This document shows positions 1 to 64,000 of a stretch of 64,000 bases of DNA, one piece after another (the first letter of the stretch is position 1; every line of letters starts with the position of its first letter). Made by a program: the position numbers and the translations under genes. The notes beneath the pieces were generated by a model, which saw nothing but the letters and a program-made list of their open reading frames with translations, did no database searches and was not told where the DNA came from. The DNA lies in NCBI GenBank assembly GCA_050084515.1, contig CM114271.1, positions 42,594,001 through 42,658,000 on the forward strand, in the 5' to 3' direction. Source of the DNA: Blasia pusilla. Its lineage: Eukaryota.

Positions 1-3000
1 GTACCCCCCAACGTCATAACATCAGAAGCTGAAAATAAAGGAGTGCGGTACACAACGGTGGCTGCCCCCAACAATGTGCTCGACACATGCCCCTCCTGAG
101 AATCAACAATAGGAGTCGTCGTATTAGCTTCTCCCATCGCCCTCCGTGCCTACACACCAACAACATCACCAACTCTTAAGGAACTTTGATGGGGACCCAT
201 CGATGGGGTCCTCATCGCTTCGGACAATGTGAAAGACTAAGGAAGCCTAGTCTGTTTTCTAGCTTCCCCTCGCTATGGATCCAACTCTGCGGCTGCTCCG
301 CACGTCACAACTACGGCGGCCTCCAGCTGGGCAACCCCGCACATCCAACCTGGATCCTCCAGATCTCTAGCTGCTCCATATGATGTCGATGCCACGGATC
401 CGGCATCGGGTAACCTCAATGCCATAGCGGCAATCTGCTCTTGTAGCTGTTGTATCTGAGCAGCCATCCCAGCCTCACGTCCAGCGTCTCCCTCGGCGCG
501 TCTAGGTGGTGGTACTCTACCTCCTCCATGGGCAGCTCCACCACCCTATTGGGCAACTCCAGCTCCTCGTCCCCCAACGGGACCACCTGGTGCACGATCT
601 CTAGGCCCACCCGGACCGACTACTCGCTCTAGTGCCCTCTCTGGCCATTGGTCCGAATGTAATCAGGATGTAAACTGAAACACCTGGCGCATGTGTGATC
701 ATACCTCTGACAATAGTCACACTGATAACCTCCTGGTGCAGCACCATCTCCTCCTCTATGCTGAGGCATATATCCATGACCCTGACGAGTGCAATGGCGC
801 TGATGATGGGCTCCACCACATGACCAACAAGTAATAGTAGGCGGCTGTTGTTAAGCCGCATATGAAGGCGCAGGTCTCTGTGGCATCGCCTTTTGGTATC
901 CTCCCTGAGCTCGTGGTGCCATAGTCAACCTATCTCGGAGTCCATGTTGCTACACTCGTGGTGCAGACAATCGTGACTGCTCTCGCCCAGAACCCATGGT
1001 GGCTACGCTCTCCTCCGCCATATTGCGCTCAATGTTCTCAACGGTCCGAAAAACATCTCTCAACGTAGGGGAGGTGTCCATAAGAAGCACCCTTCCCGCA
1101 CCCGTGGCTGCGGGGTCAAGTCTAGCATCGCGTACCATGACTGGATAGCCTGAGCCTTTGTCACCCCCTGAGTGACGTTGATCAACCGGCGCAAGCGAGT
1201 GTAAGCCTCACGTAAACTCTCACCTGGGCGCCTCTAGAAGTTGTGGATGCTCCGCAACTTTTCCGTCCGTACGCCTTGGTAGCAAAGAACTCAACCACGG
1301 GGTTGAACCTGGGACGAACCCGACTAGACGGTGTAACTGCTCCAGTGCGAGTGACCCCTCCTAAAACATCACTAGTGGAAGAGGAAGTAGCCTCTCCTGA
1401 CTCCTCCTCATCTGGGAATGGCTCCGTCCATGACACATAGTGTGGGTCGTAGTAGGGTCGCCATGCCTCAATCTCCTGGGCATATCTGTGGGAAACTCAT
1501 GGTAATCGTCCATGGGTGCCCCCTCTAAATGTTGGAACATACCATTCCATGCTGTAAACGGGTTAAACTCTCTAGAGTTCCTGGCCCGCTCGGAGCCGCA
1601 CCAACTCCTAAACTCTGCTATGAAATCATGCAACTCAATCGTACCTACTGCACCTGAAAACCTACGCGGTCCTCTATCCCAGTTGTCCATCTCGTACGCC
1701 CAACTGGTAGGACCACTCACAATGTGTGGCGATGTGATCACAAATTTCTCTACACCCTCCCCCTCGTCTGACAATGACACAGAAGGAGGTCGAGGTGGTC
1801 CCTGAAGTGAAGACCCTTGGAACCTCACGCCACTCCGCGTAAAACCTCTAGAGCTACTCTCGGGTTCACCACCTCGCCTCTCAAAGTCCCGAACGGACGC
1901 CGTGATGACCCTCGTGCCCTTCTCACCCGATCACTCTTGCCTCGCGAGTAATCCCTCAATCACTCATCCCAAACATGCGGCACTCGATCTACACTCTCCC
2001 TCCCCGAGACATGTAACGTGCGGCAATAAGCGGCGTGGTGCGACAAATCGACGAGGCTATCATCTCATCGACAACCTACCCTCAACTCCGGACATCCCAC
2101 ACAAGTCTATGTCCCCTAAATCACATACATAAATGATGCTCTCAGCATCCACACACCCAATATCCCCAAATAAACTACCCAAATCCCAGAATCCATCAGA
2201 CGTGCAGGGTAAAGGACCAGAATGGGTAACCTAAACACATGTCGATGTCGCTCCTCAGCAACTGCAAATCTCGACCCCAACTCGGTCATGCAGAAAACTC
2301 TTCCAATCAGCAAGTCATACTCCCCCCGTACTGACGTTGCTTAAAACTCCTCGATGGTGCAGTTCCAGCGGAACGATGCGGCCTTGCAGGCAGCACGGAA
2401 CGGCTACGAACGGCACGGCCCTCGATGATGGGATGCGGCACTCGGCGGCATACCCTCCTCAATCAACAATAAACCCACACTCTGCTCCACAATGCCGGAG
2501 CGGCTCCGCGATCAAGAGAGTGCGGTGCGGCCACGAGCGGCACGGCGCGGCAATCGGTGGCGCGTTGCGGCTATGAGCGTCACGGCACGATACCCGGTCG
2601 TCGTTGAGCGGCTACCAATCACAATATAGCAGCAGGAAATCAAAACTCAAACACTATAACAGGAGGTCATATGCCATCACAGGTTGATGACGGTGATGGT
2701 TGACCATTGATGGTGAAAGTTGACCGTTGACGGTTGACGGTGACGGCCGCCGCCAGTGTGGCGGCTGGTTTAGGGTTTGCACAATTTTACCCTAAAAATT
2801 GCCTAGCAATGGCAATTTTGCAAGATTGACCATAACTTTTTGCTTGCAACTCCAAATTGTGCATTGTTTGTTGCACAGCGTGCACAACTTTACGATCTAG
2901 GCCAACATCAAAAAATATTTGGAATCGGACATTCCAGTAAAAACTGACAGGGACTGTTGTAAAGCCCAATGTCTCTTTCTTCTACCCAACATTCGGCAGC

Positions 3001-3809
3001 GCTTCCGCGCCGATTCCTCCCAACAAAAATGTAAAACCTGTAAAAATGCAAATCAGCAAGCAACATGGTGCTCTTAAAAGCACCAGCATGGGGCAACCTG
3101 CCCCCATACCCAATCCCTATTAGAAATTGGGCAGCGCTTCCGCGCGCCACTCTTCCACACGAAAAATCGGCAAATTCAAAGAACAGTCCAAGCAACCCTT
3201 GCTCCGATGAGCACTCCCATGAGTCGTTGAACGGGGAACACGGTCCCCAACCTGCAAAAACAACGAGTGACCAGCAAGCTCCCCCATGAAGCTCTCTCAC
3301 TCTCGCATTCTCGCATTCTCTCATTCTCTCTTTGTAAAGTAAGATCCAATCTCTCTCTACACAATCTCACACGATAGCTCTCAAAGGTGTGCACTCTCTC
3401 TCATGTCAAACCGAACCCACTCTCCTAATGAGAGGCTTGGGTTACACTCACCAGGCAAGGGACCATAGCTCCGCCGCCTCATGCCAAGAGGTTCAACAAA
3501 GAGAGAATGAGCTCTCAAGCTCTCTCTCCTTGGGATATATACCCCTCCCCTCTCCCAAGCTCTCTCCATGGTAACCTATTCTCCCAAGTCACCTCTTTGG
3601 CTCTTGACCTGATGTAGGAGGTAAAGGGCCACTTACCAAAAATAGAAAGTTCTTTAATATGGCTCCAAATGAGCCAAAACGAAGGGGAAACCTGCTCTCT
3701 CAGGTTTCCCGGGGCCTCAGCAGGTCATCCTCGACCTCCTAGGCCTGTCCTCCACTACTCTTGAAGACGCTCTACTAGATCTCATCGATCTATCCTAAAG
3801 GACGTGACA
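1..3809 (-). mobile_element. Degenerate Ty3/Gypsy LTR retrotransposon, 5' part (copy A: terminal repeat, leader, gag); continues off the left edge; same family group as the element at 19554-29053
   Basis: Minus strand begins TGTCACGTCC at 3809. ORF 1361-1828 (GPRRFSGAVGTIELHDFIAEFRSWC...FQHLEGAPMDDYHEF) and ORF 273-467 (STSYG...AQLEAAVVVT...ELDP) align by eye with gag-region peptides at 21600-21830 and 22536-22730. Positions 1-60 encode TPLFSASDVMTLG, matching SPLFSATELMALG at about 22920. Many frameshifts and stops. Confidence 0.85.
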
Positions 3810-6800
3810 GGTGCCCTCTCTAGCCCTCGGTCCAGACGTAACTCAGGATGTAAGCTGAAACACCTAGTGCGTGTGTGACAGTACCTCTCACAATAGTCAT
3901 ACTGATAACCTCCCGGTGTAGCACCATCTCTTCCTCCATGTTGAGGAAAACGTCCATAACCCTAACGGCTGCAATCGCGTTGGTGATGGGCTCCACCGCA
4001 TGCCCAACAAATAATACCTGGCGGCTACTGTTGTTGTTGCGCTGCAGATGATGGCACAGGTCTCTTTGGCACATGCTCTTGATAACCTCCATGTGCTCGT
4101 GGTGCCCGAGTCCTCTCTTGAAATCCACATTGCTGTACTGGTGGTGCATATACTCGTAGCTGCTCTCACCCATAACTCATAGTGGCTACGCTCTCCTCTG
4201 CCATGTTGCGCTCAATATTCTCGGCGGTCCTAAGAACATCTCTCAACGTGGGTGAGGTCTTTATAAGAAGCACCCCCTCCCGCACCGGTGTCCACAGGGT
4301 TTGGTCTAGCATCGCGTACTATGATTGGATAGCCCGGGCCTCTATCACCCCCTGAGTGACGTTAATCAACCTACGCAAGCGAGTGTAGGCCTCAAGAAAA
4401 ATCTCACCCGGGTGCCTCTCGAAGTCATGGATGCTCCACAACTTCTTCGTCCGTACCCCCTAGTAGCTCATCCTCAACTCCGCAAAGAACTCAACCATGG
4501 GGTTGAACCTAGGACGGACCTGATTGGACGGTGTAATTGCTTTAGTGTGAGTCACCCCTCCTAACACATCACTTACGGAAGAGGATGTGGCCTCTCCTGA
4601 CTCGTCCTCCTCATCGGCAAACAACTCAGTCCATGACACATAATGTGGGTCATAGTAGAGTCCCCATGCCTCAACGTCACAGGCATAACTGTGGGAGAAC
4701 TCATGGTAATCGTCCATGGATTCCCCCTCCAAATGGTGGAACGTGTCATTCCATGCTGTAAACGGGTTGAACTCTCTAGAGTTCTTAGCCCGCTGTGAGT
4801 CACACCAACTCCTAAACTCCCCAATGAAGGCTTGTAGCTCTATAGTGCCTACAACACCTGAAAACCTACGCGGTCCTCTATCCTCGTGGTCCATCTCGTA
4901 CGCCCAACTGGTAGGACCACTCAATGTGTGATGCGAATCACTAACACACTCCTCTACACTATCCCCCTCGTCTAAAGACAACACAGAAGGAGATCGAGGT
5001 GGTCTCTCACGTGGAGACCCTCGAAACCTTGCACCACTCCGGGTAAACCCTTCAGAGCTACTCTCAAGTCCACTACCTCGCCTCTGAAAATCCTGAACGG
5101 ACACCGTGATGACCCTCGTACCCCTCTCACACGATCACACTCAATCTTGTGAGTAATCCCTCAATCAGTCAAAGTAAACATGCGGCACTCAATCTACACT
5201 CTCTCACTGAGATGTGTGCTATGCGGCAACAAGCAACCTGGTGCAGCAAATCAACTGATCTTTTGTCTCATCGACAAACCATCCTCAACTCTAGACATCT
5301 CACACAGGTCTATGTCCCCTAAACCCATACATCATAAATGCTCTCAGCATCAACACGAAACCCAATATCCCAAATAACCTCCCAATATCCGAAAATCCCT
5401 AACACATGCGGGGCAAAAGACTAGAATGGGTAACCTGACAATAAATATCGATGTCTCTCCTCAGCAATTGCAAATCTCAACCCCAACTCGGTCGTAAAGA
5501 CAATTCTTCCAAATAGCATGTCGTACTCTCTTGGTACTGATGATGCTCAAATTTCCTCGATGTGCGGTGCAGGTCCACCAGTCCGGTGCGGTACTGGCGG
5601 CACGGAACGACTACAAACGGCACGGCACTCGGGAATAGAGTGTGGCACTCGGAGCCATACCCTCATTGGTCAACAAGACACAATCTGCTCCCAGTGATGG
5701 TGTGGCTCTGTGATCGAGACGGTGCTTTGCGGCCACAAGCGGCACGACGCAGAAATTGGCGGTGTGTTGCAGCTATGGGCGTCACGGCACAGTACTCGAT
5801 CGTCGTCGAGCGGCTACCAATCACAACATAGCAAAGTGGAAAATAAATTGTGACCCATGAATCCAAAAAGGTCACATTGTTAAAGTCACAAGTAAACGAG
5901 TGGCGATGATTCATACAGACTCACCAAATACGGCAGCGGCCGCCCTATCTAGCGATTGGTGACTCGTCATTGTCTTGAACAACGGCGGCGGCAGCGGCAA
6001 ATGGTGGTGGTGACAACTTAGGTCTGCAGCAACTCACGATAGCAGAAGCGGCAACTAACAGCGGCAACGGCAACAAACGGCGATGACAACAACAAGTGGC
6101 GGCGGCAGAGGCGATGGCAAAGGGCGGCGCATGCGGCGCCGCCAACGGCAGCGACTGGTTTAGGGTTTGGAGATTTTTACCCTAAAACTTGGCAATTTAA
6201 AAAATTGGCCACAACTGTCTGTTCGCAGCTCCAATTTGCACATCGTGTGTTGCACAACGTGCACAGCTTCACGATGTACGATAGCGTCAAAAAATATTTT
6301 GAATCAAACGTTCCAATAAAAACTGACAGGGACTGTTGTAAAGCCCAACGTCTCTTTCTCCTACACAAAATTCGGCAGCGCTTCCGCGCTGATTTCTCCA
6401 AAAAAAATGTAGAACCTCTGAAAACACAAATCAGCAAGCTACATGGTGCTCCCAAGAGGGCAACCCGCTCCCATACTCAATTCCTATCATAAATTGGGCA
6501 ACGCTTCCGTGTGCCACTCTCCCGTACAAAAATCTGCAAAGAAAAATAGTAAACTCGCATGCCTCTTGCTCCAGTGAGCACTCCCATGAGCCATGAAGCA
6601 GGGAACACAATCCCCCAACCTGCAACACACATCGAGCAACCAGCGAGCTCCCCCATGAAGCTCTCTCACTCACTCATTCTCTCTTTGTAAAATAAGATCC
6701 AATCTCTCTCAACACCATAGCTCTCAAATGTGTGCACTCTCACATGTCTCTCTCAATGTCAAACCAAACCCACTCTCCTAATGAGAGGCTTGAGTTACAC

Positions 6801-7182
6801 TCACAAGGCAAGGGACCATAGCTCCGCCGCCTTCTACTCTCAAACTCTCTCTCTCTCTCTGTCTTGGAGGTATATCCCCTTCCCTCTCCCAAGCTCACTC
6901 CTCGGTAACCTATGCTTGCAGGTCACCTCCTTGGCTCTTGACCTGCTGTAGCGGGTCAAGGACTACTTCCCAAAGTGAAAAGTCAACTATACTAAAAATA
7001 GAAACTTACTTGAAATAGTAAGTTTCTCCATATGACTCCAAATGAGCCGAAACAAAGGGGAAACCTGCTCTCTCAAGTTACCCATGGCCTCAACACGTCA
7101 TCCTCAACCTCCCGAGAATGTCCTCCAGTATCTCCAAAGGGGCTATAGTAGATCTTGCTGATTTATCCTAAAAACCGTGGCA
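3810..7182 (-). mobile_element. Degenerate Ty3/Gypsy LTR retrotransposon, 5' part (copy B), interrupted inside gag by copy A
   Basis: 3810-7182 is a colinear diverged repeat of about 632-3809. The minus-strand terminus is TGCCACGG at 7182. ORF 4460-5104 (GPRRFSGVVGTIELQAFIGEFRSWCD...FHHLEGESMDDYHEF) is the gag homologue. Homology stops abruptly at 3810, next to the terminus of copy A. Confidence 0.85.
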
Positions 7183-7224
7183 CATATAACATGAATATAT
7201 GCAATTTGATATATAAATATCTTT

Positions 7225-7582
7225 TGACGTATGCCATATGAAGCAAGTGATTTGCATTTTTTTTTACTTCAAACGCCGATTGGAGAAAAATATGAGAATC
7301 GCTCATTGCAACTTGGTCAATTTAATCAAGAATACATGGTTAACCTCTATGCAAATGTAGAGATGCATCGATTATAATGGATTTTTAAAAATTAGAAGGA
7401 TTTGAGAGCTCAATTATATCAAGGTTTAAAGGATGCCATACATCAACATGATATGGATAGTCGAAGGTTTGGGAGATACATTTATATTACCTTATTTTTT
7501 TTCTTGGAGGGCCACATCATATGCATCAATTGTATCATGATGCAATTACAATTAATAGACATTTGGGGAAGCCAAACTACGT
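7225..7582 (+). pseudogene. Helitron Rep/helicase N-terminal remnant
   Basis: Frameshifted translation reads GQFNQEYMVNLYANVEMHRL*WIFKN*KDLRAQLYQGLKDAI...GGPHHMHQLYHDAITINRHLGKP. This matches the Helitron Rep consensus GRLFQQYxVDxYxxIExxRL...LRAELYQGLxDA...GGPRxMxQxYxDAxAIxRxxGKPD. Confidence 0.75.
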
Positions 7583-7929
7583 CTTGACCATGCCATTCAT
7601 ACACCTATAACTTTCGAGTTCAAATTTTGGGATGAGATTTAAGTTACTCATACTCTAACCAATATTATATGAATATCAAGCGCTTAAATATAGAAGGCCT
7701 ATTTGAATACAGGGTAGTGGGATAAATGCAAGGTAAGGAAGTATTCTTGTAGAAGTACGGGTAGGATCTTGCTTAGCGAGATCCAAAATTAGGGACATGG
7801 AGCCTTTCCTAGCGGGTATTCAATACAAGAAGCACTTGTAGAAGCCATATTAAGGATTCAATGAAACTTCAAAAAATATTTTAGTAGCATGGTTCCGTGT
7901 GCCTACTCCTCTTGAACGTCAATCTCAAG

Positions 7930-8743
7930 TGTTGCGAAAGCATACGTTCAGTAGGATACGCTCATACTACTGATCTCCATCCAAACACTCACGTTAGTCT
8001 ACTCTAGGTCAATCAGCCTTCCAACTTCCCGGGTTCTTGACTCGGTCCATTCATCAAGCTTAACCCTCCTAACTCCTCACTCCCCAACATGGGCAAGTCT
8101 TCCTAGACTTGGGACAGACTTTCTACATACTCTAGGCAACTAAAATCGCGCTCACATACCTAATGGTCCCAACTGTCCAATGGACCTTGCATGAGTCCCT
8201 AACCGAGACCCAAAAAATGAGTCGCAGGTTATAATCCAAGTGACCTTCGAAATCTACTCCCTTGCACTTGGCTTGGGGTTAAAACCCTAACGCGAACCTT
8301 CCGATCCATTATGTGCCCTTGGTTCAGTAGTTTTTACGAAATGTATTAACCTTTGCTAATGCAAATTTTTTGGATCTTTGATGCCCTGGAAATGACTTTA
8401 CATAATCTTTCCAACGATGCCTTATTCATCCCAAACGCATGTCAAGTCTGCAAGTTATGGTCCAAAATACAATACAATCCAAAACGCTAGTAACGTTCCA
8501 AATCCGATTCTCAACCGCTTTGGTAACCACTCTTCCTAGACTCAACTCCTCTCAAGTCTTGGTTCACAATTGGTCTAGATTTCCAGAGTTGCAACCATAA
8601 ACGCATGAAATGCTCAAATTGCACGCGTCTCTAATCTTGTGTCTCCTTCAAGAGACCTCTCCAATGGGCAACCATCATAGTGTGAGCCCACTAGAGTTCC
8701 GATGTTCCGTCTTGGCGCATGTTTGGCTATGAGGGTCGCAACA
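7930..8743. mobile_element. Solo-LTR-like repeat
   Basis: Bounded by a perfect 8-bp inverted repeat, TGTTGCGA (7930) and TCGCAACA (8743). Its 3' part (about 8240-8743) is homologous to 30175-31152. No matching TSD is seen. Confidence 0.55.
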
Positions 8744-9364
8744 TATGGGTAGTAGCATGGAATTATTTATGAATCAATTATTATTAGTGAGTGCCCCCTT
8801 ATCTTTCAAAATCCCCTGCTTTTGATTCTTGGCACTCTTGACCAATAAGATCGCTTGCTTTAGGAGCCAATGGGATTAATCGAAATTGATTTAAAACGAC
8901 TCTTGACAAATTTGAGAGTTAATTATAATTTTGGTATGTAATTTAAACCTTTGCATCATAAAAGTGTATACTACTAATCATAATGATCTATCCATCCTAA
9001 ATGTGAATTTCTTTCCTTTGAAAATAGAGCATTCCAAATTTTATTAAAGATATTGATTTTAAATTTTCAGTTCTCACACTCATCACAGAAATAAGTCAAA
9101 TTATCCCTAAACTTTTGAGTGTATTGGGAACTAAGCCATTTTTTAGGTTCACACATATTAAACAATGGAGATGGAAAAGAATTAGGAGAACATGCATATC
9201 CTAGGCACATTTTTTGTGAAATGAAATCAAAAAATTTTCATACATCTATGTTATGCACTGTCAACCGTAGATAGGGATGACGAACATAAAGTCTAAAACA
9301 TTCTATTTATCCTAAGTGAGTTTTTTTTTCCTTCTCAAATATCATAATTAGATCATTTTAGTTC

Positions 9365-10598
9365 TTATCATAACTAAGACCTTCTTCTTTATTTCATTTT
9401 CTTTCTTTCTAAAAATATTAGGAATTTTGATTATTTTTCTTTCATCCATGCCATGGGCTACTAAACCAGTTTTAGACTCAACCCAAATCTTCTACTCGCA
9501 AAACTCAAGGCCATGGTCTCTTTATGGTCTAGCAAGGAGTCGGAGTGGAGCTCTAGAAAAATTCTATGGGACGGGCGATTGGATTGGTCTTTTAGACTTG
9601 ACGCAAGTCCTCTACTCATAGAAGTGAAGGTCGAGTTCTCTTCTTCAAATATCCACTTTATTATAAAATAAACCTCAAAAGACGACAAAGAAAGGTAATA
9701 ACATCTCAAAAGAGGAGTCAAAAAATGCAGAATGGAATGCAAAGAGAAACTGGCAACTAGCCAATGCAAACACCGACTCAACGAGCTACACGATTGATAG
9801 CCTGAAACAAATCTGACAAGAACACGAGTGGTTGGTCAGACGTGAACGGACCACGAGGCGAGCAACCCCCACCACCTCCGCACGATCTATCAATGCCAAG
9901 ACTTGTGCACGTTGTAAGGCTAGTGAGATGCATTGCCAAAAATAAGTAGTAACTACAGAGAGAGAAGGACTACGAGAAGGGGCAAAGTGATAATTCTCGA
10001 GGGAGTGGTGAACACATGTTTTCAGGAAAGTATCAAAATACACATATAAATGACCGAATACTTCCAGTGCAAAAGGAATAAATCCATCAATTGCATATCT
10101 CACAACATAACTTAACTCCTTGATTCTTGCTGCAACTTCGGCCGCCGAACTTTTGGTATATACGGCTCGACATACCAAATCAACACATCTTGGATCAGCA
10201 ACCACCACATCACCTGGTGTCCGGAATCCACCTCGACACATAACAAGATCAACTCTCCGACGAGAGGTTTCTTGTGTGGTTGAAGATAGGACATAGAGAT
10301 GATTTGCCCAATAATTTTATCATAACTAAGACCTTCTTCTTTATTTAATTTTCTTTCTTTTTAAAAATATTAGAGAATTTTGATTTTTTTTCTTTCATGC
10401 ATCTCATGGGCCACGAAACCAGTTTTAGACTCGACCCAACTCTTCTACTTGCAAAACTCAAGGCCATGATCTCTTTATGGTCTAGCAAGGAGTCGATGTG
10501 GAGCTCTACAAAAATTCTATGGAACCGGCAATTCGGTAAGTCTTTTAGACTTAACGCAAGTCTTTTACTCGTAGAACTCAAGGTCGAGTTATCTTCTT
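9365..10598 (+). repeat. ~280-bp diverged direct repeats (9365-9645 and 10317-10598) flanking a LINE fragment; built partly from a ~115-bp subunit that recurs at about 10815-10895
   Basis: Both copies begin TTATCATAACTAAGACCTTCTTCTTTATTT and end AAGGTCGAGTT(C/A)TCTTCTT. The subunit begins TTTTAGACTC... Confidence 0.85.
9646..10312 (-). mobile_element. 5'-truncated copy (3' end) of the CRE-like non-LTR retrotransposon
   Basis: Colinear with 54652-55312. ORF 9786-10241 (DVVVADP...KELSY...FIPFALEVFG...ISLALQR) is the C-terminal endonuclease region. AATAAA is present on the minus strand near the 3' end. Confidence 0.85.
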
Positions 10599-12393
10599 GG
10601 TCTAACGAAGAAGAGTGTAGGTGGAACTCTACAACAAACGTCCCCCCCCTTCCTCCCTCCCTCCCTCCTTCTCTCCCTCCCAGAAGACATGGCTTAGAGC
10701 TTTCGTGCTTGTCTGAACTATGCTTACTTCAATGACTCACTCGATGACCATAGTTATTCTAATTAGTGCTTGGCAAATACGCCAGCTCACGTGCATCTTG
10801 CTCGACCGATTCGATTTGAGACTCGACCCAAATATTATCCTCACATAACTGAAGATCGAAGTCCCCCTATGGTCTAGAGAGGAGTAGGGATGAAACTTAG
10901 TGAAGTGGTATCAGAGTACACGGTCAAACTGGCAGCAATTAGTGGGCAATTTTGGCATAGGCAATCACCATGGTGAAATACAGAGACATGACAAAAAAGA
11001 GCAAGAAGAAAATTGTGGAGCTTGAGCCACCCCGGCATGGAGGAGGTTTGAGGGACAATGGGAATGAGCCAATAGGCCCAAATTTTCCATTACATTTCAA
11101 GGATCTAGAGAGATCCGACAAAGGCACCGAATAGGATGAGGGTTTCAGAGATGGAAACCCGCCCTATGTAAGATAAGTTCTACATCTGCCTCTCCAAAAA
11201 ACTTCCAAAAAGCTATTCCCCTTTACCTAGCTTATGAAACGACCATTAGGTGAGTAGCTTTTTTCTCTCATGAAAACTAAATGGATCTATTGCTCCATCG
11301 TCTCCTGTTTACTCCTTTCCGTTCTCTCATGACTCTAAACCGTGAAATAATCTCGTCACTCTTGTCGTTCTGACCTAAGGTCTCTTAAAGTTTTTTGACA
11401 GATAATACTGTCCGCATTTTCGTAGGTTACCGTACTACCGTACTTCACACAAAGGGTTCTTCCTTTTCGTAAGCTCCTACTTACTTCCAACATGACATTA
11501 GGGCCAAAGAAAAACAAATCCAGGCGATAAGACTACACCTTTTGGAAACTGTGTCTATATACAAATCTTGTGTGATATCTACAACTGAGTTTTCGTCCTC
11601 ACATAAGCATTGGAGTACTTTCTGTTCACTACTTACTAGTTGGTGCAATGAAAATCATGTATAATTTTGATTTACCCATCCATACTATATAGTTGAATTA
11701 TCACATATAATATCCTCTTTGTTGTAGAAGACTTCCACCCAAGAGCCGAAAGGTCTTGCATGAAAACTCAATATGTCTTAGACATAGATTGGAAAGGTGA
11801 GTTCTTCCACCTCACTTACTTAGTATGGGTTGCAATGGTCGATTCCTGAAGCACTCATTGTTATATCTCTAAACCAGAAAACCTCATCGACAATTGATTT
11901 GTTCGTCCTCCTCACTTAGGAATCGTGAGTAAGCCCCTGACACTTAACATGCAGAAAAAAAAAAGTCGACAGTAACCACATTCTAATTAATGAAGATGTT
12001 GAAAGTGCAAGTTCATATATACATTAAAAGCAGAAACAAACTTACAAATTGTGAAATTATGAGTATTAAACAACTATTGTACAGCTTCCTTGCTTGCAGC
12101 CAATTACAGACAATGGTATTCTACCTTTAGATTCACATGGAGGGCACAGGATATTCTCTATTGCACTGAGCTACCTCACTCTGGAATTCTCTCGAACGTC
12201 AAATGATGAGTATCTAGGTAAACCCTAAATAGAGCTTTTGTGCCATCGGCAATTCTCCCACTATGCCCCCAAAAACTTAATAAGTCATTTTCAGATCATT
12301 TGTTCATAGCTGAAATAAGACTTGTTCACATTATTTTGTTATTTAACTTCTTTTGTTACCTCTACCATTAAACCGTTATTCATTACATCTAGC

Positions 12394-15300
12394 TTAGCTT
12401 GGTCTCCATTGCAACTCTACCTGTACCTTGCCATTCTTAGAATCTATCAACTGATACAGGTCGTTGATACGCTTGTTGTTTACGACATCAGCAAGATTGA
12501 TGTCTACATACCCCAATGCTTCCTGCGTTCCAGTGTCACATGCATAATTCAAATTGTTCTTCCATACTTCTAAACTGGGAAGTTCTGAGGTTTCCTCACA
12601 TCTATATTACTGCAACCTACACAAGCTAATATACAAACATGACAGTAGTTCAATACCTGTATTTACACCAAGAAAATCTTCCACAACCACCATATAAATC
12701 CCTCTTCAGACACACACTACCTCTTGGAAGGTCATGAAGCTTACCTTGAGATGCATACCGAAACCCAAATTCTTGCTCATTATCTCAACATGCAGTCGGT
12801 CATTTACTGGTGGCTCATCCAGGACCCACTCGAACTTTTGGTCCCACTTGGGATCTCTGTTCTTCTTGATGTGCTGCATTTTCCCACTCAAAAACTTATT
12901 TAGTTATCAACCCCTCATTATTAGAGGAGATTTTGAACAGATTAAAAAAATGATGTAATTCCCTGCATGGCGTGAACAGAGTTGCAGTTCTAAAATTCCC
13001 CACAAATCCACTCTACCAATTCTGCATCTCCAGATTTTACCTTGCTAAAAAGTATCCATATGCTTTGCCTTCCTACATATATTCTCTAGCTTCATCCCTC
13101 TATATAACATGCTAGTGTGTATGGTATCCGCAAAGTTCATACTGACCTGTCACATCAAAACTGCTATAGCTAAAAAGATAATAGTTGGATCAGAAAGGAC
13201 AAGCCTCGGATATCCAACATACCACCGGCTGCACAAAAATAGATTTTAAATCAATCAATCACTCATCCAACTCTGCATACCTTAGTTCTTTTCTCCTCCC
13301 CCTTGAAGATTACACGTGCATATGGATTGGTATGATGTTTGCCCTCCACATCCTCAGCTTCAACAATTGTTACCACCAACAAACCACCCCCTGCAGGTGT
13401 ACCTTCAGGAGCTTTTTCAACAACTTTATCTCCATTTCCTTCGTCGCCATCACCCATCTCCTCTTCTTTGAAAGGCTTGTAGTTCAGTTCCACTGTAATA
13501 GACCCTCTCTGCTTCTGATTCGAAGGATCATTGAGATTCATGTTCTTGACAAGGTCTAGTGTCTTTACTGTAACCTCCTCCGGAATCAATTCCTTCAAGG
13601 GAATTACTTGCATTCCTATCAACTCATGAGCACCAATCTAGACAGAAAGGCATAGACACCATATTAGCACATGTCATATCTCGAGACAGATCATGAGGTC
13701 AACGTATGGGATAAAGACCAAATCCTTAACTTGCATTAAGATTGGAACTCACCTTCTCCCAATCGTAGACATGAAGCTCAAGAGACTCGGACTGAGGATC
13801 ATGTAGAATGAACTTGAATGACTCATTCCATTCTGGATTCAGGTTGCTCTTTATTGTCCTTGTGACTTTTGCAAAGTGATGTCCATCTCCTAGGTGTAAT
13901 TTAACATATGGATCAGATTTACCCAACATGTCTTTCTTCTTCAAACCTTTAGCCCTCACAACCTTCACATTCAATAGTCCCACAGGTCTCCGTGCAGCAC
14001 TGCAAAATTCAAAGAAAGATACAACAAACAAGTCAGTAATTTTTCACCATAACAAGCTTCTAAAAACAGTAGCAAAGCAGAACAATCAGTACAACGTGGA
14101 TGCAGTTGTGAAGGGCATACTTTGCATCATCCACCACATTGACTTCAAATGTCTTAGGCCACAGGAACATATTCGCGACCTGATCCTTGATAAGGTCCTG
14201 AAAATGTAATGCCATGCATTAATTTCAAATGAGATTAGAACCACCAAAGTGCAAGAGTCGCAGTACAACAGCAATCATTCTAGGAGATTTAAAAAGCACC
14301 ACTAGAAGTAGATCCATTTGATGAGAAAAGAAGACTGGCCTTAGAATCAAACCTGCACCAGTCTGTAAACACCTGGGATTGCCATTATATCTCCACCCAT
14401 TAGCTTCAAGCCAAAATCTACGTGAGGCTGTTAACAAAAACAGAAGTCTCAGCACACTGTCAAAGAATTTGCTCCACCACACTAGAACTTGATTATTGTC
14501 CTCCTTTGAGGGTCCAAGGTCAGAGTTTTTTTGGCCAAAACAGTCGAATCCAAAGTAATCCAACACGGACAACAATTTATAATTCATACCTTCTCCATCA
14601 GCGACACGATGATCTTTGAAAAGCATGGGAATGTTTCAATCAGAGGCTTCAGTGTTATTCGTGCAGTTGCAAAGACTTGCACATCTACCAACTGCAAATA
14701 AGAGGATATGTCAGAACACTATATCCATTCCAAAGTTCGAGTCCCACATTAACAATAGAAATCTAGGATAACAGTATTGGGTCATTCTTTCCATACTAAT
14801 AGAAACAAGCAAATCAATGATGAGTTTGTGTCAAAAAGAGGCAAGTCTCCACCTGCACTGTGACCTTCATCCCAAAAGCTTTGACTGCAACTATGATGTT
14901 GGGGTTTCCGGCAAACTTTAGGGATGGCTCAAAGATCATCTCCTTTTCTTGAGTGTCATAAACTTTCATTCCTGTCCAAATAAACATAACACCTTGGATG
15001 AGTTTCAAACCACTGTCTAATGAACCATTGAGAACAAATCCTATAATCTTTCTTCAATTGTCCCATCCAATCATGTTGTTGGATTCACAATGGTGGGCAA
15101 CGAATTATACCAACAAGAGTGGGCGGTAGGGTGCCGAGGGTAAGCTGCTCAAACTCAATCGAATCCAATTTGAATTTCCCGCGATATTCCTCAGTATATG
15201 GTTTGGCCTGCTCCCGAATTATTTTGCAGATTGCCTGCAATAGAGCATGGAAAAAATAACTTTTCCTTAAGATTCAACATTTGACTTGCTACTTCAGCAC

Positions 15301-17900
15301 CCCAGAATTGAGAAACCCACACGTTGATTGTCTGAAGCTAGAGAATTATTCACAACAATATCTAGCATCTAAGGCGACTAAAAGACAAAAGATGTCATTA
15401 AATTGCACCTTGTCCAGATACGGCCAGAGATCTCGAACAAACGTGTTCAACCAGTCAACCTGTAAACAGATCCAACTTCATGTCAAGATTTCTTAAGCAT
15501 CGCAGCTAAATACAAGGGATTTACTAACCAAAATTGAAAAAGTCTTGTAAGAATCTCTACACAATCAAAAGTCAAAGCCCCTAACAAGATCTGAAGGTGA
15601 AGTGAGTTTAATCCGATGACTTACCTGGACTGGTCAAGTACAACCAGGTTGAAAGATTATTAGCAGTACAATGTACAATTTTGGCATAGACCTCATTCAC
15701 TCCAAATACAGCTTTCCATGCTAAATGCTGACAAGTATTCAAAGGTTGGGACGAGTACATGAAGGCTGAAGTACTTACTCTGTCAAAATCAGGATTCTTC
15801 ACCCAGTGAGGAATTTCTGGTAGTAATCCACAGATCGTTTTGGCATCGAGCTCTGACAGTGGCCTGATAACTGGATCCTGTAAACAATCACAACTTTTCT
15901 AGTCATGCATTCTGTATCTGCGGAAATACACACTATAGGAAGTTTGTCTCTGATCTGTGTCTTCCACTAACATCCCCTACACAACTGATCTTGGTTGACA
16001 TTTAATCAGTCTGTGGTACATTCTGCTATACCCTGGGATTGTGTACTTGAGCAGGGACTCACTTAAAACAATATCTTATTGGCTGGGTGGTTGGAACATT
16101 TCTGAACAAAATCAAGACAACTTTACTTTTGCATCTACAGACATAAGGCATAAGCAGGCAGCAATTTCATGCTCACCCACAACCAGTCTTCAAAAGCCTC
16201 AGCTCTTTTAGTCTCATTTCTACTGCAACTAAACTTCTACATCAAAACATCATAGACAACAGCTGTCCACGAGCAGCAGATGTCTTTTCTTGATTGTCTA
16301 TCACAACTTTCACTCTGATTTAAATCCAATCCACCCTGAACTGAAAGAAAAAGTGACCAGAGCTGCTACTCTGACCAACAATAGTTTATGGCGCATATTG
16401 CATCAATGAGATGGATGCACTCAGTCCATCACCTTTGGATAGATATCCAGGATGACACTAACTAATTCATGAGTGCATATGCACCTCCACGTATGGTTTC
16501 AGTCCTTGAGAAACTATGAACTTGATAAGCAACGTTTTGAGAAGCTCACAGAAACAAACTAACATGTCTCTTCCGTAATGGCATTTGTCATTTTCAAGGC
16601 TACCCCTACACGTGGTGTAGAGTTCTTCCCATGCTGTGGCTCTGGGATTATAAAGTGGTTGGTTATGCAATGCTTCAAAGTTAGTGGTGAAGAGCCTGTA
16701 AAAGACCTGTAAAAGATCTTAGACTCTCTCGAGAAATATCTTACTAATGGATCGCTCTTATAACCAAGGTAATGACGATAATCTGGATGATTTTGCGTGG
16801 TTCCCAAACATGAACATGGTTCTATAGCATAGCTGAAACTGACGTCCTGAACTCGTACACGGGCTTTTACCTGTCCTCAGAATTTCAGGCCACCCATCCA
16901 AGCGTCTGTAGTTTAGTTTGTTCTTCCTGATGTCAAGAGGAACAATGTACCCAGTAGCCACAAAAGGGCAAAGACTCTACCTCTTCACGCAAATGGCCAT
17001 AAATTTCCGTGGTATACGTTATAAAGCATTTACTATGAGGCTCTGTAAGGCATCTGCCAAGAGTCTTTTCGATACCCTGTAAGACTGAAATAAATACTTG
17101 CATTTGAAAGTTGTTTAAAAATGCTTGTCAACGAGTGTTCCACTGTCAGTGTTCTTCCCAGGCAGGCCATGAAATGCCATAGCTCACCGAAGTATGCTTT
17201 AGTTGAACAATTATGCATTTTAAAAATATCCAACTTGCGCAGTAAAGATGAACGTTCAGCTCGGTCATCAGCTTCTTATCGATCGATGGTCGTGAATGAA
17301 ATTCTCGTGGAGAAAATCAAAATACGTACAAGGTACCGTGGTAAGAGATACATGCAAGACATGCAAGCATGGGATACGAAAGGTTTCGTCGCTAAAGGAT
17401 CGCTGATAGTATTCTAAGAAAAGTTCAGAAGCTTGGATGATACGAGCTACCTACAAATGCACCAAAACCAAACCCAAGGTGAATACCTCACCGCCGGAAG
17501 GTTCCTTCTCGTGCGAAAACTTGCACGAGGGAGCAAACGAGAAAGATGGTTTCCGTGCGAACTAGAGATGACCAGGTTCAGCAAATCACCCAGGGATGTG
17601 ACGAAGCGCTTGAAATGCGCGAAAGGTTGAACAATCAAAGCAAAGAGAGAACTTGGCAAATACAATCTTATGACCGGGTGCTTACAGTGGAAAGAACTTC
17701 AAGTCAAAACGTTTGTGAACTTCAAGTCAGAACATTCTGCTCGTGGACGAGCTCACAAATGGAATGAAAATAGCCAAAGGAGTAGCTACCTTGACATCAG
17801 TAGGTTGCGAGTAGATGAAAAGGAAGTAGCCAACTACTAAACCGATGGCGACTCCCCATCCAAATCCAACCAAACCGAGTACAGTGCTCATGATTCCCAT
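12394..17900 (-). CDS. SYT: Plant synaptotagmin (SYT1/SYT2/SYT3-like: N-terminal TM, SMP domain, two C2 domains), about 539 aa
   Basis: Twelve GT-AG exons: 17790-17900, 15779-15877, 15409-15459, 15111-15234, 14853-14971, 14590-14691, 14353-14427, 14121-14197, 13753-13999, 13281-13637, 12745-12873, 12394-12522. They sum to 1620 nt and stay in frame. Peptides include MGIMSTVLGLVGFGWG (TM), WVKNPDFDRVDWLN, LGTLPP, GKSDPYVKL/NLNPEWNE (C2A), KHHTNPY/KKNRDPKW (C2B) and terminal VELQWRPS*. Confidence 0.95.
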
Positions 17901-18014
17901 CTTGCTTCGATGGAATGTCCAGACACAAAAACCTGCCACACGTCAAGAAATTACGGCAACGCAAAAGTCGAGATTTTCAGATTACTTGCTCAGCATCCCG
18001 ATCCGGAGCGGAAT

Positions 18015-18055
<41 letters not shown>

Positions 18056-18072
18056 CGCTCGCTCGCTCGCTC
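18015..18072. repeat. (CT)n followed by (CTCG)n microsatellite upstream of the synaptotagmin start codon
   Basis: Direct reading: about 18 CT units followed by CGCT repeats. Confidence 0.9.
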
Positions 18073-19553
18073 TGTCGCGCCAGGCTCGCACATAGCCACT
18101 CCCGCCAGGTCTCCGCAAAAAGTGACCAGTGAAAAGTACGTAAACATCCAATCGCAGACACTCGTATGACAACAGCCACGAGCGCGAGAGACATCCCGGA
18201 GTCCGGGGTCGAGAATCGCTTTAACGAGGCCACTAGCTTAATCACTGCGCGCATCGTCGTCACTTACAGCGTAATTACCGACTCACACTCCCCTCGCATT
18301 CACGATAAACGCGATCGACAAGATTCGCACGCCAAATTGTTGCTGATCAATCGCGCCTTCTCCTACTCCACTCTCCATCCCGCTCCCCGCCGAACTCATC
18401 GCCCCGCCTTCCGCATCATCTCCTCACCATCTTCTCGCGAATTAGCGACAATAATGCATCCACTCACTCGAATTGCGCTCGCTGCCAACAACAAGAAACT
18501 CTTTCTCCCTCTCTCTCTCTCTCCCCCTCACAACTGGGCACCCCTTTCCTCCCCTAGGCCCCGCTGCGCTGTCTGGCTGGCGCGTCTCGAGTCGGCAGCA
18601 AGCGGAAAAGCGGACACATGACGCCTACTTCCGTCTACCTCAGTTAATCCGCGGAGGGAGTAGTTACCCAGTTGGCGCGTCCGGAGGCGCGGTGTGCAAG
18701 CAGACGTGGAGACGCGATATTCCGCGCTTCGCCAGGTAACTCCGTAAGTGAGTCCAGCGTGGAGTTACCGAGCCATACCGACGGGGGATCTACTAGCCGG
18801 TACTGTACCGAGCATTATAATTGCCTGGACGAGTCGACCCTCTACAGACAGTGTTACCTGCGTACGGCTTCGGAGCCGTCGATCGGAGTGACGTGGGAGG
18901 ACTACGAGTCGTCATCCGATCAGGTGTACGTGTCAACCTTCCGCCGTAGCGAATGCAAGGGGCCGTATCATTCATTTCTTTGGCCATCTTAACGCCTTAA
19001 CACCTTTTTGGTTTTTATTTTAAGTCATCGGTGTCATCCACATAATATACATATATTTTTATATAATTGAAAGAGGATGGAGTTTGAAGAACACGTGTCA
19101 TGGTTCTCTTATCATGACACATGTATTTTTTGGCTTCGTCCGGTGATGACACATGTCATCTTTAACAAAAGAATTAGTGGATTATCACATACACTTAAAA
19201 TCATAAATTTAATTAATATAATTCCCATAGGTATTTTCATTTTCAACCGGGCATTATGCTAGTATTTATTATATATCAATATGTCTTAGTATGAACCCCA
19301 CTGAAATGATAAAATATTTTTGAAAAGAATTTATTTCCATATGTCAAACGAAGGAATAGCCTCTATATTACTAGCAAGAACCATTGGACAAAACATTCAT
19401 AATCCCATTTTTCCTTCACCATGAAAATAGGTACTTGACTTCCCTAGAATATTCTCTTTTCCACACCATTAGAACCAATTAGTTATTTAACATTGAAATA
19501 GTACACATATTATTGTTGCAAATGGAGCTATCTCAATTTTTCATTGTGATGTC

Positions 19554-19921
19554 TGTCATGACCATACGGATTCTGTCGTAGAGTATAGTGTGCTAGTAGA
19601 GGCCATACCTTATGTAGGGCCGCAGTGTCTAGGTAGAGATGCGATTTCATACATAGGGTTGGGGGTTATTCAGTTGAGGGTGACTTTTCCAATAGGGCCC
19701 GCTCTTAGGTTGGAGGATATAAGGTGGAGTGCACTCAAAGAACAGTCAGTTCTTTGAGTTGAGCATGTTGCGTTGGGAGTTAGCCTTGGTAGTGAGTAGA
19801 GCTCTTGGTTATGGTGTTTCCCGCAAGCTTCGACCTAGATTCTCCCATCGTGGAGTGGGTTTGGCTCGATTGTATGTGATTCTATATGTGTTTTATGACA
19901 GTAGGTCTTTCACAGATTTCA
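19554..19921 (+). repeat. Terminal repeat segment A1 (promoter/R/U5-like part of the LTR)
   Basis: Near-identical to 28584-28947 (about four substitutions and one small indel cluster by eye). Begins TG, ends TTTCA, and contains TATAA at 19718. Confidence 0.95.
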
Positions 19922-19933
19922 CTCAAAGAACTG
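19718..19933 (+). promoter_or_regulatory. LTR TATA box, predicted transcript 5' end (about 19747) and self-complementary primer-binding site (19921-19933)
   Basis: TATAA at 19718-19722. CAGTTCTTTGAGT at 19747-19759 is the exact reverse complement of ACTCAAAGAACTG at 19921-19933, which starts at the last base of A1. No TGG-initiated tRNA PBS abuts the repeat end. Confidence 0.7.
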
Positions 19934-21434
19934 GAGTAGATCGATCGTAGCTTTGATTGTAGGTCAGTAGGATCTAGTTAGGGCTGATTGTGTACTCATC
20001 CGTGGATGTTCGTGGCTTGTGGCCTATGTTGGAGGTAGGAATATGGTGCGTGGATGGCTGGGAAAGAAGCGCCTTTTTGAGAGCTTTCCGACGTGCTTTA
20101 GATCGCCGGATTTCGTCAAGGGAGTTGGAAGTTATCAAGGATTGAAGATTCTGGTTCGTGTTCGACGGTTTTCTGATGAGGAGAGCTTGGAGTGCGGAAG
20201 CTTTGTTGAAGTTCATCCAGATCGGGTGAGAGGTTCATGTTGCTACTTGTATTGTGATCTCATGTGAAACTATCTGCTTAAGTGTGTGGAGCGTTGCGGA
20301 TTTCTGCGTGCATGAAATTGGGCGGAAGCACTGTCGGATTTGCGATTCTGGAGGTGTATGGACAGCAAGTTTGTCTGATTTTTAGCTCGGAGTACAGAGC
20401 TTGGTTGTAGCTGATTTTTTGTGGAGAGATAGCTATGGTGGTAAATTGAATTTTGGTTGAAATAGATTCAATTTTGGTTGAGGATTTGTGGAGTAATTGC
20501 TGATCGAAATTTTGCAAACTCGCTCAAGGTCTGGGCTATGGTGGACAGCGGATCGGAGGGGCTGGTTGGTTGTTGACTCTTTCATTGTTGGAGATGCCTA
20601 TACCGTTGGGGGCGCCCTGGTTGGGCCTCTCTCCATAGCGAAGCATGGCGAAGCGTGGCGATAGGGGCGATAGGGGCATGTCTCGAGGCTTCGAGGCAAC
20701 TCGAGGTAGCTCGGGGCGAGTGGGCGTGAGAGGCGGAGTAAGGAGCAAGGAGCAAGCAAGCAAGCTTGCTTGCTTGGGCGTAGGGCAATTTTTGCAGGAT
20801 TTTTGATTTGAGTGTTGCATAACTGGTCACCCATCTTTGGGCTATTCTGCCTGGAAGACGCTTAACTGCAGAGTTCTTAACTATGCCAGTGTACACACTT
20901 GTGTAGCTCATTTGGTACTGTTCGGAGAGGTGTTAGGCGCTTTATGCATCTCAGGTTTTTGGTTGATGGACCTCTAGTGCATAGTACGGTGTAGCCTCTC
21001 CATGCAGGTGATATTTTCAGGTGTTGCGAGTTCGACTAGCACATCATTGACCCGCGGCGGAGTAGCTATTGCGTTAAAATTGTGTGGTGGGTTTTGTGGA
21101 TTCAGGGGGTGCCACATTTGTGGATTGTGTAACCTTGATTGCCATTTGCGATTGGAGGGTTGTCGTTGGACTTCCTATGTTTGGATCCCCTCCATCGTTG
21201 CTTCTTGCTTGCGCGCCCATTGTTAGGGTTGACGCTGATTTCCAGAGCAGTGTTACTCCTGTGTGCTACCGGTAGTGAGGCTTGAGTGATGACCAGTAGA
21301 CCGTGGGAGGCTTCTAGTGGTGATGATAGGTTAGGTTGCCTACATCCATAGTTAATAGAGCTAGAATAGTATAGCGACATCGACGTCACTTGGTTACTTA
21401 GTGGTGATAATTTGGTGGTGGTGCGGTATCGGCG

Positions 21435-22960
21435 TTGGTCATCACGGAGTTGTCGCGTGGTCAGGTTGGGGACCGTGGTGCGGACAGTGGTGGTTTCACA
21501 TGGAGTGGATTTAGGTATCGGCTACCTTTTCCACTTCCAACGGTTGATGTAGAGGAGGACGAGGGTGTTCCAAACACCGAGTCTTCTACGTTGTTATCGA
21601 GTGTTGCAGCTCCATTGATTTGGGACATGGACGGGATATATGGGGCCATGAAGGGCCCACGATGATACTCGGGTGCAGTGGGCACCATTGAGTTGGAGGA
21701 CTTCATGCAAGAGTTTGATACGTGGTGTGATATGCAGATGTTGCGGAACGCCACTTTGTTTACACCCTTCTTGGCTTGGAAGGGGTTGTTTCAGCACTTG
21801 GAGGGACCACCCATGGATGATTACCATGAGTTTAGGAAGGACCGTGTTGCTCAGATTGAGGCGTGGAGACAATATTGGTCTTCATGCTATGTGTCTATCA
21901 CCCATGGTGGTATTGGTAGTAATGCTCCTACTATGCCAACCAGCCCGACGTTGAGTGGTACGAGTACGAGCCGGAGTGGGGGTACCAGTGGAGGTACCCA
22001 TGGAGGTACTAGTGGAGGTACTAGTGCCCCACCATCGTTTAGCCCGGTTGCAGAGTTCTTCAAGAGGTTGAAGAAGAACTATCAGGGAGTGAAGACAGAG
22101 AAGTTGAGGAGTCTTCAAGAATTTGAGCGAAAGACTGGTGAGAGTCTTCGTGAGGCATACACTCGTATGCGACGCTTGATTTCAGACCATTGCCTTCATT
22201 TGTTGCCCCGCAGCAAGGACAGTCATGTTGGACATGTGGAGGTGATCATGTTAGGAAGTTTTGTCCCCAAGAGGATGGGAGACGGACTTTGGAGGATGGG
22301 CCTCAGTCGGCCCCTACTCAGTATGATCATTGCGGGAGACCAGGTCATCCTCGAGAACGTTGCTTTGATCTTCATCCAGAGTTGAGATCAGGCCGCGGCC
22401 GTGGTGGAGTAGCTCCGAGAGGCCGAGGTGGTAGAGGTGGTAGGGGTGGTAGAGGTGGACCAGTGGTTGGAGAGCCTACGGTGGCTACCCCTACCACTAC
22501 GACAGAGTCAGCTATAGCTGCCAGATTGAGCTTGATTGGAGCAGAAGTTGGCTACTATGGCTGGTATCCAACATAGATCAAGTTCGGGAGCAAGGGCTTC
22601 CACCTCTTATGGAGGGGATGATCTCTCTTATATGGCGAGTGCAGCACAGGTTGAGGCATCGGCTGTAGTTACGAGAGGAGCCACTCGAGCGTCAGAGCCA
22701 CGTGGTGCTAGTGTAGAGTTGGACCCACAGAGGGGTGAGGCTGGGAGGCAAGCTAGGCTTCCCCAGTCATTCTTGTTGTCTGAGGTGCTTAGGACTCCAT
22801 CCATGGTTCCTATGCAGCCTATTGAGCCGACAGTGGGGATTGAGGCATCTACATCGCGTGTAGTAGACACGGATGCAAAGATCAAGACAAAGATTGCGGA
22901 TGGCAACTTCAGTGTTGGGATCCCCATTGTTTTCGGCCACGGAGCTGATGGCTTTAGGAG
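21435..22960 (+). pseudogene. Gag region with two CCHC zinc knuckles and an RGG-rich tract
   Basis: ORFs 21435-21665, 21678-22385, 22190-22576 and 22536-22964. Motifs: GESLREAYTR, CWTCGGDHVRKFC, (Y)DHCGRPGHPRERC and GRGGRGGRGGRGG. Confidence 0.85.
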
Positions 22961-23179
22961 TTGACTTAGCTCCTGTATTTCAGCTAGCAGCCACGTTGTG
23001 TGAAGGTGGGGGTGTTACTGCTACACGTGGTGAGGTGGATGAGGGTGTTGCGGTGGAGCAACCCTCTATGTCAGGTGTAGTATTGAGAACCAGTGCTACT
23101 TGGCAAGCAGCAGCGGCGAAGATGGATGCATTACCAGCCCGGCCAGCCATTGATCGTGAGAGGCTTACACCTGGTGTAT

Positions 23180-23634
23180 GTATGTTGGACAACCGAAGTG
23201 GGATATTCCGATTGGTGAGTCCTACAGGACAGGTGTATAGACCAGATAGAGTCTTGTTAGACTTTGGTGCCCAACCTTTGATGTTGGGAAAGGCGGCATG
23301 TATTGGTTTGGGTATTCGGAGGTCAGAGCTTGAGCCTTGCCCATTCCAAATTCAAACATCACTTGGAGGAGCCAATGATAGGTCTCAATTCATGACACAT
23401 GAGAAGTTGTCTGTACAGTTGAGACCAGATCATGCAACTGATAGCTCCCAGTTGGGAGTACCTCCAGTGGTCACATCAGCCGAGTCATATGATGTACTAG
23501 TTGGAGGAGCAATATTGTACCCGATGGGTTTTCAAATGGATTACTGGACTGAGACAGCGTCTTATAGACCTGGTTGGCAGTCCGGGGATGGACGTATCAG
23601 CCAAGTTCCTGTGAGATTTATTTATGGGGCTTGA
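23180..23634 (+). pseudogene. Retroviral-type aspartic protease domain
   Basis: VLLDFGAQ at about 23251-23274 (D-S/T-G motif with S changed to F) and downstream YDVLVGG in ORF 22873-23634. Confidence 0.8.
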
Positions 23635-23985
23635 CCAGGAGGGTCTTCCCCAACGATGTTAGCATCTGTGGCTGGTTTTAGTGGAGTAGTCACTTGGCCA
23701 GGAGACTTTTTGGAGGGTAATGTTTCTGCTATGGATTCTCCTGTGCATGAGGAGGTAGAGGAGGTCCCTAGTTTTGCAGCAGTGGCATGCTCATCGTTGG
23801 ATGTTCCACTTTGGAGTTCAGGCGGTGCACTACGGCAGGAGGCTGATCGCCTAGTGCAGGAGGCTTGGTGTGAGGCTATTATATCTCACGAGGAAGAGGA
23901 GGCCCCATGGCAGACTCCTACTTCTGGTCCAGTTGGATTATCCTCTTTGGATACTACATCCATTGTATGGCAGTATCCGTTGGAG

Positions 23986-24915
23986 GGCATTTGTGTGTTA
24001 GATCTCTTTGTGGGATTAGCACTAGTTTGGCTGTAGTGTTGCAGGCCGGTATTCCTGTGCGGAGATACGTGTATATGGAGCGAGATGAGACGGCCCAGAG
24101 AGTGTCATCCCGACATATTAGTCAGTTGATGCGGAGATATCCTGAGTTGTTGCCGCCATGAGCTATTCGTGGGTACCAACGTGCTTTGCCGTCACACATT
24201 GCATTGTTGGGCGCGCAGGACCTTGAGAGGGTTGGTCATGTGGATTTGGTGATTGCTGGATGGCCATGTCAGGGTCATACACGTGCTGGTCGTGGTGAGG
24301 GATTACACGACCCTAGGTCTCGATTGTTTTGGGAGATGTTACGGGTGTTACGACATCTTAAGGTTCATCAGGCACGTGCTCCAGCTTACATTCTGGAGAA
24401 TGTTCCATTTTTGGGTGACACTCGGACCCGGATGATGGCGAGTGTTCATGAGGCGCGGTCTTGGATTGGACCAGCGGTGTTGTTAGATGTAGCGCAAGTT
24501 GGCTCGCGTGCACATCGTCCACGCTTGTGGTGGACAAACTTGTTGCCTAGGGAGGTTCTACGTCGAGCATATGATGCAGTGCAGCAGGATCCTTGCCTTA
24601 CAGTGGATAGTATATTGGATAATGGGTGACTTTCTCAGGTGGTGAGGGTTATTGATCAATCACCCATGGTAGTGGTAAACCGTGTGGGCCAGCCTAGGAT
24701 GGCACTACCCACATTTGTGAGTTTTCCCTCGTCACAAGCATACAGGGAAGGTGATCTCGGGCTTGTATGGGATTCTCATGTGTGACAGTTGGTGGAGCCT
24801 AACGTTGATGAGAGAGAGCGTGCAATGGGATTTACTACTGGTGTGACAGCGGTTGCTTCCATTTCTGAGGCTTCACGACGTCATGTGTTGGATCAGGCCA
24901 TGGACCTGAATTGTT
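23986..24915 (+). pseudogene. DNA cytosine-5 methyltransferase domain (DNMT3-like) inside the retrotransposon polyprotein
   Basis: Motifs appear in order: I VLDLF-(frameshift)-GI at about 23995-24018; II YVYMERD; IV DLVIAGWPCQG (PCQ at 24264-24272); VI YILENV (ENV at 24396-24404); VIII AHRPRLWWTNL (about 24510); IX ERERAMGF; X RRHVL(D)QAMD (about 24876-24905). Three in-frame stops. Confidence 0.92.
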
Positions 24916-25259
24916 TGACTTGGATTTTGAGTCTTGGTATGGCCGAGCAACGCCGACTTTGGACTATGTCTGTGGGTCTTCCACCCCTTGTAATGAGCTC
25001 GATGGCTACCGGGATGGTAGAGGCATCGGCTGGGGGCGAGGAGAGTAGTATTTTACATCCTTGGAGTAAATGGGATGTAATGGCTAGGCATGTGAAGTTG
25101 GTTGCTCATGCTGGTGGAGGAGTTATTTGCTCAGATGATGGTGTAGCTAAGGGTGTACCATCTTGTGAGGGGGTTGCGTAGCAGCCAATGGCATCATCCT
25201 CTCCCTCTAGTGTGCCACTGGAGGAGACGTGGGAGCCATTACTTAGGCCCAAGCTTACG

Positions 25260-26100
25260 GGAGGTGAGAAACGACGCTTGACACAGTTCCTACGTGCTGA
25301 TAGGAGTTGTTTTGCCTTTAGCATGAAGGAGTTGGATGCTCTGGTTGGACCCGGTATACGGATTGATTTGGCTAGTGATACGCCAATTGTCCGTCGTCCC
25401 TACCGATATAGTGATATGGAGAGGGACCTGATTCAGAGTAGGACGTTGGACCTTTTGGAGGCTGGATTAGTGGAGTTGTCGCATGGAGAGTATGCATCAG
25501 CCACTGTCATGCCTACTAAGAAGGATGTGCATGGCAACTACACAGATAGGCGGATGTGTGGAGATTACTGTCTTATCAATCGGCACACCAAGGCTGATAG
25601 GTATGCCATGCCTACACCTGAGGAGATCTTTGATGTAGTGGGACATGCAAAGATTTTCAGTACTTTGGATCTTCGGGCAGGATACCATCACTTGCCGATT
25701 CGAGAGAGTGACAAGGCCAAGACAGCATTTTGGGGTGTCAACTCTCATGGCAAGGATTGTTTGTACCAGTGGAAATTCTTACCCTTTGGGTTGAAGAATG
25801 CACCTACCGAGTTTCAGAGAGTGATGGATATGATCCTAGTAGGGTTGGATTTTTGTTCGGTGTTACATTGATGATATCTTGGTGTTCAGTAACACGGTGG
25901 AGGAGCATCAGATACATTTACAGATGGTGTTTGAGCGGTTGAAAGCTCATGGTCTATGTTTGCATCCAAGAAAGTGTAAGTTCTTCCATGAGGATGTTGA
26001 GTACTTGGGTCATGTGATCTATCTAGGTGGTTTGGGAGTTCAGCAAGCAAAGATGGAGGCTATTACACTTATTCCGCGTCCGGTAGATGTGAGTAGAGTT
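25260..26100 (+). pseudogene. Reverse transcriptase (Ty3/Gypsy)
   Basis: RRMCGDY, FSTLDLRAGYHH, KTAF, LPFGLKNAP, and YIDD at 25864-25875 just after a frameshift, then KCKFF and YLGHV. Confidence 0.95.
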
Positions 26101-26289
26101 CGAGCATTCTTGGGATTGGCGAACTACTATCGGAGGTATGTGAAGGGATTTAGTGCTATGGCAAAGCCTTTGAACCAATTGTTGAAATCAGATCAAGAGT
26201 GGCACTGGGGAGATGATCAGGAGAGAGCTTTTGTGGAGCTTAAGGCCCAGTTGGTGGCGGCGCCTATCTTGAGGAGACCTATCAAAGGG

Positions 26290-26600
26290 CGCCCATTTCA
26301 ATTACACACCGATTGGAGTAGGTTGGGACTTGGAGCGGTGTTGACACAACATGATGATGAGCACATGGAGTTTGTGGTGGCCTATGCAAGTCGTTCAAGA
26401 ATGCATGAGTCGCTATAGTTCATATGAGGGAGAGTGCTTGGCAATAGTGTGGGCTGTGGCACACTTTAGGTGTTACTTGTTTGGCACACAGTTTACCCTT
26501 GTTACTGATCACCAGCCGCTCAAGTGGTTGATGGAGTCTGACAAGCTTACAGGGAAGCTTGCATAGTGGGCTCTTATCTTACAGGAGTATGACTTCCAGG
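26290..26600 (+). pseudogene. RNase H (Ty3/Gypsy)
   Basis: FQLHTDWS..GLGAVL, VAYASR, YSSYEGECLAIVWAV..F..YL.G..FTLVTDHQPL; frameshift near 26400. Confidence 0.92.
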
Positions 26601-27039
26601 TGGTACATAGACTTGGAGTTGCCAACCTTGATGGTGATGGGTTGATTGGGAACCCCTGTACTAGCCAAGAGGATACAACTGGGGCTAGATGGCATGGCGA
26701 GGTTTATGAGGAGATGGTGCCAGGTTGGCATGCATCCGCCTTTTTATGTTGGTTAGGGATGGACTCTAGTATGGAGGACCACATGATATCTTACTCTAAT
26801 CAGAGGGTAGATGGCCAGCCTTCAGATCCTAAGGTTGGAGATGGTGGTACGGATCAGCGTGACATTCATGATGATGCGTTGGTGTTGGAGTTCCTACGGA
26901 CTAGTAGAATGCCGGGCATAGTGAGTGCCAAGGAGCCAGACCGTGTTCTTCAACGTGCTAAGAGGTATCGATTGGAGGGAACACATATTCTCCGTGTGCG
27001 GGAGGATGGTAGAGTACGAGTAGTGCCGCATTTGGCTCA

Positions 27040-28110
27040 GAGAGAGCACATTGTGCGACATGCCCATGAGGAGTTGGGACATTTTGGGGTAAAGCGTACA
27101 TATAGCTTACTCCTTGGTCAGTATTGGTGGCGTGGCATGCATACTCAGGTGCAGCAGTTGGTGTCATGTTGTATGGTTTGTGACCGGGTGAGGGCATCAT
27201 TCAATGCCCCTACACCACAGTTACACCCCTTGCCTATTATGGGGTTGGGTTACCGTTGGAGTGTGGACTTTGCGGGACCATTACCGTTGACTATACGACA
27301 TCATCGTTACGTGTTGGTGATGGTGGAGCACTTCTCCAAGTGGATTGAGTTGGTGGCATTACCTGACAAGGCAAGTGAGGGAAAGGCGTATGCGTTTCTT
27401 GATAGAGTGCTTAGTCATTTTGGTGCACCAGGTGAAGTTCTGACCGATCAGGGTACAGAGTTTCAGGGTGAGTTTTAGGTCTTGTGTGACAAGGCGTTGA
27501 TTGATCATTGGACCACGTCTTGAGATCATCCAGAGGCGGATGGTTTAGCTCAGCGTGTGGTTCAGACGGTGAAGAGGGCATTGCGCAAGTATGGCCTACA
27601 GAAGGGGCATCTTGGAGACTGGGATATTCAGTTGCCATGGTTAGCCATGGGATATAGGTTCAGTCGCCAAGCATCCTTGGCTTCCTTCTCACCTTATTTT
27701 CTATTATACGGCCGAGATCTAGACTTGCCAGTAGCAATTCGTCGGGAGTCTAGTGAGGTGGTGAACCTTGATGACCCATAGATGTGGATGAGAGTGTGTT
27801 CTCAGCGGGCAGAGCTCTTTCGGAGAGTTATGCCAACAGCCTTTGAGAATCTTGCCATTGCTCAACACAGGGATACGTTGCGGTATGCAACCATTCGGGG
27901 TGGAGGTTATCGACCATCGATTCGTAGGTTCCATATGGGGGACTATGTCTATTTGCAGCGGATTGCACCGACAACGTTGGATGTGACGCCAGGCCGCACT
28001 ATTTTACGAGTGCGCGAGGTGTTAGCTTCTGGAGTTCTCATGTTGGAGGGTCGTGATGGAGATGTTTGGAAGGACCATGTGCGTAATTGTGCGTCATGTC
28101 ATCTTCCAAA
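27040..28110 (+). pseudogene. DDE integrase
   Basis: HHCC zinc motif (HEELGH...CMVC), WSVDFAGPL, VEHFSKW, VLTDQGTEF, ADGLA(Q)R with the catalytic E changed to Q, and SPYFLLYGR. Confidence 0.92.
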
Positions 28111-28162
28111 TGTGAATGGTACTGTTGACCCAAGCTTAGCCATGATACGTGCTAGCTTGAGG

Positions 28163-28300
28163 TGCATGTTGTGTGGGTCTGCTGGTAACGCACCCCGTAT
28201 GTTGGTGTGTGATCGGTGTTCTAGGGGTTGGCACATTATGTGTTTGACTCCACGTATTGATGTTGTTCCTACTGGAAGGTGGGTTTGTCCTCGATGTACT
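28163..28300 (+). pseudogene. PHD finger (C4HC3) at the C-terminus of integrase
   Basis: CMLC-x11-CDRC-x4-HIMC-x12-WVCPRC at the end of ORF 27782-28303, followed by the terminal stop. Confidence 0.9.
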
Positions 28301-28454
28301 TAGGAGAGGTAGATGACTTGATCTTTGCATGATATGGATTACATAGATGTTCGACTAACGATGGGGCAACCTAGCACCCGGCCTTCTGATTTGTGCACCC
28401 AAGAAGGTGTATAGCATGTAGTAGATGTATAGGGCTACTTGGGAGTTAGAGGGA

Positions 28455-28477
28455 CCTAACCGGTTAGGGGGGCGAGT
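28455..28477 (+). promoter_or_regulatory. Polypurine tract preceded by a 14-bp palindrome
   Basis: CCTAACCGGTTAGG (28455-28468) overlaps AGGGGGGCGAG (28466-28476), immediately before TGTGG at 28478. Confidence 0.7.
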
Positions 28478-29053
28478 TGTGGTACACTTGTGTTTGTGGA
28501 TGCTCTCGTTTATGTTATGTATGTATGTGAGTATGGTATGTCAGCGATGTATGTTGTATGACGATGTGGATTCGCACGATAGCTGTCATGACCATATGGA
28601 TTCTGTCGTAGAGTATAGTGTGCTAGTAGAGGCCATACCTTATGTAGGGCCGCAGTGTCTAGGTAGAGATGCGATTTCATACATAGGGTTGGGGGTTACT
28701 CAGTTGAGGGTGACTTTTCCAATAGGGCCCGCTCTTAGGTTGGAGGATATAAGGTGGAGTGCACTCAAAGAACAGTCAGTTCTTTGAGTTGAGCATGTTG
28801 CGTTGGGAGTTAGCCTTGGTAGTGAGTAGAGCTCTTGGCTATGGTGTTTCCAAAGCCGACCTAGATTCTCCCATCGTGGAGTGGGTTTGGCTCGATTGTA
28901 TGTGATTCTATATGTGTTTTATGACAGTAGGTCTTTCACGGATTTCAGTTGTGGTACACTTGTGTTTGTGGATGCTCTCGTCTATGTTATGTATGTATGT
29001 GAGTATGGTATGTCAGCGATGTATGTTGTATGACGATGTGGATTCGCACGACA
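28478..29053 (+). repeat. 3' terminal repeat block B1 (28478-28581)-GC-A2 (28584-28947)-GT-B2 (28950-29053)
   Basis: B1 and B2 are 104 bp and differ at two positions. A2 matches A1 at the 5' end of the element. Confidence 0.95.
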
Positions 29054-30174
29054 TGTCATCTTCACAAAGCACATTTATTGTTCTTTTGATTCTCTTACTT
29101 GTTTCCCACAAAGATACTTCCTTCCATTAGCCTTGGAAGGAAAGAAAAGACTTGAGTTGGATTATTAAGACCTAACTAGTCGTAAGTCCCACAAGGTCAA
29201 ATACGCAAAGTTTTCCGCCCTTGTTTGGTATCCTATGCCTCCCTTATTTGCATCACAACTTCTTTGGTTAGCCTATCCATCAACCCTCCACCAATCTCCC
29301 CATATAACTCACCTTGTTGAAGTGCAGTCGCTAATTCATAGTAATTATTGAAAGAGTGTCCCACAAGATATTCAAGCTCACAACTATACATACCCCCAAA
29401 AAATAACATCATCAACTCCTAATTTCAAATGATGGTTGAGTACATCCTTGTTAGCCTCGTACAAACTCAATGACATGGTGACTTGTGATGAGTCTCATAG
29501 TTAATGTTGCCTTGTCTTGACTCCCCCTTGAATCTCTATTTCCTATATTTCATGTCTAAATGTCTCAAAATGCCATGTCTATATGTGTCCCTTCTTATGA
29601 CTAATCTCAAAGCTCCCCACTCATCTTGGCTACTTGTGGTGTCCTATCCGCCTCACCCCTTAACTTAACTTGAATCAAGACTTACTCCCCCGTATTCATT
29701 AATCGGCTAGTTAGTCATACTCCCTGCCCACAACCACATTATTTACCTCATATATCTTAAGAGAGTTTTAAGATGCACGTGAATGGTTCTTTTGATTATT
29801 TCTATGATATATGTATTGGCATCCCCATTCGTCTTGATTTCTCTTACTCTCAAAACCATATGCATATCATTGCCTTTGGATGACTTGAGGGAGCATTAGG
29901 CTCCTAACAATTCCCAAGTCTTGCAAGTAGACTTGTTTAGGTTTTCATTTGGCAATAACAATGAGGTTTCTTATCCCTTTGAATCATGATCATTATTCAA
30001 CTTTGATTTACCAAAAATCATAAATGTGTCAAACTTAATTAACTATTTGCAACAAGATTACCACCTTTTTCTCCTCTTCATTTTTTTGTTCATTATTGAG
30101 TATCCTAATTATATCTTTTTGGAAAAAAAAACTTTGGGATATCACTATTTATGATCTCAAATTAACCGAACTAT

Positions 30175-31152
30175 AGGGACCTCCGAAATCTACTATATTG
30201 GACTTCGTTCGGGTTTCGAATCCCAACGTTAAAACTCGTGATCCATTTCATGCCCTTCAGTCTCCCAATGGCACCCCAAAGTGGGGTTCGAATCCCAAGC
30301 ACTCTTGAGACCTTCTCCCTTACTAGTATTTATGGGGTTCTTTGCCCTCTCCCTAACTTTGGAGAAGAGACGTTCGTGCCCCTCTTTTTGGCCCTGAACC
30401 CAACTTCCCATGCAATAATTTTTGGGAATTTTCTGAGTCTGTGCTTGTGCGTTTGCTAAGATCTTTGGTGCGTTGGAACCGACTTTGCAGAAGCTTTGCA
30501 ATGCTATATTGGACTTTGTTCGGGTTTCGAATCCCAACGTCAAAACTCCCGATCCATTACATGCCCTTCGGTCTCCCAACGGCACCCCAAAGTGGGGTTT
30601 GAGTCCCAAGCACCCTTGGAGACCTTCCCCCTTACTAGTATTTATGGGGTTCTTTGCCCTCTCCCTAACTTTGGAGAAGAGAAGTCCGTGCCCCTCTTTT
30701 TGGCCCTCAACCCAACTCCCCATGCAATCATTTTTAGGAATTTTCTCAGTTTGTGCTTGTGAGTTTGCTAAGATCTTTGGGTGCGTTGGAACCAGCTTTG
30801 CATCAGCTTTGCGATGCTATCATAACTGTCCCAAATTCATCTTGGGACTAAAAATTATGGTCCAAATTATAATCACAATCCCAAGTGCTAATGACGTTCC
30901 AAATCCGGTTCTCACCTCTTTGGCAACCACTCTTCCTAAATTTGACTCCTCTCAAATCTTGGTTCACGTTTGGTTCAAGTTTCCTAGTCTTGACCATAGA
31001 CATATGAAACGCTCAACCTTGTTTGTGTCTCATCTTTTATGTCTCTTGCATCTCTTCCGAGAGACCACTCCAATGCGCAAGCCATCCTAGCATGAGCCTG
31101 CTAGAGTTCCGATGTTCCACATGGCGCTTGTTTGGTTATGAGGTTCACGACA
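30175..31152. repeat. LTR-like remnant with an internal ~311-bp tandem duplication (30193-30503 and 30504-30820)
   Basis: CTATATTGGACTT(C/T)GTTCGGGTTTCGAATCCCAACG recurs at 30193 and 30504. 30858-31152 is homologous to 8458-8743 and ends TCACGACA. Confidence 0.75.
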
Positions 31153-34100
31153 ACCAACCACTTTTACTCTTCATAAATAGAATTTTCATTGGTTGATGCA
31201 CTCTCTTTTGTAGAGCCAGCCAAGTAATATGTTTTCTATTTGGGAAGAGTAAAAGTGGTTCGCTACGTTTATCTAATTTGGAATGTGGAGGTTACTTAGA
31301 GAATTAACACAACATCCCAAATTCATATCTTTTTATTGTTGTTCAAACCCCGTGTGGATGAAGTGGTGATCAGAAAAGGATTCCTTTTAATTTGGAACCA
31401 TAATCTTGTTGGAGAGTAGAGGGAATTAAATAATTATTGGTGCATCTTGGATGCAATAATCGCTTCGAGGCCAAGCCAACCTTACAAATTTCTATGTGTA
31501 GGTCCAAAGAAGATTGAGATGATGTGTGACATTAACATCATGTTGAATTTTGGAACTAACTCACACTTTTTGAAAGAGAATGAAAAAAAATGCTTTTAAA
31601 TTATAATATGGATTAGTTTTGTAACCTTTCATGCACGTTGAAATTACCATCCTCTCGAAGTTTTGAATTTACCATCCTCATGAAGTTTTGAGATGATAAG
31701 ATGATAAACTTCAAAAGATGTTGAGAGAAGTTCATCTTTCAAGCACATGATAGAGCAAGGTGATGTTTTCAATGCCTTAGATTTTAAATACCTCAAATGG
31801 ATTGTGGGTTTAGTCAACAACTAGCCCATAATTGTGAAAGTTCATAGCATGACATTTCGATTATTAACGTTGTGGAAGTTGGTGAGTTTATGCACTTGAA
31901 GGTTCAATGTGGAGTTAAAGGTCACCTAATGTTGACTTGAGTGTTGTCGCATCTATTGCTATGGTATTAGTCTATCAAGCATTTCTTTGCATATGGCATG
32001 GTTTTTTCCTTGGTTTCCACCACTCGCTACGTTATGAAATAGATATATCAATCGACATAGTTCCATGAGCCAAGCATTGGACTACAAGTTACCATAAAAG
32101 TTGCCTCCATCTATCGATTTTCTTTATCATAATGTGCTCCGCTTGTACATAATGATTAAACTATCTTTCCTCCACTCCAAGAAAACCTAATATTTTGCCT
32201 CATTCTGTGAATATTAGCGAAAGTCAAACTTAATTTAGATACCGCTCATCCAATCAATGGATATATTTCAACGAGACAAACATTGGACTAAAATTTTCCA
32301 TGAAAGTTATCTATCTCATGGATTTCTTTATATCTCAATTTTCTTTTCTTGTACAAACTAATTTTCCTTCACGTGAGAACTTTGTATCTTTCCTCATTCT
32401 TTGATTATGAGGGCAAGTCAAACTTCATTTGGATGTGGCTTAGCCAATCACAACACAACATGGGCTTCTTTGTGGATGTGGTAGGAGAGTTAAACCCATC
32501 CAAATGGATTTCACAACTAAGTTTGGATAAGAGGAATGGAACCTTGAAAAGTTGAGGGTGACACATGAGAAGAATGGAAGCCATGGAACTTGAGTCGATT
32601 CTCAAGCTTGAACTCAAGCAATTATAGTAAGCAAGCCACAAGTATTCAGAATTTTTGTTGTGTTTTGGTACAGGGTTGGGCAAACTTGTGATCATGAGTT
32701 GGGCATGACGGGCTCCCTTTGTGAGTACAAACCCAAACAATATTTGAAGGAAGATTTCTAAACTTTTCATCTCAAAAGTAGGTTAGTTTGAAGGTGTTCA
32801 CTAATAGTACAAAGTTATATTGAATAAAAAAAATTTGCATGACATTGAAGGCTATTGAATAAAACCTTACAAGGAAGGGTCATAATCTCTTCATCACTAC
32901 TATTGTTGTAATGATACAAAGGTTAGTTTCTTCAAGATTTGGTTCTCCCTTGGAATATCTTCATCATCTTGTTTCTTTTTCCCCTCCAGAAATGAGAAAT
33001 ATTGAAAACCAATCACTTTTAAGCAACAAAACTACAAAGGCAATCTCTAGTAAAGGAAGATAAACTAAAAGGTGATCAATTGCCGAGGAGTGAGGCAACC
33101 AAATATTAGTGGAGAGTTCATTTGTCTAACGCTAAGGCAACAAGGCACTTTGTAGACACATAGTAAGGAAGTGATCGGTCGCCACAATGTAAGGCAACCA
33201 CTTACTTTGGAGGAGAAAAATATTGGTTTCATCATTATTATGTGATCAATCACCTTGCAAGTAGATAATGAGGAAATGATAGGTCGCCTCACTTTTAAGT
33301 GATCGACCCCTTCTTAACTCGTCATTAGGAACATAAGAAGGTTTTAGATGGCAAACATGATCCCTCAAAATTGTGACAAAAAACTCGAAATTCTCCAAGT
33401 TTGTCTCCTAGAATCCTCTTAGTCTTAGTCTTCAACCAATAAGATCAAGAGTGCAATGATTTTTTCTTCATCACTACACGATGGGAGGTTTTGCCATCAA
33501 CTTCTCATGCTTGATCCCTTCCAAAGCACACAAATCATTGGACTTCAATTCCTCCACTAATATGTGAAGTTTTGGATGTAACTCTATTTTGATCTCACAT
33601 TTTCTCATTCTTTGGTGTTGGTTCACAAGGCTTCCTCAGAGCTAGTAACTCCAAAATTTTATGCATTGAAGAGATCTCATCCTTGAGTTCCCAAATTTTT
33701 TTTCAAAATTGCAATTGAAATAACCAATCGTGATTTTGTTTAAGGGGATCCAGTCCTACATTTAAATTCTCTTCCCGACTCATTTCACAATTGGGGTGAT
33801 CACACCTTATTATGTTTGATCAAGAGTTTGTAACAAGCTCTAATTCTCTCCATCATATTCATGTTTTTTCTATATTCCTAGTCTATATTACGTTGCTAGG
33901 CAAGTGTTTTTAGCTCAATCTATAAAAGCCCAATGAACAATCAAGACTCAAGGCAAGCCTACTCTAGCTGCTTTCTAGTAGGAGGGAGTAAATCCCTCTT
34001 GCCTCTTATTGTATGATTCCCACCCGAGATGGAAAAGGAAATGTCAATAAATATGGGTTGTCAAGTAGGATTGCCGTCATGTCCTCCATGTGGAATTTGT

Positions 34101-36913
34101 GTCTCAAATACAATTTTTCTTGATTGGAAGAATTATGGTAGCTATTGAAACTTGATGGGCCCTAAGTTGGTTTCTCTATGGTAATCCTACTCTTGGTTGT
34201 AATTTTGTTCCTTTCCATCATAGTTGAGATAAGTTGCTCATCATGAATTTCTTTGACTTTAAATTACATGGTGTTTAAATCATAAACATGCGTTGGTGTC
34301 TTAGTGAATCTTTGACTTCCACATACTGCCCCAAAAGTATTCTTGGACCTTTGCTGCTTTGTGATCCATTCTCATTTTTTCCTCATTGGTTTCTCTGGAT
34401 CGTTAGTTCTTGAGGCTATTCGGGAAATGACTCGAGATCCTAAATTTGGACTGAACACAACGCTTTACCCCAATACAACTTTACTCCCAAGTCACAAGAG
34501 GGAGCTATTAAATCATCTTCTCCACTCCCTACTACACCTGTTGCTCTTATGCCCAAGCCGAGCGTTATTCCCTCTTGATGGACATCATCAAGCATGACAT
34601 GATGTCAAAATTGATTCTTTTGTCCCTTGTTGAGTGTTTGCAAATAAGAAAAAATCATCTTGGGACACAATATGAACATCTTAAAGCCTTTGTAATAACC
34701 ATTTTTTCCTTTAGAAAGAAAATTTTAAAACTGTCAAAATATCTTCAAAAGGAAACCATATTTCAAACCTCTTCTACAATTCCAAAATTCTCCGTTCCTC
34801 TTTGAACTCTCCATGTCAAACCAACTTTTAGCTATTGCCTTCTCCATACCTCTTCTTGCTCTCCACGTTACCCTAACTTTAAGCTACTTCCTTCTGCCCT
34901 AGATAATACTTCCCTTCCTTCATTGGAGTGACTTAACAAGCACAGACGGCTCTTCTAAACTTAAAAGGAACAATTTTGTAGGTGTCAAAGCACTTGGTGG
35001 GGGTGACGGAGGTTTGGAGTGGAGGAACTTTACAATCTAACAAACCACTTACAAACCATTGTGCGGACCCTTTTCTAGAGGGACTAGATTGATAGAGCTG
35101 ATGTATTCATGTGTGACATTATGAATACAAAAGGACACACATGAATACAAAAGCTTAATCCAAGCACACATGGACCTGAAAAGACAAGTTCATTCAGGTT
35201 GGAATGAAGATGGACAGATGAGATTAGAATGTCACGAATGGAGCAGTTAGCCTCGCGCGAATAATATTAACCTCTCCCGGAAACATGAGAGCTAACATTT
35301 TTGATAACCCTGATAACAAAGTCACCCGAATCCAATCAAGTTAACCCGAATCCAATTAACCTTTAGTGGATAAAGAAGTTGCATCTCCAAACAAAAATGA
35401 CTTGTTCCAATTTTCTTTTGGGGATAAGACGATCCAATTTTTAGGTTTGTTTTTGTAATAAAGTTTATTTCCATTTGACTTAAGCTCGCATCTGACCCCT
35501 TCAACTATTACGAATTTATTTCACATAAAATTCATGCCCATACCAATCATAATGGTTTTGAACATAACGATTTTCTGGCGGACACTCCTGCTGGTGAACA
35601 AATGAAGAAAATGTCACCTTATTATAATATAAATGACTTACATATTGCTCGCCATTCCCACTTTCTCACAAAGTACGAAGGGATGCGAGATACCCCTCCT
35701 CTCTAAGCAAAGCTAGATAAGAGTGTTTCGATACGTGGGGTTCATCTTTGCCTTCGTTAATAAATGAAGTGAGCAAAAAGATGCAAATAATCCTGGGAAG
35801 TTACCTTTTCTATCCTGCTTGTTAGTGAACATAGCCAGCTCCAATCACAACCACAATTCCAGAGAAGTGGCACCTATATGCACTTACAGTCAGGATAACA
35901 TCAATCCAAGAGTGAATAGGTTCAGCATTCCACTCCCACCATGATTCCCTTGAAGCGAAACCCACACACAAAAAGCAAGAGCTGTGCATTAACCACCTTG
36001 TGGAATTTCACCTTGCTGAGAATCCCACACACAGAAGGCAAAAACCACACATTAGTCCCCAGTCATATTTCTATCCAAACTACCTACAAACATGTTATGT
36101 CACTAAAAACTTCATAAATAGTCTTGATGATTGCAGCTCGACATACTAGACAGAACTCAGATGAATCTATTGGACATCCCACTCAAGTTACGCCTGCCAA
36201 GAGAAGATTTTCCCCATGATCGAAAGGAGTATTTTGGTCAAGCTCTCCTCAGACAACAGACCCAGCATCTGCACATGTCTGATTCCCACTCTTCCATGCT
36301 TCCAGAGGATCTTCCGCCTAAAAGAACACATAGGCCAAAGACCACATGTAATCCCTCGCATCCTTCCAAGAAAATGCAAATGCCCCAACTTGAAAACAGA
36401 AGGTAAACTAACCCTCCATGCACTGGCAGCTGCAAAACAAGAATCTGATCTACATCTGACTATGCGGTTGGCTCTCCTCAGTAGAACAGACAAAACAATT
36501 CAAACGAGATACAATCCACTCTTGACTAGAATTACAAGCACAATTACAATTTGCTCAAGTCCTCATAGATGGGCTCAAGAGACTCCAAATTCTTACAACG
36601 AAGGTAACTGCACAAATTTGTATTTCAGCCTGCCATGGCAAAAAAATGTGAGCAACATAAGGATCCACCGAAATCAGCTTTTGAACTGTGATCCAAAATG
36701 ATTAACCGATCAAACTACTGAGGATCGTGTTCAACTACATCTTCTACAATGAATGTCAACATTGTTTCTACTTTTACTTTCTCTATGGTACAACAACTCA
36801 CATATCCTACAAGGTACGAAAATGAAGACCAAGCAAGCTAGCACAAGATTTGCTAACTATGATGGTAGGGAAAAGCATGAGTATTTCCTATCTTTTTTGA
36901 TTCTCCTCCATCT

Positions 36914-39900
36914 TTACAGTGTCTCATAACTGCATTTTGGTTTCTCAATCGCTGAACCCTCCCCAGAAGTATGGGCCAAATTTTCCACGCTTTCATTCTC
37001 AACAACGGGATTTACATCTCCCATGCTTTGTCCTCTTGATGGCCAGCTTCTTGGCGAAGACAGGCTGGGATCAGTGCTGCCACATGATTGGATAGCAGGG
37101 GTGTGGATAGAAGTCTGTCGGGCAACCCCCGCCTTACATGAATGCTGCAAGATACCAAAGAAACCTTAATTGTTTGGACAGAATAATCGAAAGGTGGTCT
37201 GAGGGCAGAAAGGGCACTAATACAAGAATTTCCTTAAGTTATACACGCATATTCAAGCTTCAAGCTGTGACTAGCTAGTAGTGTGCCAACTCAAATAGAC
37301 ATGAAAAAGGATCACAAGCTCACCATTTTGGGCACTGGGCTATGTGGTGAATTTCTGCCATTAGCAATTGAGATATCGTTGAGAATTTGTTCTCTGGTAG
37401 ATTCTTCACAAACCACATCTGACAGCGAATCGTTTGTCTCTTTTGAGTGTCCAAGTCTGTATCTTTCAAGTAAAGCACATGAAGGAAGATTTGCTATATG
37501 CCTGGACTCAATTTGCTTCAGCAAATCTGAGGGAGAATTTGCAGATACTTGAGTAGCATTTGAAGAAGCACGAAGGTCTGAGGCAGATCGGCTCATCTCT
37601 GAGGAACTAGGTACTCTCCATACTGGGGACCCTGCATTATCTCTCCTTTCTGCTGATACTCCGGGAAATCCAGCACCATGAAAGGCAGATGGGGCCCTCA
37701 ACAGGTAGCTCTGACTAGGAACATGCAAAATTGGAATAGATGTAGCTGGCTGCACAAAGAATGGTGGCATTGAAGATGGCGGGATAGGTAGGGCTGCCGT
37801 TACTAGTGATGACCCGGGAAATTGAAGCTGGGAAAGACTGAATTCGCAAAAGCTTAGTGTCCCTTGAGGCAAGAGAGAAGGAGGTGGCCTGACAGAAAAA
37901 AATGGTGCCGAGGGTGATAAAAGGCCTCCCTCAGATTCTGAGGAAGGGAGGTAAGGAGGTGCAAAGGTATATTGCAGGGCTGGAGGTCCTAATGGGCATG
38001 GACAGTAATATGGAGGCAGAAGAGATGTTGATATAGGAATGTGAGTTGATACAGGTGGCAGGAATGAGTGACCTGGTGCAATTGACTTTCCAAGAAATAA
38101 CGTAGAAGGTGCAAGATTTTGAGAGGGTGATGATATGGGGAATGCCTCTACACTAGGCCCCATCATCCCAGTGGACAGCCGGGAAAAGCTATCCTGTCCT
38201 GTTCTGCAAGGATCTATCTGATAGGATGTGTAGAGGCCGGCACTTAAGCTTGATGACTGTGATTTCTCCGCCCCTGAATTTGATGGTGACACTGGTGTGC
38301 TCCACGAACTCACAAGAACTTTGCTTTCTTCATTAGTCCTAGACACACAACTTCTATTCAAGCCTATGAATGTCGTGGAAGGATGGAAAGAATTTACAAC
38401 ACGGCTACAACTTGGACCACTGTATTTTTTTGATTTAGCTTGTGAGGATGAACTTCCACTGGATGACAAGCTGCCATATATAGAAGACCCTGGGGTAAGT
38501 ACATCTGTACTTGCGACAGAATCTCTGATCATATATGAAGCTGTTGACAGAGGAGGCATTTGTCTTTGTGATGGATCTGATGCGGACGGAGTTGAAAGTG
38601 AAGTAAATGCCTCCGAATGAGTCCCAGTAGAACTGTTCCAGCTCCCAGGCTGTAGTGAAGAGCCAGGTGGCTGAGAAACACTAGTTTGGGGGGAGGCAGC
38701 CAGAGCTGCGCAAAAGTAGTGACCAAAGGTGTCCAGTCGAGCTTCATCAATGCCTGTGAGCTGTGAGAGCGTTGGTTGCCGTCTTAGAAGATCCTTCATC
38801 TACAAGACCACCAGCAGAACATCATGATCACCAACTTGGAGTGCAGAAAGCCACAAGACTACACCTTGCACGCAGAAACCCAACCGAGCTCTCCTAATGA
38901 TTCAAAACACCCTTATCTCCACAGCTACATAAGATATTTTGACTGACACCGAAAAGAAACAAAAACATAACACAGTCCAGAAGTACAATGCCTATGCAAA
39001 GAACTTTACTAAATGAATTATTGCTGACGGGAGAAAAGAGTTGGGGGGGGGTGAGTTGTTGTGTGAACCACCTCACTTGCTTTAACCATGGATGAGACAG
39101 ACCCACGTGGGCATCTATGAAATCCAGTCTATTACGTGCCTAACATCAAGTACACAAAATTGAATCCAACCGAAAGATGAAACTAAACTTACCTTCAAGA
39201 TGAGTTCATCTCCAACAGACTTCAGCTTTTCAGATTGCCAGAAAAAGACTGATTTGCCACCGGCCAGTTTTAAAACGAACGTTCTGCCCGACACATCTGC
39301 TAATATATCCTGGAGGCTCAATTGGGGACTCTCACAGCCCACGGTTGTAACTGCTATTCTCTCCACGACTTCATCATCTCCAACGAAAGAGACCCGCATC
39401 TCGGAACCAGGTTGCAAAGTCAAAGTCAAGAAGCCCCTGGCATTCATCGGCGTTCCTTAGATTTAGTGAGCTGGACTTCCTTCCGGATCCGGTGACCCCT
39501 CGAACTCTCCACCACAAATCACCTAGTAGTTTCCTATCCGCATAACAACCAGGAGGACCGACCACACTTTCGCCATGAGGTTGACTAAGCATCGCACCGC
39601 GTTAAGACCTCTACTCCCGGAGCGTCTAAAAACACCCAAAAGTGTGATTCTGGATTGACAGACATTAACAGGATACCCATCTTCAAGCGTGACTAAAGTA
39701 AAAATTTTGAAGTCACCTCTCAATCGAAGCCCGCTAATCTCATGTTGACCTCAATATTCGGTGCACTCGAGCTAAAACAGCTTCATATATCTAGCATCTT
39801 CAACGGCAAGACATTAACCGCTTCGAAAATGGAAAACCCACCTCAACGCGGTAGGCTGCAATCGCCGTCCCTGACGAGCCACCTTTCCCACGCGTACAGA

Positions 39901-41184
39901 CACAAGCGGAGCGCACAGACATCGCGCGAGCAGAGCCAATTCTCGAGCTTTGAAGTGCTGCAGAAACATCAAGAGTATTATGTAGCTATTATGTCGAGTT
40001 CGAGGAGGGTCGTACTCTAAAGGTCAAAGCTCGAGGTCTGATTCTACACACCTCAGAAACGAAGAAACACGAACAAGAGGCACTGAGAGACTAGTAAGGC
40101 AACATCTCAAGCCCAAACTACCTCACGCAGCCACACATTGCCATCCAAGCGTCCGACAGCTTGGCAAATTAAAGATCCTAGGAAACCTGAATCGGTATCC
40201 GATGAATTATTCATAATGAGCGCCCCTAGAGTGTCCCAATTTCGAAGGCATCGGGAATTCACAACTGGTTTGCACTGACCGAATTTAGTGCCGAGTTAGT
40301 TGCCTTCTGATTAGACCCTGAAATACAATAACTACATGAGGCGACAGTCGGGTATCAACCTGCCCTAAGTGCACACGCAGACGTCCATCAGGTCCAACAC
40401 AGGACACATTCAAGCGGAGAAGGGGGCGTAGCCGCTCGTCCGCACGGCATGCTCCAGTCGCTTGCAACCCCAAAGCTTGGAGCCATTGAAAGACGCTATC
40501 CTGCCTTTCCATATTTTGAGTTGCTACGTCCGAATCCCCTCGACCCGTGAGAATACCATCGCTAGAAGTACTCGGACTTCTTAGCGTACTGGACGCAGTG
40601 TAAGATGTAAGACCGGATCTGCTTCCCACATCTATGCTCCCGGTACTTCCTGCTCTTCCGAAGGCTGAAAACTGGCATCTCTCAACCCTATTACGCTCTG
40701 ACTCGCCATGACCCGATACTCCAGTGACTACACCTGATTCCACGGGCTCACCAGGGGCGACGAATCCTAATCCACAAAATCTAGTGGCTTCTGTAGATGG
40801 CACGCTCGTGGACGAAGCAGAAAGCAGCAAAGTGGGCGCCGGCACTTGCGAACCCGTCTCGCTGGAGCGAGATGCATCCCCATATCCACCTTCATTGCTC
40901 CGATTCACGCCGCGATTTCCAATCGCATGACATCGCTCTGGGCATCTTCCACAATTGCTATCAGTTACAGTTGGAAAGGTGCGTGATGTAGTAAGCTGGT
41001 CGTTGGCTCGACGCTTAGAAGCCTTCGATCCAACCACGACTGTCGTCGCAGAGCTCACTGATTCTTGTTGTTCCACCAACCTTCCACTCGAACCCGCCAC
41101 ACCCTGCCCTTCGCTGGACTGCAATTCACGGGAGTGACTATTCCTGTGTCGTTTGTCTTCTTTACTCCATTCCGAGGAAACCAT
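36914..41184 (-). CDS. Plant-conserved Ser/Pro-rich protein of unknown function (resembles the Arabidopsis At2g39950 'flocculation protein'-like family), about 963 aa
   Basis: GT-AG exons 40360-41184, 39842-39957, 39193-39436, 37324-38799 and 36914-37144 are in frame. Conserved blocks recalled for this family: DSVFQWLQALGLQ..GACRADERLRPLL, HF...E..LLARC.C.PLVS.RVGK, SFVGDD..VER, FFW.SEK....G.EL..KMK.LL, PYYCPCP. The start Met and last exon are less certain. Confidence 0.8.
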
Positions 41185-42902
41185 TGCGCGGATATTCCGG
41201 TAGAAAATCGCGTTCCAGCAACATAAGACAGCGCCGCTCCACGGCGGATCACGCTCCCACACTCAACAATTCAGCTACGATCGGCACTCGGGAAGCACGC
41301 CACCGACATCGTAAACACCTCGGCAGCGACTCCGAAGTTCCCGCGGACAACCGAAATTGGTTCCCAGACGAAAACGCACTCGGCTAGCGGAAATAACCGA
41401 TTCTTGTCTACCTCAGACAACAAAGTCGAGGCACGACAATTAATACCACGCGACGGCGAGTCGCCCCTCAAGACACAATGTGCTCGTACTTGAACAGCAA
41501 TCGAGCGAACAGTGGCTCGATCAGGAACAAGGATATCTTAACAGTACACGGGCAGCCCACGGCGATTCCAGTCTCGTAGTCTTCCTCCTCCGCACGCACC
41601 TACCTATACGCCTGCGTACATATATATACAAATATTTACATCTATATGAGTGTATGTTGCAGGGGACACCCTTGGTGATGGTGCCTGCCTGCGTGCGCGA
41701 TGATCAGACCTCGGCGCCACGGAATCATGAAATGAATGCGGTAGAGAATAGTCAATCCAGTGAGCGCAGCGTAAGCCCTTTCTCCTCCCCGCGCAACGGA
41801 CGACGGTTCTTCATCGTCTACAATCCAGCGCCGTGCGGGTCAATGGCGGGTCGCGCTCGCTTCTGTCGTCCGTCCATTGGTGCTTCGCCGAACGAACGAA
41901 TTATTCCTCCTCTCAGTCGCCAGAAATCAGACACACAGGCAGCAGAGAGAACAAGAGCGAGCGCTTCCCCGTCCCCGGCCGTGCAATTAAACTCTACCCT
42001 CTCGCCATTCGCGAAACCTAAAAGCCAACTCTGCTGTCAGTGCCGGCATCCCGCATCCCGTTGGGATCGGCTCTCTCTCTCCCCGTCTTTCGCTCGCTCG
42101 CGGTCGGGACTCTGGAGCAAGCCGCACAAGGAAGGAGTGGCGCAAGAATCGTCGCGTGGAGCGAGGGAGTACTTATGGCGCAGACATCGCGAAAGCTCGA
42201 AGTTGCGATGCGCTTGGCTGCGGCTGCGCTGCGGTGCATTATTTATTCCACCCGCCCGACACACTGTCAGGGTCGGAGGGTGAAGGTCTGGACGGCCGTC
42301 ATGAGGTGCAGGAACTCGCGCAGGACGGGACGGTCCGAGAGAGAGACTCAGGGAGAGGTGGTCTCGATTCCTGAAATCGCATCGGGATTTGAACGGCTCC
42401 GCGTGCGAATTCTGCGGTCGTTCGATCTTTTCGTCACTCTGCACCTCGCTCCTCTGGGCACATGAGGATTCCCATGCCGAATGTCGCCCGCGCCTCCGTC
42501 CGTCGCAGCTTTTCAGTCAGGCTTCTGCGGTGGTTAAACCTTTCTTTCTCCCCTTTTCCTTTTCCCTCCTCTTTCGTTCATTCATTCTTTTTTCGTCCCC
42601 GGCTTTTCGATCGCATTTCCACCGCCGCATCGACCGCATCGTCCCCGAAATGCCTTCTATGATTGGCGCCTTCTCATGACGCTGTACACCGATCTTGCAA
42701 AGGAAGTGCACCTCGACTCAATCCCATCCTCCCTCCCTCCCTCCCTCCATCCATTCGTTCGTTCGTCCGCCCGCTCCGTCCGCAATGCAGTCTCCCGCTT
42801 AATCCGTCGCTTGATTCCTCACGCGAGGAATCCCTCTTCGCTCGTATCGAAGCCCGCCCATTTCTCCCGAGATCAACGCGGGCTCCACCATGCATTATTA
42901 GT

Positions 42903-43183
42903 CGATTTCTTTTTCATTTTCTTTTCACACTTGGGAAACTTTGTTTTCGCAACACGGACTATTAGTGCGAGCATAGCACCACACTAGTCCTTTAATTGAT
43001 TTCCTTTTCTTTTTCTTCTCACACTTGGGAAACTTTGTTTTCGCAACACGGACTATTACTGCGAGCGTAGCACCCCACCAGGCCTTTAATTGATTTCCTT
43101 TTCTTTTTCTTTTCACACCTGGGAAACTTGGTTTTCGCAACACGGACTATTGGTGCGAGCATAGCACCACACTAGTCCTTTAA
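42903..43183. repeat. Tandem repeat, three copies of a 94-bp unit
   Basis: CACAC(T/C)TGGGAAACTT(T/G)GTTTTCGCAACACGGACTATT..TGCGAGC.TAGCACC recurs at 42926, 43020 and 43114. Confidence 0.9.
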
Positions 43184-46116
43184 ATAATAATAAAAATTGT
43201 CGGCCGCGAATTCTAACCTGTTTTAAGCCCAATAAAAAGATAAACTCTGTTCGCACAGGAAGTCATTATTACACCCCAATTCCATCGTCCGGTAAAGATA
43301 AAACCTCCGCTAAACTTTGTGCCGCTAGGGGTTAACTTGAGTTGGTAAAGCTTCTATTATCAGCACAATATAATAATTTACTATTTTGTCATATAGTGTT
43401 GTTATTTTGTCCTGATGCGTATGGGGTTGCCCTTATATGCACAAATGTAATAATCTAGATAGATGTTCCATCTGGTTTTTTATAGTCTTCTAAATTATTA
43501 CATACAATTGTTCTCATGAGTGATTGGGTTATGACGAAAAGGATATTAGTGCATTTCAACATGACTTAGTGGAGAATGAAGGCATTTTTTGTTGAATGAT
43601 TATAGATTTAAATTTTCAAAAGGTTTCCCTTGTGGTGAAAGACATACTAGTGCATCTCAACAAAAAGCCTATGATACCCTTAGGGTTGGATTCCATGGGC
43701 ACTTGGAATGGAAAGGAGACTCAAAGAGCCGAGAATTCCAATGCCACACATGCCAAGGCGAAGGAAAAGGGAGAGCCCCTTAAGGGGTAAATGCAACTTT
43801 GCTACCCTTAGTACCCCTTGTTTGGATCCCCTACTATCGATGATTGGAATACCATTACAATTCTATATTAATTTTTGTGTTAGTGTTTTTGGCTATCAAA
43901 TTTTTACTTTCATATGAAGTCTCTTGCGAAGAAATTTTTGATAAAAATTTCAATGGAAGGCACAAAAAAATTAATACTCAACTTTTACTACGAAGAGGAA
44001 AGAGAGAGAATGATAAATTGTCAAACGATTGACTCCATTAATCTTTGGAAAAGATTCAATTGTCAATATGAGAGAGACAATAGAAAATGTTGCGATAGTA
44101 GAGGAGAAGATAAGAAATGGATAGACTTTTGACAAGAAAGAGTTCTAGAAGGAAAAATTCAAGTAGTATTCAAATCTCAAGAGGTGCACGGAGAAGGGAT
44201 CTGTACTCTAATAGTCAACATATATCATAATTAAAAGACAAAATAATAACATCTTGAAATTTTGGGCTCAATTCTTTAAGATGGGTCTTTTGAGGATGAC
44301 TCTTTGAAGAAGAAGTGGCTATAAATATGGGAAGGAGAACCTAACTTTTACTATGTGAATTTTAGGATTCTTATAGATCTTTTCAAACTTCATGCAGTAC
44401 ATTAATGAGTTAAAACTTGACAAAGATGAAAGTGAAGTTCATGGGCTAGGGCATCTCCATCAAGATTCCTTCCATCAAGATCAACATGGTAGAGAAATAC
44501 TCTTCCACTCAAGTAAGATAGATCATAACAAACTAGAGAATGTTCATTCCCACCACTACATAGAAATGACTTCACATTTATTTACATTTCACATTCAACT
44601 AAAGTAGAATGAGATTGAATGTATAACCGTTTCCTTCATGTTAGAGTAAGTACCCTCGAATTAAACGCATCTAGCAACCCATATAAGACAAAAAAAAACT
44701 AGATCTGAGTTCCGAATCAAACTATTGCTTAAGACTAGAGGAAAGCCAATGGGAGATTAAATTCCATACTTTTTTAGGGAGTGGCCACCCAAATATTTGT
44801 AGGGGTATGGAGATGCCTTTAATACTAATCAGCTGAAAATAAAAATCATATGTTGAAGACTATCTCTATTATGAAAGCAACATAGATGTCTCATACTAAA
44901 ACAAGACTCTTTCTTTTCGGGTTGAAAACTCTTACAATTTGTAAATAAATTTTTTCCTCTTTGAGAGGGAAACATTCTAGAATATTAAAAAAAGTTCCTC
45001 ACTCCTTCTATATATTTTTTAATATTTTGAATATATATTTATAATATTAATTAAAATTAAACTTCCATTTTCTTGAATTTAAAAAAAAATTCCTGAAAAT
45101 TATGGAGGTTTCTACCATGCTAAAAATGTAACATGCCTCATTGTAAATATATGGCACAAACATTCTTACTAGTAACGTTTAATTTTTAAAAATTGCATGT
45201 ATCCATATTATTAAATGATAATAATATGGATGATAACTCCGAAAATTGATCTCTACTTTTCAAAACGGATTTTCATGTGGCATAACACATTTAGAAACGG
45301 CCAAAAATAAGTTTCTTTAAATCCCAACACTAAACATAAAATCATTTCAATATGAATCCATGTTTGAAGTATCTTACAAGAATAAAATATTAAAGAAATA
45401 CACCATCTTCTCAATTTGGCTTCCACCACCTTGAAATAAATTATTTTAGAAAGAAGGAAGGAAATCTAAAACTTCTAATAATTAAAAAACTCCTATTTTG
45501 AATGTGTTATCACATAAAAATATAGATTTTGTAAAAATATTTATATAATTAAAAGAAAATGGAATTAGAAGAAACTGAATTAGAATCTGGCCCTTTCAGA
45601 AAAGAAATACGTTAATAGAAAAGAGAAGCTGAACTAAATGAGTAAATGCGACGCTAAATTAAATTTTTTGAAAATATATCAATATTTTTAGTATCCTTAA
45701 AGACAATTCAAGTACGTGCTAAAAGACAAATCACACGCTTTCTCCGAAATGATTTTCTAACGTCCCCCTTCGGAGCCCAGATCGAGCAACAAACAGATCT
45801 TGTTTCAAACCGCTTTTGTTTCGCCCCTATCTACTTATGACAGGTTTGCGGCTTTGCGCGTCATCTGATGGCCTATAAATTTGCATCAGGTAGATACGTT
45901 GCGTTTGCACGTAATGGAAATCTGTTGGAACTCACATGAAGAACATTTCATGACATCTACTGGTCGTGCACATGGGACACAACTCCCGCGAGTAAACCTC
46001 TCCTCACCGGAAGAATCAACGTCGATGTTCAAATTTCGTGTCGTGTAGTACGGAAGAATGCTATTGGATGGGGAGTGGTGCAGACACTAGCACATTTAAC
46101 AGGCTTCCACGCGACG

Positions 46117-46209
46117 TGGGCTTCGTTTCCTGTTTGTAAGCTGTACTTCTTCATATGCCAATGGGCTTCGTTTCCTGTTTGTAAGCTGTACTTCTTCATA
46201 TGCCAATGG
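46117..46209. repeat. Perfect 45-bp tandem duplication
   Basis: TGGGCTTCGTTTCCTGTTTGTAAGCTGTACTTCTTCATATGCCAA occurs at 46117 and 46162. Confidence 0.95.
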
Positions 46210-47978
46210 ATAGATTGATTGAGTATGGATCCCAGACATGAGATGTGGAGGCGGGGCGGTGCACGGAGACTTCGAATTGCGATGCCTAACGAACGCACCA
46301 CCTCAATCTTCGCTTTTGTAGACGTATTGTAAGGTACTCTGACTGACTCTGCCGACAGGTTTCTACGTACTGAAAGGCTCGGATCACAATATTTAAGGGT
46401 GCAAAGCTCCCAGTCTCGCACTCCAGACCTCATGTTGAAACAGGGTATTATGAGGATTTACGACAATTATCACTGACTGCTGTTGGTCGCAAACCATACT
46501 TCGGTCATATCGCTGTGGTGTAGAACTTGACTGAGGATTCGAGATGACAATTCACCTCGAAGGCTTAAAATAGGTCCTAACCCTCACATTCGAAACCCTC
46601 TAGTAACTTGCACGTTTCAAGATTAAGATGCCCCATAGTAATACCAACTGCCAGTTTGGACGCATTCGGCTACATTGGTTCTTCCGTTGCAGAACAGAGC
46701 TTGGGCAAAAACGAGAGAATCACCCTGCAATGAAACGTCGTTGCAACGGATTCGCCACTGGCTTGACTTCTCATATAAAATCCACTCTTCGCGATAGATA
46801 CTATCTTTTCCTCCACTAGAGGGTCCGCCCAAATATATCAATAAATAGCTTCCATTGATGACATCAAAAGCACCAAATTCCTGTGGTCGTCATTGTCTGT
46901 CCTGGCTTCAAAATCCTTCTCTGGTCACACTCATCTCCCGAATCACCTTTACTACTTTCTAACGTTTCTCTTACTTCGAGATGTTCTAGGGACTTTGAAA
47001 CTTTGAACTGGCCTAGCACTCCCAAGGTCTATGCAGTGCTCCTGTTCAACCCAAGGTTCTTGACAATGGATCAGATGAAATGAAAATGAAAATATTCAGT
47101 GCTCCTGTCCAACACAGGGTTCTTGACAAAGGATCAGATCTAAATAGTGAAATGGAATATCGGGGTCATGCACACTCAAACTTGTAAACTCTATTTTCAA
47201 ATTTCTCCAGTCTTTCTTCCTCGGTGGGTCCCCCAAGCGAAGTAGCCAATATAAAGCACCCAATATCTCAAACCTGACGCAGCATGATCTCTCTGTAATT
47301 CTTGAAGACGCCACTAATACTTGCAGCTATGAAAGAACACGTGTTATGCTCTTGCTTTTCCATGGTGTCATGACCCTGCACTGCTTCCGAGCAGACTTTG
47401 CAAAAAACTCTAGCATGAATCTAAATAATAACTTGGAATCTAGCAACCTTGGATTGTGGGCAGAACTTCGCGTAACTTCCGTCAAAACATGTGAACCACA
47501 GAGAGAGAGAGACAAAACTTACTGTCGAGGTAGCTTAGAAATGATTCTCAAAGTAGTCAGGGAGAAAGGGTCGTAACCCTTATGGTAGTACATCAAAAAT
47601 TTCACCAGGCACCTCATGCGGAAGTAGACCTGGATTTCAGTTATGGAGGACTTTTCTGAAGGCTTTCTACGTGGATACAGAAACAGGTCACCTTAGGAAG
47701 AGAATGACATGATCTAAGCACGATTAGCTTAGAGTGAACTACATAATGACTAACCAGGGAATTGCATCCACTTCCATTTCACGGATGGAGGAATTGTCAG
47801 TAACTCTTTCTGACAACCCAGAAATCAAACACTAAACCTCTGGATGCAACAAGAGGCCCAGTAGGGCACTTCATGATGTCCTAAGCATCTTGATCTCAAT
47901 CTACAAGCTCTAATTTCGTATAAATGATGGGAAGAAATAATAAGGTTGGCTACAAAAGTGTTTGAGTAATACTGAAGG

Positions 47979-50900
47979 TTACTCCCAAGAATTAGGGTGC
48001 AAAATTCGTTTCATGAACTCCCAAGTCATAAAGACAATCCCCACACTTGGAACTACTTTGAAATACTCTGGAATGATGCCCCTGTAAAGGCCGAACCACC
48101 CTTCCTTTTTTACGATGTCTCCGAATGTTGCCACGAGACCTGAATTATAAACACGGGTCCTGCCTGCTGCGCCTTCCAGTTGCATCCTCCTCCTTACCAG
48201 ATCAATGGGAAAAGTTGCTGCAAGGCCAAATTAGGAAGGAGGTTCAGTAATTACACATAACCGGATCCTTTAAGAAAATTCAAGCTCCATTAGAAGGAGG
48301 ATAAACCTCTACTATTCTATCATAGAGTATAATCTGCCACAAATTGTTAGCTTCAATCTCTTGCTACAAAAGAATAAATCTTCGACATTGTGATACCTGA
48401 ACATCAGATACAGCCACTGAAACAGATGCCTAGCCAACAACAGAGACTCATGAGGGGCTGACCAAAACTATTCTTATATAAAATGTCACCAAGAAATTTG
48501 AGAGACCTCGTCAATATCAAAATACCTGTTGATGAACATATTCCTGCTAGGCTGCCACAACCCAAGCTCACGATGACGGGAGAAGAATGGGGCCTGAAAC
48601 CCAGAAACATAGTACACTAAAATTAGCAGTGCCATCACTTCAGTTCATGTAAGTCATAGAAATGGAGTAACAATGAAGGAGACAAACATGGTTTTTTCTC
48701 CGAAAGGATCTTTATTATGTGCCACTAATAACTGTATCAATGGCATACTAAATAGAATCAAGGGTGTTCGTAGTTACGATGAGTTACTTTTTCAAAGCCT
48801 CCCAAAACGAGATCACACAAGAAGAACAGAATAGATTATCAGGATTTTCTGTCCAACAGATCATGTTTCATCATACATCACCAGAAATATGAAAATCTGG
48901 GAACATACTGTCCTACCCTTCGCGTCTGCTTCAAAACTAACACTAAAGAACATTATTGATGTAATCTAGAAACAACTTGCACACGCATGTACCTCTCCTG
49001 GAGCCACAATGATGTCAGTGTCTCATACACACAAAAGTTGATCGCTAGATTTGGACCCACTCCCTGCATCAGCCCACACGTTTATACATCTCTCAAGTCA
49101 GCCTTCTTATTGAAACCACAAAAAAGAAAACCTAGGAGTAAAACCTTTGGGTGAGGCCCATGTAACCTGTGCAATTTTAAATAAATTGCATTAAACATCA
49201 ACATTTGCAACAACCTGGAATTAGACGGTCAAACCATGAGAGAAAAGATTGAAACATTACCAGTAACGTGGTACCTAAGCCCTTGTAAAGTCCCCTTGCA
49301 CCCTCTTCTCGATAAATAGTCAATAAAGCGTGTGTGATGCCTTTGTAGTACATTACATTTGTCTGCACCAATTACGATTCCAAGGATTGGTTCTGGCAAA
49401 AAATGCAACGATCTATCCCATTGACTACTTCCTGAGTACGCAAAATGTATGTATGAGCCAGGATTACTAAGCAAAATAGACCCAACAATTTGAGCCGCAC
49501 TTAAGTCACTACAGTAATTTCTATGTTCACAAGCCCCCAGAAACATTTGTATAAACTTCAACAACTAACATGCCAATCACACGATTGGCATGTTAGTATA
49601 AGAGGATAAGTGTGAAACATTGTTAGATGGCAGCAATGATAGCCAAAAAAAGCAACAGGAAGAAAAATCATGCACTTTTTTAATCAGCCCTCTACATGTT
49701 TTCTACCACAACCTTTTCCCAACAATACTTTGAAATAAATTCTTCTGAAATATCTATACCGACAATGTCCCAGAAGAAGATAATTGATCCAACCAAACAA
49801 GAGACACAGTATTTTGGATACGAGCTTCATCACCAGCCAAGTCACCTTAGCCAACACTCCCCACCACATATTAGTATCTCCATCTGAGGACCCACCATAC
49901 ACTTTCATCTACCAGAATTGCTAAAAATGCACATGAATTCCTTACCAATTAGTTAGGACATTCATCCTTGGTAACAATCCGAAGTCAACCAACTGAACCT
50001 TAAGTCTGAAAAGTTTATCGACCTGTATTCGCTCTGCAAAGGGCATATTGTTTGTCTTCAGGCAAACTAGAATTCTGAGATAGTTACTTGCTTCAGTTCC
50101 AGTCAAAGAAGCAGGACCCCAGGAGTGTTCATACAATATACTGAGTAATTAAAAGGTTTTCACTAAAATCAAAGAAATTCTGAAAGGCACATTAGCAGGG
50201 GGTTAAAAATGCTCTTTACAGCTTAGGTAACTGAAAGACACGAGGATGTGTGGAACTGATGAATCAGGCTTGCACATAGCAGCTCACCTGTCACCAACAC
50301 AAAACTTGTGTGACAGGCCAGGCCTGTCGTCACCCTCTGCTGACTCTGGAGCTACTTCTCTCAGTTTAGTCACCATGCACCTTGCAGACATTAGTCAAAA
50401 TGTAGGTACACATGATGCGACTGAAAATCTGGTTCTTCTGCAGAAGTGCCAACAAATGGCGAAGATAAATTTATTACTTCATAATAAGCCTCATATGTTA
50501 ATACTTCTCCAGCTTGTTCTAACTCCTACCAGACTGTTAAGGAAATGTCAATTTTTTGGACGAAAACCCAAACCACAGTGAAGAGCACATGCAGAAGAGT
50601 TCATGATCTTTGATGCTCGACTCAGGCTGCCAAGTAACTGAGTTCAGCAGACACAGAACAGCAAGGTGCACTTTCCCAATTTCTCTCACTACCACCAGTC
50701 CTAGTGCAGAGCATGCAGAATCATTGCATGCCATTGACTACATCTGAGGAGAGATAGCAAAGTTGGAAGAATATTTATCTGAACAGGCCAATCGTTATAT
50801 TGCTGCAACAAAGACTAGGAATTAGCGTGTATTGTAAACAACGGCAGGGATGTTTATTAAATTCTCCTAATTTATGTGTCCCTACCCTTACATCCAAATG

Positions 50901-53585
50901 AAGCCAAATTGATGCGGAAGAACAAGTTGTCTCATTTATAGGACACCAGCTACGCTTGCAATTTGGAATCGACACTTTCCTGTAAAACAAGCGAAGTCTT
51001 GGAAGAATGCAATCAGAAACAGACCAATAAGGATGAGAAACACAACTGGGGAAAGACCTCTGGATAAACAGAAAATTCTAAAAAATGGGCCAATCAACCT
51101 TCCCTTATCCTTAAATCAGAAGGAATGATCACAATTCAGACAGACTTGTGTTTCACCCTCTTTGGGATTCAAATATCTATTTATAATAGAAGAAATGAAC
51201 TCCAAAAGGTTTAAAGACAAAAACTCAGTAGACAGATTCCAGTTGTGTAGGTTATGCAGATGATTCAAGGGTAAGATCAAGTAAACATTCAGATAACATA
51301 AACGGGAAAAAGGCAAGGCAAGGCACAGTTGAGCACTGGCAGTACACTTAAGGAATATTTTGGGGACCAACACTCCCCATTGAAACTCAGTCAACTTGGG
51401 AGTGCGATCCATTTCCCCTAAATGTCACAAGATTCCAGGACATCAACTGACTGCAAAAATAGCAACCGGGTAGACTGTATACAAAAGGAAACATGTACCG
51501 GCAAATCCTGTCATCACAGTCATCAAGATGTATCACAAAGAAGCCACCTGAGTCTCCCTTAGCTATGACAACAAGCAAGGCTGCTTTGCACCTTCTTTAT
51601 AGTTCTTACAGAAAAACACTATAATACTAAAGTTCTATGCATACAATTTGAAATTGAAACAGTTAGATCAGTGTGTCTGACTCACCTGTGCAGCCAAACG
51701 GGTCCGGACAACATCTAAAGGGTAAGTCAAAGATGCAGCTGTGATACCAGCTCCTCCGCCTGCTATCAGCTTGGTTCCTATGCCCATACCAACACCAATT
51801 GTCTCCGGCTTGCCCTCAATTCCTAGAATGCTTCTGAGACGCTGCAAAAATGGCCCACAGATTACACACATACCCTTGAAATTTGCATATGAACTTCTAA
51901 ACAGGTAAACTTAGGGTTATTTTACCAGACAACTTCTAGATGGATTCAGCCTCCTTTGATATGCTTCACCCAGAGCAAAGCTCAAACAAAACCATGCAAA
52001 TATCAATATGAAAGGACTTCCAAATAAAATTATTCCAAAACAAGTGCTGCATAAGGGCAGTGTGCAGCACTTCATCCCAGAGTCATAATCAAAACAAGGT
52101 AGATATTAAGGTGGATTAGTTGTTGTTTTAGAATTTGAACCCACAACCAATCCAGCACAAATACTCACGAAATCCCAACCCCCAATTCAATAGATGTGTG
52201 ACTACTAGTCCCAATGCTTCACATATGTGCCTAGAATTGCTACATGTATGCTGGGTCTATCACTTTGTCCAAGAGAGTAGTCACTTCACAAACATACCAT
52301 CTTGTACTGTTCATAGGCATAAAAGTTGACCGAGGAATATGGCAGTCGATGCACGATAGTTACTCCATTTCCTTTCCAAAAAGCTCGGAGGCCCTCTTCA
52401 CGAAGTATCCTTGAAGCTTCTTGTAACATTCGAGGGCGACTTAACTTAGTTTCTCCCGAGTTCATGCCTTGAACCTGACAAACATGTCCCCACGAGGATC
52501 AACCACAGAAAGAAACCTCTTCAGTTCAGGGGAGACAGGTAAGCAGGAGCAATTCATGTGTCCTCCACTGGCAGATAACCAGTAGCAGTGAACACAAGTG
52601 TTAATTCATGAGCAGGAGTGGGGACAATTGCTGGTGAATCACTTCGCAGCACACTGAGCTTCACTGACATTTACAATGCACATTACGCCCAACAAAGAAG
52701 ATGAAGCTGTTCTGTCTTCCAGGGAAATCTCATAGTTCATGGACAGTCTAGGCGGAGGCGCCGAGCAACCCTAACCTGATCGCTCTACATCCCCTGTCAT
52801 TTTGTTGAGCTCATTTCAAAATTTTCCCTGCCGTGACCCTCCTATTTTCTGAAAGCTCAGACAAATGTCATGGTTGGGTACTTTTCGGTGGCTCCGACCA
52901 TCAACTTGTAGGGTTGAAAGGACATTTCCTAAGCCAAGAATATTCTACGCTATCGCCAAGCCCGATTTCAGGAGAGCAGTCTCTGGTTATTTTCTTTTAA
53001 CTTCAGGGTATGATAAATCAGAAGATTCACATAATCGCAAGGGTAGACAATTACCCACGATGATCCACGAAAGAGTAGAACAAGGCGGTCACAAGGGTGA
53101 TGAAGGGTCTATGGTTATGGTCTGAAAATCACAAAAACGTGGATGTTCTGAGAACAAAAAGCACAATTGGTATGCGAGGAAGACGTACAATATATCACGG
53201 GCTTTATGATGAAAAAAGCATCCGTTAAACCTTCAACATTACCTAAAAACTGGCAGCGACGGGCCACTTGTAGGTGTACCTGGAAAAGGATCGTAAGACG
53301 GGCGAGGGGAGCAGTGCAGGTCTTGCTCACTGCACCCGCCACCCCTCCCGCCAAAAACTGACTCGCCGTGCCAATCTGTGAAGGGCCAACCGTCTCCCTC
53401 TCCTGCTGCGCACCGACTACTTCCGCCGTAGTTCTCTCGGTGTCATCTGGTGCTCTCGTAGAAGCATCCAACGCCACAGTAGCTGCCTGTGCGGCTCTAG
53501 GCCCGCACACACCTCCGACCCCTGCATGAAGTCTGGCATCACCCGCTGCTACCGCTGCTGCTGCTGCCGCTGCGTCAGTTTGCAT
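47979..53585 (-). CDS. Mitochondrial substrate carrier (MCF/SLC25) protein, At3g55640/At3g53940-like subgroup, about 372 aa
   Basis: GT-AG exons 53280-53585, 52298-52474, 51686-51841, 49261-49362, 48993-49063, 48526-48593 and 47979-48217 total 1119 nt in frame. Three carrier repeats: SKTCTAPLARLTILFQ..EEGLRAFWKGN, TYPLDVVRTRL..EEGARGLYKG, TFPIDLVRRRMQ..KEGWFGLYRG. Confidence 0.93.
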
Positions 53586-54639
53586 TCCTCCGACCGGATT
53601 AATTAGGGATTCCTGCCCCCTCCTCCACCCCTGAACCCTAATCAAAATCGCCCCTACTCTTGCACCACATCACTGCTTCTATCCAAACACTTCCATCCAA
53701 TCACATTTTCGCCCTCCCGATCCGTCCTCAAACCTCCCGCACCCCGCTCCTACTCCCACTCGCCTCCTCGTCAATTCTCCTCTCCAGCGAAAACTCGGCC
53801 CCGCACACCGCGTCCGTCACCGCTCCGCAAAACTCCTCTTCCGATCCCTTTCTCCGCTTCCTCGCCTCTGCTCCTTTCGTCCCTCGATAGGCAGACAGAT
53901 CCACAGCCTGCCTATACGAGCTCGCAATTCTCCGCTGCGTACCCTCGCCCTCCTCCTCTGTGCTTCCCAGAAAGAGAGGCAGATGGCACATGTAACCGCA
54001 GAGCCTCTCTCTCTCTCTCTCTCTCCCTCGCCGCTGTCTGGTAGGATCGGGCACACGGCGGATCGTTTTTTTGCACTGTGCACGACCGAATGCGCCAGTT
54101 GAGCGAGACCGTCGCAGGAGACCCGACAATGGCGCGTGCACGGCTCCGTCATTGGCCGACCGCACTGACCGTCGCATAGGGGGGATCGCCTTGGGAGATC
54201 CAGTGCTGACCGCCGACAGATATACACAAGGATCGGGGGAGATCCGGGATTACCAGAAATCGTAGCCGGTAAAAGTCAAGACTTTCCGCTTCACTTGAAA
54301 CCAATCGGAGAAGAAACTGGCAGGCTATAGGGGGTTTCCTTTGTATAAAATATCCGAAAACCGGTTCGATAACTGGTTTTACCGTTCCCGGCTGTCGGTA
54401 ACCGGCACAGTACCGGTTCCGGTGGGAAAACTCCCCGGGCCCTGATTTAAAAACCCACTACGTAGTACAGAGCGAATATAGCATTCCGGCGCAGCGTCGG
54501 ATACTGAGTGTCTCACGGTGTGCCGCGGGACCGAATCCGTGGTTTGTATGAAATGAAGATTTTATTCCACGTATCACTCCTATCGTTTACGATCTAATAA
54601 ACGATAAACGCTCCATCGAAAATAAATTTTTGAAATGTT

Positions 54640-57600
54640 AGTTTTATATATACACTTTATTATAAAATAAATTTCTAAAGAGGACAAAGAAAGGTAGTAA
54701 CAATTCAAAAGAGGAATCAAAAAATGCATAAAAGATTGCAAAAAGAAAATGGCAACAAGCCAACGCAAACAGCGGTTCAACGAGCTACACAATTGATAGC
54801 CTGAAACGAATCTGATAAGAACACGAGTGGTTGGTCAGACATGAATGGACGACGAGGCGAGCGACCCCCCACCACCTCCGCACGACGTATCAATGCCAAG
54901 GCTTGTGCACGTTGTAAAGCCACTGAGATGCATTGCCGAAAACAAGAAGTAATTAGCGATAGAGAAGGACTACGGGAAGGGGCAAGGTGATGATTCTCGA
55001 GGGAGTGGTGAGCACATGTTCTCAGGAAATTATCAAAAGACACATGTAAATGACCGAATACTTCCACTCCAAAAGGAAGAAATCCATCAGTCGCATGTCT
55101 CGCAGCATAACTTAACTCCTTGATTCTTGTTGCAGCTTCGGCCACCAAACCTTTGGTATGTGCGGCTCAACACACCAAATCAGAATGTGTTGGATCAACA
55201 ACCACCACATCACCTAGTGTCCGGAATCCACCTAGAGACATAACAAGATCCACTCTCCAACGAGAGGTTGCTTGTGTGGTTGAAGGTAGGACATGGAGTT
55301 GCTCTTGCCCAACGGTGTATCTTGCAGTCCAAGCCACTGATGCTACCGCCTCTCTAATGACATCATGTGTAGCCGTTCCTTCTCCACCATGTGCACATCA
55401 GAGAATATGGATACCCTTGACATCAATGGGATCCCCGAATACGCAATTCGGCACACCTAAGAGAGAAGGATGGGGAAGTCCAAGACGTAACCGCAAAGCT
55501 GTCGAGAATATACTTCAAGGAAGAAGAAATGGAAGAAAAAGAGGATTTGCAGTAAGCCACGCCCCCGCTCCGGTACCCGCACATGAATGTAGACGAGCTC
55601 CATTAGCATTAGAGGATGCCTCAGAGAGAATGCAGGAAAAGTTTATCTGATGCAGATTCTCGGAGATATGCTCTTGAAGTCGATCAAGCCCTTCTGTAGA
55701 ATTGCTTATGTTGCAAGAGGAAGAAGAGCTCGTACAGATCTCAATTATTGTTGAAATAACAAGTCCCCCTCCTCTACATGGGCGATATAATCCATTAAGA
55801 TAGGTGTATCTCCTTGGAGAAACCTTAAAGCCATAATCAGTGCTACCAACGCCCAACTCCCCAAAAAGGCTCCGGGAGCAGATGCAACTGTGGAGGATAG
55901 TCTTACCCCTCCAAAAGAAATAGGCAAGATAGCTTGTCGTGAAGCAAAGACACCATCCTCTCCCTCAAAGGTATTCGAGCCAAGAAGTTGACCAAAAGTT
56001 GCCAAGATAGAAGCATCAAAAGAGGCCAACCGATGTAAGAACCTTGAAGTGGGAGGACAAGTGCGAAGAAGGTAGGAAAGACGTCGTAGAAAACATTGGA
56101 AGAGAATCCCATAAGCCACTTGGGGATCCCCTAGATGAGGTAACAAATGAAGTCATTCCACATCTTTCAAAAGGGCCTCATCCAAGAACTTTGAGACATA
56201 GTTGATGAAGCCAATTGGGACCCCAAGAACTCTAACCCCTTCAATGTAGATGGGAAAATCAGGAGTAGGTGGGTGAATGTTGAGGGAAGGCATGAAGGAG
56301 ACCATACTCCACATTTACTATGTTGGACTTTAAGGTTTAAGAAAGAGAGTTGCTCCACAAAATGGATATAAGCAAGAACCACTTCAAAAGGAGGATCTAT
56401 GATGTGAGTGTCAGCAGCAATAGAAGGGAAAAGACAAGATGGAAATGCTTGCGCTGATGCTCGAAGGGCACAAAAAAGGTCAATGGCAAAGAGTGGGCCA
56501 CCCATGGGATCACCTTGACGTGTGCCATAAGCCGATTGTAGAATACTATATTCCCCGGAAGTAGCATGATGGGAATAGATAATGGGCGTATCATAGGCAT
56601 AGAAGGAGCAAACAAATAGAATGAGGCTCACGAGTTGTCTTCCTGCACAACGTAACTCCTCAAAGATGGACGCACGAGAAACTCAATTGAATGTGTAGCC
56701 ACATCGACTTGAATTGCTACCCAATCTGGATGAATATCAAGAGTGGAGCGAATCCCATGCACCACAGCCTCACAACCTCCAGGAGTTGCCACTCCAAATT
56801 GATGAGGAAATAAGTGGGCACTAAAGTGAGGACGAAATTGCAAGCATAGGGATCGACTAACCAAGCGGTATAAAACCTCTCCAATAGCCGAAGGGCGCAC
56901 ACTTAAAGGAGGCTTATCCATAGCCAACAAATGACAAGCCCCTAAGAGCCTAGAGATAGAGAATGGGAGACGATCTGCCGCCATATGTGCACACACCTTA
57001 TATAGAGAGACAAAGCCACTCGCTGAATCTGCTAGGATAAAGCAATCACGGAGATGCTAAAAAACCATCCTTGATAGTCTGCTTGCTGATAAGGGAGGAC
57101 TATGCAGAAAAGGCCTTGTGAAGACCTCCAAGTCAAGCTCCAGGTCAAGGTCCATTGTATAGTCTTCCACAAAAGGTGGAGCATCGCCACTTGAAGGAGG
57201 ATGAAGAACTTCTAAGAAAGCTAGTATTTCCGCACTTGGAACCGTCGGAGAAAGAGGACCCAATGCTCGAGCTGTACGTGAAAACTCACCAACCTGCCCC
57301 AAAAGTAGACTTCGTCGAAGGCGTTGTTGTATTGAAGGCCTCCCATGATTGGCATGTTGAGTGGGATGAGCCGCAGCTAAGGCCTCTGCTCGAAGTACAT
57401 GCTCATTCTCAAGATTCTCCCAATCCCCAAACATAAAGCGTTGAATACGTGTGGAGGTTTTACGATGACCCGTTGCACCATCCCTTGGAGGGAGGACTAA
57501 AATCCATTGTGGAAAGAGTAATAGGAGATACCAAGCATTTATATCTGTGGGGTCACACGCTAACCTTTCTAATGGGAAAAGAAAAGCTTGTTGGGTGATG

Positions 57601-58780
57601 GGACGAAGAGCAATAGGAATGTGAGTGTAGAGTCTAGGACGAGGAAGACCTGGATGGAAAGAGCGAAGGAGATCAATTTGGCTTAACCAGGTCCAAGCAA
57701 TTGTTGTGGGGAGTGCAGTAGAAGGTGGTATCGGGTTAGGGATTGAAGGCCCATGCATGGATCGACAGTACCGCTGATGTCTTTTGATCCCACTAGGAGA
57801 AAACTCCTGACCATAAGGAGAAATAAAAGGGTGGTGATGGAGAAATAGAAGGGTTACAAGGAGAGGAGGTAGGAGGTAGGAGGTGCAAGAGGTGGTGATG
57901 GCCGACAATGAGGGGGGAAGTAGGTTATGGAAGGAGGAGGAGGAGGAAGAGGGGAGATTCGGGTAGAATAGATGGGCGTTGGAAGCAAGGGCATAGATGA
58001 GATATTTGGGAATGGCAAAGTAGAAGGATTCGGTAACAATGGATCAAGATTAGGCTCAATAGGACAAGGCAAAGAAGGGAGAAGAGGAGAATCCGGAAGA
58101 AATGTAGCGAGTGTAATGGGTGCATTAGCATCAGGAGGAAAATGGCAAGATCTACGATGAGGAAGTGAACCAGGGGGAGAGGTTACGATTGTATGAGGGC
58201 GTATAAAACCAGATAAGCGAGTAGATGGAGAATCCAACTCCATCTCTGATGACATATAATTAAAGGTAGGAAAGTCATTGAAGACAAGAAAAGACATAGG
58301 AAACGAGGTTTGGAGAAAGCATGAGGATAACGAGCAAAGCAAATGTAGTGGAATCCGTCCAAAAGAAATTTAGATGGAGAGGTGAAGATTAGGCAATAGC
58401 GAATTTATGATTGAAAGTTACTATGAGAAAAATATAAAAAGCAATTGAAAAAGAAAAGTGATTTATATGGTATCAGAAGAGGTGGCTCAAGAATATGAAT
58501 TTCTAATGTCCTTAAAGAGATGGCAAACATATGTAGGGGCGAAACACTAAGGTAAGGAGTTGAAAGAGCAAGGAAGACTTTTGGAAGGAATTGACCTAAA
58601 ACAAACCCGTCCACAAAAACAGTCGCCTACAGAGAAGGAAGAAAAACTAGAAAACCTACTTGATATCAAAAGAACAAACTCGTCAAGACGATCGAAACAA
58701 GCCTAAACATGTCCAAAACCAAAATTCCAGAAAAAAGTAATGAAAGAAATTGGAAACATCAAAAAAAGGATGTGAGGAGT
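54640..58780 (-). mobile_element. Near full-length degenerate CRE-like non-LTR retrotransposon (N-terminal zinc finger, RT, C-terminal zinc knuckle plus restriction-like endonuclease)
   Basis: Frameshifted ORFs: GIKRHQRYC (zinc finger); VRPSAIGEVLYRLVSR, QFGVATPGGCEAVVH, GTRQGDPMGGPLFA, PSIAADTHI (RT motifs); LPISFGGVRL; GAGAWLTA; then THDVIREAV, RVDLV...DVVVVDPT, KELSY, FLPFGVEVFG, ISVALQR (RLE region). No APE endonuclease seen. AATAAA near 54660. The 5' boundary is approximate. Confidence 0.85.
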
Positions 58781-61700
58781 AAGTGAGCCATCCACCAATG
58801 GCCGCTATGAGGGAATGAGTTTGTAATGTTGAGCCCATCCCGTATCAAAAGATCCAGAAATGCAAGAGGAATCCCTTAAACCGATGGTAACCCGATATCA
58901 CTCTATAAGGAGAGCGTTATGTTTGAAATTGCGTATAGGAATCTATGAGCATATTTATTAGAGAAGTAGGTCCAAAGATCCCAAGAACTTTGGAAAACTC
59001 AATCTTAAGTGGAAAAAAGAAGAACCCAAAGTTCAAGCTTGCGAAGATGAACACATTGGGCACTAGATTGAAAAGATTGGATCACCATGGAAATCGTTAC
59101 AAGCAAAATTCTATATGTTCCTCCATCTCCTCCACCATAGTCCATCTTCCTCTGGTGCTGAAGGGCTGGTCCTCGTTGAATTTTCCCCAATAGCACCAAA
59201 TATATTTCATTTTTAACATATTTTTTTTTTTTTATCATATGTCACACACATGAGTTTGCATGTCGAAAAGACGGTCTTCAAATGATAACATCAATTTTTA
59301 AGTAAAAAGCAACTAGATTGGAAATATTGTTTCTTTTTTTTTCTAAGTAGCATACCTTACCAATAAGAAGGCTCTTGGAAAATCATGAACCCATCATCTT
59401 TTAATAATATCGATATAATCCAGGACTTTTCTAGCTTACTAGTATGTTGCTTGCGTGATCAAGTTTCTTTTAAGATAACCCATTCCTCACTATGAGTATA
59501 AATTCCCCACTTCACTCCTCCCACATATAAATTCTTCACTACTCCCACTCCTTGTTAATTACTTGCTACTCCCACAACTAAATAAAATTGTTACTATTAA
59601 CACCTATACTATCCCCTCCCCAAAAGACATGCGACCATGGACATAATATTCCCTCCCAAATAAATTTAAATGTTGCTATTTTGTCTTATTATGGCACTAT
59701 TTTGTCTTATTATGCATGTGGTGTTTTCCATAATAGTATAGATTACTCAACATTGTTTTTAACCAAAACTTCCACGAAAATCAAATACATGGAATCTCAT
59801 ATTTCTCAAGTCCTTCCTAATTAGTACTAATCCAATGAAAATACCTTAGCATAATGATGCTAAAAAGGGCATCTACACATTCAATCTCCAAGGAAGTAGG
59901 AGACCTCTTGGTGAAAGGGAAGTGTTTTCCTACTACCCAAATGAATCTTAGTATCATATGTCCAATTTCGAAACAAAATTCATACTATTATGATTTGATT
60001 CTTGAATTTGGTTAGTGTGAGCATATCTTTGGCTATGTGGTGGTTCTTTCCACACGCCCTTGTAACTTGAAAATCACTAAAGAGCTTTGTCATGGCCCTT
60101 ACTAGACTATATATCATCAAATATCACCGTGCTAAACTAAAAACTAAAATTTTCTGTGGCATATACCATTCATAGTATTTTAAAGAGTTAGATGGGGGTT
60201 TGAGTTTATTTTGGATGTGTTTGGACAAATTTGGGACACCACTTTATATAGGATAAAGACGTCATAATTTATACATAAACTTGGGTTACATAAACCACTA
60301 GTATTACAATGTCCGCCCATATGATGAACGTGGCCAGATTTGCATTAAACCCCATTATCCATCATTTTTTTCTCTTAGAAAATTATCCTTCTTTTAGTAA
60401 GTATGAATATTCGTTCCAAAGAAGAGCCTCATGATCTTAACAGTATATATTAGTATAAGCCCATGGAATGCACAGGCTTAAGTTTGACATTACCTCTCAT
60501 AATGAGTTATCACGATAATCAAGGGTCATTTAAAATCATTTTTTAGCAATCCTATTGGTTTCGAATGCAAACGTTTCAATTGGTTGAAAGTCCCAAGTTT
60601 CAAGAGGAGAGTAGTTTGCAAAATGAAAGGGCATTCCCCAATAATAATATAGATATTATTTAGTGATGCACCATATGCATATTTTGTTTTCTATTATCGG
60701 TTGTGCTAAACTCCATTGGGGGGAATAAATTTCATGATTATTTTAGAAAGTAATCAATTAAAATTTCTTGAATTAATGTTTTTCCCAAAATTTAATCTTT
60801 ATTTTGTAACATCGTTAAAAGAATGACGAAAATTATTGCTAGAGTTTCATCGCATAATTGCATGGATAAATATTATTCCCCTCAATTCAAATATCCATTT
60901 ATATTCAGTATCGCGTATCAAAGTTAAAGTGTAACTAACTTATGAAATATGAAGAAGCACACGAAGCAACAGTTGGCCATGAATTTAAATTATTAATTAT
61001 CCTTCACTAAGATAAGATATATCACAATATGTCCATAAGGAGTTAGGATATATTCTCCCATACGCCACTTTGGTGATAATACATCAAGATTAAAGTAAAT
61101 TGATCTATTGTCAAGTCCATCGCATGTGATAGAGTACAAACATCCTTAAATAATTCACATTCAAAATTGCATCCACTTGGATTTCTTTGAATTTTTCCCT
61201 TAAAGAGATATTAGAATTGGTATATCTATTCCTAACGGTTGAGTACATTTGAGAATGCATAGGCTTGGTTGCATCTTGGACAAATCAAGTGATAGAGTAT
61301 ACTAACTCTTAATTCAAGAGTTTTGCAGGGCGTTCCAAACCTAGTATGATCAAGCCTTGATTTTTTGAGGAAGTATATTCCGAGATTATTTAAAGATAGG
61401 TACTTTCATAGAGAGAATTTCATAAATTTTGAAGAGTATTTTATTCAAGAATGGCTTGTATAATGTCGACATTTGGAACTAGGATCTATATTTCTAATGC
61501 TTATCTATTGGATATTAATTTAAAAGTAATGAGTGTTTTTCTCCTTATTTTCTACCACAGTGATTAGGATGAATTCTATTTATAACAATTCCTCATAATA
61601 AATGTGAATTCTGTAACCTCAATGATTGAAATTTATGGATGAGAGCATGTTCTTAGCAAATAGAGATATTTGAAATATTTGGAGGAGGATATTCACAATC

Positions 61701-62399
61701 TCGAGATTTCATCACCCAAGTTACATACTTACAAAAACCAGCATTTATGATGTTAGATATCACCGAAGGGTATTCAATTTTGAAGGAGTTTTATAACTAG
61801 GTATTTTTCTTGTTAGAGTATTGTGACATGATCGTTTGTAAAGATCATTAATATACTTATGCGCCATATCGCCTTCCAACCTAAAAGAGGAATATGGATT
61901 CAAGCTTAGTTTTAGTATAGATTGTGTGGTTTGCCACCAATAATACTACCATGCTAGTCTATGATGGATGTTTGAGTAGGACATGTTTTATTTTTTACTT
62001 TGCTTCATCTTGCAATAATGATGGAGAGAAATTTGGGAGCTTGGCGATAATTCTCTCATTCGTAAGCCCATGTAGATGCCAAAGGTTCAAACTTGTATCT
62101 AACTTTAGTAAGAGTGGGTTTCTTGATCATGAGGTTTAAGACAGAAGATATGAGATTTTCCATATAGATGTTTTATAAGAATTCTAATTCACAATCAAAT
62201 GTGTTTTATTTATATGGTTAAGTGAGGATTCTAACCTCTCAGTTGTACAAAAAGTAAGAGTGATATGTGTTGACACCAAGCAAAGCTCAAGTCAAATGTT
62301 AGAGGCCTAGGTATCTACCTTTGAACAACAACTTCGTAGATCAAGTAGAATAATGTACCATCTTGATGGACTCATAAATGAATAATTTCCCTCAATACA

Positions 62400-64000
62400 T
62401 CATGCACATATGATGATTACCCTTCAAGAACAAGAATCAAGTTATTTTGAAGAAGCTGCTTATAAGATCGAATGGATAGAAGTTATGGAAAAAATCATCA
62501 TGCATACAAACATCAACAAACTTGGGAGTTAGTTGATATACCTAATACTAAGGAAGCTATTGCTTGCAAATGGGTTTACAACTTCCTCGCGCTTATTGAT
62601 TGCTCGTGCTCGTCGTATTGGCAGTTGGGTCTTCTTTGGACTTGCCCCTTTTACCTTAGGACACTCTCACTTGAAATGTTTTGGATCATTGCATTATATA
62701 ATATCCTCTACCATCTAGTTTACTTAAGGTTGCCCCTTGCTTGGAACTTGGCATTGGTTGAGGTTTGAACCTTTTGGGTTTCGACCCTACTTGTATCCTT
62801 GGTTGGGTTTCCTCTAATTTTCCTAGTTGAATGTAGTCTCTGCCTTTATAATGAGGAGCATCTTATCTTGCTTCTCAAGACTTGGATCGCGCGCCTTCAA
62901 TTAAGTAGCTGTATCAATGGCTACCTAGCTTTATCTTTCCAAACTTGGTTGTATAAATGTACTTTTCTCCCTCAATTTTTGTTTCATCCTGAGCGTTCTT
63001 TTCTCCACAAAGTTGAAGGTTTGGTTGGCGTCTAATATATTGTTAATGAGTGCCAATGTTGGTTCAAACTAAATAATAAATTTGGGTTTCTCCTAATTTC
63101 ACTTGCCGCAACAGAATTTTGGCTAAGGTTTCTTGATCCTATGACTCCAAACACTTCCTTATTTGTGAAGTAAGCCCCCCTCCCGCTTCTCCCTCCCCCA
63201 AAAATCCAGCTCAATGGTATTCTAATCCTTCCAAAATTTTTGATATCATGTGAGTGCGTAGGTCTCTAATTTCAGAGAGGCCATGACTCCCCGTCTAGCT
63301 AGCTTTCAAAACTTGATAAGTCCCAAGAACTTACTCCAGCCACTAATTGAGGCAACTAATATCGATCTTATCCCTATACACGGGTAACTTCTACCTTATA
63401 TCTCCCAATTAATACCCTTTTGAAAAAAGTTGAGCTACATAACTTTATAGTCTTCCTAACCATATAATCCATTTAGGCTTACTGGTATTCCTTCAATGCC
63501 TAGAGGATGGCGCATTCAACCTATTGAAATTCATGGGTGGTTGAACCTATTGAAATTCACGCGTGGTTGAACCTATGCGCCTTTCCTTAGAGCATCCCTA
63601 ATATTCTGCCTCTTTAAAGGTAATAATAACTTGAGTTTAGCGCATTGGGCATCGAACCTCTTGAGATCAAGTCCCTCCAACGAGTTGCCAAGAGTACTAT
63701 TGGATGGGGAGTTTTTATTGATGGTTGTTTTGCAACTTGATGTCTAAACCGCCAGGATATAACTATCTAAAGTTTCTATTTCGTGTACGAAAATTTAAAA
63801 AAGCTTATACATGCTCAAGCAAAGTCCAAGGTATGGCAAGATTACATACATTCAATAAGAGTCTAGCTTTAGGGTATATGATTTTGATTCCTTGTTATAT
63901 GTCTTCAGAGCATAAGGCCACATGGTTATCATTGTATTGTATGTTGATAATCTCTTGATTATTGGGAATAATAAGGATATGGTAAATCAAGTCAAGCTAA
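62400..64000 (+). pseudogene. Ty1/Copia reverse transcriptase remnant, split by inserted DNA (about 62582-63770)
   Basis: ESSYFEEAA...W...TWELVDIPNTKEAIACKWVY at about 62430-62579 and IIVLYVDNLLIIG (YVDD-like motif at 63940-63951). Confidence 0.7.
62640..63420 (-). pseudogene. Possible LTR-retrotransposon gag remnant inserted in the Copia remnant
   Basis: Minus-strand fragments read KVE.PVYRDKIDISCLN*WLE and CNDPKHFK*ECP (CCHC-like). Heavily degraded. Confidence 0.35.

Follow-up and report, generated by a model that had tools for sequence, protein, structure and literature searches.

A Gypsy-type element with split and permuted repeats

The window (the whole 64,000-nucleotide stretch of DNA that was analysed) contains a retroelement whose features all lie on the plus strand. 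Its coding region comprises a weak gag-like open reading frame (ORF) fragment (21666-22385; Retrotrans_gag, E 0.0044, under the Pfam cut-off), a fragment of a C-5 cytosine DNA methyltransferase (DNMT) within pol (24162-24629; PF00145, E 9e-11), reverse transcriptase (RT) and RNase H across two frames (25182-26418; RVT_1, 1.6e-11 and 7e-15; RT_RNaseH_2, 2.2e-17) and, as originally predicted, a DDE integrase with an H2C2 zinc finger and a catalytic core (26567-27478; Integrase_H2C2, 6.8e-16; rve, 1.1e-10), the ORF of which is shortened by a frameshift. A PHD finger (27782-28303; PF00628, E 3.6e-10) lies at the integrase C-terminus, the place at which chromoviruses have a chromodomain. Pfam detected no Phage_integrase (tyrosine recombinase) domain in the 18 ORFs of at least 100 aa in the element; of the 120 relatives listed, none carried PF00589 and nearly all had the rve integrase core. 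The closest integrase relatives among the matches listed were liverwort and moss proteins with 70-80% identity (liverwort 80%). Reading frames were broken in every full-length copy examined, the window copy included, and so none can be claimed as active.

The repeats of the element follow the split, permuted order A1-internal-B1-A2-B2, which we could confirm to the base. The 5' repeat, A1 (19554-19921), begins with the integrase-type end TGTCATG (TGTCATGACC at 19554, preceded in the left flank by ...attgtga and then TGTC), ends in TTTCA (its terminus at 19921 reads GATTTCA) and likely contains the promoter, R and U5. A polypurine tract (PPT; AGGGGGGCGA, 28466-28475), at a position where all relatives have a G-rich tract, lies directly 5' of B1 (28476-28581), the first part of the reverse-transcribed repeat (5' part of U3), which opens with GT, continues with TGTGG from 28478 and ends in CACGATA. 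There follow a 2-bp spacer, GC (28582-28583), around which the internal B|A junction forms an inverted repeat, the second A copy, A2 (28584-28947; start TGTCATG, end TTTCA), and, head-to-tail with the A2 end, the second B copy, B2 (28948-29053), whose terminus CACGACA constitutes the right integrase-type end. Self-alignment gave 97.6% identity over 369 nt with gaps for A1 and A2 (19553-19921 against 28583-28947) and 104 of 105 identical positions for B1 and B2 (28475-28579 against 28947-29051); the window element is a decayed yet fairly young copy, its repeats being 98-99% alike.

The 4-bp target-site duplication (TSD) claimed for the whole unit was found as TGTC at 19550-19553 and, directly 3' of B2, at 29054-29057, where the right flank opens with the same six bases, TGTCAT, as A. 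The GC spacer is present internally only and, as had been stated, missing from the outer ends; joined through GC to the start of A, the B2 allele would give the palindrome GACAGCTGTC. The CA-GT-TG reported for the A2/B2 boundary was also read directly (TTTCA at 28947, GT at 28948-28949, then the B2 start TGTGG), and we infer that this boundary is the junction of two cDNA ends, one defined by the PPT and the other by the primer-binding site (PBS).

Priming and the reverse-transcribed unit

A PBS had been expected after A1. The site is there (ACTCAAAGAACTG, 19921-19933, abutting the A1 end), but it is of the self-priming and not the tRNA type: its 13-nt perfect complement lies inside A, at 19747-19759, where it coincides with the right arm, plus 2 nt, of a perfect hairpin formed by an inverted repeat (19733-19759). 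A TATA-like motif (19718-19722) is located 29 nt upstream of this complementary stretch, and the corresponding spacing is 30-31 nt in the related loci L063 and L068. Judging from the sequence, we propose that 19747-19759 is the RNA 5' end and acts as self-primer. The complement measures 13 nt in the window element and in L036, 17 nt in L002 and 11 nt in L063 and L068, and the PBS covaries with it: three different PBS sequences (L036 has one, L063 and L068 another) each have their own complement in A. Among heavily mutated copies, L071 has no PBS complement of at least 8 nt and L028 has one only at a different place. The sole strong pile of read ends, comprising 28 molecules, lies at 28745, away from the predicted start at 28777 (A2 coordinates). 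Together, the PPT and the covarying self-priming site, which resembles that of Tf1, would define BA as the unit of reverse transcription, in which case the genomic form would be a permutation of the cDNA.

The layout is a trait of the clade

The original prediction proposed that copies be collected to reveal a family mechanism, and this was borne out in a sample of 80 related loci from metagenomes, which fall into three families and have 39-82% integrase identity. The 3' arrangement B-A-B was present in 32 of the 80, representing at least 28 distinct insertions besides the window copy, and all 16 distinct 5' ends (15 of them from metagenome contigs) showed flanking DNA followed by A, with B preceding A in none. 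Ordinary BA...BA copies, which would have made the window element an exception, were not found among the 80 loci. Perfect 4-bp TSDs, each expected by chance in about 1 in 256 insertions, flanked 8 of the 11 insertions with both ends visible, namely the window copy (TGTC), L002 (AAGG), L028 (CATA), L036 (TTTG), L063 (ACCT), L074 (CCAC), L003 (TACA) and L019 (TACA); three of four bases matched in L068 and L071, and none of four in L062. The layout, the TGTCA...(G/A)ACA ends and the 4-bp TSDs recur across three families whose integrases are only ~40% identical. Since the same layout is found in at least 28 further insertions, with perfect TSDs at most insertions visible at both ends and no BA...BA form, the permuted split arrangement is a trait of the whole clade and not an accident at one locus. 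The DNMT domain lies upstream of RT in 38 and the PHD finger occurs in 71 of the 80 loci. Thirteen loci read A-internal-B or internal-B-flank without A2B2; these may stem from 1-LTR circles that were cut, from recombination between B1 and B2, from A-B-A units that collapsed or from collapse during assembly. In organism A the window family is highly repeated and sense-transcribed.

Two further units in the window, at 3809 and 7182, had been taken for relatives sharing the layout. They do begin with TGTCACG and TGCCACG, respectively, on the minus strand, but kinship with the same layout was not borne out: the sole link to the window element is a 165-nt blastn match of 68%, and their ORFs have no Pfam match.

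Outer ends and internal junctions

All outer ends conform to TGTCA...(G/A)ACA. B2 always ends in (G/A)ACA followed by unrelated DNA, whereas B1 always continues with two bases and T(G/A)TCA, and the internal B|A junction is the inverted repeat (G/A)ACA-NN-T(G/A)TCA, the two spacer bases of which are absent from the outer ends. Its commonest form is the palindrome GACA-GC-TGTC, found exactly at B1|A2 in L002, L014/L020, L050 and L058 and also on a contig from another organism's run (X7 loose end, 19553). The spacer was GC in 11, AC in 9, AT in 3, AA in 1 and TC in 1 of 25 distinct relatives; additional alleles were GC in L032 (an allele of one more relative) and TC in L028. The A2|B2 junction varied between copies, with a 19-nt insert of filler and the last PPT bases in L005, one additional base in L009 and, in the L063-like family, an extra AT present or absent by copy; from these sequences it appears newly made, varying as 2-LTR-circle junctions do. 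A TG at the start of B and a CA at the end of A are confined to the window family (they are absent in L036 and in L063/L068), and so those termini are not the conserved integrase ends.

A proposed joined-end, integrase-cut route to insertion

The overall interpretation of the original prediction, integration of a circle opened at a palindrome, is supported. Our sequence comparisons suggest that the element inserts after its two DNA ends are joined and then re-opened at another spot, and the best model would be one in which the ends are joined in an intermediate that integrase then cuts at the palindrome. RNA would begin inside A1 and its first 11-17 nt would pair with the site abutting A1, which, with the PPT before B1, would yield a linear BA-internal-BA cDNA. 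The cDNA ends would then join, either as a 2-LTR circle or in an equivalent end-to-end fashion, creating the A2|B2 junction. Integrase would read the B|A palindrome in the 5' repeat as an abutting pair of ends, cut 3' of CA on both strands to leave 2-nt 5' overhangs that are lost later, and integrate the permuted unit at target cuts staggered by 4 bp. The integrases of PFV (PMC1180852) and HIV-1 (PMC1905944) are described as cleaving 2-LTR circles at the palindrome where the LTRs meet. We regard as probable the combined reading that the window element belongs to a Ty3/Gypsy-type retrotransposon clade found in streptophyte algae and bryophytes (with DNMT in pol and PHD after the DDE integrase), that the normal genomic form of this clade is A-internal-B-A-B and that it arises by this route; the covalently closed circle as substrate and integrase as the maker of the cut are presumed. 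Because a 2-LTR circle holds two identical B|A junctions, symmetric cutting predicts A-B-A-internal-B as often as A-internal-B-A-B. The former was seen at 0 of the 16 distinct 5' ends, a weak test given that 15 of these lie on metagenome contigs, in which loops of this kind can be lost by collapse during assembly.

The single permutation could be accounted for if no closed circle formed, integrase instead cutting the 5'-repeat palindrome of linear cDNA and inserting both new ends, the original cDNA ends being linked afterwards through host end joining or an end-to-end RT template switch. Topology, TSD, loss of the spacer and a variable A2|B2 junction would all be as observed, and this route fits the arm lengths in ten reference units, where B (98-185 nt) is always shorter than A (273-364 nt), so that the junction in the 5' repeat is the one closest to a DNA end. 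However, it requires a broken chromosome to stay together until it is repaired, and it explains an absence of A-B-A that may be an assembly effect; we consider it unlikely, although with an appreciable chance of being correct. Alternatively, reverse transcription itself may make the layout, as proposed for PAT, Ngaro and DIRS elements: RNA would run from A1 to B2, the internal B1|A2 junction would be the template that completes the ends, and the linear cDNA would already terminate in the A start and B end, leaving integrase to trim 2 nt only. The 2-bp spacer would then be the dinucleotide usually trimmed by integrases, and tyrosine-recombinase retroelements have exactly this repeat order (PMC5890265, Fig. 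1e legend). We nevertheless judge this improbable, as the PPT at the B1 start and the covarying PBS at the A1 end indicate that BA and not AB is copied twice, the A2|B2 extras in L005 and L009 (PPT-derived bases, filler) fit the joining of finished cDNA ends, and a priming site adjoining the B end or A start was looked for and not found.

The remaining explanations concern the identity or reality of the element. That it is a tyrosine-recombinase retroelement (PAT/Ngaro/DIRS) misread as Gypsy is suggested by its split direct repeats, A1...B1A2B2 being the hallmark of that group, but is very unlikely in view of the missing recombinase domain in the element and its relatives noted above, the 4-bp TSDs and TG..CA-type ends, and the Gypsy domain order (RT with RT_RNaseH_2, then H2C2/rve). 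Equally doubtful is break capture, via microhomology, of a 2-LTR circle from an ordinary Gypsy family: the window TSD does match the opening four bases of A, and TGTCAT follows B2, but the TSDs of the other insertions bear no relation to the element ends, and identical layouts in the further insertions of three families, with no canonical copy, refute a single aberrant event as far as these census data go. Misassembly of 28478-29053 is extremely improbable; a tandem 472-bp periodicity is slip-prone for assemblers, but the layout is repeated in 32 contigs of other assemblies, the TSD agrees with the outer ends, and the same layout is in print for Klebsormidium (PMC5890265).

Relation to known elements

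KnitGypsy-Dnmt3 of Klebsormidium nitens (de Mendoza et al. 2018, PMC5890265) has a Gypsy-type pol with an internal DNMT and A-coding-B-A-B repeats, described in the legend to Fig. 4c as 'the same structure of repeats as a DIRS retrotransposon'. It represents another family in another host, K. nitens proteins being 43-45% identical to the window integrase against 70-80% for liverwort and moss. The layout has thus been in print since a figure legend of 2018; the terms 'target site' and 'circular' are both absent from the main text of that paper, and so TSDs, ends, palindromic junction, priming and mechanism are not described in that text. The original prediction also pointed to Troyka, a Gypsy-like lineage with unusual termini (Kojima 2025, PMC12440569), which we rejected as a relevant parallel: these are animal elements with CG..CG termini, 3-bp TSDs and ordinary LTRs, and the abstract gives no hint of split repeats. 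Tf1, Sushi and Tcn1 likewise have a PBS by the 5' repeat that complements their own presumed RNA 5' end and not a tRNA (PMC6317226); in contrast to these chromoviruses, the window element has a PHD finger and no chromodomain, as well as split repeats.

PAT-like, Ngaro and some DIRS elements share the A1-internal-B1-A2-B2 topology, which is also what would be expected if a 2-LTR circle were opened within one of its repeats. They encode a tyrosine recombinase and are not known to make a target duplication, whereas the window clade combines a DDE integrase with TGTCA...GACA ends and TSDs of 4 bp; it matches them in topology and is not a member. With canonical Ty3/Gypsy elements (Metaviridae) it shares the order of RT, RNase H and H2C2/DDE integrase, the PPT, TG..CA-type inverted termini and the 4-bp TSD, but it lacks a pair of whole LTRs, its integrase ends lie inside the reverse-transcribed repeat, and its PPT- and PBS-defined ends are joined within the element. 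The cleavage proposed here from sequence would resemble that of retroviral 2-LTR circles, where abutting ends form an internal palindrome that a DDE integrase cuts, giving 3'-processed ends. The spacer of the retroviral LTR-LTR junction is 4 bp, compared to 2 bp in the window clade. In retroviruses, as described, the cDNA ends meet at the palindrome, so that cutting restores an ordinary linear genome, whereas in the window clade the palindrome lies 98-185 nt inside the repeat and cutting would yield a permuted one.

Repeat borders and integration ends

The borders of the element, all on the forward strand, were read directly, base by base. The left flank runs ...attgtgaTGTC, after which A1, the first copy of piece A of the split repeat, begins with TGTCATGACC at 19554 and ends with GATTTCA at 19921. 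The polypurine tract (PPT), the purine run AGGGGGGCGA at 28466-28475, is followed by GT and then by TGTGG (28478); the first copy of piece B, B1, ends with CACGATA at 28581 and is followed by a GC spacer (28582-83), A2 starts at 28584 and ends with TTTCA at 28947, where GT and then B2 follow, and B2 ends with CACGACA at 29053 with TGTC directly after it. The termini of the element read TGTCATG...CACGACA, and TGTC is duplicated at both flanks. Every statement that the original prediction had made about the sequence was correct, including the lone A at the 5' end, the B-A-B order at the 3' end and the loss of the spacer at the outer ends. By repeat finder and self-BLAST of the window, A1 (19553-19921) and A2 (28583-28947) are 97.6% identical over 369 nt with gaps counted, and B1 (28475-28579) and B2 (28947-29051) are identical at 104 of 105 positions. 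Self-BLAST of the whole window revealed no second copy of the element's family, and there were no solo A-B units in the window or in 80 related metagenome loci.

In every family of these relatives A starts with TGTCA(T/G)G and B ends with CA(C/T)(G/A)ACA, which form a 7-nt imperfect inverted repeat. Both ends were visible in 11 insertions, the window included, and eight of them carry a perfect 4-bp target-site duplication (TSD; TGTC, AAGG, CATA, TTTG, ACCT, CCAC, TACA and TACA), for which the chance is ~1 in 256 per element; two of the remaining three have TSDs matching at three of four bases, and one (L062) has no match. The internal B1|A2 junction has the consensus (G/A)A(C/T)A-NN-T(G/A)TCA, where the spacer NN in 25 distinct insertions is GC (11), AC (9), AT (3), AA (1) or TC (1); two alleles of one insertion (L028/L032), counted additionally, have GC and TC, respectively. 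Most variants differ from GC by transitions, as methylated DNA would give, and the palindrome at this junction holds CAG/CTG sites. A contig of another organism, from the public DNA run X7, has GCACGACAG before 19553, so that the B|A junction of this contig is exactly the palindrome GACAGCTGTC. At the outer ends both spacer bases are always missing. As judged from the sequences, spacer loss together with a 4-bp TSD is the signature of a DDE integrase, which would cut 3' of CA, lose the 2-nt overhangs and make a 4-bp staggered cut in the target.

The split layout in related loci

The 80 related loci came from a protein-profile scan of metagenome contigs (integrase identity 39-82%) and were sorted by self-BLAST of each locus and by BLAST with ten reference A and B units; they fall into three families, which we call WIN-like (after the window copy, WIN), L036-like and L063-like. 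An exact two-anchor DNA pattern for B gave no matches in metagenome contigs, and four pattern matches in viral contigs included no relative. B-A-B was found downstream of the integrase in 32 loci, representing at least 28 distinct insertions once loci with common flanks were merged (L014=L020, L028=L032, L067=L068 and L070=L073), and in one locus (L074) B2 is internally deleted. The complete A-internal-B-A-B layout is present in seven distinct insertions beyond the window (L002, L028, L036, L063, L068, L071 and L074). All 16 distinct 5' ends (L001=L002 counted once) pass from flank to A; none of the 16 has B ahead of A, and none has A-B-A, the latter being a weak observation as assemblers can skip A-B-A loops in metagenome contigs. 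In 13 loci, three of them also with a 5' A (L003, L019 and L062), B is followed by unrelated DNA without A2B2, and this A-internal-B class is likewise a weak observation because a metagenome assembler can skip the B-A-B loop; the B-A-B class is not an artefact of this kind, since loop skipping cannot create B-A-B. B-A without B2 was seen in one insertion (L053=L055=L056), and the canonical BA-internal-BA form in none of the 80 loci. The suggestion that the split layout might be a family trait is supported by these copies and indeed extends to the whole clade, where A...BAB recurs with 4-bp TSDs and BA...BA was not found among these loci. In L068, a reverse-oriented B-A-B block of the L036-like family (1577-2054) lies ~220 nt upstream of the L063-like element, which suggests that the two families' insertions are nested or clustered there.

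Coding content and protein relatives

ORF and Pfam searches of the forward strand located the domain pieces of the element in several frames, from which it follows that the window copy is decayed. A weak gag match was found, and a fragment of a C-5 cytosine methyltransferase (DNMT; PF00145, E 9e-11) lies at 24162-24629, upstream of the reverse transcriptase (RVT_1, 25182-26418), which is followed by RNase H (RT_RNaseH_2); the DDE integrase (Integrase_H2C2 and rve) occupies 26567-27478, and after it a PHD finger (27782-28303) takes the position of the chromodomain of chromoviruses. A protease was not detected in the decayed window copy and was found in a protein relative (P0048). The tyrosine recombinase domain (PF00589) is absent from the 18 ORFs of at least 100 aa in the element. 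The integrase ORF matched 125 longer protein relatives, and among the 120 listed rve is present in nearly all, PHD in most, DNA_methylase in several and PF00589 in none. The closest named proteins among the matches listed are from liverworts and mosses (Calypogeia 80%, Riccia 70%, and partial proteins of Marchantia and Sphagnum); Klebsormidium proteins match at 40-45% identity (P0029, P0045 and P0065, of which P0045 has DNMT), and Closterium and Tetrabaena proteins are also among the matches listed. Among the related loci, DNMT is found upstream of the reverse transcriptase in 38 of 80 and PHD in 71 of 80, and both recur in all three families.

Priming and the joint between A2 and B2

A G-rich PPT adjoins the start of B1 in all copies. 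At the other end of the internal region, the bases next to the end of A1 have a complement inside A. It is 13 nt long in the window (19921-19933, pairing with 19747-19759) and 17 nt long in L002; L036 has one of 13 nt with a different sequence, and L063 and L068 have a third sequence, of 11 nt. The complementary stretch lies 29-31 nt after a TATA-like motif in the window, L063 and L068; the complement is absent in L071 and found only at another position in L028, both copies being heavily mutated. That different PBS sequences each come with a matching complement points to an RNA that primes itself with its 5' end, as in Tf1/Sushi elements. A tRNA-type primer-binding site (PBS) was dropped, the bases after A1 not beginning with TGG and the TGG at 19932 being variably spaced in relatives. 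The PBS originally placed after A1 does adjoin it, but appears to be of the self-priming kind and not complementary to a tRNA. Piece A of the window also contains a perfect hairpin with an 11-bp stem (19733-19759 and 28763-28789), the left arm of which has the same sequence as the PBS after A1 and the right arm of which is the proposed self-primer; a degraded form of it occurs in L028, and the L063-like family showed no counterpart.

A PBS behind A and a PPT ahead of B make BA the unit copied twice, and BA-internal-BA is the cDNA to be expected. TG..CA at the start of B and the end of A is found in the window's family only, and therefore does not represent the conserved integrase ends. At the A2|B2 joint the cDNA ends defined by PBS and PPT are joined head to tail, mostly exactly. 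One locus (L005, joint at 2669-2689) has a 19-nt insert of local filler and the last PPT bases, in which 17 nt partly repeat a stretch ~30 nt upstream before running into those bases; another (L009) has one extra base, and some L063-like copies have an extra AT that others do not. Junction heterogeneity is also a feature of the joined cDNA ends in retroviral 2-LTR circles. The variation at A2|B2 speaks for a joint formed from finished cDNA, not one copied from RNA.

A proposed route of integration and its alternatives

Taken at face value, the genomic form is a BA-internal-BA molecule whose ends would have been joined and which would then have been opened again at the B|A junction within its 5' repeat. 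We infer a mechanism that is plausible overall, in which the cDNA ends would be joined to give a 2-LTR circle, the integrase would cut this circle at the B|A palindrome, and the product inserted would be permuted because the palindrome sits inside the repeat and not at the LTR-LTR joint. This is the simplest route and we regard it as probable. PFV and HIV-1 integrases cleave the LTR-LTR joint of 2-LTR circles, according to two reports (PMC1180852; PMC1905944). The observation of just one permutation speaks against the simplest form of the circle model, since a circle holds two equal junctions, and fits a variant in which the integrase first cuts whichever junction lies closest to a free cDNA end and the original ends are joined only later; we nonetheless consider this variant unlikely. 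A DIRS-like route, in which the permutation would arise at the level of reverse transcription, is less likely still, and the heterogeneity of the A2|B2 joint speaks against it. Origins of B2 by reverse transcription only, through a second plus-strand primer at B|A or rolling synthesis on a circular intermediate, were rejected by reasoning, because they yield A-internal-B-A or one-repeat concatemers and never a joint between the end of A and the start of B.

The remaining readings concern the window copy itself. That its layout is a one-off event at this locus is effectively excluded, as is a misassembly of the window; the same layout recurs in independent contigs. A tyrosine-recombinase element is effectively excluded as well: the element shares the split direct repeats A1-internal-B1-A2-B2 with PAT, Ngaro and DIRS, but differs from them in lacking a tyrosine recombinase and in having 4-bp TSDs. 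Such tyrosine-recombinase retrotransposons are not known to make a target-site duplication. Returning to the circle model, the odds seem evenly balanced on its broadest version, that in a clade of DDE-integrase retrotransposons of green algae and bryophytes end-joined cDNA is the obligatory substrate, which the integrase would linearise at an LTR-internal palindrome to insert a permuted genome, thereby reaching the PAT/Ngaro topology with a DDE enzyme.

Relation to known elements

The element resembles Ty3/Gypsy elements (Metaviridae) in the order of reverse transcriptase, RNase H, H2C2 and DDE integrase, in its TG..CA inverted termini with a 4-bp TSD (group range 4-6 bp), and in having a PBS after the 5' repeat (19921-19933, putatively of the self-priming kind) and a PPT before the 3' repeat (28466-28475); it differs in that two whole identical terminal LTRs are replaced by a lone A at its 5' end and by B-A-B at its 3' end. 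As to Tf1/Sushi, whose transcripts begin with bases complementary to the PBS, a stretch in A that complements the PBS and covaries with it is present in WIN, L002, L036, L063 and L068, and a pile of RNA read ends at 28745 does not fit the transcript start predicted there; the element differs from Tf1/Sushi in having a PHD finger and not a chromodomain at the integrase C-terminus. In the sections available of a plant-wide survey, self-priming is predicted for the moss Tcn1 clade and the term PHD does not occur (PMC6317226). Troyka, which had been offered as a Gypsy group for comparison, is unrelated to this element, judging by its abstract.

The split layout is already in print for one alga, Klebsormidium, whose KnitGypsy-Dnmt3 is described in a figure legend as having repeats arranged as in DIRS and Gypsy-like domains (Fig. 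4c legend; de Mendoza et al. 2018, PMC5890265); as far as that source goes, it shares with our element both a DNMT inside a Gypsy pol and A-coding-B-A-B repeats, and 'target site' and 'circular' do not occur in its main text. Beyond this 2018 legend, our literature search, which did not extend to Repbase Reports or to most subscription journals, turned up nothing on the TSDs, junctions or mechanism of split-repeat Gypsy elements. As far as searched, it is new that the layout is general in bryophyte-type families, that the ends are of integrase type and flanked by 4-bp TSDs, that the junction is palindromic with a spacer that is lost, that there is a likely self-priming site and that the cDNA-end joint varies. 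Textbook LTR retrotransposons and retroviruses integrate linear cDNA with ends fixed by PBS and PPT, and retroviral circles, the 2-LTR form included, are regarded as dead-end by-products. The present elements would be a widespread clade in which the integration ends differ from those made by reverse transcription and so a natural example bearing on the disputed view that circle junctions can serve integrases as substrates. They would also place a DDE element beside the tyrosine-recombinase retroelements, whose split repeats are unexplained. The layout also explains why annotation tools based on LTR pairs would miss such elements. Given the DNMT and PHD reader in these elements and the CAG/CTG sites in the palindrome, a link between cDNA methylation and end choice is testable.

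Copies in sequencing runs and other repeats in the window

Public sequencing runs contain the element. In DNA run X1, 19501-29100 is massively repeated, with a summed word depth of 17,000-120,000 versus 0-6 in the flanks, and in DNA run X4 its depth is 2,500-7,300 versus 0-1.6 in the adjoining flank bins, with 19.7 in the last flank bin (29901-30300). An empty site, that is a joint skipping the whole element, was not among the 15 read joints listed of 36. Sense RNA covers the element at a depth of 19-160 (RNA run X22). In the same run 28 sense-strand read ends are piled at 28745, 32 nt upstream of the predicted start (A2 coordinates), which could be a real RNA end or the clipping edge of reads from diverged copies. 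Some X22 reads skip 1008 nt (26822-27831; 16 reads, in which 9 other letters stand at the gap), 6204 nt (21707-27912; five reads) or 94 nt (28429-28524; seven reads), which may reflect either spliced RNAs or expressed copies that carry deletions. Transitions dominate the differences between the window copy and other copies over 19501-29100 (X1, X4, X7 and X22); in X1 we counted G>A 174, A>G 157, C>T 144 and T>C 106, with each transversion at 15-39, an excess that fits decay of methylated DNA.

Elsewhere in the window, 663-7182 on the minus strand comprises two tandem units of ~3.3 kb that are 76-85% alike and start with TGTCACG and TGCCACG; their ORFs have no Pfam matches, and they are linked to the element only by a 165-nt match of 68% with its gag-like part. 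The window's other repeats, at 9397-10885, 54643-55165, 30193-30780 and 42898-43188, are a 300-nt stretch whose copies lie 45 kb from each other and are 88% alike, arrays near 9.4-10.9 kb in which the spacing is 120 and 953 nt, a tandem pair of 311 nt and a 94-nt unit in three tandem copies.

Follow-up and report, generated by a model that had tools for sequence, protein, structure and literature searches.

The window, that is, the whole 64-kb stretch of Blasia pusilla DNA analyzed here, carries a retrotransposon whose reverse transcription is probably self-primed, as in Tf1, a reading that is well supported though unproven, all the evidence being computational. The 13 nt that start at the last base of the left repeat copy, 19921-19933 (ACTCAAAGAACTG), are the exact reverse complement of 19747-19759 (CAGTTCTTTGAGT) on direct reading, and 19747 lies 29 nt downstream of the first base of a TATAA box (19718-19722). 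This complementarity and its distance from the TATAA start had been claimed in an earlier sequence-only reading of the same DNA, and were confirmed by direct reading, shuffles, and control windows. The match sits at the boundary of the repeat, recurs with another sequence in a second lineage of related elements, and is spanned by sense transcripts.

Coding domains, split repeats, and relatives

We scanned the stop-to-stop ORFs between the repeat copies against Pfam and obtained matches in 6 of 10. Judged by these domains, the element is a degenerate Ty3/gypsy-type retrotransposon with a cytosine-methyltransferase domain and a PHD finger, and by the same sequence evidence it belongs to the streptophyte “Gypsy-DNMT3” kind (KnitGypsy-Dnmt3 type). 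Since its frames are broken, the copy in the window is dead. The PF00145 domain lies between gag/PR and RT, and the downstream order (RT-RNaseH-IN) is that of Gypsy elements. The Pfam scan of the element ORFs revealed no chromodomain, and a PHD finger (PF00628) instead. The features of the element are as follows (positions in the window, strand, description).

19550..19553, +, target-site duplication, left copy (TGTC); the same 4 nt follow B2
19554..19921, +, repeat A1 (TGTCATG...TTTCA), with TATA box, presumed R start, and U5; start motif conserved in relatives
19718..19722, +, TATAA box, read directly
19733..19743, +, upstream direct copy of the PBS core (ACTCAAAGAAC); 11-bp hairpin with 19749-19759
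19747..19759, +, putative self-primer, predicted first 13 nt of the transcript (CAGTTCTTTGAGT); exact complement of 19921-19933
19921..19933, +, putative primer-binding site (PBS; ACTCAAAGAACTG), from the last base of A1; complementarity and fold
21666..22576, +, gag region, broken ORFs, with a CCHC-type knuckle in the translation; weak Retrotrans_gag match (17.6 bits, below the Pfam cut-off of 24.1)
24162..24629, +, C-5 cytosine DNA methyltransferase domain fragment in pol (PF00145, E 9e-11, 42.2 bits)
25182..26418, +, reverse transcriptase and RNase H, in two frames, broken (RVT_1, RT_RNaseH_2, RT_RNaseH)
26567..27478, +, integrase, with zinc-binding domain (PF17921, Integrase_H2C2) and DDE core (PF00665, rve)
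27782..28303, +, C-terminal region with PHD finger (PF00628, E 3.6e-10), at the place of the chromodomain of chromoviruses
28466..28475, +, polypurine tract (AGGGGGGCGA), directly before B1, read in the sequence
28476..28581, +, repeat B1, ending in CACGATA (CACGACA in B2 and relatives); 99% identical to 28948-29053
28582..28583, +, spacer GC, 2 nt, from the B1 end to the A2 start; compatible in 8 of 9 elements
28584..28947, +, repeat A2, with a second TATAA, the hairpin, and a primer copy (28777-28789); 98-99% identical to A1
28948..29053, +, repeat B2, abutting A2 and ending in CACGACA, the right end of the element by repeat comparison
29054..29057, +, target-site duplication, right copy (TGTC), same as 19550-19553

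The layout is thus TGTC, A1, PBS, coding region, polypurine tract (AGGGGGGCGA), B1, GC, A2, B2, and TGTC. The two A copies (A1, 19554-19921; A2, 28584-28947) are 98-99% identical, with a small indel near 19822-19830, and 19921 is the last base common to both. Repeat B (106 nt) is found upstream of A2 and again directly after it, in copies that are 99% identical. A begins with TGTCATG and B ends with CACGACA (reverse complement TGTCGTG), which gives the element inverted ends of the TG..CA kind. The polypurine tract precedes B1, not A2. The end at 19921 that the sequence-only reading had assigned to an LTR was fixed independently by the comparison of A1 with A2; what ends there is not a classical LTR but one half of a split repeat (A1...B1-A2-B2), and in this respect the earlier description had to be revised.

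In a similarity search with the RT-RNase H ORF, 134 of 1463 candidates matched at E <= 1e-10. Among the named proteins, those of liverworts are closest (77-80% identity), with 80% for Marchantia polymorpha, where PF00145 is in the same protein, and 78% for Calypogeia fissa. Proteins of Klebsormidium nitens came next (50-55% identity, E 4e-55 to 5e-36, one with PF00145), and those of Chara braunii showed about 44% identity. In this similarity search, the nearest matches outside the family, at 42-48% identity, include chromodomain-bearing and fungal or animal elements.

The element of this kind described in K. nitens, KnitGypsy-Dnmt3, combines DIRS-type repeats (A-coding-B-A-B) with Gypsy-like domains (de Mendoza et al. 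2018, PMC5890265), and its lineage is called streptophyte 'Gypsy-DNMT3' in a 2026 preprint (bioRxiv 10.64898/2026.05.21.726589). Both the Gypsy-type pol with an embedded DNMT domain and the A-coding-B-A-B repeats (PMC5890265) are found in the element studied here, whose closest named relatives are nevertheless those of liverworts (77-80%) and not those of K. nitens (50-55%). A full-text literature search for Gypsy-DNMT3/KnitGypsy returned only these two publications. The word 'primer' is absent from the main texts of both, in which the priming of the family thus appears to be undescribed.

To sample relatives, the RT-RNase H ORF was aligned with 18 homologues, and the alignment was used in a metagenome scan that gave 599 pattern matches and 562 confirmed relatives. 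The related loci analyzed are the best 80 of these 562 (L001-L080). When the 47 loci of 6 kb or more were each compared with themselves, ten showed a 290-340-nt pair of repeats 8.4-9.9 kb apart, and BLAST with the A-plus-PBS region added more left ends, which fall into two groups. Group 1, with an RT 70-85% identical to that of the window, comprises L002, L004, L006, L008, L017, and L051. L002 and L006 share a flank and represent one locus, and the group 1 alignment holds 7 sequences from 6 distinct loci. Group 2 (RT 42-48% identical to the window) has 16 loci, 15 of which were aligned; L062 was left out, since its coordinates and flanks duplicate those of L060. Homologues of the methyltransferase ORF were found with tblastn in 6 of 6 loci of group 1 and in 14 of 15 of group 2; for the C-terminal ORF with the PHD finger, matches were obtained in 6 of 6 and 10 of 15 loci, respectively. 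L041 and L076 have decayed ORFs, and their methyltransferase was missed by Pfam and found by tblastn with the window ORF. Among viral contigs, single-protein scans with RT and gag detected no relative, and the alignment scan detected 3 distant loci (L081-L083).

The putative primer-binding site and its partner in repeat A

Tf1 carries, after its 5' repeat, 11 nt complementary to the first bases of its own transcript (PMC7175516). The element in the window resembles Tf1/Tf2 of Schizosaccharomyces pombe in having a post-repeat complement to the presumed transcript start (13 nt here), no TGG-type PBS, and the Ty3/gypsy gene order. It differs from them in its PHD finger after the integrase, in place of a chromodomain, in the cytosine methyltransferase within pol, and in its split A/B repeats; its transcription start and RNase H cut are predicted ones. 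The chromodomain at the integrase C terminus, one hallmark of the Tf1/sushi group (including Tcn1), is absent.

In the window, the 13-nt pattern occurs 5 times when at most one mismatch is allowed, always in the two repeat copies or the PBS. This compares with 0.14 occurrences expected, and none of 100 shuffles reached 5. As a control, we tiled 113 windows of 26 nt downstream of A1, where the longest exact complement to A1 was at most 9 nt, against 13 nt at the PBS. The first TGG past A1 lies at 19931-19933, 9 nt away. No tRNA site of the TGG type (CCA end) abuts A1 or lies within 9 nt of the A end, and for sites of this type the absence of a tRNA-type PBS next to the repeat, also part of the sequence-only reading, therefore stands. 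ARAGORN predicted no tRNA gene in the 64-kb window and none in 40 related loci. A TGG-containing motif (GGAGTAG) conserved in group 1, 10-20 nt after A, was rejected as a tRNA site; its distance varies and it does not abut A.

A third copy of the sequence, ACTCAAAGAAC, occurs at 19733-19743, which allows 19733-19759 to fold into a hairpin of 11 bp with a loop of 5 nt. This copy, described earlier as the source of a competing hairpin, is indeed present on direct reading. We also agree that the hairpin would form only in RNA containing sequence upstream of the start, which is the context of the A2 copy. There, as a speculation, it may stop the 3' primer copy from competing for the PBS. Of the 7 group 1 sequences, 6 retain the left arm of the hairpin (19733-19743), which L008 has lost by deletion; the arm is missing from group 2.

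In a survey of plant LTR elements, Neumann et al. (2019, PMC6317226) predicted self-priming for 12%, requiring that a stretch of at least 10 bp, beginning 0-5 bp past the 5' LTR, be complementary to a sequence within that LTR. According to the same survey (PMC6317226), this PBS type prevails among the Tcn1 chromoviruses found in mosses and club-mosses, with 83% of 1500 elements, and among the TAR copia elements, with 89% of 203; the main text of the survey does not name Marchantia, liverworts, or Klebsormidium. Measured in the same way, the complement amounts to 13 bp in the window, counted from the last A1 base, to 17 bp in L002, and to 15 bp in L041 and L076. The element would thus join Tcn1 and TAR as a plant LTR retrotransposon predicted to be self-priming by this criterion (PMC6317226). 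Tcn1 elements have a chromodomain, conventional LTRs, and a 5-bp duplication, whereas in the element here the repeats are split, the duplication is of 4 bp, and the coding region includes a PHD finger and a methyltransferase.

The minimum free energy (MFE) fold of 19747-19940 pairs the PBS with the 5' end, and the MFE folds of the predicted R-U5-PBS RNAs of the window, L002, and L041 all join the 5' end to the PBS. The z-scores of these folds against shuffles are −1.59 for the window, which is weak, −2.7 for L002, and −4.1 for L041, and refer to the total fold energy, not to the PBS pairing.

The sequences that follow A differ between the groups (ACTCAAAGAACT... in group 1 and AATTCTAGAAAAACT in group 2), and the PBS of each group finds its complement inside the A repeat of that group, 26-32 nt downstream of the TATA box. 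The pairing begins 0-3 nt before the A end in both. The longest duplex of group 1, of 17 bp, is that of L002/L006 (ACTCAAAGAACTATGTT with AACATAGTTCTTTGAGT), with its complement 176 nt ahead of the A end; L051 forms 16 Watson-Crick pairs and 1 G-U, L017 has 13 pairs, and L004 has 12, while L008 has lost the R-start segment. The thirteenth pair has changed on both sides, being C-G in the window and U-A in its group 1 relatives. The complement of group 2 (AGTTTTTCTAGAATT) follows TATAAAAGG by 31-32 nt and precedes the A end by 127-129 nt. Among the 15 aligned loci of group 2, the Watson-Crick pairs out of 15 number 15 in two (L041 and L076), 14 in five, 13 in six, 12 in one, and 10 in one (L063). 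Read side by side by eye, the PBSs of groups 1 and 2 differ by ~4 substitutions and a 2-nt indel, all mirrored in the R start. On these sequences, the PBS and the putative primer covary between the groups.

Within group 2, in-register pairing covers 92% of the cells; shifting the partner by 1-3 columns lowers this to 36-64%. Internal covariation of this group was not significant, with one two-sided pair (2 cells; L039 and L064, G-C to A-U), a result given by 80 of 500 shuffles. The paired percentage was matched by 277 of 500 shuffles, because the columns of group 2 hardly vary. The lack of significant covariation is expected if the copies, which have decayed, are dead and acquired their differences after insertion. 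The test of covariation across the family, which the sequence-only reading had called for, therefore turned out positive between the two groups and at one pair of group 1, and not significant inside group 2. Overall, it favors self-priming, each group having its own matching complement 26-32 nt after the TATA box.

RNAalifold, given the alignment including flanks, recovered the helix between the R start and the PBS unaided and added four more pairs. In a control of exact matches at 9 loci, 5 exceeded every control window; L065 reached 10 nt against a control maximum of 11, and no long exact match was seen in L008, L030, or L039. Several copies (L008, L004, and L063) carry mismatches or have lost the R start by deletion. 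A scan of 53 loci for 11-mer stems returned the PBS/R pairs and, in L002/L006, a further complement located 84 nt before the end of A; the other matches were scattered and of low complexity, with no third self-priming group among these loci.

In the mechanism that we propose, transcription would start ~30 nt after the TATA box of repeat A, at or near 19747, which is the usual spacing between such a box and a transcription start, and the first ~13 nt of the RNA (CAGUUCUUUGAGU) would fold onto 19921-19933. The RNase H of the element would presumably cut the RNA at the end of the duplex, and the freed 3' end would be extended through U5 and R to give the minus-strand strong-stop DNA. Plus-strand synthesis would copy the primer, and the PBS would be rewritten from the R start in every cycle. 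Such a renewal would keep the complementarity across diverged lineages and leave one-sided decay in dead copies. Following the logic of LTR formation, the end of the A1/A2 identity at 19921 corresponds to the U5/primer boundary, so that the 3' end of the primer would pair from 19921/19922 on. The actual use of the R-start:PBS duplex as a primer is what we infer from these observations.

Transcripts and alternative explanations

We compared 19300-20500 with two raw-read RNA runs (X22 and X23, same species label), a DNA contig set, and a set from another organism. The DNA run contained 28,821 contig pieces that fit the 1.2-kb stretch at >=85% identity, showing that the family is much repeated. 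The first mates of the RNA reads were on the minus strand, which corresponds to sense RNA, given the usual stranded libraries. RNA depth was 90-210 over 19546-19791, 28 and 14 (in the two runs) at 19915-19955, and 11-45 in the leader, and sense reads ran from A across 19921 into the leader in both runs. Among the reads that enter A from the left, 125 (X22) and 157 (X23) carried the B end, versus 5 with the flank. These reads therefore come from the B1-A2 context, and transcription does not enter the upstream part of A1 from the flank. A promoter within A would agree with this pattern, which does not by itself place the start.

Most of the RNA depth in A stems from reads of the 3' copy (B to A2), against which read starts at 19747 would not be numerous enough to be reported. 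The sole reported pile of read starts consisted of 30 molecules at 19715, in X22 only, with none in X23. This pile precedes the TATAA as well as the predicted start, the latter by 32 nt, and counts against that start; RNA beginning there would contain the local hairpin, competing with the PBS. None of the 40 listed differences, out of 255 majority RNA differences (minor variants being outside this scope), falls inside 19733-19759 or 19921-19933.

A start at 19715 would place the primer sequence inside the RNA, as would suit a structural stem that closes R-U5, with a role in packaging, dimerisation, or genome cyclisation, and some other molecule as the primer. The primer sequence of group 1 also has a local partner (19733-19743), and what the data support for the helix between the R start and the PBS is pairing. 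However, this pairing begins exactly at the A1 end, that is, at the U5/primer boundary, the complement lies at TATA +26 to +32 in both groups, and neither group has another candidate primer site abutting A. We consider it unlikely that the complementarity is such a stem.

The split repeats raise another explanation, in which replication is DIRS-like, the A2 hairpin or the B1-A2 junction acts as primer or splint, and the post-A complement is a by-product. The layout A1...B1-A2-B2 is indeed that of DIRS/PAT-type elements (PMC5890265). In DIRS, PAT, and Ngaro elements, as here, the joined termini are reproduced internally where B1 meets A2. Nevertheless, the element here encodes a DDE integrase rather than a tyrosine recombinase and has inverted termini of the TG..CA type and 4-bp target duplications. 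A tyrosine recombinase is what DIRS, PAT, and Ngaro elements carry, and they are not known to duplicate their target. The polypurine tract before B1 and the PBS after A1 are landmarks of the retroviral type, and the hairpin is absent from group 2, all of which makes DIRS-like priming very improbable.

We give little credence to a primer derived from a host tRNA fragment (a half-tRNA, as in copia, Osser, and Bianca) or from another small host RNA resembling the LTR. Half-tRNA priming exists in plant Ty1/copia lineages (PMC6317226), but the PBS here does not start with TGG, the nearest TGG being 9 nt after A in the window and ~20 nt in L002, at a variable distance. Moreover, the different PBSs of the two groups are each matched in their own A, and a host RNA would not make the LTR covary. 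Finally, a match by chance, or a functionless inherited palindrome, deserves almost no weight, for although both PBSs are A/T-rich and partly palindromic (TTCTAGAA in group 2), which makes self-matches likelier, the observed count was reached by 0 of 100 shuffles, control matches were at most 9-11 nt against 13-17 nt at the PBS, and the same geometry is found in two diverged groups.

Permuted repeats, integration, and meaning for the family

We compared the architecture of the 9 elements with both ends in view, the window and 8 related loci. A G-rich polypurine tract or G-run stands directly before B1 in 8 of the 9, the ninth (L041) not being assessable. Eight of the 9 are compatible with a 2-nt spacer separating B1 from A2 (L039 is unclear), and A2 adjoins B2 in all 9. 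The 4-bp duplication is perfect in 5 of 9 elements (TGTC, AAGG, CCAC, TTTA, and ATGT), that is, in 4 of the 8 related loci besides the window; it matches at 3 of 4 positions in 3 elements and is absent in 1. The full A..B-A-B arrangement was found in 8 loci, with 2 further ones in which B2 is mostly deleted or lost at the contig end, and 3' parts (B-A-B) in 10 loci, giving 18 related loci with a full arrangement or a 3' part. Four loci (L017, L064, L076, and L078) have A..B without a second A/B, and 6 more extend >1 kb after B without A. Among ~20 readable copies, no left A copy was preceded by B.

A polypurine tract before B1 and a PBS after A1 imply that ordinary reverse transcription would give a linear DNA with B-NN-A at both ends. 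The integrated copies start with A and end with B, and B-NN-A is found only inside them. The repeat of reverse transcription (polypurine tract, B-NN-A, and PBS) and that of the integrase (TGTCATG..A-B..CACGACA, with a 4-bp duplication) are therefore circular permutations of each other. The internal CA-NN-TG resembles a stored circle junction.

A tentative explanation, possible though by no means the probable one, is an obligatory junction-directed integration in this Ty3/gypsy lineage, in which the DDE integrase would cut B-NN-A, in combination with self-priming and with a hairpin that masks the 3' primer copy. Under this explanation, a circular or end-joined substrate would yield A-internal-B-NN-A-B, and the cutting of linear or one-repeat forms would yield A-internal-B copies. 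The A..B copies could equally come from recombination between B1 and B2.

The permuted repeat architecture is a more unusual feature than self-priming. The integrase acts on ends other than those of the repeat generated by reverse transcription, which raises the question of how split-repeat elements with a DDE integrase integrate. Self-priming has already been predicted in plants, and the element provides its first indication, in the literature searched and within the main texts cited above, for a methyltransferase-bearing split-repeat Gypsy lineage. Self-priming here would extend the mechanism beyond the Tf1/sushi-Tcn1 chromoviruses and the TAR copia elements, for which it has been predicted in plants. 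It would make the retrotransposon independent of host tRNA. It would also evade host defences aimed at tRNA-type primer sites. For a little-studied family, these results provide the first replication landmarks, namely, a putative PBS, the polypurine tract, the integrase ends, and the target duplication.

Split-repeat order and coding domains

The degenerate Ty3/gypsy-type element at window 19550-29057 carries two repeats, A and B, whose copies are split in the order A1...PPT-B1-GC-A2-B2, where PPT is the polypurine tract. Its inverted termini read TGTCATG/CACGACA, and 4 bp of the target site (TGTC) are duplicated. Reverse transcription would be expected to build the repeat B-NN-A, of which the ends of the integrated element are a circular permutation. 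Two additional domains were found in the coding region of the element.

Additional domains of the element
24162-24629, C-5 cytosine DNA methyltransferase domain of retrotransposon pol, between the gag/protease region and the reverse transcriptase (RT)
28160-28303, PHD finger of retrotransposon, after the integrase, in the position that a chromodomain occupies in chromoviruses

Elsewhere in the window, a tandem pair of units of ~3.2 kb each (76-85% identity) occupies 663-7182, and repeats of 230-300 nt (84-88% identity), probably another repeat family, are common to 9397-10598 and 54643-55165. Shorter tandem repeats lie at 30193-30780, where two units with a period of ~311 nt share 91-94% identity, and at 42898-43188, where three units recur every 94 nt with 90-91% identity.

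Surroundings of the primer-binding site

An unusually long leader of 1.7 kb (19934-21665) separates the putative primer-binding site (PBS, 19921-19933) from the first gag-like ORF. Across group 1, the metagenome relatives whose RT is 70-85% identical to that of the window, the motif GGAGTAG is kept 10-20 nt past the end of A. The group 1 sequences L002 and L006, which represent one locus, carry a second complement of the PBS core (TTCTTTGAGTG) 84 nt upstream of the A end (1933-1943 and 4341-4351, respectively), of which the window has no counterpart.

RNA reads in repeat A

In one RNA read run bearing the same species label (X22), 30 molecules start exactly at 19715, 3 nt upstream of TATAA; no such pile of read starts was found at this position in the other (X23). 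Both runs contain RNA reads joining 19871 back to 19583 (4 in X22 and 9 in X23), a backward step of 289 nt within repeat A that was not seen in the DNA contigs aligned to the same stretch.

Relatives with A...B only

Among the best 80 of the 562 confirmed relatives, L017, L064, L076, and L078, as well as L032, L044, L058, L071, L072, and L074, showed A...B without a second A-B, even though 1-8 kb more sequence was available past B. Such relatives arose either through recombination between B1 and B2 or as a second product of integration.

Follow-up and report, generated by a model that had tools for sequence, protein, structure and literature searches.

Retrotransposons that write their own silencing mark are in print from dinoflagellates and from one charophyte alga. 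The locus analysed here, which lies in a stretch of 64,000 nucleotides of the Blasia pusilla genome (hereafter the window), raises the question of whether a Ty3/gypsy element of land plants can carry a DNA methyltransferase of its own, and whether such an enzyme belongs to the life cycle of the element or was picked up once by a single copy. The answer considered likely is that the window holds a dead copy of a Ty3/gypsy element whose family has long carried a selected DNMT3-type methyltransferase within its polyprotein, with an expression strategy and a function that are proposed below.

The methyltransferase domain and its host element

A first-pass annotation of this DNA had placed a C5 cytosine methyltransferase (MTase) at 23986–24915, between the protease (PR) and the reverse transcriptase (RT), and this span agrees with the domain as delimited by alignment (23983–24930, plus strand). 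An ORF homologous to PR (22867–23634) lies upstream of it and RVT_1 is matched from the ORF at 25182–25871. The Pfam search that had been proposed as a check returns a match above the gathering score: the central piece of the domain (24162–24626) matches PF00145 (DNA_methylase) with an E-value of 9e-11 and a score of 42.2 bits, the cut-off being 22, and the read-through translation of the whole domain, with stops written as X (P0001), gives 5.2e-10. In the window copy and its relatives alike this match is confined to the core of motifs IV–VI, and since intact relatives are equally partial (42.7 bits for P0195), the short coverage is a property of the Pfam model and not a sign of decay. Motifs I (LDLF.G), IV (GWPCQG), VI (ILENV), VIII (SRAHRPRLWWTNL), IX (ALPTF) and X (ERERAMGF...LDQAMD) are colinear with those of human DNMT3A, and the alignment pairs AHRPRLWWTNL with AHRARYFWGNL and ERERAMGF with EMERVFGF. 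The catalytic Pro-Cys of motif IV and the ILENV of motif VI are seen in the window translation. As the annotation had also held, the copy is a pseudogene unable to make the enzyme: the reading frame shifts from frame 1 to frame 0 within motif I (at about 24008–24012), three in-frame TGA codons follow at 24159, 24627 and 24783, and many further lesions lie outside the domain.

The host is a Ty3/gypsy element of 9.5 kb (19554–29053, plus strand, as are all features described below), with the order gag, PR, DNMT, RT, RNase H (RH), integrase (IN) and PHD finger. The gag region (21627–22600) harbors two CCHC knuckles and is interrupted by frame changes and by a stop codon at 21663, its ORFs lying at 21666–22385 and 22154–22576; it gives a weak Retrotrans_gag match and is homologous to the N-termini of the related proteins P0003 and P0004. 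The retropepsin-like aspartic protease region (22867–23634) is recognized by homology to the PR region of relatives; no Pfam protease match was obtained in the window copy, and the relative P0057 has Asp_protease_2 at the corresponding place. RT and RNase H (25182–26700; RVT_1, RT_RNaseH_2, RT_RNaseH) show frame changes near 25850 and 26350, and the integrase (26567–27781), with an H2C2 zinc domain and a DDE core (Integrase_H2C2, E 6.8e-16; rve, E 1.1e-10), contains in-frame stops. The C-terminus of the integrase bears a PHD finger (28163–28300; PF00628, E 3.6e-10), which is present 3' of the integrase in most full-length relatives; in two relatives, P0315 and P0318, it is accompanied by a chromodomain. 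This PHD finger, the conserved stop of ORF1 and the split terminal repeats are anatomy absent from the first-pass annotation. The observed/expected CpG ratio is 0.61 in the element and 0.64 in the window, with no special depletion signal, and Rfam gives no match within the window.

Affinity to DNMT3

In a search of the PDB with the single sequence, the best match is DNMT3A (1.8e-8), with HaeIII at 3e-4. A profile of 20 family sequences gives 4.2e-25 for DNMT3A, 1.6e-23 for DNMT3C and 5.7e-23 for DNMT3B, followed by DRM (2e-17, N-terminal motifs only), HhaI (7.5e-9) and DNMT2 (1.5e-5), and matches no DNMT1 or CMT chain at 0.01 or below. On the DNMT3A chain 2qrv_A, this profile aligns in three colinear stretches that span motifs I to X. 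The fold was judged on the AlphaFold model (pLDDT 89.7) of P0195, an intact relative that is 78% identical to the window copy and the closest protein to its domain, rather than on the window copy itself. With this model, Foldseek returns DNMT3A, 3B or 3C at every rank among the matches listed, to rank 50, with a best E-value of 3.6e-18 and TM-scores of 0.79–0.85 on MTase-domain chains. The domain is DNMT3-like by its sequence profile and by the predicted fold of its relative, and the earlier description of it as DNMT3-like and unpermuted holds on both points.

Cellular DNMT3A, 3B and 3C, the best matches in both sequence and fold, share with the element domain the motif order I-IV-VI-VIII-IX-X and a short target-recognition region. 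They differ from it in that the element domain lies inside a retrotransposon ORF, shows only about 20–23% identity to them and lacks PWWP and ADD domains. These readers, N-terminal to the MTase, are typical of animal DNMT3 though not universal, and Pfam detects none of them in the window ORF1, P0004 or P0057. Plant DRM2 has a related catalytic core (profile matches of 2e-17 to 4e-14). DRM enzymes, however, are circularly permuted, whereas the window motifs are not, and the alignment is limited to profile positions 57–190, which fall on the C-terminal end of the DRM chain.

It could be argued that the domain descends instead from a bacterial or viral C5-MTase, as in SymbioLINE-DNMT, and that it came to resemble DNMT3 by convergence or through its short target-recognition region. 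The restriction of the Pfam match to the motif IV–VI core would fit such an origin, as would the ESM Atlas, where a feature search scored phage-rich PF00145 clusters equal to a streptophyte one and returned generic PF00145 clusters only. Nevertheless, the best bacterial enzyme reaches 7.5e-9 where DNMT3A reaches 4e-25, the alignment to DNMT3A runs through motifs I–X in its three stretches, and the listed fold matches are all DNMT3A, 3B or 3C, which makes a bacterial or viral source very unlikely.

The family, its expression and its proposed function

The domain has 2902 related cluster representatives at a threshold of E ≤ 0.001, and many of these sit within gag-PR-RT-IN polyproteins; at E ≤ 1e-30 there are 213. 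Relatives are annotated in Marchantia polymorpha, M. paleacea, Riccia sorocarpa, Calypogeia fissa, Sphagnum fallax and S. troendelagicum, those of Marchantia and Calypogeia being 70–75% identical to the window domain, and the same architecture in named liverworts and Sphagnum bears out the extension to land plants that had been anticipated. One relative, P0057, is a single ORF of 2188 amino acids in which Pfam finds the window order (zf-CCHC, Asp_protease_2, DNA_methylase, RVT_1, RNase H, rve). The family has two architectures, PR-DNMT-RT and RT-RH-DNMT-IN. Of the proteins fetched, 326 have a DNMT match; 67 of these show PR-DNMT or DNMT-RT neighbors, 100 show RH-DNMT or DNMT-IN neighbors, one is conflicting and 158 are too short. 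On each of the two trees, that of the DNMT (137 rows) and that of RT (66 rows), there is a single change of architecture, with support of 96 and 99, respectively, a split that, on the evidence of these sequences, marks the DNMT as long associated with the element. At least 90% of 154 full domains retain the catalytic Cys, the Glu of ENV and the AHRxR..W.N motif, and dN/dS is 0.24–0.53 in all ten pairs compared among metagenome copies of a related subfamily that is only 36–38% identical to the window.

These data bear on two readings in which the domain would not be a working part of a transposon. The first, that a single copy once picked up part of a host DNMT3 gene that plays no role in the life cycle, finds some ground in the window itself, which holds one DNMT-bearing copy, the other related pieces (1361–1930 and 4460–5134, minus strand) comprising gag only. 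The first-pass annotation had named such a capture as the outcome that would overturn its view, and the domain is instead found in hundreds of related elements. Dozens of independent polyproteins, from several named bryophytes and many assemblies, have it at the corresponding position, it co-diverges with RT, and it shows no insertion boundary or intron; intact relatives read it in the frame of PR. This reading is refuted by the family-wide position of the domain and its co-divergence with RT, and is given practically no credit. According to the second, the proteins of Marchantia, Sphagnum and Calypogeia are domesticated host genes, of which the window copy is a decayed paralogue; they are indeed annotated at NCBI as ordinary hypothetical proteins, some of them on chromosome-scale contigs. 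Yet gag and protease, often together with RT/RNase H, are found in these proteins, the window copy possesses terminal repeats as well as a complete pol, and 216160 contig pieces at least 90% identical to it in one DNA run point to a repeated family, so that domestication is highly improbable.

Within a long-standing element family, the question becomes how the enzyme is made. In this subfamily, ORF1 comprises gag, protease and DNMT, and ORF2 comprises RT, RNase H and the PHD-bearing integrase. The TAG at 25179–25181 of the window lies in the homologous column in which ORF1 ends in 12 of 24 close relatives. ORF2 continues in the same frame after this stop, which is followed by CAG CCA and then by an ATG at 25188, 6 nt (two codons) 3' of the stop. 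The related metagenome elements L001, L003 and L006 lack the stop between DNMT and RT, which makes the two-ORF layout a feature of a subfamily rather than a necessity. No RNA structure was found 3' of the ORF1 stop (z = -0.61, with 52 of 200 shuffles folding equally well), and GT..AG ends were found at none of the RNA joints listed, which speaks against a spliced ORF2 RNA; the joints resemble deletion derivatives. ORF2 is probably translated by ribosomes that now and then read through the stop or that re-initiate at the ATG; the DNMT would then be produced at levels similar to those of Gag.

Sense RNA of the element family is present. Three RNA runs, all from one study and sharing the species label of the best-matching DNA run, each contain 4225–4613 family reads, which are strand-specific and cover the element from the 5' repeat A1 to the 3' repeat A2. 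RNA depth starts in the bin 19354–19707, stands at 63–96 in the bin 28558–28911 and falls to 1–3 in the next one. The reads are 90–99% identical to the window element, with at least 99% identity for only 11–19 reads per run, and so they derive from other copies.

By analogy with DNMT3 and the SymbioDIRS enzyme, the protease would release the DNMT domain from the polyprotein, and the released enzyme, given its predicted activity, would methylate cytosines de novo in the DNA of the element. That its target is the element's own cDNA or a fresh insertion is a tentative proposal, also drawn by analogy, and the present results fit action in cis as well as in trans. A rather unlikely alternative is that a predicted active enzyme has another target, either host chromatin in trans, where it might alter silencing, or RNA, or that the protein is a non-catalytic partner resembling DNMT3L. 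Placement in ORF1 predicts an abundance beyond the needs of packaging, which would suit another target, and an RNA target is discussed for the LINE-borne enzyme, and the roles are called unclear, in the text consulted of de Mendoza et al. 2018 (PMC5890265). Against RNA, fold and motifs match the DNA-acting DNMT3 rather than DNMT2 (1.5e-5), and conservation of the catalytic residues across the 154 domains argues against a dead partner.

Split terminal repeats and comparison with known elements

The terminal repeats follow the layout A-coding-B-A-B. Repeat A1 (19554–19921, TGTCATG...TTTCA) behaves as a transcribing LTR and is 97.6% identical to A2 (28584–28947), which contains the transcript ends, as repeat comparison and RNA depth indicate. 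A2 is flanked on both sides by B, namely B1 (28476–28583) and B2 (28948–29053), which are 96.5% identical, the latter forming the 3' end of the element and ending in CACGACA. The polypurine-tract-like purine/G-rich tract (28441–28475) lies immediately 5' of B1 and does not adjoin A2. The full layout and the TGTCATG start recur in the related locus L001, B-A-B is found in four of six related loci that extend past the integrase, and a G-run directly adjoins B1 in L001, L004, L005 and L009. No primer-binding site was recognized in the window or in L001. A possible 4-bp target-site duplication, TGTC (19550–19553 and 29054–29057), is weak, since the element itself begins with TGTC and L001 shows no duplication. 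In the portion of the literature consulted, no description was found of split repeats in a Gypsy element that has a DDE integrase, a combination that poses a separate mechanistic puzzle.

A wider reading of the whole, which is doubtful, would place the element in an ancient Gypsy clade spread across the green lineage (chlorophytes, charophytes, liverworts and mosses) and equipped with an epigenetic kit of DNMT3 writer and PHD reader, to which some members would add a chromodomain or a G-patch. Its replication would be unlike that of ordinary LTR elements: as the plus-strand primer site adjoins B, the cDNA repeat would be B+A, and the A-int-B-A-B arrangement could arise if a two-repeat circle were opened at the palindrome-like B/A junction CACGACA|TGTCATG, the DDE integrase acting on a circular or concatemeric intermediate.

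The openly accessible main texts searched yielded no description of Gypsy-DNMT elements in liverworts or mosses; none appears in the parts consulted of PMC11982613, PMC12344493, PMC9516144, PMC5784723, 10.1101/2021.02.12.428880 and 10.64898/2026.05.21.726589. The Gypsy-DNMT3 kind is now found in land plants, in which it is abundant and transcribed and evolves under selection. Its occurrence in the model Marchantia polymorpha, in which Mp_4g09160 is one annotated intact ORF1 and for which genetics, methylome maps and transformation are available, makes testable what a transposon gains from a DNMT of its own. Bryophyte DNMT3 gene counts and readings of de novo methylation may also include transposon-borne enzymes.

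Among known systems, chromoviruses are Gypsy elements with an integrase chromodomain (Neumann et al. 2019, PMC6317226, as consulted in part). They resemble the window element in bearing a chromatin-reader module on the integrase C-terminus, the reader being a PHD finger here and a chromodomain there. An attribution of a PHD finger to the Chlamyvir clade was not borne out by the portions of the literature consulted, PMC6317226 included. SymbioDIRS-Dnmt3 of dinoflagellates has, in the consulted text of PMC5890265, a DNMT3-type domain in Pol, two domain orders and A-coding-B-A-B repeats. The present family shares the domain in its Pol polyprotein, the coexistence of two orders and the repeats, but SymbioDIRS-Dnmt3 has a tyrosine recombinase, whereas the window element has a DDE integrase (rve) and Gypsy-type RT/RNase H. 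Assignment to DIRS-like elements was rejected in spite of the similar repeats, Integrase_H2C2 and rve being present rather than the defining tyrosine recombinase.

The closest counterpart by published description is KnitGypsy-Dnmt3 of the charophyte Klebsormidium nitens, for which the consulted text of de Mendoza et al. 2018 (PMC5890265) describes an intronless, unpermuted DNMT3-related domain in a Gypsy polyprotein, with conserved catalytic residues, purifying selection and, by the legend of Fig. 4c, the repeats of DIRS (A-coding-B-A-B) together with Gypsy domain content. The word "PHD" occurs 0 times in that text, which does not say where in the K. nitens polyprotein the DNMT lies, and no protein named from K. 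nitens is among the matches listed in the protein searches. A DNMT3-related domain in a Gypsy polyprotein and the A-coding-B-A-B layout, seen in the window and in L001, are shared with KnitGypsy-Dnmt3; the hosts differ, the named relatives being from bryophytes and not from a charophyte. The window element is a land-plant member of the known Gypsy-DNMT3 kind.

The element and its methyltransferase domain

The element at window 19554-29053 (9.5 kb) is a Ty3/gypsy retrotransposon on the plus strand. Its parts, located by stop-to-stop ORFs and Pfam, follow the order gag, protease (PR), DNMT, RT, RNase H, integrase and PHD finger. The gag, with two CCHC knuckles, lies at about 21627-22600, and is followed by a retropepsin-like protease region (an ORF at 22867-23634), the methyltransferase (23983-24930), RT plus RNase H (25182 to about 26700) and an integrase (26567-27781; H2C2 and DDE core), whose C-terminus carries the PHD finger (28163-28300; PF00628, E 3.6e-10). 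As the first-pass annotation had proposed, this copy is a pseudogene: it is dead because the DNMT domain shifts frame within motif I (about 24008-24012) and is interrupted by TGA codons, in frame, at 24159, 24627 and 24783, frame changes occur several times in gag and once each between PR and DNMT, in RT and in RNase H, and additional stops break the gag and integrase ORFs. Similarity searches used the domain's read-through, with X at stops, or natural intact relatives. Two gag-like ORFs on the minus strand (1361-1930 and 4460-5134), kin to the element's gag and 68-82% identical to 21669-21833 by BLAST, are what is left of related elements; no DNMT part belonging to them lies in the window.

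The C5-MTase domain that the annotation had placed at 23986-24915 is upheld, coordinates included. The piece 24162-24626 matches PF00145 at E 9e-11, scoring 42.2 bits where the cut-off is 22. The two motif pairs that had been likened to DNMT3 both fall within a colinear alignment of human DNMT3A to the read-through, which covers motifs IV to VIII and IX-X. A single-sequence search of PDB sequences places DNMT3A on top (1.8e-8), followed by 3B and 3C and then by HaeIII (3e-4) and HhaI. A profile of the window domain and 19 short relatives finds DNMT3A at 4.2e-25, DNMT3C at 1.6e-23 and DNMT3B at 5.7e-23, and tobacco and Arabidopsis DRM at 2e-17 to 4e-14, these in the N-terminal motifs only, as expected because DRM is a permuted enzyme; HhaI (7.5e-9) and DNMT2 (1.5e-5) come lower, and no DNMT1 or CMT chain of the PDB is matched at 0.01. 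P0195, an intact relative of 368 aa, was modelled from a 39-row alignment (pLDDT 89.7, pTM 0.89), and Foldseek returns DNMT3A, 3B or 3C for this model at every listed rank to 50 (best E 3.6e-18; TM 0.79-0.85, normalised to MTase-domain chains). PWWP and ADD domains were not found by Pfam in ORF1 of the window's element or in the relatives P0004 and P0057. These ranked profile and fold matches argue for placing the domain in the DNMT3 clade.

A family with two architectures

When 1.84 billion cluster representatives are searched exhaustively with HMMER, 2902 match at E<=0.001, of which 707 reach E<=1e-10 and 213 reach E<=1e-30. Polyproteins of 1000-3400 aa, in which the DNMT match is mid-protein, make up many of the best 150 matches. 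These numbers, together with the named bryophyte proteins, rule out a one-off capture of a host fragment. Word-indexed protein searches give at least 16 matching entries in Marchantia polymorpha, such as Mp_8g17980, Mp_4g09160 (whose 90% cluster counts 18 members) and MARPO_0091s0058 (PF00145 together with RVT_1 and RNase H), and others in M. paleacea, Riccia sorocarpa, Calypogeia fissa, Sphagnum fallax and S. troendelagicum. The nearest protein to the window domain is P0195, at 78%, and those of Marchantia and Calypogeia reach 70-75%. The extension of range to land plants, which the annotation had made conditional on the host, is carried by the named Marchantia, Riccia, Calypogeia and Sphagnum relatives. 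The DNMT domain of Sphagnum P0216 is 73-75% identical to Marchantia P0004 and Calypogeia P0196 over about 270 aa, a moss-liverwort closeness equal to that of liverwort copies among themselves (63-73%), which points either to slow evolution or to passage of the element from one class of bryophytes to another.

Architecture was typed by locating the window's own domains in the 326 fetched proteins with a DNMT match. The window's type, A (PR-DNMT-RT, with PR upstream or RT downstream of the DNMT), is found in 67, and type B (RT-RNase H-DNMT-integrase, with RNase H upstream or integrase downstream) in 100; one is conflicting and 158 are too short for typing. In P0057, a single ORF of 2188 aa, the Pfam order is zf-CCHC, Asp_protease_2, DNA_methylase, RVT_1, RNase H and integrase. 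Type B sequences include the proteins P0123 and P0026 and the metagenome locus L007. In one type B protein, whose source label jgi/Chrzof1 we take to stand for Chromochloris zofingiensis, a chlorophyte, a G-patch domain separates DNMT and integrase. Architecture changes once, across a branch with support 96, in a FastTree tree built from 137 full DNMT domains (136 of the 141 typed proteins and the window's, five same-cluster duplicates having been dropped); label shuffles average 38.7 changes, and none of 500 is as low as observed. The 66-row RT/RNase H tree likewise has a single change (support 99), both being quick trees without an outgroup, from which the ancestral DNMT position is not readable. 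The topologies show the DNMT to have co-diverged with the element backbone.

At least 90% of 154 full domains retain each of the following features: the catalytic Cys, EN in the ENV motif, and the AHR.R..W.N, ERE and G..MD blocks. Nei-Gojobori dN/dS is 0.24-0.53 in all ten pairs formed by the five of 12 related metagenome copies whose DNMT regions align gap-free (L001, L002, L003, L004 and L006), which have 2-6 stops per copy; because their protein identity to the window is only 36-38%, this result bears on the family and not on the window's subfamily. Judged from these comparisons, a DNMT3-type catalytic domain has been shown to be conserved and co-inherited with the Gypsy backbone in green algae and bryophytes.

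Terminal repeats, transcripts and translation

The element combines a DDE integrase with repeats, all on the plus strand, in the arrangement A-coding-B-A-B: A1 (19554-19921) and A2 (28584-28947) are 97.6% identical, B1 (28476-28583) and B2 (28948-29053) 96.5%. The complete layout recurs in L001 (159-439 and 8092-8728), and B-A-B lies 3' of the integrase in four of the six type-A loci reaching that far (L001, L004, L005 and L009), the remaining two having B-A only (L003) and B only (L010). Related loci share the detail that repeat A begins TGTCATG and B ends CACGACA, so the element ends form a 6-of-7 inverted repeat; TGTC on either side of the element is weak evidence for a target-site duplication. 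Also shared are a G-rich tract that adjoins B1, not A2, and the direct passage of A2 into B2; the B|A junction resembles that of a circle. In a proposed model the cDNA repeat would be B+A, and a two-repeat circle, cut where B meets A, would give rise to the integrated form. Just 3' of the element, 30193-30780 is a tandem duplication with a unit of about 311 nt. Elsewhere in the window, 53115-53669, on the minus strand, is an exon of a host gene for a mitochondrial carrier protein (PF00153, E 1.5e-5).

The element family is transcribed. In three raw RNA-seq runs of one study, bearing the species label of the best-matching DNA run (share 0.53), 4225-4613 reads per run are placed on the element at >=90% identity; the transcripts come from other copies, because just 11-19 reads per run are at least 99% alike to the window copy. 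First-mate depth in bin 26080-26433 is 117-142 on the minus strand versus 1-12 on the plus strand, which means sense RNA for usual stranded libraries. Repeat A acts as promoter and terminator, LTR-like, since depth begins in the A1 bin, remains high across B1 and A2, and is down to 1-3 in the B2 bin. Reads skipping 1008 nt at 26822-27831, with 9 other letters between the flanks, occur in all three runs (16, 31 and 44-47 reads) and likely stem from a family derivative that has this deletion and is transcribed.

ORF1 of the window stops at TAG 25179-25181, about 80 codons past motif X, with RT in the same frame. Among 24 close relatives with alignable tails, 12 end exactly at this column, M. polymorpha P0003, P0004 and P0008 and Calypogeia P0196 and P0259 included; two gene models splice beyond the stop into RT, and ten end elsewhere, mostly as fragments. 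Because of this shared stop column, gag, protease and DNMT are read as ORF1 of the window's subfamily. In the stretch 25179-25190 the TAG is followed directly by CAG CCA, in agreement with the CAR YYA context in which plant-virus UAG codons are leaky, and then, two codons (6 nt) after the stop, by an ATG; ORF2 would be produced by stop read-through or by re-initiation. No stable RNA structure was found 3' of the ORF1 stop (z = -0.61). In L001, L003 and L006, metagenome elements less closely related to the window's, an uninterrupted ORF runs from DNMT into RT.

Proposed function and comparison with known elements

The DNMT domain would be released by the element's protease, and it is conceivable, as a tentative proposal, that the freed enzyme methylates the element's own DNA de novo, as cDNA or fresh insertion. 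The rival readings, in which the enzyme would work in trans on host chromatin or would target RNA, are rather unlikely, even taken jointly. The PHD finger is common to most full-length relatives, with P0315 and P0318 also having a chromodomain, and by analogy it probably directs insertion via a histone mark.

In the literature searched, Gypsy-DNMT3 elements are described for the charophyte Klebsormidium nitens only (de Mendoza et al. 2018, PMC5890265), in a paper whose main text has no occurrence of 'Marchantia', and passages of later papers mention 'streptophytes (Gypsy-DNMT3)' with land plants unnamed. The full texts covered by the search, a scope outside which supplements and many journals fall, hold no description from liverworts or mosses. 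Within that literature the kind is already known and its land-plant occurrence is new, and the ORF1 layout, the PHD finger and the combination of split repeats with a DDE integrase are features worth pursuit. The legend of Fig. 4c of the same paper (de Mendoza et al. 2018, PMC5890265) gives the K. nitens element KnitGypsy-Dnmt3 the repeat structure that the window's element has. In chromoviruses it is a chromodomain that steers insertion, whereas the window's element has a PHD finger on its integrase instead.
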